A stretch of 63,340 bases of DNA, the filler included, from Perkinsus chesapeaki ATCC PRA-425 (taxonomy: Eukaryota; Protista; Perkinsozoa): assembly GCA_013115145.1 (NCBI GenBank). It is 15 parts of 15 records of this genome, joined end to end, with 100 filler letters (N's around TTAATTAATTAA, not from the genome) between each part and the next. Parts side by side here need not be neighbours in the genome. Positions count along the whole stretch, not along the records: positions 1 to 22,790 come from JAAPAO010000572.1; 14 more parts are not named here. One strand, written 5' to 3'. The notes beneath the pieces are model-generated. The model saw only the letters and a program-made list of their open reading frames with translations. It was not told where the DNA came from and did not search any database. The translations under genes were made by a program, and so were the position numbers. Positions 1 to 63,340 of the stretch are shown here, piece after piece; position 1 is the stretch's first letter; every line of letters starts with the position of its first letter.

Positions 1-991
1 ACGGTTGCGTGAGCGCGCCGTATTACCGTACTTTGTACGGTACGGTACCGTAACGTAATTGTGCCCATCTCTACTTCAAACTGTGGCTAATACTTGAAAA
101 ATGAGTCGCTGAATTCTAGTGTGCAAGAAACTCCTTGCGTTCAAGAGTCACTGGAGTTTTTCTCGTCTTCTTCCATGTTTGGTGAATCGTTTTTGAATGG
201 AAAGTTACCATTCAATAATACGGTGACTGGTGCTTTGAGAACGCTTGAGAGCTTCAAGCGTTAGTGTCCCTAAATGGTTATGAGAACAGATAGATCCAAG
301 CTGGTCCAAACTATCCATCCTGGATGCCAGTTAGATTATCCAGATCGAGGATGATCACTGAAACTGGCTGGACTAAGACTTTTGCGGTTGTTCATTAGGA
401 GTCCTGATTCAAGACCATAAGCAACAGCGCCACTTTGCATCAAGCCAATAACCGTTACTGGCATGCAAATGAGGAGGTGCAACGCCTGCTCTGCTTACAG
501 TACGCATTACAGAGTCGCTTGGGTAAACCCCAGGATAATATGATCGTCACCATATACTCAGGCGTACCTGTGACAGGGTGTGATGGTAGATCACCTCTAT
601 AGAGATGATTCATGATTGTTGAGAAATATATTTATGGAGCATCACTGGTCGAGTACTGTATGTGCCACAACACACTCCACTGAAGTGTGTTATGTCACTG
701 AAGTGACTTCAGTGAAGTGGTAGTTCCCATTCTACAATGCGGGAGTGATCTGAAATTTAGATCCCATAATATGGGACCCATATCAGAAGAACTTCTCTAG
801 AGGACACTCTGTTTCAACAAAGGCTTTGTTACTCCTGGGTATTTGACGAACGCAAAGCGAGAAGAGGGAATACAGAAGCGATTCAGATAACAATGACTCA
901 ACTGCGCCAGAGACTCCCTGCCAAGGCCAAAAATGGGTAGGTAAAGGCATAGTGTAAGACATCATTCAAGTTTAGAAATTTATAGAAGAAT

Positions 992-1655
992 TCAGTCGTA
1001 CGGCATATACCAAGCACAGTCGACAGTTAGAGCATGCAGAATAAAGCAATGCATATCAGTTGGACATTTCTTGAACCACTGAGAGAGGCGACATACTTTG
1101 GACTGACGACTCATTAGGAACCTTACTAAGCAACCTAACCTGCAGTGGCGGTTATACTCATATCCGTAGTGCCAACATTGATTAGCATTTCCTTGAGGTG
1201 GGGGCGGACACTCAGAACTATCAGAACAGCCTTTAGTGCAAAAGCATGGGCTTGGGTTGCTGTAAGAGTCGTGCTGACAAGATAGTTTATACGGGTTATC
1301 TAGTGCTCCATACTCCTACCGAATTGCATAATGGGAACCAGTTGTTTTCGCACGTACAATTATGCACGGAGGAATCGCTGTTCATAATACAGTGCCCAAC
1401 AGGCCGAGCATAGGGAACTGATCAAGAAATGGGCCTTCCATGGAACATATATGGATGCGAGATTCGCTCGAGTTTTGGATACTGGATCTTCATACCAAAA
1501 GGCTTAGTGATTGTGGTGGCCTCCGCGGGAAATTCCATCCTGAAGAGAAATACATTGGAAATCGAGGTCGTCGTGAATGCATACTTCTGCATATATGTTT
1601 CGTCCGCATTGATACCTAAGTTTCCAACTAAGATAAGAATGGAAACGGTTCTCAT
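992..1655 (-). CDS. Cys-rich putative secreted protein (multi-exon)
   Basis: MRTVSILILVGNLGINA signal-like start. Downstream frame reads KLSCQHDSYSNPSPCFCTKGCSDSSECPPPPQGNANQCWH...RHCRLGCL, then a 48-nt GTAAGG...CTCAG intron, then WFKKCPTDMHC...YMPYD*. Junction between exons 1 and 2 not resolved. Confidence 0.55.
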
Positions 1656-2300
1656 AGGGAATCTGATACTACTATCACAGCTGACATAGGCCCATAGACG
1701 AACTCTATGCGTTGTCTAGGCTATCTCAGCATTTACATTGTCCATCAAGAGATTTCCGGTTACTCAGGGTCCAGCACAAGACAGAAGCTCATAATACTAT
1801 CGCTTGTGTCTCATAAGTTGTGTGGCTACCAGACAGTGGATGTCTGGCAGCTAAACGCTAACGTACACTTCGTCACACACCACCTAAAGTTCAAACTGTC
1901 GAGCTTGCGCAACTTGCCGAAACAGTACAGAGGGGGCTCTCGCGTTCTGGGTGCCCCTGTGACAACGGGGATGTCACAGAACTGCAGATGCACTTGAGTG
2001 ATACTACTGTTATCCATTGTGCGCCTCCCGCTTCCTATCTATCCTGCGAGAATTATATGAGCCTTAAGTGGGAAGAAGACTTCGTTGGCTCCTCCATATA
2101 TGACGAACACAAGGCGAGAAGGGAAAATAGAGAAGCGGCTCAGATAACAATTACACTATTGCGCCTTGACATTGTCAAGTTGATAACAATTCCTCACCAA
2201 CATGGTAATACCAAGGCAAGAGAATCGGTGTCTGCCCATAGCATAGTGCAAGGCAGAACTCACGTTCAGAAGACGTGATAGAATGTTCTGTATTAGAAGT

Positions 2301-2950
2301 TTACATATACCAAGTGCAGTCCATAGTTAGAGAATAGAAAATACTGCAATGCATATTAGTTGGGCATTTCTTGAACCCCTGAGAGAGGCGAGACAACTTC
2401 GACTGACGACTCATTAAGGACATTACCAAGCAACCTAGCCTGCAGTGGCGGCTGTACAGTTCTCCGAAGCGCCAACAATATTGATTAGCATTTCCTTCAG
2501 GTGGGGGCGGACAGTCAGTATTACGCCTGCAGCTCTTAGTGCAGAAGCAATGGGTCGGGTTGGTGTAAGAATAGTGCTGACAAGACAGTTTATATGAGTT
2601 ATGGAGTCCTCTACTCTTACCCAATTGCATAAAGGGATCCAATTGTTCTTGCACGTACAATTATGTGTGATGAACTGTCTGTCTAGAATGCAGTGCCCAA
2701 TAGGTTTGTCATAGGGAACTGATCAAGAAATCTGCCTTCCATGGAATATAAGAGGCGAGAATCGCTCTAGTCAATAATGACTCTTCATACCAAAAGGCTC
2801 CGGAATTGTGCTGGCCTCCGCGGGGAATCCCTTCCTGAGAAGAAGTACGTGAAAAATCGATGTCGTCGTAGATGCATACTTTTCCATATATGTTTCATCC
2901 GCACCGATAACTAAGCTTCCAACAATAATGCAAATGGGAATGGTTCTCAT
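2301..2950 (-). pseudogene. Paralog of the 992-1655 Cys-rich secreted protein with a premature stop in exon 1
   Basis: MRTIPICIIVGSLVIGADETYMEKY... stops at KSHY* where the paralog continues. Exon 2 reads CFCTKSCRRNTDCPPPPEGNANQYC...HCRLGC. Confidence 0.5.
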
Positions 2951-3022
2951 ATTTAATGTGATGTTAAGTGAGTAGCTCACTCGCGGAGATGCCAAAACAC
3001 TACAGAGGGTGGGGGCTTTGTG

Positions 3023-3205
3023 TTACACGAATCGTGAATTGGCAGCCCTTGTGACAACAAATGTGTCACAGAACTGCACGTGCTTACACGAATCGTGAAT
3101 TGGCAGCCCTTGTGAAAACAAATGTGTCACAGAACTGCACGTGCTTACACGAATCGTGAATTGGCAGCCCTTGTGACAACAAATGTGTCACAGAACTGCA
3201 CGTGC
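3023..3205. repeat. 61-bp tandem repeat, 3 copies
   Basis: TTACACGAATCGTGAATTGGCAGCCCTTGTGACAACAAATGTGTCACAGAACTGCACGTGC starts at 3023, 3084 and 3145; near-identical. Confidence 0.95.
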
Positions 3206-3855
3206 TCTACGCAGATTATAAGCAATACTACTTCTATTTATTGTGCACCGCCCGGTTTTTCTTATCCATTCTTCGAGATTCATCTGGGTCAGCAGGCAGC
3301 CTATGGCTGGAAGTCTCAGGCTGAGCTTTCGCTGAGTCATCGAAGCGTTGACTATCTCATGATATGAGATGTTCGTCATATATGAGACTCATATACGACG
3401 AACATAAAGAGGAAACATAGGAGCAGCTCAGGTTACCTGAGTCGGAAACAATGACACGATGGCGCCATTAGAGTACTTCTTTACGAGATCAGATCGAATG
3501 ATTACGTATACCGTTACCGGACTAGATTAGGAGATCATAGTAATACCATTATTCATGTTCAGAAAGAAGCTGTGTTTTCGGCCAACGGGGAGTTCACATA
3601 TACCGGGTATGCAGACTGTACTTACAGACTGTACCGTACAGTCCATACTATGAAATCGATTTTTGTAGAATACTGTAGTGGAGTGATCGATGTTGACCGT
3701 TCTGCGCGCGATCATGGCCGGATCGATACGTATTAGCTATTAGCACGCAGGCGCATATCTCCCCCTACAGTTGCTCTTATCGGAGCCGTATTCTCTGATA
3801 GCGCCCGTTAACGCACCATAATGTGTTGCGTTCATGAGAAACACTTGCACAAGTC

Positions 3856-3933
3856 ATTGCAATGAATGCAATCAACGGACTGATGGGGGGTGACGTGACA
3901 TCATGTAAGGATGGAGCGCGGGCGCCAGCGACA
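3856..3933 (-). repeat. Start of the 3' LTR, matching the 5' LTR remnant at 8692-8769
   Basis: 77 bp with three mismatches to 8692-8768. Begins TGTCGCTGGCGC on the minus strand directly after the PPT. Confidence 0.75.
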
Positions 3934-3946
3934 CTCCCTCTCACCC
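3934..3946 (-). promoter_or_regulatory. Polypurine tract of the Gypsy element
   Basis: Minus strand GGGTGAGAGGGAG immediately 5' of the TG that starts the LTR repeat. Confidence 0.65.
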
Positions 3947-4109
3947 GGAAAAGAAAGTGAATCAACGGCCGGTCATCAGCCTGATCCGATCAGGTGCTAC
4001 GTACAGTAGGTGGGATCGAGGCAGCCGGTAAATTCCGAACTGCGGTAGGAGAGATATACTTCAAGTGGTGTAGATGGATTCACGCTTAGTGGACCGACCA
4101 TTAGTTATA

Positions 4110-4537
4110 CAGTCCTCCAAATAAACTTAGAATATTTTGAAATAATATCGTTACTTCACAGCGGGAACGAGTTTAGTGCTCATTTTCGGATATGTTATGC
4201 ATATCCGTTTGGCTTTGATAAGCGTTTTCTTTTCGGGAGTAACGTTCTTAGTACGGGCCATTAAGGAACCAGAAGTGAAGAAATCACTGACAATCATGCT
4301 TTTCTGGTGACTATTCGCCCGCTTACGAAAATATTCTAAGTTAATTTGGCAATTCTGGCACGCGCAAAATTTTCGCTCGCCCATATATCAGTAACTAGGC
4401 ATGAAACGGTTACAATATTTTGACAAGTGGGTCTGAACTACCATATGCATAACATATCCGAAAATGAGCACTAAACTCGTTCCCGTTGTGAAGTAATGAT
4501 ATTATTTCAAAATATTCTAAGTTTATTTGGAGGACTG
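4110..4537. mobile_element. MITE, Tc1/mariner-like (95-bp TIRs, TA target duplication)
   Basis: TIRs 4110-4204 and 4443-4537 (CAGTCCTCCAAATAAACTTAG..., 2 mismatches), flanked by TA at 4108-4109 and 4538-4539. Interrupts the integrase C-terminus. Confidence 0.9.
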
Positions 4538-4539
4538 TA

Positions 4540-7500
4540 GCAATTTCGTAGACCCGAGGGGAAACCACACGGACAATTCGACAAGGATGAAAGGGACGAC
4601 AGTACTTCCGTTGCTTGCCGAAGCGACGAACCAACCAAAGTTCGTCAACATCGGGGAGACGTCCGGAACGGAGCCGTGGCAAAGAGGGCACAGGCGTAAC
4701 CGAAACATCGGAATCGGTGACAAGATCAGCAAGCTCTTCTGGAGGACGGAAAATAGGGTCAACTGTAGGGTAAGGCCAAGCAGGGAAGGTAAACACCAAG
4801 GAATGAGGAGTTCGACCAGTTCGGCGAGTAACATCGGTGTTGAACATAGAGGTAGCTTGAGCAATGATTGTCTTGAAACTGCCGAAAGTCAAAGGGGTAA
4901 TGCGAGCGTAAGCGCTCATTGAACTCGATGTGCACGCTCAACCTTGCCATTGGACCAAGAACTCTCGACAGGAGAAGGCACCGAAGAAGCTCGCATCCAA
5001 TTTAACGTAGAGAGAAACTCAGCTGACGTAAATTGGGAGCCTCCATCATGGTAGACCCTCCGCGGAACCGTATTGAAGCACTCGAATACGGACCGCAACG
5101 AGGCGAAAGTAACTTGAGCGGTAGGCATAGATTTGGTGACACGAGTAAGAAGATAACCACTAAAGTTATCGACAAGGGTAACCCCATACAGCTCGTATTC
5201 CTTGTAAGGTCCCACAATATCCATATGAACACCTACCCAGGGGGAAAAGCACGGGGAAGCTCGGGGCCCGAGCCTCGGGCCTATCAGATAAGCCAGCATC
5301 CACTGCTGCTGACATGGTAACCTTACTCGTAGTCTACGAGTCGTAGAGCAAGTAGGACAAGAGCGAACAAAGTCACGACAAAACGCTCGCAAGGCAGGGA
5401 ATACAACGAGCTCACGGAGGCGGTCGTGTAGCGCGGGACTACCCTCATGCTGATGGAGGGCACGAGCAAGGCCAGTCAACAGCTGCTTATCATGGACCAC
5501 TAGACGCCCCTGTGCATCCCGCTCAGGCTGAACAGAGAGACTGCCAAGAAATGCAGTCAAACAGGAGTGGGTAGGTAAGGAAGGACCAACATCACGAGGA
5601 ACGCAATATTTGGGGATCCGACTCAGCGGATCCGCAATATTAGAGGCACTGTCGACATGGACAACAGTGATATCCAAACGAAGAGCGGTAGCCGTTTCCC
5701 GGAGAACGCGGAGTCGGTTCTCAACAAGGGTAGCATTGAGGCCCCCAACAGCGCGCCGATGTTTCTGAAGGTTACGAGTGACCCAAGAAACCGCACTGGA
5801 ATTATCACAACAAATGGTCAAGGGCAAACGGGAGGCCCAAGAAAGGGCACGAATGTATTTCTCGACGAGCTGCAAGCCCGTAACGAGCGCGTCGAGTTCG
5901 GCCAGGTTTATATGGCGATGATCGCCCGGCTTGCGAAGGTGCGTGCCATCTTCAACAATAACAAATCCAATGCGCAAGACAGAACCATAGGCGTACTTGC
6001 TACTATCAGTAAAAAGGACCCATGGATCTGTAGGACAGTACTGGCAGGACCCATGGATCTGTAGGACAGTACTGGCATGTCCCATGCGCAGTATCGCCGG
6101 ATTCGAGGAGAGCAGCTTGCAACGCGTGGCACGCGGAAAGTTGGTGATCATCCAAAGGGGAATCCCACTGCGCGGAAGTTCCATCATGGCGGACGCATGC
6201 CAGTCGTTTCAGGGCCGAAAAAGCAGCTCTAGGCCAGCCGACAACAGGATGGTGCGCCACATATTTTCCTGCCCACTGATGAATGCCACGGCGAGTGGGG
6301 ACCTCCAAAGTGGGAACGACACCTCGACGATGCCACTGCCCACTCGAATCACACTGCAAGCCTAGCACGCGGCTAGTAAGGAGGGGCTCGGGCTCCTTAG
6401 TAGGGAAGTTCCCTAAGGGAACCCGTTGGAGGACAAGATGTCCCGAACGTACTGCAGTAACTCCCGAGGGAGTACTATATCGTCGAGGTACTTGTCAAGC
6501 TTGCTGCGAACCGATCACAGAATACGATCGAGACATACCTCGAGGCATTTCGGAGAAATGCTGAGCCCGAAGAGCAAGCGCAACATGCGAAACCTTTCTG
6601 GGCGCTTCAAACGGAGGCGTAGACCTAGATAAAAAGTTTGTGGCTCAAAAACGCGTATTTGGAGAAACGCCTTTTTCAAATCCAGGAGGAAAAAATCTTC
6701 CGGATTGCCGGGGAAAGCACGCCAGCGCCGGAGGTGCTCGGGGCAGGCGACTGGGCCGTCGCGCAATTCGTTGGGTAGCTACGTATACGATCATTCAACC
6801 ATTTCAGATCGATGCAGGGCCGGACCGGAGTGGTGACCTTATGTTCTTGGGGTACTAAGACAAGTGGGCTGGTTGCCTGGAGGTCAGGAAGGTCAGTGGG
6901 TACCAGCCAACCTGCGGTAATCCATTCCTCAACAACCGACTGCCATTGACCGGCAAGGTGAGGAGGAAATTTCGACTCGACATTGTAACCCGGTATCATG
7001 ATGTGGCGAGACGGAACATCGTTGAGCCATTTCTGGCGAAGAATGAAATCGCTTGTCTCGACATTGTCATGATTTGACTTTGTTCATGATGTTGTCGAGT
7101 CGACAACATCATGAACAAAGTCATACCCACGAAGGCTCCCGATTTCGAGGGAAAGAGTCACAAACTTGAACCCCAACGGCCTGGGGCGGTTGGGGAGGGG
7201 ACAACGACAAACACACAGGCCGGGCCTGCGGAAGAGCAGAAAAATCCCGATGCAAAGGAAACGAATAGAATGGATGGCCATCGGAAGTAAAGGAGAGGGT
7301 AACTCCCCCATGGGCCCGAATGAAATCGAGCCCAAGTAGGCCACTAAGCCGTAGACCCGACACCAGGGGAAATGAGGACGCGATTCCCCAACGGGGTAAG
7401 GTAACACCGAGTATGTCTAATTGACCTGCGCAAAGCTGTACTGGCAGTTTGCCGGAAATGCCTTGTAGGCTGGAAAAGTGGCCATCAGAACGATCGGCAG

Positions 7501-7711
7501 ACGCGGTCGCTGTTGACGCGTCGAAGGTGCTCAGGGAGCAGCCGGAGTCTAAGAGAAAAAGACGGGTATCAACATCCTCAATTACAACTAACGGGCTCAC
7601 CTTAGACGGACGACTCGCCTTGGAGCAAACATTGGCCTTATGGCCACCTTCCCCACATTTGAAGCAGACCACCGGGCTACTGCTATCGCCTTGGAGTACA
7701 GACTGCATCAA
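4540..7711 (-). pseudogene. Gypsy gag-knuckle/pol, frameshifted
   Basis: CFKCGEGGHKANVC knuckle; LLDSGCS protease; LDLKKAFLQI, FGL and YLDD (~6478-6489) RT; LFTDSSKYAYG...NIADPLSR RNase H; H..H..CPTC, DIVGP, DGGSQF and ERAH integrase. Split over several frames. Confidence 0.92.
6016..6077. repeat. 31-bp tandem duplication that frameshifts pol
   Basis: GGACCCATGGATCTGTAGGACAGTACTGGCA occurs twice. Removing one copy joins HGTCQYCPTDPWV to LFTDSSK in frame. Confidence 0.9.
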
Positions 7712-8672
7712 AGAGAGTAACTGATGAGCGGGTGAACTGCGCCCGTGACGACCTTTACCGCGGCCTTTCCCCTTTCCACCAGAAGAGAAACCACCAAGGC
7801 CGGGACCTTGGTGGCGAGTATACTATACTCGGTATAGGGGCCATGACGATGGGTAGTAGTCGATGAAGGGGTGGAATGAGCAACCATGCTCATCTCAGTA
7901 GGATCGTCATGCTCATCCTCAAACAAAGGACGGCAAATTTCGATACTCTCTACTAGAGTGATACGGCCATCAGGATGTTGAGACGGAACTTGTGAGAAGG
8001 CGTGCTTAACTTGGGCAGTCTTAGGAAGAGAGCTCCAGAGAATACTGGCGGCCACACAATCTCTGTCACGAGAGGTCAAGAACGGCCAATCTAGCTCAAG
8101 ACCACTCCGCGATACGGCTAGCAACATCGTCAATTTGAGTAGCACCAACCTCAAACTGTAATATGCGAAGTTTGCGGACAGCTTGGCTAGGTGTAAGCCC
8201 AAAAGCCTTGTCTAATGCAGACCAAATCTCCGTAACACGCCATCGCGGGGGTTTGCATGGTAGTCGACAATGCGAGCAGCATTATCAGTCAGAAATGCCC
8301 GGAGCTTATTCAGAGTTGTGGGCCACGTCCAACGTTTAACAGCGGCAAACGCGGTAAGTCTCCGCTTCCATTCAGTGAGGCTAATATCACGCTTGTTGCC
8401 GCTAAAGCGCTCAAGCTGTAGGGCCTTATCAGAGTTATCACGCTCGGCAATTGCATCTTCTGCGGCGCCTGCAGCCGCAAGGACACCACCTCCACCTGGA
8501 GGATCCTGCACACCGGCAGGGTCCGGGGGTCAGCTCCCACTGGGGGGAGTTCTGGAGGATCAACAACCTCATCAACCTCACCAGCCATAAAGGCATAAGC
8601 AACCTGGGGTCTGGCTACCATGTCGTCGGCATCGCCGGGGAACCCGAAATCCCCGATTGACGAACTTGACAT
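7708..8672 (-). pseudogene. Gypsy gag, frameshifted
   Basis: ATG at 8672 (MSSSSIGDF...). Gag-like LERFSGNKRDISLTEWKRRL...WTWPTTLNKLRAFLTDNA lies in an adjacent frame. Confidence 0.75.
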
Positions 8673-8769
8673 GAGGCGGAATATGGATAAGATTGCAATG
8701 AATGCAATGAACGGACTGATGGGGGGTGACGTGACATCATCTAAGGATGGAGCGCGCGCGCCAGCGACG

Positions 8770-10920
8770 ATGAATGAGATGGAACTGATAGCATCTCATG
8801 TAATGATTGACACTGATAATGCTACTGACCTAGAGATGATGATCGAGGCTCTCAAGCCTCAGTATAAGGGCCGAGAGTTTATGTAAGGTAGTTTATGCAG
8901 ATCGTGGGTGCTGTTCCAACGGTGAATACACTAAGTTGTTCGGTCGCATAAATGACAGTGCAGAGGTGGAATTAGATCTTTTTATTGGACACGTCGTATC
9001 GAGCAGTATGTTCGTGGATACCACCCTATCCGATCGTCGTTCTTCTCCGCACTACGCCAGTGTGTCTTCACTATCAGCCGTGGTGATGAAGAACTAGCAC
9101 TCAGTGCTATACGAAGTACTGGTAGGTGGGTGGAAACTCTTCACTGGAAAGCCTCAGCAGACGACAATACAGTCGTTACGTGCGCAAGGTGATTCCTGAA
9201 CCTATGTTAGTCCGAACTAGGCTGGAGGCCTTTCATAAGTACTACACTCGTTTGGATGCTCAGCTCAAGAATATGGGTGAAGGTTTTTTCTAGGAAACCC
9301 TAGCGTAGTTATCGTAGGTAGTTATCGTTGCGATAATCCGGCAAGAAAGGCCAGCTTCGGTCTCGATTATGAAGCCGACTGACACCAGTTCAAGCTCTTG
9401 AGCCACGTCGTTGAGGAAGGTGCTTTTGACATGGCTGATCCCAAGTTACTCGAAGAGAGTAATGTCAGCTCGTCTACAGGTCCTGTAGACCGATTCTCCG
9501 TTGGAACTCCTGTAGTACAGGAGTTCCAACGGATATCGAAGAATCGGATAGTGATACGGAGTCTATTTGGTTTGGAACTGAGGGTACAGATGAATTAGAT
9601 ATAGGTGAGACTCTCGGAGCAGAGGCTGAGGCGGATGTAGAGCCTACACAGCCATCGAGCTCAAGTCAGCAAGATGCATCTCGCATCTCGGATTTACGGC
9701 GCCAGTCAATCAAGTTCCGTGAGTCCATATTCAAGACCCAGAGTCCGTTATCGAACACACGCTCAGCAACGCTATTCCGTCAACTCGACGCCAAGTATCA
9801 ATTCTTAGATGCCGCAGATCGGGCTGTCCGCATTTGGGCAGAATTTGAGCTTCAGAGAAATGTGGATGCGACAGCCACATCTTCGAGAGCTGGTGCTTAG
9901 CCGGCCTCGGAAAGGATCGTGGGGCATACACCCCACTACTATCACGTGGGGCATAAAGGCTGTGCGTAGCCTCTCGAAAGAAAAAGACGCTGCCGATGCC
10001 TCAGGCGGGGTCCCACTATTCCGTCCGTAACTTCTCTGTTCGACGACGTAACTGGTGAATATAGTTTCGACCCTGAGCAGGGGAACCTCGACCGCGACTC
10101 GCGGTCCGCGAGGCTGAACATTCCGGAGTTCGGCATCCGAACAGGCATCCCCAAGTGTCGAAGTGCCGGGGTGTTCTAGCGGAGAATCTGTGTGGCGCTC
10201 GGTAGCTCTGAATGTTCAGAGTATGATGAAGAGGAAGGAGCTTCATATTACAAAGGGCGCCAAACGATGTGGAACGTGTGGCGTATCGTTCAACATACCC
10301 GACAGGCCACAAACACATCCGTGCATTCACGGTTACCGCATGTATCGCTACTGCCCACTGAGTCAGTGGCACTGACTACCCATAGCTCGACGAGTCGTCG
10401 ACGACGACTGGGTACTCGAGTTTGTCACTATACATCGAGCTTATCCTGCCGGGTAAGATTGAGGAATCTCAGAAAAGAAGGAGGGTTAAGGAGGGCTCAC
10501 TATGCTCTAGATGTGAGAAACCGTTATCCGCATGCCATTAACTGAACTTCAGTTACTGAAGGGGGTTACACAATATACTGGTGCCCTGATATGGACGGTC
10601 CTAGATGGTCATACGAAAAATGGAGGGACACGCCTGGCTTGGGGCCACGTGTTCTCGAAATGGTTCGCTTAAACGCCAGAAAGCATGATGCACGAGTGTT
10701 TGACGTCTTTTCTACTTATCCTGGATAAGTGGCAACAGTGGTAACACAACTCATGGATAAGTTATCCATGAGTTGTGTTACGCTAGTAACTGTTTCTATG
10801 TATCCTCTTCTCTTCCCTCTCTTTTTTCCCTCTTTTTCCCTCTTTTTCCCTTTCTTTTTCCCTTCTTCTTTCTTCCCTTTTTCTTTTCCCCCCTCTCTGG
10901 GTCAGGCTTTTCCCCCAGCC
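8770..10920 (+). mobile_element. Dada-like DDE transposon remnant, copy 1 (transposase pseudogene plus pyrimidine-rich 3' end)
   Basis: Manual translation across frameshifts: NEMELIASHVMIDTD...EALKPQYK, KVVYADRGCC (YADRGCC at 8894-8914), LDLF-(H)-WTRR (1-nt loss at 8984), GYHPIRSSFFSALRQCVF, YVRKVIPEP. After an internal deletion at ~9305 comes the same C-terminal region as ORF 19429-20913. These match my recollection of Dada/DUF6729-type transposase motifs. Confidence 0.7.
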
Positions 10921-10926
10921 AGCCAG

Positions 10927-10958
10927 GCGTGACAGGCAGGAATACTAACCGCTATACT
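10927..10958 (-). pseudogene. tRNA-Asp(GTC) fragment (D arm and anticodon arm)
   Basis: Reverse complement AGTATAGCGGTTAGTATTCCTGCCTGTCACGC matches tRNA-Asp at 22721-22790. Confidence 0.85.
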
Positions 10959-11272
10959 CTCGGAGTAAATGAAGATAAGTCGATTTGCAACAACGCGGGA
11001 AAATTTCCGTGCCAAGCCGTAGCATAAACACACATGATCACTTATTGTAAGATCGAAAATCCAACTCCACCAACTAGAGAGATCGTCCTAGTGCAGTAAA
11101 TGTACACCCCCGGTGCCCCCTGCTCAATGTTGGTCGAGTCTTCCTCGTGAAAAGCCTAAAAGGGCCTTGCGAGTGTGCCCGTGATTCACGCGTCATTGCA
11201 TCCTCTCAACATTGTTCAAGGGTAGGAGGGATCACTTACTATTTGACAGGTCTAAAGCTCATATTATCGTCA

Positions 11273-11362
11273 GGGGGACTAGGCTAGTCCGACTAGCTCA
11301 AATGGTAGAGCGTTCGCTTAGCAAGCGAGAGGCATCAGGATCGATGCCCGGATGATGCCCCA
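11273..11362 (+). pseudogene. tRNA-Ala(AGC) pseudogene
   Basis: Matches 21483-21555 but has a 14-nt insertion at the start of the A box and a rearranged 3' acceptor strand. Confidence 0.88.
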
Positions 11363-11617
11363 TTTTAAGCACTATAGATTTAAAATTGTCTACGGTACAG
11401 AGTGAACCGTGAACAACTTTTTTGGTTTTTTGGGGTCAGCAGGGGCAGCGTTAGCTCCTCTGTCCATTGGTGAAGAAATTCTGTGTATATCTGCACTAGT
11501 TATAGATCTACCTACCCCGGGAGATCGTGATGTGGGGGTCACTTAGCGCGCGTCAAAAAAATACGGAAAAATGCAGGGCGTGGGATTCGAACCTCCGAGG
11601 TTGCATCTGAATGACGT

Positions 11618-11865
11618 AGTACTAGTCCTAGTGTGGGTGACCTAGTACTAGTTACCAGTACTAGTCCTAGAGTGGGTGACCTAGTACTAGTTACTAGTAC
11701 CAGTCCTAGAGTGGGTGACCTAGTACCAGTTACTAGTACTAGTCCTAGAGTGGGTGACCTAGTACCAGTTACCAGTACTAGTCCTAGTGTGGGTGACCTA
11801 GTACTACTCCTAGTGTGGGTGACCCAGTACTAGTTACTAGTACTAGTCCTAGTGTGGGTGACCTA
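11618..11865. repeat. 39-bp minisatellite (~6 copies)
   Basis: GTGGGTGACCTAGTACTAGTTACCAGTACTAGTCCTAGA in tandem. The last unit is interrupted by the MITE and resumes at 12575. Confidence 0.95.
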
Positions 11866-12574
11866 CCGCTCGTTCAATAAACCTATTTTGGAACTAAGAA
11901 TCGATTTTGGAAACGATTTTGAAAAATCTTGTTCCAGGAACGGGTCCTGGAATCGATTCCGAACGTTTTCAGAAACGATTCTGAGTGCGTTCAAAAAGGC
12001 TCGCGTGCGATTCTGGAAGTGATTCTGAGCCGCCAGATTTCAAAATCGCTTTGACCGGTTCTAAACGTTTCGTTGCACGTGAAAGAGCGCACTCGCTACA
12101 GTAATTGAAATTCAATTATTGAATAAAGTCGAATAAAAGTTGTAGCGCAGGATCGAACTCTCAACCGTTGGGATTCGAAACTAAACTCCTAACCAATTAG
12201 ACTAGATTAACGAAAAAATTCTCTGAACCTGTGAGAATCCCCCAAATGCGTTAGGCAAATTGCCCAGAGTATCCTTAGACTAAGGATACTCTGGGCAATT
12301 GAAGCACTAAGGACCTTAGTGCTTCACGAGTTCGACTCCCGCACGTGACACTTTTATGTAGTTCACGAATTCGGGTTCTGGAAACATTTCTGGAATCGTT
12401 TTTGAAAATCGTGTCTATTGAACGCTGGTCAGAATCGTTGCCAGAATCGATTCCAAAAACGTGTTCCAATTCTCAAAATTGCGTTGATTGAACAGGTTCC
12501 CAAAATCGTTTTTCAAAATCGATTTTCAGAAACGATTCCAGAATCGCCTAAGCCATCTTTTATTGAACGAGCGG
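11866..12574. mobile_element. MITE with 16-bp TIRs and 3-bp TSD (PIF/Harbinger-like by TSD length)
   Basis: CCGCTCGTTCAATAAA (11866-11881) and TTTATTGAACGAGCGG (12559-12574). CTA duplicated at 11863-11865 and 12575-12577. Many subterminal GAATCGATT/AAACGATT motifs. Confidence 0.85.
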
Positions 12575-12863
12575 CTAGTACCAGTACATTGAGTACTAGG
12601 TCTTGCGCTTCGCTCCGCTATTAAAAGCGCTCGCCCGAACACATTTTTTACGTGTCTAAAGCTGGTGTTAATCTACAAAGTAATACTTGAAGTAGTACTG
12701 CGGTATACTCTGCAGTTATATGTAGTACTCGTACTGGATATTACTTATTAAGGGGGCGACCTGGTACTAGTATTATTATGGAAAAGGAAGAGAGGAAGTC
12801 TCAGTGATGATTGTCTTGCCACGCAGGAGGGTTCTGGAATGGAGGAGGAAACTATGCAGGTAA

Positions 12864-13115
12864 GAGTCCTTGGGAATTAGGAGGAGGGGTGACCTAGTAC
12901 TAGGATTATCAGTGCTTGGGAATTCTAATTATTATTGAGGGGGTGACCTAGTACTAGTATTATTAGTCCTTGGGAATTCTAATTATTATTGAGGGGGTGA
13001 CCTAGTACTAGTGTTATTAGTCCTTGGGAATTGAATTCTTTACTGGGGGGTGACCTAGTACTAGTATTATCAGGCCTTGGGAATTCTAATTATTATTGAG
13101 GGGGTGACCTAGTAC
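12864..13115. repeat. ~54-bp minisatellite (~4.5 copies)
   Basis: GAGGGGGTGACCTAGTACTAGTATTATTAGTCCTTGGGAATTCTAATTATTATT units. Confidence 0.9.
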
Positions 13116-13203
13116 TTAGTAGTGCTAGTAATTACTGAATTACTACAGTACCAATACTCGTTCCAGGGGTGCTTGGTAGTTTAATGGTACTGTAGTACTG
13201 GTG

Positions 13204-13205
13204 GT

Positions 13206-13273
<68 letters not shown>

Positions 13274-13303
13274 CAGCAGCAGTAGTAGTAGTTGTAGTAG
13301 TAC
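13204..13303. repeat. (GTA/GCA)n microsatellite
   Basis: Direct reading of the sequence. Confidence 0.97.
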
Positions 13304-13709
13304 TGCAAGTACCATTACTCGTACTAGTACGGTTTAGAATAGTTTATAATTTCATTTATTTCGTCTTGAATTGTGGATACCACAATTTCGCAATTGACTA
13401 GTGTCGTCGGTAATTTAACAGATATAATGGTAGAGTTGAAGCGAAGTAAGTTGTTAAAGGGGAGTATGTAAAGGTAAACTCTTGTGCAGGTATCGATAGT
13501 TGTAAAGGAACGATTGAAATGCATGGAGTTCCAACCCGAAAACGCAAGAGAGAAAGTGTCAGTGATGATTGTTTTACCCGTAAGGCAACAGTCAGCCCCC
13601 AGCGCGTTGAGTTCGAAGGAAGTCCGCCCCCGGGTAAGACGGGAGATAACTTATTACTAGTAAAATGTTATGGATTGTAGTTAAATTCGGGTTTTCGTAG
13701 AACTAGTAC

Positions 13710-14060
13710 GGGTAGTGATCGTAGAACTTCCAGTACTAGTAACCGGTAGTGATAGTAGTACTTCCAGTACTAGTAACCGGTAGTGATAGTAGAACTTCCA
13801 GTACTAGTAACCGGTAGTGATAGTAGTACTTCCAGTACTAGCAACCGGTAGTGATAGTAGTACTTCCAGTACTAGTAACCGGTAGTGATAGTAGTACTTC
13901 CAGTACTAGTAACCGGTATTGATAGTAGTACTTCCAGTACTAGTAACCGGTAGTGATAGTAGTACTTCTAGTACTAGTAACCGGTAGTGATAGTAGTACT
14001 TCCAGTACTAGTAACCGGTAGTGATAGTACTTCCAGTACTAGTAACCGGTAGTGATAGTA
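13710..14060. repeat. 34-bp minisatellite (~10 copies)
   Basis: CCAGTACTAGTAACCGGTAGTGATAGTAGTACTT; AACCGG recurs at 13741, 13775 and 13809. Confidence 0.95.
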
Positions 14061-14212
14061 ACATGGCAGGCTGCCATTGGCAGCATAGTAATAAGTAACA
14101 TAGCTTGTAGTACTACCAGTGCTACAAGGTATATATTGGAGCCGAGCAGCTTTCCATAATACGAGAGCGTGTCTCACAGCCCATATGCATTTATTTCCTG
14201 TATATTATGTAG

Positions 14213-16928
14213 TTGGAAATCAATTTTTACATGCCAGTTAAAGAAGGCCATACCCGTGTTGTATGCGACATATGCGGAAAGGAGTATTGGAAGTATGCTC
14301 GATACAAGCACGCGTGCTACAGGAATCCTAATAGGGTTCAATGCCCTATATGTGGAGAATTCTTCGTAGCGCTGCACCGACACATCAATCGGGAGGTATG
14401 TAAAAGAAATGCACAAAAGAAGAAAGCCCAAGAAGGTGGTCCATATTTATAGTATTTATCGGGTTCCGATGCGCTCCCTTTCAGCTCGCAAATCGGAACC
14501 CATTACCCCTTTTGGCGAACATATCACCCCTCTTGAGGAACTGATTCAAACTTCTGAGGAACCAAATGAGCCTTCTAAGGAACTTATTACGCCTTTTGGT
14601 AAAGCGGCTCGTGATGCTGTTGCATTGCAGGTGGACGTTTCGTCTACTACAGCCTCTGCTCCTGTCATTACTACCCCACCTGGGGAATCTATTACCCCAC
14701 CTGGGGAAGGTACTACCCCCCCTGAGGAATCTATTACTTCTCCTGAGGAATCTATTACTCCATCTGGGGAATCTATTACCCCACCTGGGGAAGGTACTAC
14801 CCGCCCTGAGGAATCTATTACTCCACCTGGGGAATCTATTACTCCACCTGGGGAATCTATTACCCCACCTGGGGAAGGTACTACCCCCCCTGAGGAATCT
14901 ATTACTCCACCTGGGGATATTACCCCACCTGGGGAATCTATTACCCCTCTTGAGGATCCTATTGAGTCTCTCGAAGAACCTATTGAAACAACTACGGTTG
15001 CTATTCCTACGTCTTCTAGTAGTGCGCCACGATTGGATCGACTCGTATCAAGTATCCCTCGTGCTACTCCAGTCGGTGGGGCCACCATTACGTCATTCGG
15101 TGCTCCTAGCGGTGGACCTGATGTGGATTCGATCGTCATACCAATTTATCCGCGTACATTGCTAAGTGTACATGGGACTTTCGATGGCTGGCGAATTGGT
15201 GGTGGGGCGGGGCCAATTAAAGGTGTTGATGGTACGCTGGTGTGCATCGCGACGGAACCATATGTTCTGATGGCGAAAGCTAATCAGTTCGACAATCTTC
15301 GCTTTTGCGATGGCCTTTACAATTATGGAATGACCGCCGTGTGGAATGATAACTTTGGAACTTCGGTTGTGCTTGGAACTATATCTGTTTCTACCAGAGT
15401 ACTCGTCCAGGTGTTGGATGACATATATCCGCCAGATGAGTATCTTCTGTTATGCCGTTATGGACAGAAGCTGAAAATTATGCGGGAGCTTATCAATTAC
15501 TATGATTCCTTAGTGCGGGTTGACCATCGAACACTATCAAATGAATCTAGTCTGGTCAAAACAATTTACGATATAGGCCGCAACTTCGATGACACTGCGA
15601 TTTGCTTACTGACCACCACCAACCCCAATGTTAAGCCGTGGAATTTGCTATCAGTTCTTGGAGGAGCGAACTCCGGTTCATTAAGATGGTCCGAAAAGGT
15701 GTATATTCCTGGTGCAGTATCGTGCGAGACTAATGTTGTTTTATATCCCCGATTGGTGCATTTTCTTAAGGGTGTTATGGGTACCAAGAAATATGTCCCT
15801 TTAAAATACCAAGCTTTCAGGAAGCTTGTAAATGATACCAAAAAACTTTTGCGGAAGATGCGTGAAGCTCCCGAACGGTGGTTATATGGTTATCGCCTTG
15901 AATATAGCCTTAGCATTGAAGCTAAAGAAGGTGTGAAATTAAGTACCGCTTACAATGCTGTTGGGCCCCGGTTATCACTGCATTATCATCCTGATGTTGC
16001 CGTATGCCGTGTTGATCCCAAAGAGTACATGAGCTACATTCAACTGATGTTGGATGTAGCGGATCAGTCCGGCGTTTATTCTGGACCGAACGCCGAGCCA
16101 TTGAGTAAGAGGGCAAAAGCATTCGCAGCTTTTATGATTAATACTCTGGGGAACACTTCCCCTCATATCCAATCTCTTGAACGTGAAGGTAAATTCGTCT
16201 ACTATGAGTACCTAAAGTCTTTCGCGATGACTAGGGGGAAGCTGCATAACCCGGATCCAGACCATCTTCAACCAGATAGAGATGAATGTGTGGATATGAG
16301 AAACAACGTCAAGTGGCGAAAGCCACTAACTAAAGCGGATACCCCTTTGTCAGTGGCCTACTCGATTAAAAGGTTTGGTCCTGTTGGTAAGACCAAGTGT
16401 TCTAAAAGCCATCCCAGCTTCTTCTCGGCTATGAGAGAAATTTGGGATGCCTTTTCCGAACATTGGAGAGATAGAGTTGTATTAACGAATGGGAGGAACG
16501 ATACCCCAGAATCTGACCCCTTCAAAGATATTCCTGGTGGTTATCCGGAAGCGTATGGCACAATCTCACGGCATTTTCAACACCCATCCAGGAAACGGGC
16601 GCGTTCAAAACACGCATTCTGCGGAAGGGTCGAGAGAGGGTGCAAATTTAAGGAGACCACAGCTGCAAAGGAGGGGAAATCCACTGCGCCCGCTTCTGCT
16701 GCCATTACTGCTGCTGTCAATATTGCTGCTGCTGATGCGAGGAGGGATGATGAGGTAGAGGATGAGGTAGAGGATAAGGGAGAGGATGAGGTAGAGGAAG
16801 ATTTTGGGATATGGATATGCTGGAATGGATACTCGGCCAGTGAGCTGCGACGATTGATCAAGATCTTTTTCCTACTTTTTTCCTACTTTTTCAGGATGCA
16901 GAGCTTGCGATACCCCCTCTTCAGTTAA
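14213..16928 (+). CDS. Uncharacterised zinc-finger / Pro-Thr-Glu repeat / unknown-domain protein (spliced; 5' exons further upstream)
   Basis: Exon 14213-14435 follows an AG acceptor and encodes CDIC...HAC and CPIC...H...C fingers. A 49-nt GT...CTTTCAG intron (14436-14484) joins it in frame to the uninterrupted 839-codon ORF. Acidic tail. Confidence 0.75.
14685..14950 (+). repeat. 21-bp coding tandem repeat (ESITPPG-type heptads)
   Basis: GAATCTATTACYCCACCTGGG variants within the long ORF. Confidence 0.95.
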
Positions 16929-17319
16929 GGCTGCAGTGGAGAATGAATAAGGCATTGGATGCTCGCGCGTCAGCCACGTACAGCCATGGATGTGCTAGTG
17001 CCTCAAAAAGGTGTTAAGTACTATATTTTAGTGTTCCAGGTGATCGCGAAGTTGATGAATGAGTGTGTCACACACTGTGTGTGAGTGTATTAATATGCGT
17101 CTGTGTTGTATGCGTATCATCTTATTTATTAGTTTCTCAGATTATACAGATACATGGAATTGTGTTTCAAAATGTCCAAATGTACTACCATTAGTTGCAC
17201 ATACTTGCACAATTTGGTGCGCAACTAATCTGAAGCATCTAGTTCCGTAATAAGCTGCTGTGGGGCTACAACTGGCTTAAGATAGAGTTTAAAATGCGCA
17301 AACAGTTGACCCTCAACTT

Positions 17320-17690
17320 TACTAGGTCACCCATTCACTGCAGTACAAGTTCCCTACATTACCAGTATCAAGCCAGGACTATCCTGGGCGGGTACTAGGT
17401 CACCCATTCGCTGTAGTACAAGTTCCCTACTTTTTAACCAGTATCAAGCCAGAACTATCCTGGGCGGGTACTAGGTCACCCATTCACTGTAGTACAAGTT
17501 CCCCACATTACATTACCAGTATCAAGCCAGAAATATCCTGGGCGGGTAGTACGTCACCCATTCACTGTAGTACAAGTTCCCTACTTTCTAACCAGTATCA
17601 ATCCAGAACTATCCTGGGCGGGTACTAGGTCACCCATTGGACTGCAGTACAAGTTCCCTACTTAACCAGTATCAAGCCAGAACTATCCCC
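17320..17690. repeat. 73-78-bp minisatellite (5 copies)
   Basis: Units start TACTAGGTCACCC at 17320, 17393, 17469, 17547 (variant) and 17623. Confidence 0.95.
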
Positions 17691-17714
17691 TAAGAATCTC
17701 CTAAGAATCCGTAA

Positions 17715-17887
17715 GGTGCCATTGGTTAGGATTGAGGTCTGTCGTTCTGAAGGTCAAGGTTCGATTCTCGGTGAGAAATTGAGAAAATGCCAACGGAAGA
17801 AAGACTGTCGTCCCTCGGTAGAATATGCAAGCTGGTTCGGATGGACATTCTACATAGTTTCTGCCCGACAATGCTCCAAATAATAAA
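17715..17887. other. tRNA-derived (A/B-box-like) segment with conserved hairpin, copy 1
   Basis: Near-identical to 22548-22720. GGTTCGATTC B-box-like motif. Does not fold as a cloverleaf. Confidence 0.55.
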
Positions 17888-17904
17888 TTCCACGGCCGAG
17901 AATT
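17888..17904 (-). pseudogene. tRNA-Asp 3' fragment
   Basis: TTCCACGGCCGAGAATT, identical to 22721-22737 and in the same flanking context. Confidence 0.8.
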
Positions 17905-19415
17905 AAACGTAAATGATTTTGGGCTTGATTACGCTTTTGCCCTTCATGGACAAGAGTTGCTTGAACATGTGACACAGGAAAATGCCGAAGCTATGGTTGT
18001 CATGAGATCTACCAAGGAACAGCCGTCGTCATCTAGCAGCTCAACAACAGTCCCAGCTACAGCAAATTTCGATAATATAGAGTCAGAACCTCTGGATGGC
18101 GATGAACTCGATATTGAGTCCTGGGGGCTTGGTGAAGAAGATGATCTCGTAGATGTAGAGGCTCTTGCAGAAATTATGTGCAGTACTGGGGATGCGGAGA
18201 CGGTGGGTGGACCGAAAGAGGATTTACGCCGTCAGGCGGTGAAATTCCGGGGGTCGATTTTCAAAGTTCAAGTTGCCCATTGGCTAACGCTAGATCGGCC
18301 TCACTTTTCCGGGAGCTCAACAAGAAGTACAACTGCTTGGGCATTACTGATCGTTCAGTTCGCATTTGGGCAGACTTTGAACTTCAACGTAACATCGAAT
18401 CACAGAATTACGAAGCTTCTCCAGGAGAAGCTCTCCTGGGGTTCTGCCTGCTCGTGAAAGGATAGCTAAAACAAGTATCACTTGGTGTATGAAAGCCTTG
18501 CGTCAGCTCGAAACATCAGAGGATGGGAAAAATGTGAGTGGAGGTGGCCCCGTCGTCGAGCGCGCCGACTTCGCGGTGGAAGGTAAAGAATTCTAATACA
18601 AGCCTGCAATTGGTTCAGTTCGGGTGAATGATGCGGACAATACTGATGGCGAAGATGCGGAAGCTTTGATGATTGATACTGCGCCTGCGACTCGTGAAAC
18701 ACTCTGGAGGGATACAGCGTTAGAGATCCAACGAAGGATGCGGCTTAAACTGCTCCATGTTCCACGGGGCGCAAAAACTTGCTCCAACTGTGCAGTCCCC
18801 TTCCAGGTCACCGCCAGCGTTGGCGTTGGCGTCTTGGCAACAACACAGAGTCACCCTTGCATTCAGGGGCACAGAACGTATAGATACTGCCCTTTGACTA
18901 CGCATCCAGAAGTTAACGGCTTTATGAGCCTCGAGGATTACAAGAGACTCATACTCCCACAGAATCAACTCAAAACTCAAGCCCGCAAGCGAGCCAAGGA
19001 AGAAGCACTATGCAACAGATGTGGAGAGCCGCTAGCAGACACACATCGTCCACTGAGTTCGAAGTTCGAACAACTATACAGTTTATTGGTGTCCTTCACT
19101 CGACGGTAGCCGTTGGACATTTCAGAAATGGCGAGATACACCGGGGCTTGGACCGAGAAGGTTGACTATGGTCGAACGTAATGCAGCCGGCGGTACCAAG
19201 CGGATGAGAACAAATTGAATCTTATATCAAGCATGATATTAATGAAGATAAACACTGACTTGCGTAGAGTCTATCCGAGGGTATAATAGTCGTTCTTTTT
19301 CATAGTAAATTCTTCTTCCTCCTTCCCTCTCTTTTTTCCTTGTTTTTCTCTTTTCTTCTCTTTTTTTCCTTCCTTTCTTTTTCTTCTCTCTTTCCCTCCT
19401 TTCTCCTTTCCAGCC
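17905..19415 (+). mobile_element. Dada-like transposon remnant, copy 2 (diverged family, frameshifted)
   Basis: DFGLDYA, DLRRQAVKFRGSIFK, CSNC...HPCIQGHRTYRYCP and CNRC motifs homologous to ORF 19429-20913. Ends in a pyrimidine tract plus CCAGCC like copies 1 and 3. Confidence 0.65.
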
Positions 19416-21103
19416 CGCGTGCGGGACAGTGCAGAAGTCCTACAAGTCATCCAGAATGAGCGCCAACCTTGTAAACGCAGTTGTCCATGAGCTAGCGGCT
19501 CACTGGAACCGGCGTGCACTTCAAAAGATTGGCAAGGACGCATGTCCTATCACAGATCTCCGCGATTGGACAGATTTTCAAGGCACCATGGGCAGTATGT
19601 TGCCGAACCAACAGCAAGGAGGTCTATCCGCCGGTAGTTATCGTAGCGATAATCCAGCAAGCAACGCCAGCTTCGGTCTCGATTATGCAGCTGACTTACA
19701 CCAGTTCAAGCTCTTGAGCCACGTCGTTGAGGAAGGTGCATTTGACATGGCTGATCCCAAGTTGCTCAAAGGGGGTAATGTAAGCTCGTCTACAGGAGCT
19801 CCAACGGATGTCGGAGAAACGGATAGTGATACGGAGTCTATCTGGTTCGAAACTCAGGATATAGATGAATTAGATATAGGTGAGACTCTCGGAGCAGTGG
19901 CTAAGGCGCATGTGGAGCCTTCACAGCCATCGAGCTCAAGTCAGCAAAATGCATCTCGCATCTCGGATTTACGGCGCCAGTCAATCAAGTTCCGTGAGTC
20001 CATATTCAAGACCCAAAGTCCGTTATCGAACACACGCTCAGCAACACTATTTCGTCAACTCGATGCGAAGTATCAATCCTTAGATGCCGCAGATCAGGCT
20101 GTCCGCATCTGGGCAGAATTTGAGCTTCAGAGAAATGTTGATGTGATGGCCACATCTTCGAGAGCTGGTGCCTTACCGGCCTCGGAAAGGATCGTGAAGA
20201 CTAGTATCACGTGGTGCATAAAGGCTGTGCGTAGCCTTTCGAAAGAAAAAGACGCTGCCGATGTCTCAGGCGGGGGTCCTACCATTCCGGCCGTAACTTC
20301 TCTGTTCGACGACGTAGCTGGTGAATATAGCTTCAACCCTGAGCCGGGGAATCTCGACCGCGAGGCTGGCCATTCCGAAGAGGCATCCCCAAGTGTCGAA
20401 GTGCCGGTTTGTTCTAGCGGAGAATCTGTCTGGCGCTCGGTTGCTCTGGATGTTCAGAGTATGATAAAGAAAAAGGAGCTACATATTCCAAAGGGCGTCA
20501 AACGATGTGGGACGTGTGGCGTACCTTTCAACATACCCGACAGGCCACAAACACACCCGTACATTCAAGGTTACCGCATGTATCGCTACTGCCCACTGAC
20601 TACCCATAGCTCAACGACTGGGTACTTGAGTTTGTCACAGTACATCGAGCTTATACTGCCGGGTAAGATTGAGGAATCCCAGAAAAGGAAGAGGGTTAAG
20701 GAGGGCTCACTTTGCTCAAGATGTGAGAAACCGTTATCCGCTGGGCACATGCCATTAACTGAAGGGGGATATACAGTATACTGGTGCCCTGATATGGACG
20801 GCTCTAGATGGTCATACGAAAAATGGAGGGACACGCCTGGCTTGGGGCCACGCGTTCTCGAAATGGTTCGCTTGAATGCCGGTGGAAGGACGAAAAAACG
20901 CCAGAAAGCATGATGTACGGGTGTTTGACGTCTTTTTTACATATCCATGCGCTGTGTTACGCTAGTGACTGTTTCTATGTACCCTCTTCTCTTCCCTCTC
21001 TTTTTTCCCTCTTTTTCCCTCCTTTTTTCCCTTCTCCTTCTTTCTTCCCTTTCTCTTCCCTTTTTCTTTTCCCCCCTCCCTGGGTCAGGCTTTTCCCCCA
21101 GCC
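19416..21103 (+). mobile_element. Dada-like transposon remnant, copy 3 (5'-truncated)
   Basis: Contains the 494-codon ORF, then a pyrimidine tract and CCCCCAGCC abutting the tRNA-Asp 5' half. Confidence 0.7.
19429..20913 (+). CDS. C-terminal half of a Dada-type transposase with two CCHC-type zinc motifs
   Basis: Open 494-codon frame. HELAAHWNRR near the start; CGTC...H...YRYCP and CSRC...GH...YWCP; basic tail. In copy 1 the homologous region is linked to DDE-core motifs. No catalytic core in this copy. Confidence 0.65.
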   Translation: MQKSYKSSRMSANLVNAVVHELAAHWNRRALQKIGKDACPITDLRDWTDFQGTMGSMLPNQQQGGLSAGSYRSDNPASNASFGLDYAADLHQFKLLSHVVEEGAFDMADPKLLKGGNVSSSTGAPTDVGETDSDTESIWFETQDIDELDIGETLGAVAKAHVEPSQPSSSSQQNASRISDLRRQSIKFRESIFKTQSPLSNTRSATLFRQLDAKYQSLDAADQAVRIWAEFELQRNVDVMATSSRAGALPASERIVKTSITWCIKAVRSLSKEKDAADVSGGGPTIPAVTSLFDDVAGEYSFNPEPGNLDREAGHSEEASPSVEVPVCSSGESVWRSVALDVQSMIKKKELHIPKGVKRCGTCGVPFNIPDRPQTHPYIQGYRMYRYCPLTTHSSTTGYLSLSQYIELILPGKIEESQKRKRVKEGSLCSRCEKPLSAGHMPLTEGGYTVYWCPDMDGSRWSYEKWRDTPGLGPRVLEMVRLNAGGRTKKRQKA

Positions 21104-21148
21104 CTCCTGCGTGACAGGCAGGAATACTAACCTCTATACTACCGCGGA
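21104..21148 (-). pseudogene. tRNA-Asp(GTC) 5' 45 nt
   Basis: TCCGCGGTAGTATAGAGGTTAGTATTCCTGCCTGTCACGCAGGAG, identical to the intact gene where they overlap. Confidence 0.9.
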
Positions 21149-21482
21149 ACTAATATTTTATTTTTCGTCTCGGAGTGAATGAAGATAAGTCGATTTGCAA
21201 CAACGCGGGAAAATTTCCGTGCCAAGCCGTAGCATAAACACACATGATTACTTATTGTAAGAGCGAAAATCCAACTCCACCAACTAGGGAGATCGTCCTA
21301 GTGCAGAGAATGCACACCCCCGGTGCCCCCTGGTCAATGTTGGTCGAGTCTTCCTCGTGAAAAGCCTGAACGGGCCTTGCGAGTGTGCCCGTGATTCACG
21401 CGTCATTGCACCCTCTCAACATTGTTCAAGGGTAGGAGGGATCACTTGCTATCTGACAGGTCTAAAGCTCATATTATCGTCA

Positions 21483-21555
21483 GGGGGACTAGCTCAAATG
21501 GTAGAGCGCTCGCTTAGCAAGCGAGAGGCACCGGGATCGATGCCCGGGTTCTCCA
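21483..21555 (+). tRNA. tRNA-Ala (anticodon AGC)
   Basis: 73 nt; acceptor GGGGGAC/GTTCTCC with G3:U70; anticodon arm CTCGC-TTAGCAA-GCGAG; A and B boxes; followed by TTTT. Confidence 0.97.
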
Positions 21556-22525
21556 TTTTGAGCATTATAAATTCAAAATTGTCTACGGTTGCGTGAACAC
21601 AATAGCATCACATTCTTAAACTTAGCTGCGCACTCTCCTCCATTTCGGTAGCTCTGGGTGCGCATACCCGTAACCTCTATCCTGCCGGATTTTATTCTCC
21701 TAACGCGCACTTGCTTATCGCTATGCCGTCTCTTTTGCGCACTGTACTACACTGTAGTGTAGACAGTGACTGTAGCGCCTCAGCCATCACATCACACCAA
21801 CTGTATCATCACGCCTCCCGTAATTTCGAATTCAACCGACCTTGGACCAGCTTAACTCTCTCGTACACACAACCCTCCGTAATCGACCACGGTGCGATAC
21901 TATCAATTCAACTCAATCGGGAAGAAAACGGTACGACAAGCAATAAGTGTAGTGTGACATGCCAGCTTGGAAAAGCCTCGTAAACTGGAAGTGAATCACC
22001 GCATCAGCATGCCTTCATTCAGCGATATTCACCTTCGCACAACCTTTGATGGCGGTTCCTATCGTCGTAGGAATGGTGACACGGTGACAGCAATTTATAC
22101 TAAAATAAATTATATATTAATTATTCTTTACAATACTTGATTGAATCACCAGTTGCCATCCTGTCCATGCCCCCCAGCTTTTCTGCATTCAAATTTACTG
22201 TGAGGGTGGAATCATGACGGTGATTGAACGTCTGAAAACGGATGGGCTGTCACCACTTTGCTCGAGAAGTAGTCGTGGGAAATCTGGTATGGCAATGAGT
22301 TTTTCGGTGCGCGCGGGAATTTAATGCTACTGAACGTGCTTCAACATCGACTATTATCTGCCACCGTAGCCTCTCAGGATCAAGGCAAATACATGATCCT
22401 CTTGCTTTCGGAAGCCGCTAGGCAGTCCCAGCAACGGCCTTCATGAGAAGAGAGTAAAATTTGTGACTCGCCGGCAGTAGAAGTTGTGGATTTCAGAACT
22501 GCTTTTTAGTACCTCACAAACTGAG

Positions 22526-22720
22526 GGAGTACTGGACCAGTACTACTGGTGCCATTGGTTAGGATTGAGGTCTGTTGTTCTGAAGGTCAAGGTTCGATTC
22601 TCGGTGAGAGATTGAGGAAATGCGAACGGAAGAAAGACTGTCGTCCCTCGGTAGGATAGGCAAGCTGGTTCGGATGGCCATCCTACATAGTTTCTGCCCG
22701 ACAATGCTCCAAATAAGGAA
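22526..22720. other. tRNA-derived (A/B-box-like) segment with conserved hairpin, copy 2
   Basis: TGGTGCCATTGG A-box-like and GGTTCGATTC B-box-like motifs; paralog of 17715-17887. Confidence 0.55.
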
Positions 22721-22790
22721 TTCCACGGCCGAGAATTGAACTCGGGTCTCCTGCGTGACAGGCAGGAATACTAACCTCTATACTACCGCG
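22721..22790 (-). tRNA. tRNA-Asp (anticodon GTC); first 2 nt lost in the gap
   Basis: Anticodon arm CCTGC-CTGTCAC-GCAGG, T arm CCGAG-TTCAATT-CTCGG, acceptor (TC)CGCGG/CCGTGGA. Confidence 0.95.
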
Positions 22791-22890
22791 NNNNNNNNNN
22801 NNNNNNNNNNNNNNNNNNNNNNNNNNNNNNNNNNTTAATTAATTAANNNNNNNNNNNNNNNNNNNNNNNNNNNNNNNNNNNNNNNNNNNN
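22791..22890. other. Artificial contig spacer (first of 14)
   Basis: N run with TTAATTAATTAA. Others at 23907-24006, 26028-26127, 38286-38385, 41384-41483, 44703-44802, 46033-46132, 47280-47379, 48740-48839, 51275-51374, 54132-54231, 55350-55449, 59962-60061 and 62046-62145. Confidence 0.99.
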
Positions 22891-24006
22891 TTTATATTCC
22901 ATAGGATTGACACCCCAAAAGCCTCCGCATTACCTTTGACTCCATCAATGCTCGTTGACCATGGCCACCCCAGAGACGTATCTGCCTATCGTATTTATCG
23001 TCAGTAGCCATTACTTCTATGAAGCTGCTGTCTATTGCTAGCCCTTTGTTAACATAACACTGCACAGAGGTGGATCACTTAAACTGGATTATAGTACGCG
23101 AAAATGATAATGGATGTGAATCGGTGCACGTCACCAAGAGCTAGCTCTACTTGCCGAGCATAAAGCAATGGGGACTCTGAGAGCATAAGTGAAGATTTGG
23201 CGGAAATTTGGTAGTATTACAATTTTGCAGCGTACGTCTTCGACGAAGTAACGCAGAGGTAAGCACAGGAGAACTATGCCGACATCAAGCAAGGACATTA
23301 GTCCAGTGCCGAGGATCTGCCAGTGGAACAATAGTAGGAAAGACCATCGAATGAACCGATCGCGTCGAGCGAGGTTCTGAACCCCTTCAGCTTTCAGTCT
23401 TGCTCGAAATCGGCAAAACAGGCCACTATAGCGTTGGCTATAATCGGCAAATACAGAGTCAGACAGGCCTTAGTACCCATATGGTAATGCAACCATGTAT
23501 TAGAGTTCTGTTATACCTTCAACGTATAGGCGATTATTTCACACTCATCTTCGGACGTATTCTGTCCAACCGTTCAGATGGTTCAAATTCCCCTATTACA
23601 ACTATCCCGATTGCCGTCAGCATCACTGTATGCATAGTCAGCAGTTCGACCCGATGATAGTAGATGCCAAGGACTGAAGAAGGATATCCAACATGATCGG
23701 AAATGGCAGGCTTACGAAGCAGTGCGTGCGATGCTACCATTAGCAGATAGCCGACGTACTGTGTAGTCGTCGGAGTTGACCTAAACTCGAACGCCTTATC
23801 CAGGACTAAGGAATGCAGCCGTACACATATGAAGGGGGATAGAATGGCACGAATGTTCCGCCAGTGACGGCTATGACCACTAAAGCTGTCTGGAAAGCAG
23901 CTATCANNNNNNNNNNNNNNNNNNNNNNNNNNNNNNNNNNNNNNNNNNNNTTAATTAATTAANNNNNNNNNNNNNNNNNNNNNNNNNNNNNNNNNNNNNN
24001 NNNNNN

Positions 24007-25151
24007 ATGATCTACAATACACGAAGTCATTGACATACAATGTCTGTCAGGCATCATGATTAAGGCTAGGTTCATACGAGCTTACCATTTCGAGAATGAG
24101 CTCCGTCGTGCGATCGTTGAACGCTTTCCTAGCAATGCTTTCCATAGCAGCAATTTGTTGCACTTTGTCACTTTCGTTCTTCGTCAATGCCCGGCACTTA
24201 TGTTCCCTCAAGCCTTTGTAGCTATTCCCCTTGGTGCTTAGCACTTTCTTGCATGCTGAACACTGAGCACGATCAGCACTCAGCCGGTAAAACTTCTCGC
24301 CGAATTCATCCTCGAAGCGCTTATTAGCTGCTGACTTGCCAAGACCTGACAACACTAGCGAGTGATCGCATTTTCACTTGTGATTTACGCACAGTAACGC
24401 GAGGGTGTAGCATTTTAAGCCCTAACGGTTAGCCCCAACATTGACATAGCTACTTTACATCCCTCCCCTTTGTACCCTCTCAATACTACAGTATAATAGT
24501 TGCACGCCATATTCCAGCATTAGTAATACTTACGCGGTGTCTCTGACTCGTCCCCGATAGACTTTGCCTCCCTTAGAGGTTCGCAAAGGTCTACATGCTG
24601 ACGTTCTTCGTTTTTCTTTTTACTTGCCTCCGCGGTAGTTTCTTCACGACTAGTCGATTCTCGGAATCGCTTAGATGGAGGAGGTATCATTAATGAGCAA
24701 AAGCAGTCCTTACGTGATGAAAAGTACAAGGTACAGTAAACACAATGATATCTCCAGTCTGAGAAATTGCGAGTAATACAGAAACGCTGAGTGAACAATG
24801 GACGGAAAAAATCACTCGTACGTTTTTACCCACGTTTGGCATACAAAAATTGCTGGGAATTTGTCGCTCGCTTGCATACAACTGTATAACACCGCGTATG
24901 ATCTGGTTGTAGTTATTGGGAAAGGTATCGATTATCTTTTCACTGAAAACTTCTAAGCGAAAAGAGTTTAATTTGGTGTCAAAACAGTGCAAAACGGAAA
25001 AACGGAGTTTTCCGCCACCTTGCGGAAAAATCCGCCTCTTGAACGCGGAAAACAAGGGCGGAATGGTGTTTGGAAAACGGACTTCCGCTCCGCGAAACGG
25101 AACGGACTCCGCCACCCGGAGCGGAAACGGACCGGAATTTGCCCACCCCTG
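24007..25151 (-). mobile_element. 5' end of a hAT-type DNA transposon (BED-finger transposase start)
   Basis: Minus-strand terminus CAGGGGTGGGCAA at 25151; dense AAACGG/CGGAA subterminal motifs at 24990-25140; exon 24047-24355 reads RAQCSACKKVLSTKGNSYKGLREHKC (BED-like); truncated by the gap. Confidence 0.75.
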
Positions 25152-25907
25152 ACCCGGTGTAGCTGCCACGCCCGGTGTAGTACACCGGGCGTTAGAGATC
25201 GGTCCATAGAGTCGTACTCGATATTGATATTGATATCGTACCTGTGACAGTTAAATAGTTGCCATTGACAGCATGCACGTTAAGGTGAGTTATGCTCGCA
25301 GCTGTCTCGCTGGGTATTTTATCCTCCCAGGTTTCTCACGGACGGCCTCGATCCAAACAAGCCGAACGGTTTCATCTAGTCTTTCCAATCGAATTGATGA
25401 ATAAGAAAAACTCCCTGCGTCAAGGATACTCATTATGTGACAAGTGTGTTATTTTGTAATATTCACCATGGACTGTTGAACCGTTCAACGCTCCACAAGC
25501 GGTTTACGCGTAAATAAAAATATCAGGAAGAACGAAATAACGACCGACAAGTTGTCGGCGACAACCCTACAAGGGTTGTTGAAAAAACCCTTTCCCCGCT
25601 CCAGCGAACGTCTGAAAAGTTTCTGCTCCTGCTTGTCTTACAACCGAAGGGTCGGAATTGAGGAGGCCAGGTTATCTCCAAAACTAAGGGCGCTGGTATG
25701 GACTACCCTGGATAGTCCGGGGAATTTCCCTTCCCGGGAAACGAGAGACCTTTTTCCCAGGCCGGACAACTTTGAAGCTAGTCCGGCAAAATCATTGTAC
25801 CCTATATGTAGATGCTGTGCTAGCGACGGAGATCTGTAGTGCAATGCGATAAAGTGCTGTGCTTATTATCGTAAGGTCCTCAGTTCGATCCGCAGTTACG
25901 CTGTTTT

Positions 25908-26027
25908 AGACCGCGGTTTTACCGCGATTACCGTTACTTTTCGCGTTAACCTTGCCGCTCCTCGCGATTACCGCGAATTACCGCGATATTGGTCTTGTGG
26001 TAACCACGAAAACGCGGTATCGGACGG
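25908..26027. repeat. Cluster of TTACCGCG motifs, probable subterminal region of another DNA transposon
   Basis: ACCGCG/TTACCG repeated several times up to the contig end; terminus not seen. Confidence 0.4.
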
Positions 26028-26287
26028 NNNNNNNNNNNNNNNNNNNNNNNNNNNNNNNNNNNNNNNNNNNNTTAATTAATTAANNNNNNNNNNNNNNNNN
26101 NNNNNNNNNNNNNNNNNNNNNNNNNNNTAATTCACTATTGTCTATCCACCATGTCATCGAGTTCATCAAATGGCGATCAATCTCCGTGGGACCTTAACAT
26201 TCGTCCAAATCGATCACCTGGGCGCGCGCTTTTATCATTGCACATGTTCGTGTGTATACAACGTTCACTAGCTTTATACACGTCAGC

Positions 26288-26893
26288 ATGGCACCTAAAA
26301 AGAAAGCCATCGCTCCACCCCCAGCTGCAGCAGCCACTCCTCCTCCTGCATCGGTGCACGCTCCTATGTCGGAGACTCAAGGGTCGGCGTCACCAAAGAA
26401 GAGAGGTCGCAGGCCCGGTGGTAGGTGGTGATTCTGCTAGTGGTTGCGGTGAAGAGCGTTTTATTTAGAGAAAAGACGGAGGCGTCATACTGAAACTTAT
26501 AATACGTATATTTTCCGCGTGCTGAAACAAGTAGGGCGCAGCGGCGTCGAGGTGGCTTATTGTTGGATCAGGTCCATCCTAACACAGGCATTTCCAAGAA
26601 GTCCATGATGATCATGAATTCATTCGTTAATGACACGTTCGAGAGGGTACGGTGAATCGGCGTCGTGATTGCTGAGCTTCCTTTCAGATCGTTTCTGAAG
26701 CCGCGAAACTTTGCAAGTATTCCACCAAGGGGACTCTCTCTAGCCGCGAAGTATGCTTGTGTGTCTTCTTGTGTGTTATTGTCTCGATTAGATTCAAACT
26801 GCCATTCGTTTGGTATTGCCGGGCGAGCTGGCCAAGCATGCGGTAAGCGAAGGCACCAAGTCGGTTACGAAATACACCAGCGCCAATACATGA
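26288..26893 (+). CDS. H2B: Histone H2B (5 exons)
   Basis: Exons 26288-26420, 26469-26530, 26572-26646, 26688-26750 and 26792-26893 with GT-AG introns give ...[52 protein letters not shown]...[38 protein letters not shown]. Confidence 0.97.
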
Positions 26894-27684
26894 GACTTCC
26901 TTCTGTTATTTCTCGATGACGTAATTACGTTGTTAGTGCGTAGCTTTTCGTGGTGGAGTTGCGTTGTGTTGAGAGCTGAAGTGCACAATGACATTTTAAC
27001 GCTAAGATACGCGAAGTTGCAGAAATGGAGAGAGGGGAAGAGCGAAGTCTTATCGAACAGGAAGCTGATTTCAAGGCATGGTTGAAAATGGAAAGAGAAA
27101 AGCTAGAAACCGAAAGACAAGCAAGTTAAACGGCCGGCGCTCCATAGATTCATCGGTGAATTGCCGCGGCTGCTCGACTGAATGGCCCATTCACATGGAC
27201 CTTCAGCTTTAAGTTGAAAACCGAGCCGTCCTGATGTTCCTGGTTTCAGAGGAGCCTTATGTAGAATTGAGCAGCGATCCGTGAGGTCTCTCGAATGGGC
27301 TTCCACTCAGTGCGTACATTGCAAGTAGCGCAACATTGTTAGAAACTGAATAGTGCTACGTGTGTGCTTGGTAGATAGGCTATATTGTATGTAGCACCGA
27401 ATCAAACTACTTACGAACGTTAGGACACCACTAAGGAGTCTGCAACTCCATGTCGATAAGCTGTGGCGAGCCAAGCTGGCAATTTGCCTACACACTTTGG
27501 AACTACAGTCGGTTACACTAGTAAGGGTTAAGCCAGTCCGCTATTGGGCTCCGCAGTTAACAACGAGTCTACGCGCCATACTGTCGCATATACATAGCTA
27601 ATAAACGGCAAGGGCACAGTAACATATTGGGGCTCTTAAGGCCCTTTTCTGCAGGGCTATTGTTGAGGATTTCTCTCCGTACAG

Positions 27685-28855
27685 GTGTTGGCTTTCGACC
27701 GAGATAGAATTAGAACTGCACGCGGCGAGAAGGGGGCTACGCTACCCTTGACCATAAATGGTGTAGAGGACGTCGAGAAATGCCGCGCTGAAGTCGAAGC
27801 ACTTCGAACGGAAATCCAGAGGAAGTCCGAGGAGATACAAGCTGCGAAGACAAGCTACGCAGAGCTACACAAACACATCGAAGATGAAGAACGAGAGAAG
27901 CTCAGGTTGGCTGTTTCTTGTCCGCGAGGCGAATTCTAACACACTACCAGGGAGGGACGTATCTTTTACTTGGAGATAGTCACTGACAATCTGTATTGAC
28001 AATTTGTCAGACATCCCTCTGTAGAGCTTTAAAACCGTACTGTGGAATCGCCAAAATATGTGCGCGAAAAGCTATGAGAATTCCCCTCAAAATTCGCTGA
28101 GACGTGGTGTGCAACACTGTGCGTTGCAGACCGCCGGTGCATGGGTTGATTGAACGCTACGCTTCGGTACGGCGGAAGGAAATCGCCCAGGCAACAGCGG
28201 GTCGGAGGAGAACGCTATCCAGGCACTCGAAACCGATAGATGAAGTTACGGTATGACTGGCTGCCAGTCACTGGCAGCAATCTCACATATGCAGTTTGCT
28301 TCAGGAAGACAAACTGAAGGAACCGCGTCCGACCAAGGGGGAATTGAGCAAGTCGCAAGAGCCTGAAGAGAGCAACCAGAAGGTTAAAGGTGCGGAGCTG
28401 CCCGAAGCTTCCAGTGAGAAGGCCTGCCAGGCTGCCACACAAACGGCTAGCAAGAAACACAGGAAGAAGCATGCCAGGTGGGACAGCCACTGGCGTACAT
28501 GGATGATCTTCGCTGCAGGAGGCGGAGTGGCGCCAGAAGCTCCTCGGAATCTGACGTGAGCTCATATAGCGGAAGGAGACCGCGGGAATACCAGGCGGCG
28601 CCACTGCTTGGACTGTACCCCCCAATGGTTCCTTTGGTGATACCGTACCCCTATCCAACTGTCGGACATGTTTGGTCACCCCCGGCTACTGCCACGCCTC
28701 CCCCAGTCGCACCGAGTAGTGTGGCTGCGCCGACCGAGCCACCTCGTAAAGGTGTGCAAGAGGCGCCTCGGCAGGAACCAGCACCTCAGGTGGAGCAACA
28801 ATCACCAGTTGCCTCGAATGAAGCTTTGAGCCGGCGACCACTTGAGAACCAGTAG
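27685..28855 (+). CDS. Hypothetical multi-exon coiled-coil / Pro-rich protein (partial model)
   Basis: Acceptor-bounded coiled-coil exon 27685-~27908. A 41-nt GTGGGA...CTGCAG intron joins the 28296 and 28478 frames. Confidence 0.4.
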
Positions 28856-30801
28856 AGCGTGTAACGATGTTATTAATCGCAATTACATTTATCAGGGATC
28901 TGATGGCATCTCAACCCCGACGGAAATCCCAGAAAGGCTGTGATTGTATGTGACAGTTTCGACAGCTTGCATGCGCGTGCTTGGGTTTGCTACTAGTGAG
29001 GAGTTCCAAGTTGGAACTTACAACTCCTAAGTACCATCTCTTGGAATTAAAAGCGTCCTAGTGTAAAAGAACTACCGACCAAGCCAAAGTTACACCAACA
29101 ACAATGATATGTGGCCTTATGAACTGTTGTTCTGGAAGCTCTTTATACTGTTCGATTCGCTGAGGTTAGAGCCGTTCTATCAGCTGGCTTCGTAGGCGTA
29201 TTCTTACTCGCACACCACAGAGTACACTGTTCAGGTTATTCGACCCTCTATCCTTGAGACTCCCGTTAATTGATCTAAGTTAGATCATCTAACACAACTC
29301 ATACATTCCTAAACTGAATCAAAGTAAGCTAACGATGCAGCACCTGACTCTACGGCTGGTATTACTGCTCTCCACCGTAGAGTATCTGACTCGTCTGATG
29401 GACGACGGAACGGAAGACGTTCTGCTTCTCTCGGCTAAGCGTGTAGCTCAATATCGATTAATCCACGCTTAAGCGCAATGTATTCTATATTGTCGGACAC
29501 AAGCCAGTCTTGCCCTCCCTTAACAGGACAGACTTTGTGTAACGACCGATGTGCTTTAGCCAACAACACCAACTCATCTATAAGGGAAGTCATTTCACCC
29601 TTGCATACGATTAGAATACTAAAAGGAGAATGCCTCTTCTAAGAAAACTTTTCTTTCAGCTACTTGCCAACGGTATCAGCACATGTGGCCGCTTTTTAAA
29701 GAAGTAGAATGCGAAGTGATGTATAACCTCGGTAATCTACCACATATCTTAAAAAGACGCTCTAAAAAATATGAAAGGTCAGTAACCGTTACTGAGTAAC
29801 GAGTGCGAAGGAAAGACCATGTAGCAGAAGATCAGTGAGATCGCAAAGCAGACGAGACGGACGAGCGTCATGCAGTGACTCACTGTGAAGTGAATCTCTT
29901 CGAAGCGCGCGAAGTAGCGCTAGGTGCCGCTTACTGCTGTTCTCATAGGACTCGATCCTAGACTTATTTCAGAATATCAACTCATGTTACATGGTACATC
30001 GGTAGCTTGATGATAGAGAGTTGTAGGATGATTATCCTTCCAGTGACAAGATTCAATCATGCCGAAAGGGGAAATCATTGAGTAACAACGGTCATTAATC
30101 GTGACATCCAAGACTCGACCTCTGGCTAGCTAAACTATACTCCTCAAGGTACTTCAGACAGGCGGCCTTCCAAATGATTGACCGCGGTGATACCCCGCCC
30201 CTTCTGACCAATCTTCTCACAGCGAAAATTTCCCTGAGGTGATTACGGAATATCGAAAGGAGATGAGTCGCGGCACCACTGTCGCCGTATATGCGTTGAG
30301 GAAACGCGTCGCTGCCCACAGCTCAATCTTATTTGTTAAAGCTCCAGGGTTCTATAAGCATTGCCCTGGACTCCAGAGCACTCCAGGGCCTGAAGTGGCC
30401 AACAATTAGCTCCTCCTCGTCAGCTGTAGTATAGCTTCTAGCTTTGTGGGCACTGCCAGTGGAGAGTGGTTCCTCAACGATTCCCCATTTCAGGGTACAG
30501 CAGCAGCCTCAACGGAGCACAAACATGTCTCCAACATCACCCAAGGATTTGCATAAACACCACCTGACTATACATCTTAGTGCCGTTCTCCGCTGCTGGG
30601 GCGAGTCGAATAGTTCGAAATCTCCTGTGCGGCTATCAATAGGGAGGAATATAAGGTTCCTAATACTGACGGACTATTATATCATCGGTAACATATGTAT
30701 GCCAGCAAGGCGCTGCGCACACGTGCCGGCAGAAGCACGTATGCGAGCACGCGCTTGAACTGCGTTTTTCATATCCGCAACAGAACCAACTCCTGCGCTA
30801 T

Positions 30802-31882
30802 ATGGCAACTGGCTGGCATTGTTGCTTTATTTTCATGCTGGTCGTGGGACTTAGTCAAGGTTCGGACTTGATCAAGTTTCCAGTAGCGGTCGAGAGGGAA
30901 GAGTCCGGGACCGACGTGGTGGTGACGACTGTGAACATGGATGGTCAAGTTCTAAGAGCGAATGTTGACACTTCTTCAGATGTGACCTTTTTTATCGATA
31001 AGGCCTGGTATGAAAAAGAAAGCCCTGGTGGATGTGATAAAATACTACATAAATGCCATGAATGCAAGACGCCTTGTATGAAAAGTGGAACTGAGATAGT
31101 AAACTTCGAAGATGGCTCGTCCGTGAGGGTGTCCATAACTACTGGCAAGCTCAATCTACCCGGTATGCCTCCCATTGACGTTGACTTTGGCTTGGTGAAC
31201 AGATTGACCGGATGGCCACAGTCTTTCGCTGTACTGGGCTTGAGCGCACAGACAGGACGGTATGTGCCCGTCATTAACCAGATAATGCGTAAACCTCCGT
31301 CAGAGAGACCTATCAAGGGCACCGCCTTCTCGTTTTACCTTCGTCGTGAAGACCCACCTACCGGTGAGCTCATACTCGGTGGTGATGACCCATCCCTCCA
31401 TAAACGTCTTTCCTATATGGCAGTTACTGAGCCCGACTTGGTGACCATGACGAGCATAGCTGTTGGGGACACTTCTCAGCCTTTCATTAGGCAACACTTC
31501 ACCCTCGATATTGATACAGGTTCAGATTACAACTACGTGCCGCCGAATATTCTCAGGCAGGTTATCGAAGAAATAAAAACACGTGGCAACACACAAGCCA
31601 ATAGATGTTCGTAAAGCCTACGGAAAATACGTTATCAACTGCAATGATCGCCAGTACTTGCCACCGGTGACATTTTACTTGCAAGGCGTGAATGGGAAAG
31701 ATGTTCCTATTCGCGTGGAGCCGGCCGACTATGTCACCGTTAAAGATAAGGAGGGAGCTTCCACTTGCTACCTGGCTATGCGCTCATCAACCGAAGGTGC
31801 GTTGGGGTTCCCAGCACTCAGGGGTCACTACATTTTGTTCAATTGGGACCAGAATAAGATAGGTGTTGGTCACTTGAAGTGA
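30802..31882 (+). pseudogene. Pepsin-like (A1) aspartyl protease, one frameshift near 31590
   Basis: Signal peptide; VDTSSD and IDTGSD catalytic motifs; GELILGGDD; C-terminal LGFPALRGHYILFNWDQNKIG in a second frame. Confidence 0.85.
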
Positions 31883-33769
31883 ACCCTACTTCTGTCGGCC
31901 GGGGAGCGCTTTCCCCTCTAGTATTTTCTAATTGCTCTGTCTCTATTCTACTCAATAGGTAATTGGTTTTTTTCAAAGACCTCGGATGAGAAGTTGTGTA
32001 CATCTGCGCCTCCCTGCAACGTTAGTAGCGCTTAGCGTCCACGATCGAACATCATCCAAGCCTAGTACTATATCTTTTCTTTATTTCTTGTCTGCCGTAT
32101 TCATCCCACCATTCCGACTACATGACTATACAGGAGCAAGCTCATGGAATTGGTCATATGCGTCACAGCCATCGGTGTGTCACTGGTCGTAATCGTACTG
32201 CGGTTTAGCTCGTATCCCGGGTTTAATATTTCTACCTTATCTCGATTCATTTGATCACTTGTTGTGTTACAATATATTTACAGCTTGTCAATTATACAGT
32301 CTTCCCATTGAGGCATTTGACTGCGTAAGATTGAAAGATTGTTAACATACGTATGTACCAAAGCTGTGCCCATCGACTCTATACCGTCTAGTATTATCGC
32401 AGGTGTGTAGAGCAGGGCATGGAAGCCGAACCTGTGCTCATCTAGAGCATCCAAAATACATTGTAGACGACCGAGACCTGTAGAACTTATAACTACTTCA
32501 CTTCTCCAGTGAGGATGCGAAAAAAGGCTGCCGCACATTTTTCGTGCTGCCGCCGGCAGCACACGCCAGCCCGGGTCATACTAAGTATAAGAGTCTAGCA
32601 TACCCCTGCAGCATGCTTGACTTGACGCTAGACCCTTCCTGGACACACCGCATCGTGCTTATATTCTCGCCCTCCCCCATAGTAGGTCTACTGTACTTTC
32701 GAGATGATGGGGATAGCTCGTCGAACACCAGCAAACGAAGCGTGCACGAAGCAAGGTTCGAGATCGAAGTCTTCGGCTCAAGCCTCGAGGGTTCCGATTG
32801 GAACTATGCGTAGAGTGTCTTTGCCTTCGCGAGCCGATCCTCAATAAACACAACAACAAGACGAGTGCATGGGTAAATCATCTGGTTCCAGCGGATCGAG
32901 TCGTGACAGACAGATGCGGCTAAATGTATCAATGTTTAAGCGACACAAGATAGATTGTCTATCATAGACATCGATATATATAGGCATACATTAGACCAGC
33001 AAATACCATATACATATCCAGTCGGCAATCGGCCGCTGGCGATATGCCAGATAGAAAGAAGAAAATCGTGTGTTTTCGCCACAAACTTGAGCCAGCATGG
33101 CAACAATCTACGCTCCGATAACAGTCACCTCGCCGTTACAAATACAAATGCACAATCTAGCTTGCACAGGATTGTGTGACAAATATACAAGTGAGGAACT
33201 GACTCCGGCTCGAACTGTACCTCCAAGCACTTCGTGCTTTCCGAAACAGTTTGGTTTAAATGCATAGGAAGCTGCGCCAGGCAGTATGACTAAATTTCAA
33301 CGAAATTGCCAATTGGTGCGCACCGTTCCCGGAGGTCGTCGCTACAATGTAAACCGCGCCCCATGACGACACCTCGACAACTTTTCGACCTCTCTATGAT
33401 ATGATATTATCACTGTACACCAACAATGGTTGCTGCATATAGGTTTGCTATGTGGCGCGGTGTCGATCAGAGCAGGTACGATTCGCCAAATCGGATTCGG
33501 GGCTGTCGATAGACCCCGCACGACTAGGATGTCGCGGTTAGTAGATTTCCGGATCTATTTGAGTGATAATTGAGAACTCATTGGGGACAGTAATTGACCC
33601 TTAGCGGTGTAGGTCCGCCCCCACATTGCCCCCAGCTACGCCACTGTCTAGCATATATCGATTCCATCAGTTATGGTCCCCAATCAGCAGGGCGATCCGT
33701 GTACTACTGGTCGAGGCTCCAGCTCTCATCACTTCAAGCGCAAAGGCCAAAAGATGGTTCAGAAACAAA

Positions 33770-35431
33770 TCATGTAGCTATCCATTCAACACCTAATTCG
33801 CCGCCTAGGCCAAAATCTACATTCCATCCAATCCGACGAGCAGTCGGCTCAACTAGCAGCTTTGTTCGGCCCTTCAATAACCGTTGTAGTGCGTCTCCAA
33901 CACCACTCTGCATGTCACTAACAATACGACCATCAGAAGGCAGACCGTGCACACCAGCCTCGACACTCATTCGGAGGATTGCCTCGGGCCAGTAGTAAGG
34001 TCGAGAAAGACAGGACATGCCCCACATTTGCACAGTGAAGAGTTGGGAGGCGACAGTAGGGGCCAAATGCTCCTCGGTGAGAGCATCCCTCGCCCGGTCG
34101 AAGAGCCGGTGGAGCTGCTCAGCTGGAAGGGAAGGACGTTTAGTACTAGCTGCAATGCCTATCATCAAGGCGACCACAGCACGTGGCTCGGGGCTCGTAG
34201 AAAAACACGAATTAATGGCAGAATGCAGTAGACCAGGAAATACGGGCAAGTCCAATACAGCCAGCGCCCATACACTAGCGCAGGCGTTCCGACACGATAA
34301 CCTTATCTTTGAGCTCGTTAGTAGCGACTTAGCTGCCAGGAGGAAATGGTCAAGATTCTCATCCCAATAGCGCAGGCTGGCAAATGACCACAGTATGTTG
34401 GATATGAGACGACCATCACCGCCGTTGTCTGCAGCAACCAAAGCCTCAGCCTTGGACCGTATCAAAGCCGAGAGCTTCATTAGGGATTTGTGGTGTGGGT
34501 CGACGGCACCATTAAGCGTTGCTGCTAGTGACCACACTACCATACCGAGCTCTTCAGGGCGGACATGAGCGCCGTTAGCAGACCAGAGAGAGATGCGTTG
34601 AAGAGCTACGTTCTCTACAACTCTCCTCACCTGCTGGTTCTCTATATCGGTGATGGAATCCTGCTCCTCGGCAGTCTGTAGTAGCTTGGCCAGGCCCCAG
34701 ACCCCATTTGCCTGAGACTGAGTTCCGGCAGTTCCCTTGGTAAGATGGTGCTGAGCGAGAGCTGCCATGTGGAGTAGTATGCTGGGCGGCAGGCGGACGG
34801 ATTCCAGTGCGCCGAGGGACCATAAAATATTAGAAACGTTTTGCTCTGAAAATGCCGTCGGGCTCCTGGAGACTAACGCTTCCGTTAAATGGGAAACCAC
34901 AGACAGCAGCTGCCCCGGATCTTGGACCGAGTCGGAGAGAGTGGCACAGGCCCAGAGACAGTTGGCAATATGAAGGGATTCGAAGGCATCGAAGGGCAGG
35001 GACAAGATGGCCGACGTAACAACATTGAGAAGTTGCGATAAGTCAACACAGTCGGAAAGTCTGGCGCAGCTCCACAGTGCATTAGACATCACCCGTCCCG
35101 AAGGGCCGCAAACTCCTTCGAGTAGCTGAGCCAAACGGTCCACAGTTGGCTGTAGGAGATCGGTTGATGTAGAGGAATATCGAGCCAATCGATGGAGAGC
35201 TGTAGAGGAGGTAACCACATCAAATGAATGCAATGGTAGGTCGGAATTCCGTATGGTACTTTCAACCTGATAAGCTCGATTATCGACACCGAGCCCTAAC
35301 ACATCTACCTCAGCAAGGCTCTTGGCGGCGGCAATTTGTTGGCTAACTCTGGCCTGCCGTGACATCTTCTTCCTCACTGTAGTGGTCGTGGTAAATCTCC
35401 TCGCCCCGTTGAGCAGCCTAGTTGCATTCAT
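33770..35431 (-). CDS. OPR/FASTK-like helical-repeat RNA-binding protein with probable C-terminal RAP domain, likely mitochondrial
   Basis: Arg/Thr-rich N-terminus. Repeats SNALWSCARL, ANCLWACATL, SNILWSLGAL, ANGVWGLAKL and SNILWSFASL. SDMQSGVGDAL...VDF RAP-like start that probably continues over an intron below 33770. Confidence 0.8.
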   Translation of the reverse strand: MNATRLLNGARRFTTTTTVRKKMSRQARVSQQIAAAKSLAEVDVLGLGVDNRAYQVESTIRNSDLPLHSFDVVTSSTALHRLARYSSTSTDLLQPTVDRLAQLLEGVCGPSGRVMSNALWSCARLSDCVDLSQLLNVVTSAILSLPFDAFESLHIANCLWACATLSDSVQDPGQLLSVVSHLTEALVSRSPTAFSEQNVSNILWSLGALESVRLPPSILLHMAALAQHHLTKGTAGTQSQANGVWGLAKLLQTAEEQDSITDIENQQVRRVVENVALQRISLWSANGAHVRPEELGMVVWSLAATLNGAVDPHHKSLMKLSALIRSKAEALVAADNGGDGRLISNILWSFASLRYWDENLDHFLLAAKSLLTSSKIRLSCRNACASVWALAVLDLPVFPGLLHSAINSCFSTSPEPRAVVALMIGIAASTKRPSLPAEQLHRLFDRARDALTEEHLAPTVASQLFTVQMWGMSCLSRPYYWPEAILRMSVEAGVHGLPSDGRIVSDMQSGVGDALQRLLKGRTKLLVEPTARRIGWNVDFGLGGELGVEWIAT

Positions 35432-35881
35432 AATAGCCTAAGATGATCTGAACTACCGGTGAGCAGATTCTTTCCGCCAACAAGGAGGCGGTGGGAGGCT
35501 GCTCGAGTCTGGATATTCCAAGATTGAGATGAATTGTGTTGGAATGATCCATCGGCCTTCCACAGGTCAGCTCGACACCTAACTCATTAATGCGTCATAC
35601 ACTATTAAAACTATTAATCAACGAATTTTTTTCGTTAGTTTTCTTACAAAAATTTACTTGCCCGCCAACACCGGGAATTGAATGCAGTAAAATTAACATC
35701 CTTTCCCGAAAAATCGCATATATTCCAACACTTCAACTTTTACTGTATCAACTCAAATCTAGGATAACCTGAAACATCTAATTAACCTCTACAGAAACTG
35801 TTCATGCTCTCGGAGCTGGTGGTGGAGGAGGAGGCCTAACTGATGCCGGTGGGGGTGGCGGTTTAGATTTCACAGTGGACT

Positions 35882-35925
35882 AAAAATGACAAGCGTGGGA
35901 ATCGAACCTGGGACCTTCGGGGTTT
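35882..35925 (-). other. tRNA-derived 3' fragment (B box plus T run)
   Basis: CCGAAGGTCCCAGGTTCGATTCCCACGCTTGTCATTTTT on the minus strand; no cloverleaf. Confidence 0.45.
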
Positions 35926-37695
35926 ACATTGATGACCACGAACGTCTTGGGGTTGCTGCCTAGTCCAAATCCTCCCTCTCTGCCCTGTGTTGACGTCATA
36001 CCGACTTCACCGCCCTGAAAATAGGAAGCTGTGGTCAGTAGAAGGGGGACGTTTCATGCTACTGAGGTACATCTACTGGTACGTCGACAAATAGATACCG
36101 AAGGTTTCACATTAAACCTCTTAATTGGTTGATTTGGAACGATGTCGTCATAAGAGAATAACAAATGCAATTGATGCTCCCTTTTGGACTAGAGACATAT
36201 CTCTCATCTAAGTGTTCATTGTACCAGAGCATTGACAACATATTCGATCCCTGCCGATAGAATTAATAGAGGATTTCTTCAACATTTTTGAAGGTATAAA
36301 TCCCTATTACAATAGTATGTTTAACATAGACTGTCCCATCCAAAATGTTCCTCGTATAAGCCCATACGTAGTTGTCATCCAACGGCTTGAACCCATCGCT
36401 TGCATATGGGTCTCGACGCTTCGCTCCTGAGAATCGCTGTGGTAAGATACACATCGGAATTTCTGATGGAATTTCCGTTCTAAGTGAACCTCGAAGTGAA
36501 TCTATGTGGGATTTGAAATCGGCGTTTGTCGGAGGAAACAAAGGATTCGCCATGTCGTGACCCCGAGGACACTACCTAACTCATCCACTAATGTACTTCG
36601 CCTTGCAAAACGCCTGATGGATGTTCGCACGTTAGTTAGCATTTATGCAAGAGACTGAAAAGGAGTATGGAGCTTCGACAGTGGAAGCCATCAATTTCGA
36701 AAAGTTCGATAACCCAGGGAAAGAATCCATGACGGTATTTGGCAATATAAAGATACCAAATTAATACCGCAAAATGGACAAGGCCCGAAGGAAGGCTGCT
36801 AGAGTGCACTATCGAGAATCAGCTTTGAAGTACACCCATACGGAAAGGGAGTTGCCGGTAGTTGGCTTGAAGATGCCAGTTCCAACAGAATAAAAGACAA
36901 GGCTGCTAAGAATGGCAATCACTTCCAAATCCGGTGAAGAGAGCTCGCTGCTGGCAGGACCATATAATGACGTTATCAATCGACAGGAGGGCGCTGTGCG
37001 CGGTCCGAAGCACCGGGCGTGCGCCATTAGTCAGCGCAAGATTCTAAAAACGGTGAAACTACTGAAACGGTTGGATACTACTGGACGTCTGTATTTGATT
37101 AGATAAATACTAGTGGTTGGAGTTGAGAGACTCTAGGTTGTTGGAACTAGATAGTTGGAACTACTAGCGTGTCTAGGAACTAGTTATCTGGTTCTAAGAC
37201 TACTTGGTCTGTTCTCGACTTAGTGATTGCACTAGAGAATTGATACTACTAACACTTGATTAACTATGGTTTTGGGTTAACTAGTTTCGAGATATTAGTA
37301 GTAAGGATTGCTAGGATTCGGTTCTTCCACGGGCCTAGGCGCCAGCGTTCGGCGGCGCTTACTACAGCTCTTTTCCCTTTACCTCTTTACTATTATATAC
37401 CTAGGCGCTCCCGCGCCCCGGCCCGCGCAGCTGCCCTAAAAGCATGTGCATGCGTGCATCTTAAGCTGCACGCGTGCACATGTAGGCGGAATTGTGACAG
37501 AGAAATTGAGCCAATCGATTTTAGAGTGAGTTCTTGCCCCGTGTCGATATACTAGTTCCCAATGGCTTTGCTCTCGCAGTTGCATTAAGGCTGTTCAGAG
37601 GAGATTGCTTATCTTCGTCGTGATTATTGTCTCCTACACAAGTGATCCGAAGGGTATCAAGCTACTTTGAGTCCATAAGTGTTGGTTATAACGGT

Positions 37696-38154
37696 ATGAA
37701 GAAACATCTCTCGAAACCCTGGCTATCAACAGCAAGTAAGCAGCTTGTTGTTCTGGTGATTCTCGCGTATCAAATGGTGGTAGTGAAGGCAGAGATATAT
37801 GGCGTGACATATGCAAACAGATTGGTGATACTCTGTCACGAGGGCCATGATGCTATATTTGCTCTGCCTGAGCGTCATCAGAAGTACATGCTTACTTCCA
37901 CTATGACCAGTTATCCATCTTTTTCCACTAGATTTGACTTTCATTGGACTGAGGAAGATCGGGTTACTCTTATTCAAGAGCTGAACACATTGTCAATCTT
38001 TCAATTTCCCGTAGCGGCCGACGGTCTACGTGATTTGATCTTTGATAACACTTATGCCTTACTGCATATAGCTGAAGGTCGTATGGTCAGTGGTTCACGT
38101 CTTAGTGCTGCTGATGCAGCCTGGTGGTGTATGAGATTGCGGTGTGAAGAGTAG
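37696..38154 (+). CDS. Hypothetical small secreted protein
   Basis: 153-codon intronless frame; hydrophobic LVVLVILAYQMVVVKA segment near the N-terminus. Confidence 0.5.
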   Translation: MKKHLSKPWLSTASKQLVVLVILAYQMVVVKAEIYGVTYANRLVILCHEGHDAIFALPERHQKYMLTSTMTSYPSFSTRFDFHWTEEDRVTLIQELNTLSIFQFPVAADGLRDLIFDNTYALLHIAEGRMVSGSRLSAADAAWWCMRLRCEE

Positions 38155-38724
38155 TCCAGTAGAGTGGTGTGTTAAACGTGCTACTCCCATTCTACACCTT
38201 TTCAATCTCAAATTCGTCAAACAAAAGTTTCAAATCACTGAACGAAAGTCATTATTAGACGAATGAAATTCAGAGTTCGTAGCTANNNNNNNNNNNNNNN
38301 NNNNNNNNNNNNNNNNNNNNNNNNNNNNNTTAATTAATTAANNNNNNNNNNNNNNNNNNNNNNNNNNNNNNNNNNNNNNNNNNNNATTTTCCAAAACAAT
38401 GTGAGTCTCACATTGTGACTCAGAGATGAGAGATCAACCACCTGAAGTATCCTGCTTCGAGCAACAAAACGACTCGTTGCGAATCGCAACTTGCGATCAC
38501 AAATCGCATGTTTAAATATAATGTAGGTTGTAAAGATTGGAACGTGAATCCTGTTCACTAATTTCGATCGAAAATTGAGCTCTGCGATTTACTTCGGGCA
38601 GTACAGTATACTGTATGTTAGTATGAATCACGTAGTACATGTTACTACTATGTTACTAAATATTGCTAATATTCTTTTCCAACGCGAAAACACAACGATA
38701 GAATAGTTATTTTAATGTGATTGC

Positions 38725-38794
38725 TAGCTAAGTTGGAAATTATTCAAGCATCGTGATCCGAAGGTCGCGGGTCCGATTCCGTGGTATTCCTTTT
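38725..38794 (+). other. Degenerate tRNA-derived element
   Basis: TAGCTAAGTTGG A box, GAAGGTCGCGGGTCCGATTCC B-box-like region, TTTT. Confidence 0.45.
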
Positions 38795-41258
38795 GTGAGG
38801 ACTCTTGATTACTCCAAGTTTCTTGCATATGCGGTAACTTCTCGTTTTCAGAGCTGTTTGCATTGCTAACCGGTCCCGACGTGGGCAGTTTCCGGGTCGA
38901 ACGTAGACAAACCGCTAGGGGGATGAATATGAAGGTTGTACGCGGGCCTTCGGCCCGCTTTTTCCTCAGAAGTGATGCTATGGGTCTTTAAGGCATGGCC
39001 GTGGCTGGCCATGCTCTAATACCATCCCTAGTGGCATCATATGCCATTACTGCACTAGAGCCCCTTCTGCGCGCGTGGTCACCGATTTTGTGCAAGTTGC
39101 ATGAAGCTTTTCTTGAGGAAATGTAAGATTAGATAGAGCTCAAGATTGGGATAAACCGATTCGGCGGAGTGCCCTCTGACATCGAAAGGCCCTTGGTACT
39201 GAAGCTTTGTACAAGTGAGTCTAATATTGTCGATTCTCGATTGCTTTTTCTTGTCAGTCCCTATGTAAAACCCGAATGGCACTAGTTGTTGGAACCGAGT
39301 TAGTTCACATTTTTACAGGATGAAGTCAAGAGTGTTTGGAGGAGATTCCGCCTCGGACAGTTGCTCGGATATAACTGAGCATAATAGCCGTGCGGGCATG
39401 GTGGGCCTTGTGAAGGGTGCGCTAAGGTAGATGTGCTGTTGGATTAGAGTAGTAGATGGGGAGCTAATGCTGCTTCGGTGGTCAGGGCATTATTATGGCT
39501 TCAAGCGAATGCTACATTTGCCGTCAACCAGTTAAACTAATCGCTAAGTTGGGCCGTAGAGCTCTGCCGCGGACGACCAGTACGACCAGTGCAGTGAGCC
39601 GCCAGGTGTCGGATATGAGCACCGACAACTACCCGGCGGAGGTGGTGGGGCCGGACAAACTTTATCATCTTCGAAGTCGCCAGATGGGCTTTATGGAACC
39701 CTCCGAGTCGACCAATTGCACACATCTTGTCTTCAATCCCGGCGACGTGCCGGCTCCACAGTTAATGGGGACACCTGCGGTTGCTCATGAGGCATCCCAG
39801 CTCTGGTGATATGGTCGACTCAACCAGCGGCGGCAACGCTATCCCTCAGCGGTTGTCAAGTACAGTGGCGGCGAGCTCGCCTGGTGTAGATGACAGTATT
39901 GATCTGGGAGCCCCGCATACCGAGGTCCGAGCCGTCTTTGTGGCGACATTAGACCCGCGGGGCATGCCTAGGCCACCACCTAGTTTGCCGACGGGTAAGC
40001 TGGTTGGTTTTATGTAGCGAGTGGAACTGGAATTAATGGGAAGCATCGGGGAAAGGTAAAAAACTCATTCCGGTCGATTACGTTGTGTGTTGATATAAAG
40101 ATTTAGATCTGCCCGAATGCGCCACATGTGACATTTCGACCACGTTAGTTCTGGTTGGTGGAGTGAGTAATGAGCAAACTGAAGTCACCTCTGAAGTCTT
40201 CTGAATTTAATGATATTCGTGGAACTCTATGGCAATTGCTTGGCGATGGTCCATGCTTTATGATGCTTCGTAATGTTTAGTTGTGCAGTATATACAGTGG
40301 TTCGTAATTAAATACTCTTAAACCTATCATATGTGATAGGATCATCAATATATGAAAACAGCCTATGTGTTAGACTATGCAAACAATGCAGAGCAGAGTA
40401 TCTGTGTACAGTCCGCCTATATTGATATAACTATTAATGTGTATTAAATACAATATTATTATAGAATATCATGTTCAAGTGCTTGAATATGATGTAAACG
40501 TTAGGGTATTCTTAAGGGTAATCGATATTGACTATGTAAGAAATCTCCTGAACATTAAACACATGAAAAGCGTATGAATATCTATCATTCGGGCTCCTCC
40601 TCGTCCTCCCTCTCAGGTGCGGCTGAGACTGTTGTTGTCGGTGGTCCCTCTCTTTCCGTGACGGGAGGGATAGAATCTAGGGCAGTCTGGTGAGTTCTAA
40701 TGGGCAACCCGAGTGAGAGCAAAGTCCTAGTGAATCACCGCCAGCGATGATGTCAATGCCACCCCCGAGGGCTAGTGCCCGAATTCAGAAGAGCGCCGCC
40801 GCTGCCTACCTTTCAAGGGCACCAGCTGCATCAGTTCATCTTCTTCTGGATCTCCAGTCCGATCCTGTAAATTGATCGAACTTGTTCTAACGTGTTCCAA
40901 TCGTTTGTTTCAACTTGAAGTGGAATACCATTTCGACTATTCTAAACTAATGAGTTTCCCTGTCTATTTAGCCGTCTAGTGTGAGTGAATCAATAGTGTT
41001 ACTGGGATAGATCGTTAGTTTGAAATGAGTCAACAGTTTATTCAGATTTCCTTTGTTGCATTCCCAACAGCTGTCTGAGATTTGTACACTGTTGCACAGT
41101 GCCACTGGCACTTGATGGATTATATAAGGATGCTACAGAATATATATAAGGAATCCTTATTAAGGGTCATTTGCAGGACGAGGGGTAAAGTAATTATATC
41201 GTTTTAATTACTAGGAGCCAGCTAGTAGGTGGGGTAATTGAGCAGCTCAACTTGAGCC

Positions 41259-41383
41259 TAGTGATGGACCTTCTTCGGATTAAAAATATTCGTTACACAG
41301 TTGAGCCCATCCTTAGTGATGGACCTTCTTCGGATTAAAAATATTCGTTACACAGTTGAGCCCATCCTTAGTGATGGACCTTC
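41259..41383. repeat. 55-bp tandem repeat running into the contig end
   Basis: TAGTGATGGACCTTC... starts at 41259, 41314 and 41369. Confidence 0.93.
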
Positions 41384-41967
41384 NNNNNNNNNNNNNNNNN
41401 NNNNNNNNNNNNNNNNNNNNNNNNNNNTTAATTAATTAANNNNNNNNNNNNNNNNNNNNNNNNNNNNNNNNNNNNNNNNNNNNCTAGTCGAAGAGAAGAC
41501 CGAACCAGATGAAGAGGAGTTGTTTGATAAGGTTCGCGAATCTAGGGTGCTCGCCGAAGTGTAATTTGATTCTGGGTTCTCAGGATCGAATATATGGTGG
41601 AATGCAGCCCTCTGGTAGTATTCCAGCTCAGTCATTCATAGAACAAGTTCGTCCACTAGCGGATGATTACAGAGTGTTCCTGGACCCGCAAGTGCACCAC
41701 CTAACCTAAACGCAGCGCAACCATGGCACGGCGCATCGCGCCTGCGGGCGAATAGTTCGCCTGCGGAAAAACAGGGTCTCAAGTACACCGGCCCTCAAGA
41801 GACAGATAGCGATAGATGCAAGACCATCGGCGACCTCGGATGGTAGCCGGAATTACTCGATTCATCGCGAAGTCTTTCACAAACAGGAGGGGAGGAGCAC
41901 GCACGCCAGCAGCAGTAGACTGCTGTTCCCTGGTCGTCTAGGTTCCATCTTTGTTAGTTTTTTAGCA

Positions 41968-43200
41968 ATGAATCATTTTGCTTTCATCATCCTGTTCGCT
42001 CGCACCCTCGCCGAAGACCCTGTGGAAGACTTGTGAGCTCCCTACTGTGCGTACCTGCATATGTTGTATTATAGGTCCGCCGAAATCCGTGCCTCTGGTT
42101 ATCCTACATCAATTGGCGGTATGTATCTAATCGGATTAGCTCTCATTTCGTTGCAGGTCATTACGAGAAGCCAATCGGCCTCTGTACTACGTATCATGAC
42201 GTAGTCACTGATTGCAGCTGTGTGTGTGGTTCCGAGCCAAGAACATTTACTAAGGTGGGTGTAATCTCGGACGCTTCATCTCTGTAAGCTACCCTCAGAA
42301 CGGCTACTCAGTAGGAGCAGTGTGCGCGCCCCGTACCTGCTTATCTTTTGCCGATTGCCCCCCTGGTCCACAAGGTAGTCGTACACTGTGCGCAGCTGAT
42401 CGGAGATGCTACCTTTCATGCCACAAGGTGGGTATTACCGCTTCAGGAAGCCACACCGCATATCTTTTTAGGATTTCAACTGTCCTTGGCCGGCTCGGTG
42501 CGAACCTGACAGAATACTTGGCAATATATGTTACTTCCCACAATGGCGGGAGTAACCGCTTCGCGCACCAGCGATGCATGTTCGTCGCAGATTTTTTACT
42601 GATAAATAACAACATATTCAGTCGCCTCCCGCGAGCAGAAGATAAGGTTCCTGACCATGTCTTTATACTCTGTTGTGATTTACAACGTAAAGGTCACAGA
42701 GAGTCCATTGCGGAACATCTCATCCTGTCCTTCGCTACAGATTACTGCAATGATTTCTATAATCCGCTTGATGGTATTCATACCGTCTATTTTCGAGTTT
42801 CCACCAGAATGTTGTTAAAGGCTACTTTTCCATTACCTACCGTACCTTCGTTAACAAGATGGAGTTCACAGTTTAGCTTCCGTTTCGCGCATCAACCAAT
42901 GGCGGCCCTCCCTGTTATATCCTTAATTTTAGCAGCTTCTCTGCTGTTCACTCTAGTAGACGCGTTAGGCATGGTTGCCGAGTAAGGAAGATCAGCAAGT
43001 GCTCGTGATGACTGCCCGCCCGTGGTTAGTTACCAATTGCCTTACCCTCGCTGGGGAGACGCCTTGAATCGTGGAAGTAGGATCAGCCAACGACTCTTCC
43101 TACTCATGTTTCAGGTGACTATGAACGTCCTCGAGGAGTGTGCACTTATCAAGCCAACGGAGTTGTGACCGGTTGCTCCTGTTTGTCATCTGAAACTGAT
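41968..43200 (+). CDS. Cluster of small multi-exon Cys-rich secreted-protein genes
   Basis: Signal-like starts MNHFAFIILFARTLA (41968) and MAALPVISLILAASLLFTLVDA (42899). Short exons HYEKP, CAPRTCLSFADCPPGP and CTYQANGVVTGCSC between GT-AG introns. Exon chains not fully resolved. Confidence 0.45.
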
Positions 43201-44802
43201 CCTGTTGTTAACATTCACGTAGGTAGCCCGACTTGTTGCTTCCGGAAATATATCCTCATCAGAATGGCTACTCCACTGGAGCTGTATGTGCTCCGCGCAG
43301 AATGTTCACAACATGCCCAATCCGGTCCTTGATTAAGACGTACGTCAAGGTCGATGGCCGATGTTACACCAGCTGCACAGGAGTAGGGGGAAAGCTGGTC
43401 TCTATTCTATTGTCACTTCTCAGGATAGGAGCTGCAATTGGCCAAGTCGCTGTGAAAATAACGCTGTGCTCGGGGAAGTCTGTTTTTACCCTCAATGGGC
43501 GGACTGACACAATCTGTCCCCATCTTTCCATCATTCTTCCCTGTCTGTCGCGGCCGTAGTTGGTCTAATATACTTAACGTTTAAACAACGCCACTTCGTT
43601 GCTTCCATCTGCGTCGAGGCTCTATGAGAGATGGGCCACAGCGACGCCACCTTTATTTTCGAATGTTGTACCAACACTACCACAACTTACGTGGTTAGCT
43701 CTTCATCCACTAGTCTTCTATTACTAGATTATTGTATCCAGCAAAAAAGTATATTTTTCATATTTTTAATGAGTAAAATCAACGAGCCTCGTCGGACAAG
43801 GACGCAAGAGACATCACCGGTACAGGATGATCTTAGCAATTCAAAACTGAAAACTACACTGGATCGAGAGTTGTGCGAGAGAGGCGTTGGCCTCAAATGC
43901 TTATGCAAAGGATTGGCGGGTAGGCCTGCCGAGCGAGAAGCCTGAAGTAGCTCTAAGATACGAGTTATTGCCGACAAACTCTACATCCGAGTGTATAGCT
44001 AATCAGGCTCGTCATTCAGGAATCCGGGCCACCTTAGGTGGCGTTCACCGAACGCCCCCCGTAGGGAAAGGGAACCCCGATCGCCTACTGTGCAGCACCC
44101 TATCAACTCATCACGCGATGCCCCCTCATGAAGGAATAGTGCCACCGCTATTTGTCATCAATGGGGAGTCGCAGGTAATGTCACATTACTAATGTGATGG
44201 GTATATCCGAGCATTGCGCCGGACATGAGCCGATCCAGTCAAACTATGGCAAGTCCATTTCTAATCCAATCCAGAGGACCTCAACATATAGACACGACAG
44301 GCATTTAGGAAATATGGAGAAGCAACGTTCATCAATAGTCGATTAACCAACAGGGCTCGAGCCGACACGTCCTCTTAGAGCACTGCTCTATCTACTTCTA
44401 AGTCATATTGAAAACGTCTGCTACTGCAAGTATTCAAGCTCCAACGCTGCAACGGGACAGTCACCCAAGAAAGCACCTCTTTCAGCGTCGTAGACAGCGA
44501 CTTTTCATTGAGAGCCCCACGGACCCTGCCACGGCCAGTGAGCCCGGGTGAAGAGTCTTTCCTGCGTTGTACCATCAGCTGATGTCCACAAGCCTACGAA
44601 GCCAGGATCTATTTTCACAAGACAGTATAAGGCAGTGACTGGCGCGAAGTGCGCCTGTAAGCCAGGGGGAACCCAGTTGTCTCGGCTTTATTCAGGGAGT
44701 CTNNNNNNNNNNNNNNNNNNNNNNNNNNNNNNNNNNNNNNNNNNNNTTAATTAATTAANNNNNNNNNNNNNNNNNNNNNNNNNNNNNNNNNNNNNNNNNN
44801 NN

Positions 44803-46032
44803 ATAATATATTCTTATAAGTATAAATAGATATAGTATATTATATGATAATTATTACCTGTGATATAGATATTCTTATATAAATATAACTTATGATTAAT
44901 AATATAATACTAAATATGATATAATACCTTAAGTTATAAATATTATAATGTAATATCACTAATATCAATTTAATAGATTATAAATAGATTACCATATATA
45001 TATTATACCTCATTAAACTACAGATTAATATAAATATTATTATATTATGTATTATTTATAACTAGTATATCATATATCTGATATTAATATATAATATAGA
45101 TAAGGCTAAGAATAGATATAATATTATATTAGCTATAACTCTATATTATTAACAATTAATATATATAACAATTTATAGTACATATTATATTATCAGATAT
45201 TATACTATATTTATAAATATTTAGATATATATTATAATTTAATATAAATTATTTAATTAAGTCTATATAATATTAACACACTGCTAGATAATATAATTAA
45301 TTCCATAATATTGCATATCTTTAATAAATATTCTATATAAATTATATAATATAAAGTACTGCCATTAATATAAATAAGTTAATATAGTATATAATATAAA
45401 TAATGTATTCTATAGCTTATATTATTAATTATAAGGTAATAAATCTAATGATATTTATAATGTTAATATATCCCTAAATAATATAAATTATATACTAGTG
45501 GCATATAGATATAATATACATAATACCATTAATAGATATATTTAACATATTATTATATTCTCATCTATAGCTAATATAATATATTGTATTAGAGCACTGC
45601 TTATAGATTAAATTATATTATAAATAGCAGTGCTAAATATATTATTCTTTATACTTTATATATATTAATAATACACTGTTATCTTTATATTGTATATATT
45701 ACATTTATAACTATTAAATAAGTAATAATCTATATTTTATTATAATTATCATATTAGATATAAATATAAATATGTACTTTTAATAATATATTATAATAAA
45801 GTTGAAATAGATAATAATCATAAACATATATATAATACCCTATAATATATAAATAGTGCCCCTATAATACCATAAATATATATAAATAAGGGGCACTGAT
45901 AAATATATAAATAATCCCTAGTTATAAATATAATAATATAATGAGATGCTAATATATATATAATCTAGTGATATCTAATAATATAAATTAATATAAAATA
46001 CAGATATAATACTAGCTATAATATTAATAATA
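44803..46032. other. Extremely AT-rich contig, possibly organellar (mitochondrial) non-coding DNA
   Basis: Sampled lines have 8-15 G+C per 60 nt; no ORF of 60 aa or more; isolated GC-rich inverted repeats. Confidence 0.45.
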
Positions 46033-46132
46033 NNNNNNNNNNNNNNNNNNNNNNNNNNNNNNNNNNNNNNNNNNNNTTAATTAATTAANNNNNNNNNNNN
46101 NNNNNNNNNNNNNNNNNNNNNNNNNNNNNNNN

Positions 46133-47279
46133 GACTTCATGGCGAAGATCGTCGTCTGCTGCTTTCCATTTTTTGTGGATCCTTTTTTCGTGGCTTTGGA
46201 TCAGACAGGCTTCATCGCGAGTCTGCTTGGAGATATCCGCCATAAATCTGGGACCATTTGGGGTTTGAACTTGATATACTCGTAGCCAGGGGCCGTCGTA
46301 GATGATGTGGATGATTTCATATTGTAGAGGTGCATAGGTGGAGTCATCGGTTGACATAGAAGATGGGATATGTGTAGTAGTAGACTGAACGTGGCTCGTA
46401 GGAGTTGTAGTAGTCTGATCTGGGCCAGTGTTGATAGTGTCCTCATTATCTGTCGAGTTGGTTAGTATTTTATCATCAATGGGGTTGAAGTAGAAGTTGT
46501 TCGCCTTTTGAGTTTTGAGACCGATTATCACATCAACGGGAGGTGGTAGAAGGTCATCGGCGACGTAGAAGTTGGTAGTATGAGTAATAGAGTTGTCTTT
46601 GAAGGACCAAGTTAGGAGAGTAGTTTTAGTAAAATGTACCGTGGAGGCGTTCAGACATGTGACTGTAGCAGCTGGTGATAAATCTTCTAAGGTAGTCGTA
46701 GGTGGTAGACAGTTGGCGTTGATGATAGACTCGGCGCATACAGTGTCAAGAATAGCCGTTAGTACTTTATCTGGTGCGAGTTGTAATGTGATAAGTTTAG
46801 AGGGTAGATTTTGAAGATCAGAGATTGAAGCTAGACCATTGGTAGTAGTCGTGCTTGAGGTTGTTGTAGACGTCGAAGGTGTATTTGTAGTAGCTGTGGT
46901 AGTAGTATTGTGGGTAGTTGACGTAGTAGGTGGATCTTTTGGTTCGTGTCTCCGGAAGCATTTATCGCCAAAGAGGCATCGACCATTTTGGTAGTTGAAG
47001 CATATTTGTGATGTCTTGGGCTTGAGGGTGTCGGTAGTAGATTGTGTAGGAGAAGTACGAGGTTGTTGAGGAGTAAGTACTGCTTGGGATGTAGTGGGAT
47101 GTGTTTGTTCGTAAGAAATAGCCCAGTCAATAGTATCTGCCAGGGTGATCTTGCGGGAGTTGGGGTAGACTGTAGTGAAGGCAGCCTGAATGTCCTTGGT
47201 GAGGGCGTTGAGAAAGGCTCGCTTGAGGGTGCTCTCGTGCATAGGTTGGCACATACAAAGGGCGTCAAATTTGACAGCA
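46133..47279 (-). mobile_element. Retrotransposon gag-protease fragment with CCCH zinc finger
   Basis: Open across the whole contig. CFNYQNGRCLFGDKCFRRH (C-x7-C-x5-C-x3-H), then AILDTVCAESII protease-like motif and VDVIIG. Confidence 0.8.
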
Positions 47280-47379
47280 NNNNNNNNNNNNNNNNNNNNN
47301 NNNNNNNNNNNNNNNNNNNNNNNTTAATTAATTAANNNNNNNNNNNNNNNNNNNNNNNNNNNNNNNNNNNNNNNNNNNN

Positions 47380-48739
47380 CTCGGCGTTATTCTAGACAGC
47401 GCTTCGAGTTCCGATACCGAGAGCGTCACTGCCCTAATAGGCTCCGACCAGCCCAGAATTCGCTTAGAACCCTGGATCGCTAGGCGGACGAGCTCACGCT
47501 CCGGACAGGTTAGATCTTCAGAGGAGCTCCGGTTAACACATCTGAGCTTCCCCACGTAGTCCTCGATCGTCTCTGCCTTGACCCTACCCTCGCGAGTCAA
47601 GGCAGTAATGTAGAGAACCAGGCTGTTCCCGGACAGTGGCCAGGCTATAGTATTCATACGCCCCATGAGGTCACTGTACCGACGTACGATACTGTCGTAC
47701 TTCTTCGTCGTCGCAGCGGCCCTAGCGGCTTCAATTACCGTTCTAACAGAGTCAGCATCAACTGTCGGGATTCCTCTGTTCTTCGCGCCCTTTATCCTCA
47801 CTGTAGGCCGCAGAGAGTACGGATGGGGTACGGGCCGAGCTTGGGTGGTGCGAGTGGCCCCAGGAGTGGAGGCCGTAGCCCAAAGCCCCACTCTCCCTGT
47901 TGGAGACGATGTGTGCCCCGGTGGGTGAAACGCCAAACCATACACCTCTGGCAAGGAGATAGATAGGAGAGAAGATACCTCGTCTGCAAGGCGGTAGTCC
48001 ATTCAAGCAGATGCTGCTACTAGCTCGACACACCCCGGGAGCATCGACCCATAGTCACAAACACAACTCGTCAGCAAAACTTACTGAAACTCTTCGTTCA
48101 AAGCATGGGTTAACGCCGCCGAGGCATTGCCACTCCGAAACGTTAGATCATGACGACGACTCCTCCACTAGAAAAGGTCCCAGTCCACTGAGTTTAACCG
48201 CTGCTAGCAACTCGATGACTGGTCTAACATCGATGCGGACTCCCAGAGCCTTGGACGTACTGTACGTCACGTACAAGCCCGTGGCGCTCTTCCCCTCGAT
48301 AGGTCATCGCAGATTCGGTTACAGGACCCCGGCAAGTGGAAAGCCCTCAGCCTCCGATCCCCCGGCTTGACCGCGGCAAGACGAGCGAGGAGGCTTGCCA
48401 TTCGGTCAACAGAGCTGTAGCTCTTATTAACGGCGGAGACAGCGCTCTGGTTATCACATAATATAGTGCATGAGAGTCGACGGTCGTTCTTAGGAATAAC
48501 CAACAATCCTACTATCACTCCCAGTAGTTCAAGAGGACCAATATCGTCCGATGTATAGTACTCGCCTTGTCGAAATGGGTTTACGAGTTGCTTGACAGGC
48601 GAGGAAATAGAAGCGTCACCAAATGACACCGCGAACCAGAGACGACGGCATTCACCGCCAGGGATTAGGACCGAACAGGTCCCACCGAACCCTTCTAAGC
48701 TGGCATCCGATATACACACCACTTCACCACCTAGGGTAC
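47380..48739 (-). mobile_element. Tyrosine-recombinase (DIRS/Ngaro-like) retrotransposon fragment: RNase H plus YR N-terminus
   Basis: SDASLEGFGG...LELLG...CDNQSAV...NRICDDLSR (48267-48722). TTKKYDSIVRRY...WPL...LYITAL...TIEDYVGKLR...AIQGSKR (47380-~47760). Confidence 0.85.
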
Positions 48740-49437
48740 NNNNNNNNNNNNNNNNNNNNNNNNNNNNNNNNNNNNNNNNNNNNTTAATTAATTAANNNNN
48801 NNNNNNNNNNNNNNNNNNNNNNNNNNNNNNNNNNNNNNNCGGGCAGTGCAGCTGTTGGTGGTTGGCTTTGTGACGGTCACGACTATCGTTATGCTTTTGG
48901 TATAACAGCTGCAATCTATACTGTTGCACTATTGCTGAGGTTGCCTTTGTTTTTGCTTGTCAATGAGGATGGAGAACGTTCGAAGATTGACGACCAAAGT
49001 ATCCAAACTTCACTGCTTGAAAACGAGCAGCAGAATCGGGGCTCAGTCTAATACTGTTCGTGATCCGCCCCGCTATTCGGAGGTTTCCACTGCTGCGTCT
49101 CCCGGTTCATTTTGCAAAGTCTACGTTGAATACTTGAGGTCCCCCTTAACATTTATTTTTATTGCTGAGGAGCGTTTGTTCAAGTTGTGCTAATTCATAT
49201 GGGCTTATTTTGGTGGAAAAGTAGTGATAATCGCTAAGTCATTTGCCTAGGAGGAAAAATGCCGCTCGGTGTTTTTCCTTTTCCTTTATTAGCAATGCAT
49301 TCACTTGGTTCGGGTAGACGAAATCTGTTGGAAATGAATTGATTAAACTCCTGAAGCCCAGAGTTGCCTAGCCGGGGCAGCGACTTCGTTTTGTTCCGGC
49401 AAGTCCGTAGGATTCACAGTGTTTGGTGTTGACTGAC

Positions 49438-51274
49438 ATGCCGGATCTGAGTGGCTTATATCAGATCTTCGCTGCGCCTGAGAACGTTGTAGATGAGAAG
49501 GCAAGGATTTGTCGGCGCAACCAAATGCTTATGATGATTACTACGTTCATGTATGCACTTATTAGATCGGTTAAGAATTCTGGTATTTTCGACGCTTATG
49601 TTTACATCCTTGGAGGTGAGTTTTGGGGATCGTTCAGTTCCATCCTTAAAGTGTACCTGTCAGTAGGGCGTATGAGTAATGAGTGTCATGTTATGCTATC
49701 GCATTGTAAAACATCCGTTACTGGTTATAGCAACTGCTAGGTCACTCCGGCCTCTGTCCGGGGCACTTCGAGTACACTCACTGCGGGGAATCCTGACGCG
49801 GGATGGCGCCTTGAAGTTGTCTATCAATTCTGTATAATAATGGTGACCGTTGAACTGTCGGAATAGCTTATTGAACGTCCATACCACAGCCATCGGCAGG
49901 CTGCAACTTCCTGTGGTTGACTGTCATGCTAATGCGTTGACTTTAACACGATACCTGAGTTACTTTTCTCGAGTAACAACTATTGGCTAGTATGTGCATA
50001 TCAGTTTGGGCTCCAATCTATCACATTCCACAGGAAGTCGTTTCAAGGGGAAGTTCCTAAACGGAAGGCCCTACTTGACTCGGTCGGGTCCTTGTGTGTC
50101 CGAATTCTGTTTCTTGATCTACAACTTGATAGATGAAGTGGATTACTAACTGAAATTAAAACGATGTTTTCATTGTAACTTGAGCAGATTTGCAGAGGTT
50201 CACTCCCGAGAACCTTAGGACGTTTATCAACCAGTTATTAGTAGTGGCTATATTAAGCATTGTCACTAATTGTAACTAAAAATATAGTTTTCTGCAGTTT
50301 TGGTGTTCAGGTCAGAAGAATACAGAAGTTGGCGTGATCGCTTCAATATTTGGCATGTCATCATTGGTCCTCGCTTTGCCCGCCGGTTGGCTTATTGATC
50401 ACTACAGTCGAGCAAGGTTACTTGGGTTTGGGTCTGTCGTGTTGACGGCGGCCCTCTCATTATATTTGTAAGACTTTAGTCGTGTGAAGATATCTTGATT
50501 GCACATTCTGTAAATATCATACTAATCAGTCACCAGCGTGCTGGCTGTGTTCTCGACCTTGTCGCAATTCCGAGATTTCTCTGCGCGCATCCCCAACTTG
50601 AGACACCATCTAGATAGTTAACTGCGGGCGGCATAGCAGACGAAAGAGTCGGACGTGATCAGACTAGGGTCGTTCGACGAAGATTGTTTCTACTGTACGA
50701 GTCGTATACAACGCCTTTCGTTCCTTTATAATCTCATTAAAATAGCACCCTCAGTAATGCTCTGACCATCTAACTCGTCCAGGGTTGTCGCTATGGTCAA
50801 GCTCGGGGGCTTGCCCATCGTCCTAGAGTTCACTCAATCTCAGGTACGGCGTGTTAACGGACAATCTCCATGTGTTATATGCAGTTTTCTTCCTCTACGG
50901 TGCGCAATGGGTTGTGCAGTCATCTGCATCCTATTCCCTCTTTGCCGACTCTCTCCCTCATGGTCATCGAGCCGACGCTATGAGTACCGTGGCGATCTTG
51001 AGAAACGTAGCTGGTGGCACGGGTCCCTTTTTGGGAGTTATATTGGTGCATGTCCTCGGCAATGAGTGGAAGCTGTCGATCTTGCATGAAATATTACTGG
51101 TTGTTGCCCTGGTCGAGCTTCCAACAAATTGGATAAATACGTTGTGGCGAGACGTAGAGCACCATGAGCACGCGGATACAAACATGAGCGTTAAAGGCGG
51201 AGACTCGGGAGTGGGCGAGACCGTTGAAGTTAAGATTCTAACAGATGCCGAGAAAGTGGCACAGCTGCGTGCTG
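49438..51274 (+). CDS. Major facilitator superfamily transporter (3'-truncated by gap)
   Basis: Exons 49438-49615, 50311-50467 and 50844->51274 splice in frame. Motif-A-like AGWLIDHYSR; SLFADSLPHGHR...GPFLG. Confidence 0.85.
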
Positions 51275-53312
51275 NNNNNNNNNNNNNNNNNNNNNNNNNN
51301 NNNNNNNNNNNNNNNNNNTTAATTAATTAANNNNNNNNNNNNNNNNNNNNNNNNNNNNNNNNNNNNNNNNNNNNTGGTCGTGTGATAAGCTTGGAGGCTA
51401 TAAGGGAGGATCGCAATTGATATCATTAAAACTGTCCCTCTGTTTTGTAATTATTTCAACGGTAAGTTACCACCACCGAAAGCTCCAGGAGCTTAGCTTC
51501 TTCCTCAAGGGGTATTCGGTGCAATCAAAGTTGCAATCTAGATCGATTCTAGCACACTCCGCTGGAATGTGCTAGGATGATTCCAGTGGTGCTCAAATCG
51601 TTCAAGGAAAAGAATTAATCCACTGCATTCTTGTCGTGTCCCTGGCAACCATGGACACGAGCCTAACGAGCCCCCGCGCGGGCTAGGACGTGAACCTCGG
51701 ATACTCGCTGCCAGGCCTCGCTGGCTTCAGTGACCGTATCACGCCCTCAGGGAAGAACCAGCTTAGAACCGGGGAACAGTTAGCCGGAAGTCGCACCGAG
51801 CGGCTCCACGAACTAGCGGCGCAGTCTTGGTAATTCTGCGAAAAGTTCACCAACATTGAAGCACTCGAGGACAAGTTAGCTAGCACGAGACCGAGCTGAG
51901 GAGCCGAACGGAAGGGTATCTATCAATCTCCTCAATCCTTCTCTAGTAATTGCTTGCCGGTATTACTATGCCCGATCCAAGTATTGTTGGGAATATGGAA
52001 GCGGAGATAAGCCCACATGGAACAGTTTTCACATCCCAAAACCCTCTGCATGGACCAGCCGTATCCTCAGTGAGGATAGGGGCAGAGAGTTGCTCAAGCT
52101 CTGCTATAGAGGCAGAGGGCAGCCAAAGGTGGTTGAACCGAGATACAATCCAGTTACTGACGCCTATAATAGCTGTACAGCTTGACACACTGGCAAACGG
52201 AAGTTCCGTTACGGAAGTGCAGTTAATGCACTTCCGGTCCGTTTCGTCAAGGCGAAACGGTGCCGAAACCTTCGTCCTGGCCCTTGACGAAACGGATCTC
52301 ACTTACTTGCCGTGAGGGAGATCCATGGGTACAACACTGAGAGGCTTTAGTGAAAGCTGGGCGGTATACCAGCCTAATACGGGCCATATCCCGAGGCTCA
52401 CTACAAGGCGTTGAATCTAAGTATCTGAAGATGGGACGAAGTACTATGATTGTGAGATGCTGGAGAGATCATTAATAGCGCTGCACTATCACTTTGCTTG
52501 TGCAAGTATGTTGACGAAACGTCTGTCTTGCGTGCTTGTGTACGCGCCGCAGTCCTCGCCGCAGTCCTCGATTCGGAAAACATAGTGTTCTACTACATCA
52601 AATCCGATCTTGTATTAGTCAGTTACGATGCATACTCATCTGACCGTCGAACTATCACACAATGCCTCCACGTCGCAAGTTTAAACAAGCTGTGTAAGAA
52701 CCTGATGAGCATGTGTTATACGGAAGAGCTCTCCTCAATGCCATTGGGTCCATGGCCACAGCTGTCGCCGTCAGTCCATGACATCACCACTGCTTGTGGC
52801 CCTAATGAACAATCGGGGTGCAACGTGTCTGGCGTTATCAATTAGAATTATAGCTTCCCCGTAGCTATCCTATACCTGTTTATTGTCTCCATTATATTTC
52901 TCAATCTTGCTGCTAGCTGTACAGAACTAACCCACTTCAACTGATAGTCCCTGGAATCCAGGGCCTGGCTATCCTTATACGTTCTCTCAAGAGACGAGAC
53001 GATCGCAACACTGGTCTCTCTTGCCCCTCGTGTGCTGCTGTATGTGACGGATATTTGGAGTTCAGCTTAGATACTGAAGTATCTCCACCAGGGGGTCACC
53101 GAGGATCCTCACTTGCACGGTTGGCCTGGGGTCCTATTTTTTGGAATATTGTGCAATATTCCTTTGAATATGTTAACTTACATCAATAGACACTCTAACT
53201 GGACAATTACTGTAACACTTCGAGTTCCTAATAGCGCTGTTAGTGGGGGGCTAGTAGAACCCTGAGCTTTTAAGCTTCGGTAATTACTAGCGTTATGACC
53301 CCACTTTATCAG

Positions 53313-53812
53313 ATAATGGCGATTGCCTCATCTATGGTTAATGATATATATTCCTTTGTTGCTGCGCTTTGGGTATGCCTTTTTGCGGGTGGATCACTTA
53401 TGCCTATTTGTGTTGGAGTAAGCCTGAATCTCAGTTTCGTTATTTTATGAATATCTTTATAGGTTTTAATGACAACAGTACCAGCTTATATGCGATCATT
53501 CAGTTCGGCATTCTCTATGCTCATTTATAATATGTTTGGTTATTTTTTAGCACCATTCCTATCTGGTGTTGTTATGGATCGTTTTGGGTAAACATCCCAT
53601 CTTAATGTAGGATAATCGTCATTCCCCTCAGAAGTCCAGATAACGTTGAAGATTCCTCCCAAGCTTTAATATATGGTTGGCGTTTGGTTACATGGTGGTC
53701 TCTCTTTGGTGTTGGATTTTACATAATTGGTTTCCTATCTGCGGAGTATAAAGCGAAACATCGAAGGCCGCGAGTAGGCAGCCATAGGGGACATAATCGT
53801 CCAGGAAATGGG
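53313..53812 (+). CDS. Spinster-like MFS transporter, 3' exons
   Basis: AALWVCLFAGGSLMPICVG | VLMTTVPAYMRSFSSAFSMLIYNMFGYFLAPFLSGVVMDRFG | ...YGWRLVTWWSLFG, separated by ~45-nt GT-AG introns. 5' exons not resolved. Confidence 0.75.
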
Positions 53813-54231
53813 GTAAATAATTACCTCGAATTGTTCGAATATCTCCTCAACTACTAGGTAGCACAGCACGCTCCAGTGGCGCGGGAAGATAGTGTCGCAG
53901 AAAGCGCAGGTAAGTTAATTATTCACTAGGATGGCCTATTAATAGTTGCTCCCGCAAGTAATGTTATAAACGACTAATGTAAACTGAACTAGTTTTAGTT
54001 TCACTTTGGCGTTTTTTGTTTTCACGCCGAGCCGTTTCGTGCGATTTGTCTTTGTCCCCAAAGGTACCCCGGCATCTTATTACTCCGGATCTTCTCAATC
54101 TGAGGAGTTTACTCTTGCGGACGTCTCGTAANNNNNNNNNNNNNNNNNNNNNNNNNNNNNNNNNNNNNNNNNNNNTTAATTAATTAANNNNNNNNNNNNN
54201 NNNNNNNNNNNNNNNNNNNNNNNNNNNNNNN

Positions 54232-55349
54232 TGTCTTTAGCCACTGCAGCGGTCGGTGATCAGAGAAGACGGTGACCCTAAGCCGATAACCATAATGGAG
54301 ATGGCGAAATCGCTCCAGGCACTTGAGGATAGCATAAGCTTCTTTTTCATACACCGGCCAATTTAGCTGGGAACCAGTTAGCGTCTGACTATAGAAGGCC
54401 AAAGGTCGTCCATCTTGTTCTAGAACCCCGCCAATAGCATACTGAGATGCATCGCAGGCCATTTCAAAGGGGCGAGCGAAGTCTGGGTAGTCTAAGGTCG
54501 GAATGTCGGCCAAAGCCTTCTTAATATCTTCAAATGCTAACATGTGCTCCTCTGCCCAAAGATCGGCGACACTATCCTTATCTTTAGTGCAAGTAGTATG
54601 AAGTTGCTGTAAAGCCTTAGATCGGTCCGCGAAGTGGGGGATAAAATGTCGGTAGTAGCCTGCCAGTCCCAGAAAGCTACGAAGGTCGGTGGCCGTACGA
54701 GGGGTCGGCCACGAAACGATAACATCCACCTTGGACTTGTCTGGAGACATACCACTCGCGGAAAAACGATGACCAAGATAAGTTACAGAATCCATACCAA
54801 TGGAGCACTTATCTCCAGCTAAGGTCAGCCCAGCTTCTCGGAGAGCATTGAATACCAGTTCCAAATGTCGAATATGCTCTTCCATCGACCTCGAGAAAAC
54901 CAAGACGTCATCCAAGTAGATACGAACAAACTCGAACCTTCCAAGTACCAAGTCCATTAGCCTCTGGAAACTTGCAGGGGCATTACAAAGGCCGAAGGGC
55001 ATCCGAGTCCACTCAAAGAGTGGGAAACCGGGCCCTGGACAGAAGGCAGTACGGTGTCGGTCTGAAGGTCGAACTTTCATCTGCCAGTAACCGCTCCTAA
55101 GGTCGAGCGTGGAGAAAATCTTGGCGCCCAAGAGGTGTTCCTGAACGTCGTCGGGTCGAGGTAGAGGGTACGAATCGACCTTGGACACCTTGTTCAGGGA
55201 GCGATAATCAACGCACATGCGAACTTTGCCATTTTTCTTTGGCACAAAGACGCAAGGAAACTTGTAAGGAGAAGTCGAACGAACTATCATCCCGTCACGC
55301 TCGAGCTCCTCAAGTTGCGCCGATATCTCCGCTCGCCACTTGTGTGGCA
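54232..55349 (-). mobile_element. Ty3/Gypsy pol fragment (RT plus RNase H), open frame
   Basis: RMCVDYRSLN, LDLRSGYWQ, MPFGLCNAP, YLDD, CDASQYAIGGVL, EKEAYA and SDHRPL. Confidence 0.96.
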
Positions 55350-55449
55350 NNNNNNNNNNNNNNNNNNNNNNNNNNNNNNNNNNNNNNNNNNNNTTAATTA
55401 ATTAANNNNNNNNNNNNNNNNNNNNNNNNNNNNNNNNNNNNNNNNNNNN

Positions 55450-57134
55450 CCAATGTGGTTAATCTAGCTGAAACTTCTTCTCTGAGGTCGTCATCACTGT
55501 CGTCAGCGGCTTTCCCTCAAGCTGTCCAAGCCGCCTCGATAAGCTTTGCCTCATTGTAAGTTTGGATGGAGATGTCTGCTATGAATCTTGGGCCTTCAGG
55601 AGTTTGTAATTGATATACACGTATACGAGGACCATCATAGATAATGTGTAGAATAATCGAGGGTCATATAATTACCGTCATTTGTCGACGAGGTAGTAGT
55701 GGAGATTGTAGAGTACTGGTTGAAGAATAAGTAGAAGATGATATAGCATTAGAGAGGAATTTGTAGTAGAAGTTGTTGTCCTTCTGAGTCTTGAGGCCGA
55801 GGATCATGTTGATAGGGTTAGGTAGAGCTTCGTCGGCGATGAGGAAGTCGGTCTTGTGGATGATGGAGTAGTGTGATCAGCTCGGTGGCTAGATCCTGCG
55901 AGTTGGAAATGGCGGCAAGACCTTTAGTGGTTGGGGTAGTAGTGTTAGTAGTAGGTGTAGGAGTTGAGGTAGTCTGTGCGGGCGGTGTTCTTGTGAGTGG
56001 AGTGAACGGTGAAGCTGTAGTTGATAAATCTTGAGGTTCACGTGACCTGAAGCATTTGTCACCATAAAGACAACGTCCTAGTTTATTGTTTATGCACCCT
56101 GTAGATTTCTTGTCAAGACTAGAGGTTGTTAATGACGGTGTTGTAGTTGTAGCGGCAGTAGTAAGAGTAGTAGTAGTAGTAGTTTTAGACGAATGTGAGG
56201 GATGTGATTTCTCGTATGAAGTAACCCAGTCGATAGCATAGAGATATCTAGATATCTTAATAGTAAACCCAGATAGAGATATCTTGTTAGGGTTGAGGTA
56301 GACAGTTGAGAACGCTCGTTGGACGTAACCAGGTAGAGCTTGGACAAACGCTCGTTCGAGGGTGGTTTCATGAATGTCCTGGTTCATACAGGAAGCATCG
56401 AAGTTAATGGAGTTGATGATGGTTTGAGCATCTGCAGCACTAGCGTTGACGGGAATGGCGTCGAGGCGCTGGTAGAGGTTATCGAGGAAATCGGTGATTT
56501 GGAAAGTTGATATTAACCAGTTCTCGGCTGCCAGAAGGCGCTCAACATGAGGGGCTGAGGCAAGACGTTCTTGACCATTGTAGGCATTGTAGGCATTGAG
56601 GCGTTGAGGCGTTGAGATCGCACTATTGAGGCTCGGTGAGGGCCTTGAGGTTGATATACTTCCATAGGCCAGGTGCATCCAGATTAGCCATTCCAGCAAT
56701 ATCGGCAACACGGCGGATGAAGGCCGAGATAGGGCGTTGGTCAAGTCGTCCTTGCAAAGGTGTATTGTCGGGGGCGTTTAAAGTGGTAGGATTAGTGGCA
56801 GACAGAGGGTGACTTGGTTGACAATGTTGGGAGGAGGCTTCGACAAGTACTGACTTGTTGCTAGTAGTATTAGTAGACACAGTATCAGAGACCGGAGTAG
56901 AATGGGCTTCTTGTGAAAGTAGTTAGAGAGCGGTTGGAATAGTACACGGGGAGGGAGATCAAGAGGGTGACGATCGGCGTAGTTCGTGAGGTCGACGTCT
57001 CGTATAAATTGTAAGTCTGTGATGTGAGTTAAGTGGAGATAGTTGATAAGTTCCTCGAGGGTAGTTGGAGATGCTGATAGCTCAGAAGGGTCAACTGGGG
57101 TCTGGGCACCAATTGTTGCTGGTGGTTCACTCAT
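55450..57134 (-). pseudogene. Second CCCH-type gag-protease copy, decayed
   Basis: Homologous to 46133-47279 (HETTLERAF, AIDWVTSYE, CINNKLGRCLYGDKCFRSR). Frameshifts, and a deletion near 55855 removes the protease DT motif. Confidence 0.75.
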
Positions 57135-57642
57135 AGGGATGAACTCAAAGCAAGGGAGGATCAACAAAGGCTTATATTCGTTCTTCAGCTTTGGGGGGAG
57201 AATTAGCTACGTAATAATCGACTAACCGCGCAGAGTCGAGTGGCGGCGGTAACAGGTAATACACATCATGGTCGAAGGGACAGGATGTGGCGTGCGAAGG
57301 CTCACCGCCGTTCTCGCTCGCCAAGATATTTCGGCATTTTCTCAGCGCGCACAACCGGATTTCTCACCGTTCCACAGAATTTCTCACACGCGCCACCATT
57401 TTACTCGTCGTATTGATACCCGCCTTGAAAATTCCTTATATTGATGACCAAAGGACCCAAGACACAACGCTGAGTAGCGTGGATGATAGTTATAATAGTG
57501 TATATACGTAGCCACGCTCACCACTTGGGAGACAGCTAGCCTAGCTGACACGAAATCTTGGATTCTTGCAACTTCGCAACGTCGGCACTTTATGATCATA
57601 GTACGGAATTCTCCGCGGGGCAAATAGCAATTACAATTGCAG

Positions 57643-59961
57643 TTAGATATACGACACGAAATACCATTGATAATGAATAGCAAGCAATAAAATAGGATAC
57701 CGCATGTGCCGGCGACTTATTGCCTTGGAGGAGGGGAGAACTACCAAGGATGGCAGTTTGCCCAGAGACCACTCATAAGACTTCAACGACACCGACCGCG
57801 GTCCACCGCTCAGCTTCGATTGAGCACTGCCGTTAGCAATATGGTGAGATGACGGCGGCGAATTCAGGTCTTTGGCATTGTCAGTTACGGGAGGATCATC
57901 GGCTGTTGAGGACGTTGACGGAGACTCGGGGCTGGAGGCGAGCCCCGCCATATCATCTTTCGGAACTCTGATGAGGTTGGTGACCCAGGCACGACAGGTC
58001 GCACCATTGAAGCCGGGCACCACAGCGGTAGCTTTACCTGCTTCAATGTCACTGACTACGAATGGCCCTAACACACGGGAAGAAGGCTTGCTCTTCGGTG
58101 AGTCCACTAGATGATAAACCAAACCTCTTTGTTCAAGATCACAGGGCCTGCCATGGGCTGTAAGAACTCGTGCCCTAGACTTCTCACGATGCACGGTCCA
58201 GTGCTGTGAATAGTCTACCATTCGCAGTTTATGATGTTCTTGAGCAAGCTGTCGCTGCGCCTCAACCGCCTCGGTACTGTCGTTTGCTACCAACTTGTTG
58301 GTGAGGTTCTCGGGAGACACGTTCGACTTGTAGAATACAGCCGGATCATAAAACCCAAAGCATAGCACGGCTGGTGTTATCCAGCAATCTTCAGAATAAG
58401 GTAGGTGGTTTAAGTTTGATACCACATCAAATATTATTTCATACCACATTTTGCCATTGAAAAAGTTAGAATCGCAAGCACAGCTGCGTGGGCAGCTTGT
58501 TATCTCCCTGTGAGCCCTTTCCCAGCGCGACAATGCTGCCACGTAGGGTGGTGAGGAGAGGTGTACCATGCCATGAAGTTTGATCCATCGAAGCATATCT
58601 CGGGAGGTAAAGCAAGAGGCATTATCGCTGACTAAAATAGATGGCCAAACGCTGTTGTTGAAGAGGGTCGCGAGACCTTCACTTCTTGTAGTTATTGGTC
58701 CTCGCAGAAGGTGGACTCGATGGAAGGGTGTCGCCAAGCACGTTACTACCAAGCAACCAGAGTAGGTATCCTTTTCAGATGTAACCTTAGTTGTTTTATA
58801 GGTATCCTTGATGTGGGGGAGATATATGTCCATTCCAAGGACTTGTAGTGGGCTAATATCCTTGGCATTGTAGGTACCTGCTGAGCTGTTATATTGCCGC
58901 ACTGCATTAGCTCTGTCACATGGATGGCATAAGCGGACACAACGGCGGACTATTATTGGGAGGTTTTTAGAATGATATTTCTCCTTAACTTTTAACATCA
59001 GCTGTCGGGCTCCTAGATGATGATGATCAATGTGGATATGACCGACCAATTTGAGCAATAGTGCTTTATTCTCCCCGACGACACGTTGTAGTACAATACG
59101 GTAAAGCTGGCCATTCTTGTTGATCTCATACTGTGTGGATGCTCGACGGAGTCTCTCTTTGCTGAAGGGTGGAGACACGGATCCTGAAGACAAGTATGAG
59201 TAGATGGTCTTATCGTCTTTGATAGAATCTTTAATGAGAGTGTCAATATTTTCCTTCTCGTCATTAGACAAGGTCGGCACTTGCTCGCAGTGTTCTTCGG
59301 GTAAGGGCACTGGAAGAGATCCACCGCGGGGAGATAATGGGCGTAATTGGGGTGTCACAGGGATGTCATCAGATGATTGGCAAGGTGAAGAAGGCCTCGT
59401 TGTCGGTTTGTAAGTCGGTCTCTCATTGGGGCTGTCGAGAATTGACTGGAGTAGCTTGAAGCAGTCTTCTTCAGGACCATGTGGCTTGCACCGAAATCCT
59501 GAATCAGCAAGGTGGGAATGTGGGAACCTCCGTGGGAATGTGGATGACCTTCACAGGCACCGTAATGCGAAGAAGAAGCTCCCGTATATTGGTGAGGTTA
59601 TCGACATCATGAGTTGTCATGTGTCGCCTCTTCGCATGACACGTAACTTCCTCCTTCGACTTGTCGGCCATCCACTGTAACCGCTGTAAGTTTATGAGAA
59701 AATCTGTACAGATAGTAATGGAGGACTTCATGGACTGCAGCAAACCACACGACAGGTATATGCTGGACGCCTCCTTCGCAGCGTGATACAATGCGTACAG
59801 TTCTTTGCGTGGAGTTGTCAATTCGATAAGGGGATCAGAAGAAAGGTTCGGGAAGAGACCTCTCCTAGCTCTTAGCCTTGGCGAAAACGGTAGAGAGTTT
59901 ATTCTCGATCTCGACTCCGTGAACCAAGCCATGCCGGAGTCATCACATGATATAACGATCT
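57643..59961 (-). mobile_element. LTR-retrotransposon RNase H plus integrase fragment
   Basis: ESRSRINSLP...TTPRKELYAL...ICTD (59504-59932). HHHLG...CHPC, GMDIY, SDNASCF, WERAHR and GPF (57643-59358). Confidence 0.85.
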
Positions 59962-62900
59962 NNNNNNNNNNNNNNNNNNNNNNNNNNNNNNNNNNNNNNN
60001 NNNNNTTAATTAATTAANNNNNNNNNNNNNNNNNNNNNNNNNNNNNNNNNNNNNNNNNNNNACCAGAAGCACCGATAAGAGTAACCTTCATATTGTTTTC
60101 TGCAGTCATATTTATTGAGTTTGGTAAAATTATTTAGAAGAAACTGAAATTTGAATGTTAACTATACTGAAGCGATTACCATTAATAACGAATTAATTAA
60201 TAACGGACGTGTGGATTTGCCTGAAGATTCTTAGCTCGTCCCGGCTACGTGAATCCTAGCACAGAAGTCACGCGAGCAAATCCCTTCGGGACACAATGGG
60301 GACAGTTGTCACAAGAAGCGATCATACCACAGAACTCATGAACCTAGCTAGCGTTTTCTTTGGCACAGCATCGTCCCACTCGTGATGTTCTAGGAACCAA
60401 TAACTGTACTACATAACTTCCCTGTACCATCTCTGATGACCCGTACTATCATTTACTGTCTATTATACAAGGAATATACTTGCAATACGCCAATTATCTG
60501 TATGGCCGCGGCTGTTACGGAGAGTGGAGCGGGCAAGATTATTCACGTTAAGATTTACAGTTTGTGAATTCTGTCAAGCATGTGAATGCCATCAGAAAGC
60601 TGTACTCAATCCAACGTCAACACCGGGTGACTTGAGCCTGAAAATACTCACACCTCTAGACTTTCACTTGCCTGTATAACGTAAGAGAACCGAATTTGAA
60701 GGTTAGCAATGATTATGCCGATAGTCGGAGGCGTATCACAACATACTACGGAAGAGATGTCTTCATTCGTGCTAATCGAACATGCTCACTATAATATGAC
60801 GGAAAAGCTTGTAAGAGGTCATGACATCGGTCGAGTCTATGTGGCTCTGATAGGAAAATACCGCAAATGGGAAATCCTTGAGTCTTGCGAAGAGGTCACG
60901 TGTCTCACGAAGTTCCTGGGAAACGATGGTAGCCATCTTCCTGTGTAGATGGACTTAGCACCTATAGCTGTATAAAACGCAAGATTTATCTCGTGACATG
61001 TCACATGTTCCATAGAAGACTTAGAACGTCCTTAATAAGGACTCCTTATACTGCCAGAGAAGGGCTATTTACTCAGCATGACACCAGCGACGCTACAACG
61101 CGTGTACAAACAGAACAAAGCCACTTCGATATGTAGCGGTCCCCGAAAAGCATTAGGCGGGCCAGAACCTACAAGTGCAGCTCATTCGCTGCAAATACAA
61201 TATGAGAGACGAGAATCCGTAATATAAAGCGACTTATGACCATGACATCAATATTATTGATTCAATAAAGCTCTTAGGCATGTAGAAGTGCAAAGGAGAA
61301 TCATATGTCACTATTATGCGCCATCTTTACACCAATCCAGTTCGTGTTCGTTCGTGTCCGAACTTCTCGTTTGTTGATGACTTGTCTGGTATCCACAGTT
61401 GCCAATGTCAAGGATCACCCATATAGTGTGCCCATCACCACATGGCTCAGTACGCTCAAAGCCTCACCGCTACCATGAGGACATGCCAGCTGTTGCATAT
61501 CAATGAGACACGAACTAGGGAGCTTGTGTGAGCCAAGCCTGCAATCACATTGTAAAGATAGCAGTGAACAAATGAGCTCTAATTCGTGAATGCATACTGG
61601 AAATGAAAGCGATTTCTTTCAATGGCGCAAATGAGAAATTCAGGCTGGATTATTACATAAAGCTCAATTGACGGGAGTAACACACATCTATGGAACAGGG
61701 AATCTCAGCCCACGAAACTTCCGCGGTGAAACTCTTATGGCAAGAGAGGGACCTGTACACAAGCAGCACCAGCACGAGAACGTAGCCTTCTTGATATCAT
61801 GCAGCTCGCGTCACTGCGAATTCACTTGTAACTCAAAAACCATTTAGTTGGACAGAGAGCTCATCTGTCTACTAGAGCTTACACATTGCTCGAAGTTAAT
61901 CAAGCCTAAATCACGGCTTTCATAAGTTAAAATAGAACTTAATATCCTAATAATAGGAATATACAGAATCATTTCTTTACTGTTGCTGTTGTTGTTGCGA
62001 TTGAGCATAATCAACACCCTTCTTAACATCTTCCTTCACTTTCTCNNNNNNNNNNNNNNNNNNNNNNNNNNNNNNNNNNNNNNNNNNNNTTAATTAATTA
62101 ANNNNNNNNNNNNNNNNNNNNNNNNNNNNNNNNNNNNNNNNNNNNCCGCTCGCTTGGGTGCACTGCGCTGCCCCATCCGCCTTCGTGAGAGAGAGTTGGT
62201 TGATGACGTAAAACTAATTACTAATATAAGTCGATTGTAGGAATATATTTTGTACTACTCGTTGAAAGATTTAGTATACATAGCCTAGTACATGGACATA
62301 ATGGTCACTTGACATTATTTTATTTGTGGGTCTATTAAAGCATATTGTATGCTGCATATATCCTAGATCTCCTTGGTTGCCTAGAATGAGTATCACACTG
62401 TGTGCTGCATAACGAAGTCTCGTGACGAGACCGTGAGTCCAAGAAATGGTTGATTGTAAAGGTGTTCTACCAGGGTTAATAGTATGTACTCTGCTAGAAC
62501 TCCTTTGTGTAATACATACACAAAGAGCTGCTGAAGCCACACGGAAAGAAGCGAGTAACAAGAGATCTATCCAAAATTAGACCGGAAGAATTTGGAACAG
62601 ATTTGGAACTCGATCTCCGTAAACATCACAATGGCTCGTAACCTACGACGGTGCCGGATATTATCCGGCGGATAACCGTAGTGTAGGGCTCATCAGTTAT
62701 CTTCATGATGCTTCTTTTGCCAAGACGACCCAAGAGCTGTTCAGAACTTTCTAACCGAGCCTGCCAGAGGCTTCGGGCAGCATCAAGATTTCAAGGAATG
62801 TAACTCAGTCTTTTTCCGAGGCATTTTCATCTGTATGATGCAAACTCCTCTTATTGCCGATAGAACTATATTCAGCACTTCGATTGAATCTTCGGTGGAC

Positions 62901-63340
62901 TGCACTAGCTATCAAAGAATCTAGGCGCGATGCTCTTGTATGCTGTCGTCTTTGCTCGTATAGCGAAACTTACGAAAAATACGACCGCTATATCACAGTT
63001 GGGCTAAAACACTTACGAGAACTTGTAGTAAGCCAAAGGGAGACCATTGGGGAGCCTAACTGGCCGAGCCACTCCTGCTAGTTCATTGATGCATGCTAGA
63101 GGCTCTTGATACTGTTTGCCGGATCCACACAGTTTTCCCAATGTTGTTGAGTGCCAGCAAGAACTTATAACCCAAGGCTTATTAAGGGCGCAGAAAACCC
63201 TAACTGATGTCGTGTGCCCACTAGGCATGACGAGTTATGATGATAAGTTATGTAGGTTTCAGTATATCTGCCTTTTGTGTCGTTTGTGCGGCGGCTCCAT
63301 CTGTGGATCTCGCTCGCCTTGTGACCGCGCTATGAGTATG

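Follow-up and report, generated by a model that had tools for sequence, protein, structure and literature searches.

Dada elements are, to our knowledge, the only DNA transposons that home strictly into small-RNA genes, and they have been discussed as a basis of targeted gene delivery. The superfamily is distinguished by target site duplications (TSDs) of 6-7 bp, by short inverted repeats that are sub-terminal, not terminal, and also occur in the target, and by a protein architecture in which a DDE core is accompanied by DUF6729 and, in some members, by a DnaQ exonuclease insert (PMC3706591). In Perkinsus marinus, Kojima and Jurka (2013; PMC3706591) described Dada-tIA, Dada-tIB, Dada-tY, Dada-tG and Dada-tL_PMar, together with Dada-2, Dada-3 and Dada-4_PMar. 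The initial annotation of the locus considered here had named the genes for tRNA-Ile, -Gly and -Tyr as the targets in this genus; all three are published, and tRNA-Leu belongs beside them, while tRNA-Asp is the target of none of the 2013 families (PMC3706591). Insertion of Dada-tIA, tIB, tY and tG takes place at tRNA nt 8-13, in the A box. The Dada-tD/Dada-tV lineage of ray-finned fish, characterized by the TSDs CGCGGG and CGCGCG, lies antisense in the anticodon arm of tRNA-Asp-GTC, with the TSD CGCGGG (Kojima 2022; PMC8869645).

The window, by which we mean the whole analysed stretch of 63,340 nt, is from Perkinsus chesapeaki; its positions 1-22,790 correspond to contig JAAPAO010000572.1, and all coordinates count along the whole stretch. 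We consider it likely that the region described below represents decayed copies of an undescribed Perkinsus Dada family targeting tRNA-Asp(GTC), antisense, at the 3' edge of the anticodon stem. This family resembles the P. marinus elements in its host genus, its intron-less single ORF and its use of one kind of tRNA gene, and is unlike them in lying in tRNA-Asp, after nt 45 and antisense.

Organization and decay of the copies

The features of the locus are as follows.

3856-8768, minus strand: LTR retroelement, not of the Dada family, with gag CCHC, an RT region, integrase and terminal repeats of 77 bp
8770-10920, plus strand: copy 1, lineage B, Dada transposase pseudogene (tblastn; profile match at 8956-9189, E 3e-8)
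10921-10958, minus strand: junction hexamer AGCCAG (10921-10926), then tRNA-Asp remnant, nt 40 to 9 (10927-10958), 97% identical to 22753-22784
10959-11396, plus strand: flank common to copies 1 and 3 (~96% identical), with a tRNA-Ala pseudogene at 11294-11351
17715-17908, minus strand: 3' flank of a tRNA-Asp cassette (17715-17887) and tRNA-Asp nt 72 to 52 (17888-17908), left half of the split gene
17909-19415, plus strand: copy 2, lineage A, 5'-truncated and frameshifted (matches residues 277-703 of the P. olseni protein P0002, E 6e-133)
19416-19428, no strand: 13-nt joint CGCGTGCGGGACA, copy 2 terminus to copy 3 interior (from sequence reading only)
19429-21103, plus strand: copy 3, lineage B, 5'-truncated just after the catalytic E region (tblastn, ORF)
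21104-21148, minus strand: tRNA-Asp nt 45 to 1, right half of the split gene (BLAST; weak Rfam tRNA match at 21077-21148)
21149-21589, plus strand: flank lying upstream of the split tRNA-Asp and containing an intact tRNA-Ala(AGC), 21483-21555
22721-22790, minus strand: intact, unoccupied tRNA-Asp(GTC), called at 22721-22792 and cut by the piece edge, the empty-site reference

One transposase family underlies the three related remnants that had been noticed at the outset: in tblastn searches the copy-3 ORF retrieves copy 1 at E 1e-122 and copy 2 at 2e-82, and reading of each 3' end confirmed the proposed terminus, a CT-rich tract followed by CCAGCC, on all three. Copies 2 and 3 end where first annotated, at 19415 and 21103, but start at 17909 and 19429 rather than at 17905 and 19416.

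Copy 1 extends from just before the second catalytic D through the 3' terminus. It has lost the E region to an internal deletion and is further disrupted by frameshifts, by stops and by several palindromic insertions of 14 bp. Of the core motifs originally read in it, YADRGCC and LDLF(H)W, the first stands (as VVYADRGCC) and so does LDLF, but the H of DxxH is out of frame because a frameshift follows directly after LDLF. On its left side copy 1 is cut at 8769 by the LTR retroelement, which yields domain matches to rve, Integrase_H2C2 and zf-CCHC; its terminal repeats (3856-3932 and 8692-8768) are 77 bp long and 96% identical, and inspection of its ends revealed no TSD. The repeat at 8692-8768 is more readily taken for an LTR than for transposase sequence, since a purine tract adjoins the left copy of the repeat and the first-D motif does not align. 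As a separate observation, a 22-bp inverted-duplication footprint is common in the Perkinsus DNA examined.

Copy 2 begins mid-gene, at the equivalent of P0002 residue ~277, and ends in CCAGCC, whereupon a 13-nt joint leads into the interior of copy 3. From its letters (GCGTG..GACA) this joint might derive from the tRNA-Asp target by decay, although the likeness is weak. Copy 3 retains an open frame of 494 codons (19429-20913) that encodes the C-terminal half with two CCHC-type fingers, and is followed by a 3' UTR, the CT tract and the terminal ...CTGGGTCAGGCTTTTCCCCCAGCC. The catalytic E region has been deleted from copy 1, and copies 2 and 3 are truncated downstream of it. A full D-D-E triad is present in none of the three window copies, and none can therefore move by itself.

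Affiliation with Dada transposases

Neither the window ORFs nor P0002 yielded a Pfam family for the transposase parts, fingers included, and membership was therefore reached through homologs. The copy-3 ORF finds P0002, a fuller relative, at E 2e-142, and residues 1-235 of P0002 have 418 protein matches at E<=1e-3. DUF6729 is present in six of the nine full-length matches that were tested, and a DnaQ-type 3'-5' exonuclease in five. In turn, a profile constructed from 52 homologs of DUF6729/DnaQ type recovers the ORF of a P. olseni contig (L001) at E 5e-65, as well as copy 1. These domain-bearing homologs of P0002 (E 1e-13 to 1e-24), together with a motif order published for Perkinsus Dada, bear out the Dada-like identity first proposed.

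In the present family that order reads YxDxGCC / LDxxH / RYVRxxIP / GCLSD / S(T)SxxE..H / FGLxY / two CxxC..H..C fingers. P0002 has VVYLDKGCC, LDLFHW and STSQLEGYH, and thereby the second catalytic D, the C/DxxH and the catalytic E in their Dada context. A C-terminal CxxC-x8-H-x12-C occurs in both the copy-3 ORF and P0002, with a second CxxC..H..C upstream; by residue pattern these are putative fingers, and their layout matches that of Dada-t*_PMar. The order from the second D through DxxH and E to a C-terminal pair of CCHC fingers is common to the P. marinus elements, and the parallel extends to Dada-tIA, tIB, tL, tY, 2, 3 and 4_PMar (Dataset S1, PMC3706591); the window family's own motifs are found in 0 of 8 published P. 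marinus Dada proteins.

The nearest protein matches are chytrid, stramenopile and metagenomic, not fish, and the contigs of the nearest non-Perkinsus relatives (L006, L007) contain no tRNA or other Rfam RNA. Word-index protein searches with P0002 and with its C-terminal 174 residues gave nothing new, a scan of sequence collections for P0002 relatives gave one doubtful match, and the junction 26-mer was not found in a metagenome scan. When the window, L001 and L002 were searched with the profile in all six reading frames, no match lay N-terminal of profile position 337, the point at which contig L001 ends. A profile of 648 positions and the P. olseni transposase P0153 were also used to seek the N-terminal half, both in L002 and to the left of the retroelement, and nothing was better than E 0.03. 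The N-terminal half of the family (first D, CCCC finger/DUF6729), its 5' terminus and a TSD were not found in the window, L001 or L002.

Junctions with tRNA-Asp

Copy 3 ends in ...CCCCCAGCC at 21103 and is joined exactly after nt 45 to the 5' part of an antisense tRNA-Asp (21104-21148), of which 21104-21146 is identical at 43/43 positions to 22748-22790 of the intact gene (BLAST). Copy 1 had been placed at the same point; it has its terminal CCAGCC at 10920 and the same antisense orientation, but AGCCAG stands where CTCCT would be expected, and only then does tRNA-Asp sequence follow, from nt 40 to nt 9. The terminus of copy 2 adjoins no recognizable tRNA; the Rfam scans took in the sequence to both sides of 19354-19399. 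The missing 3' part of the tRNA lies to the left of copy 2, as had been proposed, although it reaches 17908 rather than 17904 and comprises nt 72 to 52; the 173 bp preceding 17888 match the 3' flank that adjoins the intact gene, at 94% identity. Positions 17909-21103 therefore constitute one composite insertion in a single tRNA-Asp gene, whose halves bracket 3.2 kb containing a tandem of two diverged family members. The split gene lacks nt 46-51 only, and these are absent rather than duplicated. Every 5' junction in the window is either a deletion joint (17908/17909, 19415/19416) or the retroelement insertion (8769), and because no 5' end survives, neither TSD nor 5' terminus can be read. The left junction is the fusion of tRNA to mid-transposase that had been described.

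The P. olseni contig L001 displays the same junction as copy 3, ...CTTTTCCCCCAGCC joined to CTCCTGCGTGACAGG at tRNA-Asp nt 45, next to an ORF open over 761 codons, and its flank past tRNA nt 1 is unrelated to that of the window. Copy 2 is closer than copy 3 to L001, and there are therefore two lineages, with ~50% protein identity, that both meet tRNA-Asp. Their 3' UTRs, that of the P. olseni copy included, can be aligned only over the last ~40 bp of the element, which are ~86% conserved between P. chesapeaki and P. olseni. The tRNA fragments at the element junctions are, in contrast, identical to the intact gene at 43/43 and 44/45 positions. Insertion at a fixed position in a multicopy small-RNA gene was thus found at three 3' junctions, a small sample in which two (window and L001) are clearly independent and which includes no 5' junction; to this extent the targeting of tRNA-Asp originally suggested is upheld.

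A further, Dada-like element of P. olseni (L003/L004), seen at a single locus, encodes P0153, a full-length transposase of 1091 aa with a faint DUF6729, which shares 25% identity with P0002 over 405 aligned positions (BLASTP, E 7e-23). Its end (L003) resembles that of the window family in having ...CACAGCC, then CTC..., against the antisense 5' part of a Pro-TGG-like tRNA cut at the equivalent position, and is unlike it in target and in lacking the CT tract. L003 carries a tRNA-like stretch of 35-40 bp at both ends, as opposed to the 6-7-bp TSD of Dada; the composite of its two tRNA-like fragments was not called by ARAGORN.

Alternative explanations

The identical junction with differing outer flank, in lineages of ~50% identity, argues for repeated targeted insertion over a single insertion that was copied. 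It might be supposed instead that one ancient insertion came to lie by a tRNA-Asp fragment and was duplicated segmentally, the P. olseni copy being its ortholog, with no target specificity at all. Every window copy is dead, L001 is the one extra junction beyond the window, and copies 1 and 3 have in common a flank of ~470 bp past the tRNA, within which lies a tRNA-Ala gene or pseudogene, so that for these two copies independence is favored and no more. Yet the cassette flank is itself multicopy (17715-17908 and 22548-22741 are 94% identical), and common flank is therefore expected even with independent insertions. The coding regions of copies 1 and 3 diverge by 7% at first, 7.5% at second and 14% at third codon positions (chi-square p = 7e-4), with 40 synonymous to 45 non-synonymous single changes, whereas their flank is ~4% diverged. 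This pattern fits two insertions of elements that diverged while coding. The lower divergence of the flank could, on the other hand, stem from gene conversion among tRNA cassettes, and the pair could also be one insertion copied along with its flank, in which case the bias among codon positions could reflect selection on the open frame of copy 3 after duplication. For the family as a whole, the third-position divergence in excess of the flank, the still open frame of L001, and unalignable 3' UTRs and ~50% protein identity beside nearly perfect tRNA fragments make segmental duplication of a single insertion unlikely.

We attach very little probability to the 45-nt tRNA-Asp piece being a captured or transduced 3' fragment carried by the mobile unit rather than its target. 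Homology between L001 and copy 3 does end at tRNA nt 1, as a carried segment would give, and the related L003 element has its tRNA-like segment at both ends; but nt 52-72 and a typical 3' flank are found across the composite, as insertion into a gene predicts, and published Dada families likewise insert into genes (PMC3706591). The loss of the 5' part from all three window copies, with the 3' end kept, also recalls a copying out from the 3' end in the manner of non-LTR elements rather than cut-and-paste transposition. A retro-type mechanism of this kind is so improbable that we rejected it: the protein is a DDE transposase with no RT, each truncation has a cause of its own (the LTR element at 8769, the deletion joints at 17908/17909 and 19415/19416), and the tail consists of a CT tract instead of poly(A).

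Under the favored reading, targeted insertion into tRNA-Asp, the transposase would recognize the tRNA-Asp sequence and join the conserved terminus ...CCCCCAGCC to it, in the way known from other Dada families and their RNA-gene targets. The 5' part of the tRNA would be kept to nt 45, or to nt 43 should the CT belong to the end of the element. The tandem pair may have arisen by re-targeting of the same site or of a neighboring cassette, and the 5' halves would all have been lost later, through deletions and the insertion of the LTR retroelement.

Implications for Dada in Perkinsus

The target specificity announced as new is so for the genus, being absent from the 2013 P. marinus families: tRNA-Asp is a new target for Perkinsus Dada. 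It is not new for the superfamily, as nearly the same site is already used by fish Dada-tD (2022). Compared on gene, site and orientation only, the two systems agree in tRNA-Asp-GTC, the 3' side of the anticodon arm and antisense placement; the fish TSD CGCGGG, which our alignment places at nt 38-43, corresponds to CGCAGG in Perkinsus, and this lies two nt away from the junction described above. They differ in the protist host and in the nearest protein matches described above. A Perkinsus Dada clade ending in CAGCC and inserted antisense at tRNA nt 38-45 (Asp, and Pro-like in P. olseni) can be envisaged, with a geometry shared with fish Dada-tD/tV that is either ancient within Dada or evolved twice, and perhaps making or carrying a 35-40-bp target repeat in place of the 6-7-bp TSD; we offer this as a speculative and rather doubtful extension.

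As an addition to a described superfamily, whose members were already known to home into tRNA genes, the finding is incremental and not a new kind of element. As a further Perkinsus family it would add to the catalogue of Dada target sites one that is new for the genus and differs from the A-box site of other Perkinsus families. Material for tests of target reading is provided by the 40-bp terminus, which is conserved, and by the P. olseni gene, which appears to be intact, and comparison with fish Dada-tD, at nearly the same site of the same tRNA, bears on how these transposases read their target.

Transposase remnants and their junctions with tRNA-Asp genes

Three decayed Dada-type transposase remnants (copies 1, 2 and 3) were delimited in the window by self-comparison and by tblastn with the 494-codon ORF of copy 3, and intact tRNA genes by ARAGORN and Rfam. 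The features concerned are as follows.

3856-8768, minus strand: LTR-type retroelement (CCHC gag, integrase H2C2 and rve)
8770-10920, plus strand: copy 1
11294-11351: tRNA-Ala pseudogene beside copy 1 (Rfam 25 bits, below threshold)
14409-16928, plus strand: 839-codon ORF between Dada copies
17909-19415, plus strand: copy 2
19416-21103, plus strand: copy 3
21483-21555, plus strand: tRNA-Ala(AGC), intact
22721-22792, minus strand: tRNA-Asp(GTC), intact, cut by the edge of the piece

All three copies terminate in CCAGCC, preceded by a CT-rich tract of roughly 100-170 bp. In copy 3 this hexamer ends at 21103 and the next 45 nt are tRNA-Asp nt 45 to 1, with 21104-21146 identical (100%, BLAST) to the intact tRNA-Asp gene; in copy 1 it ends at 10920, followed by the hexamer AGCCAG and then by tRNA nt 40 to 9. 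Left of copy 2, tRNA-Asp nt 72 to 52 occupy 17888-17908, and the 173 bp ahead of them share 94% identity with the intact gene's 3' flank. Because tRNA halves bracket it on both sides, the 3.2-kb composite 17909-21103 splits one tRNA-Asp gene, of which all but nt 46-51 is present; the transposase frames are antisense to the tRNA. The initial annotation had described the copies and junctions correctly, save for a few bases at the left joint. The tRNA-Ala pseudogene is broken by one 14-bp inverted-duplication insertion, its counterpart at 21483-21555 being intact.

The CT-rich tract, placed just inside a conserved 40-bp terminus, occurs in every member of the tRNA-Asp Dada family (10805-10896, 20981-21079 and the tail of copy 2 in the window; 2450-2550 in L001, a P. 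olseni contig encoding the partial transposase P0002) and is missing from the related element at the P. olseni locus L003. Read from the tRNA promoter side, it is GA-rich and without T runs.

Coding state and Dada identity

A complete catalytic triad is found in none of the three copies. Copy 1 retains the second D and LDLF, with a frameshift directly after; its E region is gone by internal deletion, stops and several insertions are present, and the retroelement cuts it at 8769. Copy 2 begins at the equivalent of P0002 residue ~277 and is frameshifted, while copy 3 begins just past the E motif, its open frame (19429-20913, 494 codons) covering the C-terminal half only and being annotated as a protein though the whole catalytic core is missing. 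Among the copies found, no 5' terminus, TSD (target-site duplication) or N-terminal domain of the family was recovered.

A Pfam scan of the window ORFs assigned no family to the transposase parts. The copy-3 ORF matches P0002 (703 residues, partial) at E 2e-142, and P0002 is collinear both with the part kept by copy 1 (YKGRE..VVYxDxGCC..LDLFHW..RYVRKxIP) and with that kept by copy 3 (just after STSQLEGYH to the C-terminus). With P0002 as the query, an exhaustive HMMER search found 418 proteins at E<=1e-3, all matching the first ~235 residues of the query. Among nine full-length matches scanned, DUF6729 precedes the matched region in six, and a DnaQ-type 3'-5' exonuclease occurs in five. Kojima and Jurka describe Dada in the same terms: its DDE core includes a C/DxxH motif, and some lineages have an exonuclease inserted between the second D and DxxH (PMC3706591). 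A profile from 52 of these relatives gave E-values of 5e-65 for the P. olseni ORF and 3e-8 for copy 1, and P0002 aligned at 7e-23 with P0153, a full-length P. olseni transposase with a faint DUF6729. Down to the two C-terminal CxxC..H..C fingers, the motifs follow the order seen in Dada-tIA, tIB, tL, tY, 2, 3 and 4_PMar of the published alignment (Dataset S1, PMC3706591). The domain content of the relatives, the profile match and the motif order bear out the Dada-like character initially proposed. Short motifs specific to the tRNA-Asp family occur in none of the eight published P. marinus Dada proteins, so that it is a further family and not one already described.

Neighbouring sequences and short palindromic insertions

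The retroelement has unusually short terminal repeats (77 bp), with a purine tract next to the left one, and it lacks a target-site duplication. This last absence suggests a recombinant of two elements, which would also account for the missing 5' half of copy 1. Tandem ESITPPGE-like repeats lie close to the N-terminus of the 839-codon ORF, which has no Pfam match and looks like an ordinary host gene.

A 22-bp pattern also recurs in the window, in which an 8-mer X appears as X[1-7], the reverse complement of X, and X[2-8]; it amounts to a 14-bp insertion making two overlapping 15-nt palindromes. Exact cases begin at these positions.

Window: 762, 5259, 5326, 6401, 10091, 10355, 10387, 10540, 11276, 12103, 14063, 17062, 22529
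L002 (another Perkinsus locus): 1464, 1508, 2399, 2464, 3021
L003: 7303, 7363

The 13 window cases compare with 0 in 30 shuffles, and unit sizes of 6, 7, 9, 10 and 12 gave none there; none lies inside the 839-codon ORF. The pattern is present in the Perkinsus loci L002, L003/L004 (a single locus) and L005, and absent from L001 (2.7 kb) and the non-Perkinsus contigs L006 and L007. For five window cases a single X stands as the empty site in copy 3 or its flank, and a single event of this type distinguishes a pair of P. olseni element copies with 99.3% identity. Candidate origins are hairpin-type excision, leaving the footprint of an element with an 8-bp TSD, or snap-back repair synthesis; we found no published description. 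Near-perfect palindromes of 37-49 bp also occur (9497-9533, 10741-10781, 7075-7123 and 12258-12300). The two within copy 1 are inserted with respect to copy 3; both open with the same module of X[1-7] and the reverse complement of X, after which come filler and the next ~20 nt in inverted form.

Repeated insertion or duplication

The initial annotation had named a single insertion later duplicated segmentally as a case that would refute targeting, and the ~470 bp that copies 1 and 3 have in common beyond the tRNA correspond to that case. This reading is weakened by the membership of that flank in a multicopy tRNA-Asp/tRNA-Ala cassette (the 3' flanks of the split and intact tRNA-Asp genes are themselves 94% identical), by divergence (8.1% between element bodies, 4.2% between flanks, gaps excluded) and by the distribution of coding differences, 29, 32 and 60 at codon positions 1, 2 and 3 (p = 7e-4), with 40 synonymous and 45 non-synonymous single changes. 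Much of the divergence therefore arose under coding constraint, and two insertions of already diverged active elements would most simply explain both copies. Conversion among cassettes combined with selection on the copy 3 frame could mimic this pattern, however, so that we rate the independence of copies 1 and 3 at little better than even. The open frame of copy 3 and its synonymous excess relative to copy 1 may reflect either a recent truncation or a function still kept by the zinc-finger half.

Whether tRNA-Asp is a target or an accident can be judged from P. olseni. The L001 element ends in the same CT tract, and its junction is identical to that of the window (...CTTTTCCCCCAGCC, then CTCCTGCGTGACAGG... 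through tRNA nt 1), the flank past nt 1 being unrelated. Since P0002 is nearer copy 2 (46-78% identity by segment) than copy 3 (48%), the sequences fall into two old lineages, A (copy 2 and L001) and B (copies 1 and 3), and in each of them a member abuts tRNA-Asp at nt 45. The 3' UTRs of the two lineages align only over the last ~40 bp, at ~86% identity, whereas the adjoining tRNA pieces match the functional gene at 43/43 and 44/45 positions. Had one old insertion been copied together with its tRNA fragment, that fragment would have decayed along with the rest, yet the fragments are near-perfect. This is consistent with insertions that recurred in live tRNA-Asp genes and with selection having kept the terminus.

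In the composite, 13 nt separate the exact terminus of copy 2 from the interior of copy 3, and the tRNA 3' part adjoins the interior of copy 2. A lineage-A element may have inserted into, or next to, a lineage-B element already in place, with one or two deletions after, a route we liken to the tandem Dada-U1A/U1B pairs reported in zebrafish (PMC3706591); alternatively, a deletion may have fused two neighbouring occupied cassettes. The 13-nt joint CGCGTGCGGGACA bears a faint resemblance to the target GCGTGACA, not significant alone.

Relation to known tRNA-targeting Dada families

The full-length Dada-like element of L003, also seen in L004, encodes P0153 (1091 aa) and ends in CAGCC, next to the CTC... 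of a tRNA-like gene, at a position equivalent to the tRNA-Asp junction. A 35-40-bp direct repeat of tRNA-like (Pro-TGG-like) sequence flanks the element (4284-4323 and 9946-9985), with tRNA nt ~72 to 8 on the left and nt 45 to 1 on the right after ...CACAGCC; neither ARAGORN nor Rfam calls this sequence. At this one locus, the repeat represents a target duplication of exceptional length or else a segment derived from a tRNA and carried by the element at its 5' end.

The described P. marinus families target tRNA-Ile, -Leu, -Gly and -Tyr (PMC3706591), four of them with a TSD at nt 8-13, in the A box, whereas the family described here uses tRNA-Asp, at the 3' edge of the anticodon stem. In fish, Dada-tD/tV inserts antisense in tRNA-Asp-GTC with TSD CGCGGG (PMC8869645), which we align with Perkinsus CGCAGG at nt 38-43, two nt short of the Perkinsus junction. 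The two sites would be the same if the Perkinsus element's own end is ...CAGCCCT; Dada-U1 elements likewise end in CT, which their authors left out of the TSD (PMC3706591). The new target specificity initially proposed thus holds for Perkinsus and not for Dada overall, tRNA-Asp being already known as a target in fish. These elements are a new family of the known Dada superfamily, in a genus already known for tRNA-targeting Dada.

Follow-up and report, generated by a model that had tools for sequence, protein, structure and literature searches.

The stretch analysed here (the window, 63,340 nt of Perkinsus chesapeaki DNA) contains two paralogous segments in its first 22,790 nt. Copy B (19633-21590, plus strand) is intact and encodes a 485-aa ORF, whose closest Atlas cluster, a weak match, is Bacillariophyta, together with a tRNA gene. 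Its counterpart, copy A (9318-11400), is a dead paralog carrying 9 palindromic scars in ~2 kb, whereas none was found in the intact twin. Six short scars and two of the three long structures described below (sites 1 and 2) were compared with copy B as their empty-site reference. Elsewhere in the window, an 839-aa ORF (14409-16928) is surrounded by inverted arrays of the motif GGTGACCTAGTAC, which might hint at a transposon, but the ORF has no recognisable domain.

At three positions, spanning 9472-9533, 10714-10781 and 12258-12326, a pair of adjoining odd palindromes stands in place of an 8-bp site that occurs once in the paralogs (palindromes and scars are given without strand throughout). 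At site 1, the palindrome scan and direct reading identified a left palindrome at 9472-9490, GTCTACAGG[T]CCTGTAGAC, with 9-bp arms. It comprises bases 1-7 of the 8-mer CTACAGGA plus the left flank, centred on T9481, the complement of base 8 (A), and the left P tract repeats 9 nt of the left flank in inverted orientation. The right palindrome (9490-9533) has the core TCCGTTGGAACTCCTGTA[G]TACAGGAGTTCCAACGGA at 9497-9533, with 18-bp arms around G9515, the complement of base 1 (C). Past a 7-nt skip (ATATCGA, 9534-9540) the inverted copying resumes, with CCGATTCT (9490-9497) matching AGAATCGG (9543-9550) in inverted orientation, indicating that the right inverted copy extended at least 32 nt into the flank. 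Site 2, with the 8-mer CTTATCCA, has a left palindrome at 10714-10730, ACTTATCC[T]GGATAAGT, with 8-bp arms around T10722 (complement of A). The following segment (10731-10781) consists of a 10-nt junction filler, GGCAACAGTG, and a right palindrome with 20-bp arms (10741-10781) centred on G10761, the complement of C. Judging from base complementarity, this right arm may also extend past a 7-nt skip (GCTAGTA), with AACAGT (10733-10738) tentatively paired with ACTGTT (10789-10794). At site 3, with the 8-mer TCCTTAGT, a left palindrome with 21-bp arms (12258-12300, centre A12279, complement of T) is followed by a right palindrome with 13-bp arms (12300-12326, centre A12313, complement of T), which adjoins the left P tract and shares one nucleotide, T12300, with it. 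When folded as single-stranded DNA, each site forms a pair of neighbouring hairpins (z-scores -9.5 to -11.5).

An earlier note on this DNA had reported these double palindromes, their shared 8-mers and their 1-nt complementary spacers. The structures proved real, although slightly wider than described there; the 8-mers were correctly identified, and all six centre bases are the complement of an 8-mer terminal base. The reported arm lengths of 9+18 and 8+20 bp were reproduced, but the third site, given as 21+12, is 21+13 bp, since the thirteenth pair uses the shared T12300. A palindrome scan of window positions 1-22790 (arms of at least 7) returned 47 odd palindromes, 0 without a spacer and 2 with a 2-nt spacer, and an 18-bp-arm palindrome is expected by chance ~3e-7 times per 22.8 kb. 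Chance is thus excluded as an explanation.

The paralogs reveal the ancestral state of the three sites. Copy B (here 19633-21300) has a single 8-mer at both the site 1 and site 2 positions, relative to which site 1 is an insertion of 41 nt and site 2 of 46 nt, as the earlier note had recognised in describing both as missing from the paralog. Site 3 is likewise absent from the paralogs on contigs C2944 and C864, with an insertion of 41 nt. All three insertions are composed of inverted copies of the adjacent flanks, and each inverted copy was templated by its own flank, carrying the bases specific to copy A rather than those of the paralog. The step from a single 8-mer in the ancestral site to two copies in the scar shows that 8 bp of the target were duplicated upon an insertion.

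Contigs of public sequencing runs support sites 1 and 2. A 224-nt contig spanning 9394-9617, including site 1, was recovered with 0 differences in runs X1 and X3 (study P1) and X5 (study P2), and contigs covering site 2 came from X1 and X3 only. The short scars at 10091-10561 were likewise recovered from independent runs of the two studies, in contigs that show 0 differences. The depth at site 1 and the neighbouring short scars equals that of the flanks, and the paralog was recovered separately from the runs, as a form that skips the 41 nt. The presence of site 1 in runs of two studies indicates that the palindromes are not an assembly artefact.

The same region is rich in a shorter form of scar, 22 nt long, consisting of the 7-mer, the reverse complement of the 8-mer and the 7-mer again. 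Exact copies lie at 10091-10112 (8-mer ACCGCGAG, a net gain of 14 nt over the paralog), 10355-10376 (CCACTGAC), 10387-10408 (TCGACGAC), 10540-10561 (AACTGAAG), 11276-11297 (GGACTAGC), within the 5' end of the tRNA-Ala(AGC) paralog in copy A, and 12103-12124 (AATTGAAT). A decayed copy with 2 mismatches at 10121-10142 (TTCCGAAC) also adds 14 nt relative to the paralog. Some scar pairs are spaced 30-32 nt apart.

We scanned a sample from the 41.7-Mb assembly (3,544 contigs) for this form and found 67 exact 22-nt scars with an 8-bp duplication (k=8) in 269 kb, or 70 in 272 kb, which extrapolates to ~10,000 exact scars in the genome. Exact scars with k=6, 7, 9, 10, 11 or 12 numbered 0 in 272 kb, and neither even-palindrome scars (k=5-11) nor scars with a 2-nt offset occurred in the sample. 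When substitutions were allowed, scars with 0, 1, 2 and 3 of them numbered 70, 57, 50 and 71, versus 0, 0, 2 and 28 in a Markov control; this smooth decay series reflects the evolutionary age of the scars. The density of odd palindromes ranges from 0 to 24 per 10 kb. Arm lengths in the sample are mostly 6-11 bp with a maximum of 21-24, the short-tailed distribution that the earlier note had predicted from hairpin opening, and the three long sites are the long tail of this genome-wide class.

The base at the palindrome centre mostly follows one rule. Among 85 short scars defined by the core alone, 150 of 170 centres (~88%) are the complement of the terminal base, as are 12/12 centres in six non-overlapping two-sided scars. 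Ten two-sided scars were retrieved by requiring a shared 6-mer core, so that core sharing is not an independent result for them, and nine obey the complement rule on both sides; the earlier note had held that its reading would be refuted if most double palindromes departed from this rule, which they do not. At the junctions of the other two-sided scars we observed 0-2 nt of microhomology, filler or templated repeats, as typical of end joining. The 8-mers themselves fit nTnnnnAc: T2/A7 occurs in 51% versus a background of 26.6% (p=1e-9), and G1/C8 in 37% (p=5e-4). Classical short hAT footprints, in which only the two central bases are flipped, were not enriched in the genome sample (3 found versus 6.8 expected).

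During hAT excision, the transposase nicks the strand with the element's 5' end 1 nt into the flank, and the 3'-OH of the flank attacks the opposite strand. Each flank is thereby sealed covalently into a hairpin, and the base at its apex is complementary to the duplication base adjoining the element. Zhou and colleagues are said to have described this 1-nt offset of hAT (Hermes) cleavage and the flank hairpin in 2004, and Yu and colleagues reportedly described a role of MRX/Sae2 in hairpin processing in the same year. Published footprints of hAT excision combine an 8-bp duplication with P nucleotides that have the complement of the element-adjacent base at their centre (PMC5873905), and the target preference of Hermes is 5'-nTnnnnAn-3' (PMC10368747). 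The combination of an 8-bp duplication, a hairpin with a 1-nt offset and this target consensus is the signature of hAT excision. The scars retain the 8-bp duplication, have complement centres and show the nTnnnnAn preference, and a hAT transposase is present in the genome; the three structures were very probably left behind when a cut-and-paste element of the hAT superfamily excised.

The scars suggest the following course of events. Insertion of the element duplicated 8 bp of the target, as the paralogs show, and the hairpin chemistry of its excision is visible here as the 1-nt centre that obeys the complement rule. A host nuclease would then open each flank hairpin on the 3' side of the apex, since opening on the 5' side would leave the original base as the centre. 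Nicks far from the tip, at 8 to >20 nt, would generate long self-complementary 3' tails (P tracts). Because the same 8-mer is present on both flanks, the two tails are complementary over 8 nt; they could anneal over these 8 nt and, after flap trimming, yield the 22-nt scar as the majority product. At the three long sites, joining presumably relied instead on 0-1 nt of homology or on filler, a path that would retain both long P tracts, so that the two palindromes stand independently and differ in length. On the host side, an endonuclease of the MRX/Sae2 type most likely cuts the 5'-terminated strand before end joining. The earlier note named no agent, but its proposal that two hairpins were opened at unequal distances and then joined is supported by the templating of each copy from its own flank, the single ancestral 8-mer and the complement rule. 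The simple model does not predict the 7-nt skip within the right arms of sites 1 and 2.

Candidate transposases are present in the assembly. The hAT dimerisation domain PF05699 has at least 11 matches in the genome, with ORFs of 521 and 530 aa, and an ORF on C18 can be aligned to the Hermes transposase, with PTRWNST (the W318 position) and the S-E-x-x-FS motif both covered. The resident enzymes are no more than distant relatives of Hermes, alignable only in the motifs and the C-terminal domain, at E ~1e-4. Intact hAT transposases that carry the Hermes hallmarks are encoded in this genome. The closest Atlas cluster of the hAT ORF is a weak match in Basidiomycota. Searches for light-harvesting proteins, Fungal_trans and elicitin gave no match, and the organism was taken to be a non-photosynthetic eukaryote. 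In self-searches, hAT elements appear to be low-copy, which counts against the hAT reading given the ~10,000 extrapolated scars, and a Ds-like fragment is present on contig C2874. We scanned 269-300 kb for 12-nt and 10-nt terminal inverted repeats (TIRs; up to 2 mismatches each) flanked by perfect 8-bp repeats, and obtained only chance-level or tandem-repeat matches; TIR searches on the hAT contigs gave no convincing termini. The candidate L029:5341-7423 was rejected as a resident element, as it is devoid of a transposase and consistent with chance. No element resident between 8-bp duplications was found in 269 kb, and no site occupied in one copy and scarred in another was seen, making the tie to a particular hAT element circumstantial.

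The same excision and hairpin mechanism might be operated by a non-hAT agent from another superfamily that forms flank hairpins or makes 8-bp duplications, for instance an undescribed family or a MULE that duplicates 8 bp. The transposases of MULEs likewise produce flank hairpins, and their matches outnumber those of hAT (at least 25, with open frames up to ~1,368 aa), Muta1 forms flank hairpins with 8- or 9-bp duplications (PMC5499845), and our scans revealed no resident hAT at any site. However, MULE footprints are characterised by 9-10 bp duplications (8-9 in Muta1) and mostly precise excision, which for Muta1 in yeast exceeds 90% (PMC5499845), and although MULE genes are present, the duplication here is strictly 8 bp, with 0 scars of 9 or 10 bp. 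The odd palindromes with their 1-nt offset and complement rule are those of Ac/Ds (PMC5873905), and nTnnnnAc agrees with the Hermes consensus (PMC10368747). A KDZ search of the genome, run without a positive control, gave no match. We regard a non-hAT agent as improbable.

Still less probable is that the scars stem not from ordinary selfish transposition but from a genome-wide programme, in which a host-controlled or domesticated hAT-like nuclease system, or else a tiny and hyperactive non-autonomous element, would enter and leave silent or repeated DNA time and again. The high and clustered density of scars, its wide range among regions, the spacing of scar pairs, the asymmetry between copy A and its intact twin and the failure to find a resident element in 269 kb would all suit such a programme. 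Purifying selection on the intact copy, with its ORF and tRNA gene, together with local hopping of ordinary hAT elements, accounts for both the asymmetry and the clustering, however. A decay series this flat agrees with neutral accumulation at a slow pace, and no hAT gene here is linked to a host function.

Template switching during replication or repair at spontaneous breaks, by fold-back priming or quasi-palindrome mutagenesis and with no transposon involved, can produce inverted copies of nearby sequence, and the filler at some junctions contains templated repeats (L036). It would leave one inverted copy and no target duplication, which is not what the three sites contain, and it does not explain the exact 8-bp direct duplication at every site, the complement rule, the nTnnnnAc preference or the invariant 1-nt centre, as fold-back priming needs loops of at least 3 nt. 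The earlier note's remark that the structures are hard to obtain from a single template switch thus holds, since one switch does not account for the duplication plus two mirror-image inverted copies of both flanks, and we give this explanation slightly less weight than a host programme. Sequencing or assembly artefacts, such as the inverted chimeras known from some amplification methods, in an assembly as fragmented as this one, can be dismissed with near certainty given the recovery in two separate studies at flank-like depth, the separately recovered paralog and the age shown by the decay series against its Markov control.

The palindromic additions in V(D)J coding joints (RAG, Transib) arise from a coding-end hairpin whose opening lies off-centre, on the 3' side. 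The scars resemble these joints in the flank hairpin and the off-centre 3'-side opening, but RAG and Transib hairpins lack the 1-nt offset and yield even palindromes with P tracts of 1-4 nt, accompanied by a 5-bp duplication for Transib, whereas none of the scars here (k=5-11) is of the even type. The scars resemble Hermes products in the flank hairpin with its 1-nt offset. With Hermes they also share the 8-bp duplication and the nTnnnnAn preference (PMC10368747), and the resident transposase has its PTRWNST and SE..FS motifs. Ac/Ds in plants and Candida albicans conforms to the same hairpin model with a complement-of-adjacent-base centre, but P tracts there are at most ~3 nt (PMC5873905), short because the hairpins are opened near the apex, whereas opening at least 8 nt away is the rule here and classical short footprints are not enriched. 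Ac/Ds in Saccharomyces cerevisiae (Weil & Kunze 2000, Yu et al. 2004 and Lazarow et al. 2012, as summarised in PMC5873905) resembles the scars in its 8-bp duplication, complement-centred P tracts and frequent microhomology joining. The longest palindrome arm in that summary (citing Lazarow 2012) is 20 nt, whereas arms here reach a maximum of 21-24 bp, or at least 32 bp when counted across the 7-nt skip. The yeast footprints derive from selected revertants, unlike the natural scars fixed in this genome. In this genome, one 22-nt product dominates and near-tip footprints are not detectably enriched.

Taken together, the scars are a feature of known kind with unusual length and abundance; a non-exhaustive literature search turned up no account of such natural scars on a genome-wide scale. 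In the three sites, nature provides direct evidence that each donor flank goes through a covalently closed hairpin stage and that the two hairpins are processed independently; until now, the demonstration came mostly from engineered Ac/Ds or Hermes reporters. Combined with the many 22-nt scars, the sites make this genome a large natural data set on hairpin processing, readable for both the opening position (3' side, 8 to >20 nt from the apex) and the joining mode (duplication-derived 8-nt annealing versus direct joining). For annotation, each scar adds 14 to 46 nt, shifts reading frames and creates stable hairpins; in the window, scars broke one tRNA gene copy and one protein-coding paralog. 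The scars also record past hAT activity that is invisible from resident copy numbers. More speculatively, and with a rather small chance of being right, the genome may lack near-apex hairpin opening, such that every hAT excision leaves a micro-palindrome of 22 nt or longer, possibly through a host-tolerated or domesticated hAT activity that prefers silent or repeated DNA. If near-apex opening is indeed absent, the tens of thousands of scars, including decayed ones, would account for many of this lineage's indels, pseudogenes and short hairpins, as a major source that has so far gone undescribed.

We confirmed the three double palindromes that the earlier note had reported, both by reading positions 9300-12500 directly and by scanning the piece exhaustively for palindromes. 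At site 1, the left palindrome GTCTACAGG[T]CCTGTAGAC (9472-9490) is followed by a right palindrome that starts 6 nt after it and has 18-bp arms around G9515 (9497-9533). At site 2, the right palindrome (20-bp arms, centre G10761, 10741-10781) starts 10 nt after the left one, ACTTATCC[T]GGATAAGT (10714-10730). The left palindrome of site 3, with 21-bp arms and centre A12279 (12258-12300), abuts the right one, with 13-bp arms and centre A12313 (12300-12326). The P tracts, the inverted copies of the flank left by an opened hairpin, are 10, 9 and 22 nt long on the left and 19, 21 and 14 nt on the right in sites 1, 2 and 3, respectively, including the centre base. On single-strand folding, each site forms two adjacent hairpins (z-scores −9.5 to −11.5). 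In addition, the long right-hand inverted copies of sites 1 and 2 resume past exactly 7 skipped flank nucleotides, 18-20 nt from the apex (the hairpin tip), for 7-8 nt and 6 nt, respectively (9534-9550 and 10782-10794), and these were the best two gapped extensions among 48 long palindromes. This skip may stem from slipped re-priming in fill-in, from a pair of nicks spaced 7 nt apart or from slippage that deleted bases at a later time. The longest perfect arm seen belongs to a one-sided odd palindrome (24-bp arms, centre G7099, 7075-7123) in the remains of an LTR retrotransposon (integrase ORF 4916-6187, zinc-knuckle ORF 7121-7711), where the second duplication copy appears to have been deleted.

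The window contains 47 odd palindromes (1-nt centre) with arms of at least 7; of palindromes with the same arm length, 0 lack a spacer and 2 have one of 2 nt (about 1.4 expected for each). The majority of the insertions in copy A (9318-11400), the scarred member of a paralog pair, are 14 nt long and convert an 8-mer b1..b8 into a 22-mer, b1..b7 + reverse complement(b1..b8) + b2..b8. In a sample comprising the window and ~250 kb drawn from 30-odd further genomic locations, we found 70 exact 22-mers, or 67 in 268.6 kb (0.25 per kb) after removal of overlapping loci; if this non-random sample, 0.6% of the genome, is representative, the genome contains roughly 10,000 exact scars. The same pattern with a 6-, 7-, 9-, 10-, 11- or 12-bp duplication was absent from the sample, as were even-palindrome and 2-nt-offset versions. 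Scars with 0, 1, 2 and 3 mismatches numbered 70, 57, 50 and 71 (a Markov control gave 0, 0, 2 and 28), the flat series expected of long, steady accumulation and decay. Scars of this type account for three quarters of all odd palindromes with arms of at least 7. When short scars were defined by the 6-mer core alone (direct, inverted, direct), the centre was complementary to the 8-mer's terminal base in 150 of 170 cases, the original base in 8 and another base in 12; the exceptions match what later point mutation would leave. Nothing in the definition forces this rule on two-sided scars with non-overlapping palindromes, and all 12 centres of the six such scars, sites 1 and 2 among them, obey it. 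At site 3 the two arms have one base in common, and both centres follow the rule as well, bearing out the complementary 1-nt centre at all three sites. Seven more two-sided scars elsewhere have shorter arms (6-11 bp) and are joined through 0-2 nt of homology, with untemplated filler or with a templated repeat. Only eight arms of at least 13 occur in 269 kb, five of them in this window, in line with the short-tailed distribution predicted for hairpin opening.

Footprints of Ac/Ds are described as an 8-bp duplication whose palindromic additions have at their centre the base complementary to the one adjoining the element (PMC5873905). This geometry follows from hAT chemistry. As reportedly described by Zhou et al. 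2004, the nick lies a single nucleotide within the flank, and the 3'-OH of the flank then attacks the opposite strand, producing a hairpin with the complementary base at its apex. Two independent lines of sequence evidence, target preference and resident hAT genes, agree with this signature. First, T at position 2/A at position 7 of the 8-mers reached 51% versus 26.6% (p=1e-9), with G1/C8 also enriched; Hermes prefers 5'-nTnnnnAn-3' (PMC10368747). Second, the hAT dimerisation domain is matched at least 11 times in the genome, with ~520-530-aa open frames, one of which aligns to the Hermes transposase over PTRWNST and the SE..FS motif; the tryptophan of PTRWNST (W318) positions flanking DNA (PMC5499845). 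Two adjacent matches on contig C2874 (9535-9859) to locus L005 (1840-2081 and 3097-3201; 96% and 93% identity) point to a Ds-like version, with an internal deletion, of the hAT element of contig C18. The hAT reading has weak points: no element was found between 8-bp duplication copies in 269 kb, and hAT copies look few in the genome. A further one is that MULE transposases also form flank hairpins and outnumber hAT transposases here: the MULE domain has at least 25 matches genome-wide, several in 900-1,368-aa open frames on short contigs, and these DNA transposons are probably still active or were so until recently. However, 9- or 10-bp scars are absent from the sample and the odd geometry fits hAT. 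Excision of a hAT element is the best identification of the agent.

The paralog of copy A, copy B (19633-21590), lies on the same contig and provides the empty sites for sites 1 and 2. As the earlier note had stated, both insertions are missing from it: copy B reads ...GCTCGTC TACAGGAG CTCC... at site 1, with CTACAGGA once, and the window has 41 bases more there and 46 more at site 2. Site 3 belongs to another repeat family, whose relatives on contigs C2944 and C864 read ...CAGAGTAT CCTTAGTG CTTC..., with the 8-mer once and 41 bases fewer. The inverted copies match the window's own flank at bases that differ from the paralog and were therefore copied locally; the sites are derived insertions built of local sequence. 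A sequencing or assembly artefact is ruled out by contigs of public runs from two separate studies that contain 9394-9617 with 0 differences and flank-like depth, and by separate recovery of the paralog as a form skipping the 41 bases; for site 2, only one study's runs give coverage.

Copies A and B form a segmental duplication ~10.3 kb apart with ~92% identity outside gaps, and carry nine and no scar-type insertions, respectively. Copy A is broken; copy B retains both an intact tRNA-Ala(AGC) (21483-21555) and a 485-494-aa ORF that lacks a Pfam domain (19429-20913). In the copy-A paralog of this tRNA gene (11276-11355), a 22-nt scar lies within the 5' end and the 3' end is altered. Neither ARAGORN nor Rfam calls this paralog any longer, so this gene copy was inactivated by a footprint. 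Paired short scars with starts 30-32 nt apart (10091-10142, 10355-10408) hint at local re-insertion or insertion hot spots. Site 3 and a scar at 12103 lie within the window copy (11870-12700) of a tRNA-like (SINE-like) repeat family, of which the genome holds at least 10 partial copies, including L017 (C2944) and L018 (C864). Another short paralogous segment (17700-17900 versus 22550-22720) carries tRNA-like sequence, TGCCATTGGTTAGGATTGAGGTC...GGTTCGATTCTCGG, and an exact short scar directly precedes the copy near 22529-22550. Minisatellite arrays on the plus (11617-11865, 12886-13121, 13702-14060) and minus (17320-17688) strands flank, in inverted orientation, an 839-aa repeat-containing ORF (14409-16928, no Pfam domain). 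The motif GGTGACCTAGTAC occurs 11 times on the plus strand within 11636-13115 and four times on the minus strand within 17319-17634. It is absent from the 13702-14060 array, whose unit is a related one of the ACTAGTA type. The arrays could be either a mere satellite family or subterminal repeats belonging to an unrecognised transposon.

The data show that the duplication is strictly 8 bp long, that the ancestral site held the 8-mer once, that both inverted copies were templated by the flanks and that the odd centres obey the complement rule. The earlier proposal of two independently opened and joined hairpins is supported. We infer that each flank hairpin was nicked 3' of the apex, usually at least 8 nt away from it; after a 5'-side nick and fill-in the centre would retain the original base, and such centres are rare. 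The 3' tails of both flanks would then be complementary across exactly the 8-mer, and their annealing, flap removal and fill-in would yield precisely the 22-nt scar; joining with little or no homology would instead preserve both P tracts, as in sites 1-3. At a blocked end, MRX-Sae2 cuts the 5'-terminated strand some 15-25 nt inwards, and yeast genetics by Yu et al. 2004 reportedly implicated the Mre11 nuclease, Sae2 and Pso2 in Ds hairpin repair; this is the likely candidate for the host machinery. Footprints of the classical form, in which just the two central bases are flipped, were not enriched (3 found versus 6.8 expected), whereas the 22-nt form was (79 versus 13 in the same comparison). 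Opening far from the apex is therefore the norm here, in contrast to plants and Candida, where P tracts are at most ~3 nt; the longest arm in S. cerevisiae was 20 nt (PMC5873905). This kind of feature is already known; what is unusual is the tract length, the single dominant 22-nt product and the abundance in a natural genome, which make a genome-wide follow-up worthwhile.

Follow-up and report, generated by a model that had tools for sequence, protein, structure and literature searches.

FOL47_008712, a gene of the alveolate Perkinsus chesapeaki, belongs to a previously undescribed, selfish-looking family of eukaryotic proteins, the core domain of which is predicted to resemble the Rep_trans initiators in both fold and active-site pattern. 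The gene lies in a 6.3-kb block of the window, i.e., the whole stretch of 63,340 nt that was analysed (Table 1). We rate at about even the chances that this block is a mosaic within a duplicated unit, one copy of which is decaying here, and that the gene encodes a tyrosine nuclease of Rep_trans-like type from a family of eukaryotic mobile elements.

Table 1. Features in and around the 6.3-kb block (positions in the window; residues are numbered within the core).
Feature	Position	Strand	Basis or remark
Degenerate tRNA-Ala-like pseudogene, left edge of duplicated unit	11294..11351	+	Rfam tRNA 25.1 bits; homologous to true tRNA-Ala 21483-21555
6.3-kb filler block	11397..17714	.	Replaces 958-bp tRNA-Ala/tRNA-Asp spacer 21590-22547 of adjacent unit
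39-bp minisatellite, 13-mer forward, right end cut by MITE	11618..11865	+	TRF, 13-mer sites, sequence reading
709-bp MITE inside a 13-mer copy	11866..12574	.	16-bp perfect TIR CCGCTCGTTCAATAAA and 3-bp target duplication CTA, read directly
54-bp minisatellite, 13-mer forward	12886..13121	+	TRF, 13-mer sites
34-bp minisatellite, 10.7 copies, without 13-mer, directly upstream of gene	13702..14060	+	TRF
Exon 1, two C2HC-type zinc fingers (CDICG...HAC; CPICG...H-x5-C)	14231..14435	+	ORF translation, annotated model P0001
21-bp x13.3 coding repeat, ITPPGES heptad linker (13 heptads)	14672..14947	+	TRF, translation
Core domain (~380 aa), predicted TBP-like saddle with Rep_trans-like active-site pattern	15096..16250	+	AF2, fold matches, conservation
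Core residues D9, D11, K125, D159, Y217	15120, 15126, 15468, 15570, 15744
Core residues H222, K225, R267, E269	15759, 15768, 15894, 15900
GYRLEY motif	15888-15905
C-terminal tail, low confidence (pLDDT <50)	16251..16950	+	First part conserved with paralogs' pre-OTU linker (alignment, C109/C28 ORFs)
76-bp minisatellite, 13-mer inverted	17320..17688	-	TRF, 13-mer sites
Conserved right flank of duplicated unit, ending in ~21-nt tRNA-Asp stub	17715..17908	.	94% identical to 22548-22741

Two C2HC-like fingers are encoded in the ORF 14213-14452, which a 49-nt GT-AG intron (14436-14484) links to an 839-aa ORF (14409-16928). Pfam matches to the fingers were weak only. The query in all searches was the continuous ORF, not the joined multi-exon model. 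The original prediction had described two atypical fingers, a heptad spacer and a ~500-aa core with GYRLEY; the fingers are of the C2HC type, and the heptads and the motif are present, but the core measures ~380 aa. The tail of the FOL47_008712 protein is not followed by an OTU domain, which among the P. chesapeaki copies occurs only in paralogs.

A fold search with AlphaFold and Foldseek had been proposed for the core, which was then unassigned. An AF2 model built from 105 sequences reached a pLDDT of 89 and a pTM of 0.86, and its best Foldseek matches in the PDB were the Rep_trans initiators 4cwe and 4cwc (E 0.03, probability 0.47). An earlier AF2 model from 7 sequences (pLDDT 62) gave no fold match, with the HUH relaxase TrwC at rank 8 (probability 0.04). 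Rep_trans proteins ranked first with two independent aligners, TBPs scored almost level with them, and the core matched only these two groups, modestly. The matches in a viral structure library were Inoviridae proteins and giant-virus TBPs. The core is modeled as a crescent, TBP-like antiparallel sheet of two 5-strand modules, which is a feature of Rep_trans. The search thus yielded a confident model with Rep_trans and TBP matches, but these were modest and the profile searches returned no significant match. PF02486 (Rep_trans) was not detected by Pfam in the protein, in 56 homologs or in a six-frame search of the genome, and a PDB profile search with the core gave no match. Searches of Pfam, PHROGs and PDB sequences with the core and its homologs returned OTU only, and the ESM Atlas gave no match. 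Comparisons by hhalign were not significant against a single RepC or against a 7-sequence Rep profile, the latter of which is narrow because a word search with RepC gave only close staphylococcal relatives.

The residues near-invariant in the family (D9, D11, K125, D159, G194, Y217, H222, K225, R267 and E269) all fall within predicted strands or within the helix that follows Y217. With 99% conservation, Y217 closes strand 207-218, and the next helix (219-228) carries H222 and K225; strand 1 contains D9/D11, a middle strand D159 and strand 265-276 R267-x-E269, each of them ≥97% conserved. In Rep_trans, the active site is built on a TBP-like sheet: D46, D142 and E214, each on its own strand, are the metal ligands, strand 10 carries Y191 as well as R189 and K193, and strand 11 carries R212-x-E214 (PMC4797284). 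In the model, D9/D11, D159, Y217 and R267-x-E269 resemble this active site, R267 and E269 lying inside GYRLEY. The order and strand positions of the residues suggest that Y217 is equivalent to Y191 and that the proposed catalytic residues cluster. The sole local alignment by hhalign (probability 0.5% against the RepC-type profile) pairs YRLEYSL with WRVEIEL, i.e., R267/E269 with R212/E214.

Compared with the Rep_trans initiators and relaxases (PF02486: pT181 RepC, pC221 RepD, RepSTK1; MOBT relaxases), the family shares the predicted crescent/TBP-like β-sheet and a helical region after the core, at the place of the DNA-binding domain of RepD. Judged by order and predicted strands, it would also share the invariant Tyr that ends a strand before a helix, the R-x-E strand next in sequence, and invariant Asp residues on the first and on a middle strand. 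The basic residues that flank the Tyr at a distance of two would be a further parallel: position 215, the putative counterpart of R189, has K in 83% of family members and V in the FOL47_008712 protein, and residue 219 is R in 60% and R or K in 71%. In contrast to Rep_trans, the family shows no detectable sequence homology and has a eukaryotic host, carries N-terminal C2HC fingers here and a C-terminal OTU protease in relatives, and has additional helices inserted after the Tyr strand and before that of R-x-E; neither an origin hairpin nor a circular replicon was found for the present gene.

Paralogs with 25-29% identity are found at ~8 loci of P. chesapeaki, three of them intact and the others frameshifted, stopped or fragmentary. 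In the paralog on C2516, a single finger and the core share one ORF. Besides FOL47_008712, an intact paralog with finger and core is alone in a 122-kb contig without repeats, and the sister subfamily is multi-copy and decaying. The core has 107 distant relatives (E<1e-3) in assemblies of Tilletia, Trichosporon, Tremella, Tara and other eukaryotes; they belong to basidiomycetes and marine eukaryotes, and the distribution across eukaryotes is patchy. The OTU domain is present in 10-11 of 56 family members and in the paralog on C109. A word search retrieved no close relative of the FOL47_008712 protein, and the protein collections contained no ortholog; P. olseni has a 100-aa partial family match, for which orthology is not established. 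The search for related loci with two single distant-homolog proteins found none. By these searches, FOL47_008712 is not a conserved cellular gene, and a patchy family with ~8 mostly broken loci is the behavior of a selfish element. A single-copy, syntenic cellular gene with satellite-free homologs had been named as the outcome that would speak against a mobile element; no ortholog was found and the family is patchy and mostly broken, but the paralog loci indeed lack such satellites. The family does not target tRNA genes, as just one of the five paralog regions scanned besides the window is near a tRNA.

We propose that, where the duplicated unit ordinarily has its ~1-kb tRNA-Ala/tRNA-Asp spacer, one decaying copy has a repeat-rich mosaic instead. 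The ~380-aa core would form a TBP-like curved β-sheet, on which the near-invariant residues copy the active site of pT181 RepC/RepD: D9/D11, D159 and E269 may serve as metal ligands and Y217 as the nucleophile, placed at a strand end before a helix, flanked by basic residues, with an R-x-E strand (GYRLEY) also present. By metal-dependent tyrosine nicking-joining, one DNA strand would be cut at a specific site, for which the fingers are the putative source of specificity, and the enzyme would stay covalently attached. An element or episome could then be copied in rolling-circle fashion and would move leaving neither TIR nor TSD. Elements with rolling-circle initiators have neither of these. In the window, only the gene would remain, as a single intact copy; neither element ends nor a second copy of FOL47_008712 was found.

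The block was delimited by self-BLAST, which aligned 9317-11396 with 19633-21589 at 82% and 17715-17908 with 22548-22741 at 94%; between these breakpoints, one unit contains 6.3 kb and the other 958 bp. The short spacer is also present on three other contigs (C1360, C344 and C2591). The block therefore fills, as originally predicted, a tRNA-Ala/tRNA-Asp interval that is <1 kb in the next unit, but the 'tRNAs' that flank it are a sub-cut-off pseudogene and a ~21-nt stub. The only true tRNAs by ARAGORN and Rfam are tRNA-Ala at 21483-21555 and tRNA-Asp at 22721-22790; the tRNA-Ala-like sequence stays below the Rfam gathering score of 29, and ARAGORN makes no call. As a whole, the block is single-copy in the genome at the DNA level. 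Other copies had been suggested as a means to define its ends and empty sites, but only the MITE and the 54-bp array recur elsewhere, and neither further copies nor empty sites with the same ends were found in the genome. Comparison with the 958-bp spacer detected no spacer remnants in the block above shuffled controls: the block supplants the spacer rather than splitting it. An inverted-repeat search of 11397-17714 and direct reading of the boundary sequences confirmed the absence of TIR and TSD at its ends. Strong hairpins in the block are found only inside the MITE, none being a candidate origin for FOL47_008712.

The 13-mer GGGTGACCTAGTA occurs with ≤1 mismatch at 15 sites against a chance expectation of 0.01; the + strand has 11 (39-bp array, 11635-11829; 54-bp array, 12887-13114) and the − strand 4 (76-bp array, 17320-17635). 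TRF, which also finds (GTA)37, assigns different repeat units to the three arrays, and this part of the original prediction stands in full. A motif common to three different units, forward to the left and inverted to the right of the gene, could mean that all 6.3 kb of the block form a single DNA transposon, in which the fingers of its own transposase bind inward-facing subterminal 13-mer arrays. In support, the 13-mer is found across the whole 41.7-Mb genome only at the block and twice on contig C407, the related palindromic motif ACTAGT was rejected as a genome-wide satellite (34 sites vs 21 in the control), and the block is located where other unit copies have the short spacer. We nevertheless consider this reading improbable. 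The block is single-copy, lacks TIR and TSD, and replaced the spacer; the left arrays are 1.3-2.8 kb away from the gene, beyond other arrays, and one of them is broken by the MITE. The 54-bp array, together with ~115 bp of its left flank, has an 85% identical counterpart on C407, where the gene is absent. The expected co-occurrence of 13-mer arrays with homologs was not observed: no flanking satellite pairs with a common motif were found at the paralog loci, and satellite flanks were rejected as a family trait. The likeness to DDE transposons with subterminal arrays is that short motifs lie in opposite orientation on both sides of a gene for a DNA-binding protein, but here the arrays are minisatellites with different units. 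This comparison fails because no DDE or RNase-H-like domain was found, neither as a Pfam transposase domain nor as an RNase-H-like match in the fold search. The flanking satellites are locus-specific arrays related by descent and may serve as binding sites. The proposal of a new mobile element is thus supported in part, for the family with its patchy distribution, broken loci and rolling-circle-initiator-like core, but the mosaic block is not supported as the mobile unit.

Two further explanations concern the gene itself. FOL47_008712 may be a lineage-specific or domesticated host gene for a DNA-binding protein or nuclease that is no longer mobile, its satellites and position in the tRNA array being incidental. 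The intact 839-aa ORF, in which no near-invariant residue is lost and the short GT-AG introns are plausible, the single copy with no definable ends, and the solitary intact paralog in the repeat-free contig are consistent with this idea, but it is rather unlikely given that the word search found no other protein, that P. olseni has only a partial fragment, and that the sister subfamily is multi-copy and decaying and the eukaryotic distribution patchy. It is likewise unlikely, and slightly more so, that the core is a TBP-like saddle but not a Rep_trans-type nuclease, i.e., a non-catalytic DNA binder or an unrelated type of enzyme. The modest fold scores, the near equality of TBPs and Reps and the lack of a sequence-level signal would fit, whereas the near-invariant set of D, D, D, Y, H, K, R and E argues for catalysis, the kind, order and strand placement of these residues mirror the Rep_trans motifs, and both aligners placed Rep_trans first.

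A Rep_trans-like tyrosine nuclease would differ from the initiators of Helitrons, Helentrons and Replitrons, which have HUH Rep domains of RRM-like fold, to which Helitrons add a helicase; Helentrons carry OTU proteases. The present family is like these elements in the expected absence of TIR and TSD, the predicted tyrosine nuclease and the OTU proteases (Helentrons), but it has a different predicted fold and neither an HUH motif nor a helicase: Pfam matched no Rep or helicase, and no HUH endonuclease was in the fold-search lists of the confident model. To our knowledge, every rolling-circle element known from eukaryotes (Helitrons, Replitrons, CRESS viruses) has the HUH fold, which is unrelated.

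Rep_trans enzymes are apparently restricted to bacteria, and a structurally related archaeal family was reported in 2026 (PMC13107129). This Rep-Arvir family of archaeal viruses and plasmids is related to Rep_trans at the structural level only, with weak Foldseek matches to TBPs and Inoviridae Reps, and has a conserved Tyr and three acidic residues, DUF7845 and a wHTH, validated by mutagenesis (PMC13107129). The present family shares the structure-only link to Rep_trans, and its conserved Tyr and acidic residues would correspond in position to those of Rep-Arvir; unlike the archaeal, mutagenesis-validated Rep-Arvir with its DUF7845 and wHTH, it has no Pfam match and is defined by sequence and a predicted model. 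Somewhat short of an even chance, it may represent a third, eukaryotic branch of TBP-fold rolling-circle endonucleases and a previously unrecognised superfamily of eukaryotic mobile elements or episomes that are associated with OTU proteases and zinc fingers and occur in alveolates, basidiomycetes and marine protists, the fingers in the window perhaps recognising the 13-mer arrays. If so, mobile DNA of eukaryotes would gain a new class, the Rep_trans-type fold would extend to all three domains of life, and proteins of Perkinsus, Tilletia, Trichosporon and Tremella that are annotated as 'hypothetical' or 'OTU domain-containing' would acquire a function.

The block is a composite mosaic that includes an unrelated MITE. 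This insertion is short and non-coding, bears TIRs and a TSD, and has multiple dispersed copies, on C2944 (90%, with TCA as the TSD) and C864 (81%), as well as many fragments.

The gene within the 6.3-kb block at 11397-17714, whose product is listed in the protein collection as hypothetical protein FOL47_008712, Perkinsus chesapeaki, comes from an alveolate that parasitizes clams. The two fingers of the original prediction are encoded in exon 1 as C2HC-like fingers, but the annotated model drops half of finger 1. The public model cuts an in-frame 42-nt GT-AG 'intron' at 14293-14334, coding YARYKHACYRNPNR, which is the His/Cys half of this finger and is lost if spliced out. The two-finger reading requires this segment to stay in the transcript, and the annotated intron is probably a prediction artefact.

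Features of the FOL47_008712 gene and of the minisatellite arrays bearing the 13-mer
Feature	Window coordinates	13-mer strand
Exon 1, two C2HC-like fingers	14231-14435	
GT-AG intron, 49 nt, exon 1 to long ORF	14436-14484	
Long ORF	14409-16928	
21-bp x13.3 coding repeat, ITPPGES heptads	14672-14947	
39-bp array, 13-mer-bearing	11618-11865	+
54-bp array, 13-mer-bearing	12886-13121	+
76-bp array, 13-mer-bearing	17320-17688	-

No Pfam domains were found in the core, the ~380-aa domain encoded at 15096-16250. Core residues 1-385 were modelled by AlphaFold2 from a 105-sequence alignment (pLDDT 89, pTM 0.86), and the model was compared with the PDB by Foldseek, as the original prediction had proposed. 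The top matches were 4cwe and 4cwc, initiators of the bacterial rolling-circle family Rep_trans (E 0.03-0.04, probability 0.47), and nothing else related stood below them in the PDB list. Re-alignment of this list gave 6.1 for 4cij, 4.5-5.1 for TBPs and 5.0 for 4cwe. The weak matches in a viral structure library were Inoviridae proteins, giant-virus TBPs and a Vibrio phage replication protein, the same weak-match pattern that was reported for the archaeal Rep-Arvir family (PMC13107129). The predicted structure of the core is a confident TBP-like model, and its nearest structural neighbours are Rep_trans proteins.

Residue conservation provides independent support beside the fold matches. Over about 100 sequences sharing only ~20% identity, the near-invariant positions are D9 (99%), D11 (98%), K125 (99%), D159 (97%), G194 (99%), Y217 (99%), H222 (99%), K225 (96%), G265 (98%), R267 (98%) and E269 (98%), all of which are retained in FOL47_008712. 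In Rep_trans, the metal ligands D46, D142 and E214 lie one per strand, strand 10 bears the nucleophile Y191 together with R189 and K193, a helix comes after Y191, and R212-x-E214 is located on strand 11 (PMC4797284). On its predicted strands the core has matching kinds of residues in matching order. Strand 1 carries D-x-D, and D159-I-G falls on a strand in the middle; K215-x-Y217-P-R219 closes strand 207-218 and leads into helix 219-228, and the strand following the Tyr strand bears G-x-R267-x-E269. The last of these is the GYRLEY motif (15888-15905) of the original prediction; the sole local alignment by hhalign, YRLEYSL with WRVEIEL, is not significant (probability 0.5%). Position 215 is V in FOL47_008712 and its Perkinsus paralogs, whereas K215 is common in the family.

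On the predicted fold, the conserved polar residues may form a Rep_trans-like active site. The core protein would then nick DNA and become attached to it via Y217, the fingers would confer the choice of site, and the family would move or replicate by rolling circle; the absence of TIR and TSD would follow from this. No published eukaryotic Rep_trans-type element was found in a full-text literature search, and according to a 2026 paper Rep_trans is seemingly restricted to bacteria, with an archaeal family linked to it by structure alone (PMC13107129). With moderate confidence, the protein is therefore read as a variant of a Rep_trans-like enzyme in a new host domain, the eukaryotes.

The distribution of the core bears on whether it belongs to a conserved single-copy cellular gene. 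A word search for relatives of FOL47_008712 returned the protein itself only, and an exhaustive profile search collected 107 proteins (E<1e-3). These include several proteins of Tilletia controversa, T. indica and T. laevis, 'OTU domain-containing' proteins of 923-994 aa on many 4-6 kb contigs of Trichosporon asahii, a 100-aa fragment in P. olseni, proteins of Tremella mesenterica, Tara Oceans unigenes, and others on Mb-scale, presumably eukaryotic ENA contigs. OTU is present in 10-11/56 members. A profile search of the P. chesapeaki genome found about 8 core loci, with paralogs of the core at 25-29% identity. Three loci are intact: FOL47_008712, C109 and C2516, the last with finger and core in a single 511-aa ORF. 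Frameshifts, stops or fragmentation mark those on C28 (two copies), C3340, C3361, C760 and C1643. Members of the C109/C28/C3340 subfamily recur as DNA-level repeats on short contigs (72-96% identity), and in this subfamily the core is followed by an OTU protease (PF02338, E 1e-12); FOL47_008712 keeps the conserved linker and has no OTU. The patchy spread, several decaying copies and a gene without close relative fit the pattern of a selfish element, unlike that of a conserved cellular gene. The view that flanking satellite pairs are shared across the family finds no support: the C2516 locus lacks them, and the arrays at C109 and C28 are single and unrelated. Targeting of tRNA genes by the family is unsupported by the scanned paralog regions. 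A long 15-bp-period array lies downstream of the OTU-bearing paralog (C109 4830-5564), and similar arrays occur on many contigs.

The 6.3-kb block, proposed in the original prediction as the mobile element itself, is unsupported as a mobile unit. Self-BLAST aligned the left anchor of the duplicated unit, 9317-11396, with 19633-21589 (82%) and the right anchor, 17715-17908, with 22548-22741 (94%), the filler between them being 6.3 kb in unit 1, the left copy, and 958 bp in unit 2. This short filler also adjoins tRNA-Ala or tRNA-Asp on C1360, C344 and C2591 (77-87% identity) and is therefore the common state. Similarity between the two fillers did not rise above shuffled controls, so the block is a replacement rather than a clean insertion. 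The interval described as tRNA-Ala to tRNA-Asp is short in the next unit as claimed, but unit 1 has a degenerate tRNA-Ala (25 bits, under the Rfam cut-off) and just a ~21-nt stub of tRNA-Asp; the only true tRNA calls are those at 21483-21555 and 22721-22790. The block ends showed neither an inverted repeat nor a duplication, in agreement with the original prediction. In the genome search the complete block has a single copy at the DNA level, and just two internal pieces recur. One consists of the 54-bp array plus ~115 bp to its left (C407, 85%, gene absent there); the other spans 11866-12574, a 709-bp element present again on C2944 (90%) and C864 (81%) and as fragments. The block is a mosaic.

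A perfect 16-bp TIR, CCGCTCGTTCAATAAA, and a 3-bp TSD (CTA in the window, TCA for the C2944 copy) mark the 709-bp element as a MITE, which interrupts one of the 13-mer copies in the 39-bp array. Inside the MITE are a perfect palindrome of 21 bp (12258-12300) and stretches resembling tRNA at ~12146-12210 and ~12320-12345.

The observation that otherwise different arrays share a 13-mer, GGGTGACCTAGTA, holds: allowing <=1 mismatch, 11 sites lie on the + strand in the 39-bp and 54-bp arrays and four on the - strand, all in the 76-bp array, against 0.01 expected by chance. Across the 41.7-Mb assembly (3,544 contigs, of which the present one, C3029, has 22,790 b), the 13-mer occurs only at this locus and at two sites on C407. 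Its companion, an ACTAGT-type palindromic motif, has 34 sites genome-wide vs 21 in the control, with 7/34 inside the block, which rules it out as a general satellite of the genome. The second 54-bp array locus (C407:2308-2906) is 85% identical to window 12771-13130, and outside that locus this 3.7-kb contig bears no relation to the window. Immediately left of the 39-bp array, a tRNA 3'-half-like fragment with the GGTTCGAATCC T-loop motif (~11575-11612, - strand) is unlike the tRNA-Asp and tRNA-Ala of the duplicated unit.

Elsewhere on the contig, partial tRNA-Asp pieces lie at 10927-10958 and 21104-21146, and a 494-aa ORF of unit 2 (19429-20913), without Pfam family, is intact while its unit 1 counterpart is split into short ORFs. 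Just upstream of unit 1 are the remains of an LTR retroelement (~3856-8768, - strand), with an integrase core and an H2C2 zinc domain encoded by a 423-aa ORF (4916-6187), and a CCHC-knuckle match, weak and below threshold (E 0.0014), in a 196-aa ORF (7121-7711). Direct repeats of 77 bp at 3856-3932 and 8692-8768 (96% identity) may be LTR remnants. Upstream of the retroelement are a 660-bp direct repeat (1004-1667 / 2304-2962, 79% identity) and a 61-bp x3 tandem repeat (3023-3206, 98% identity).
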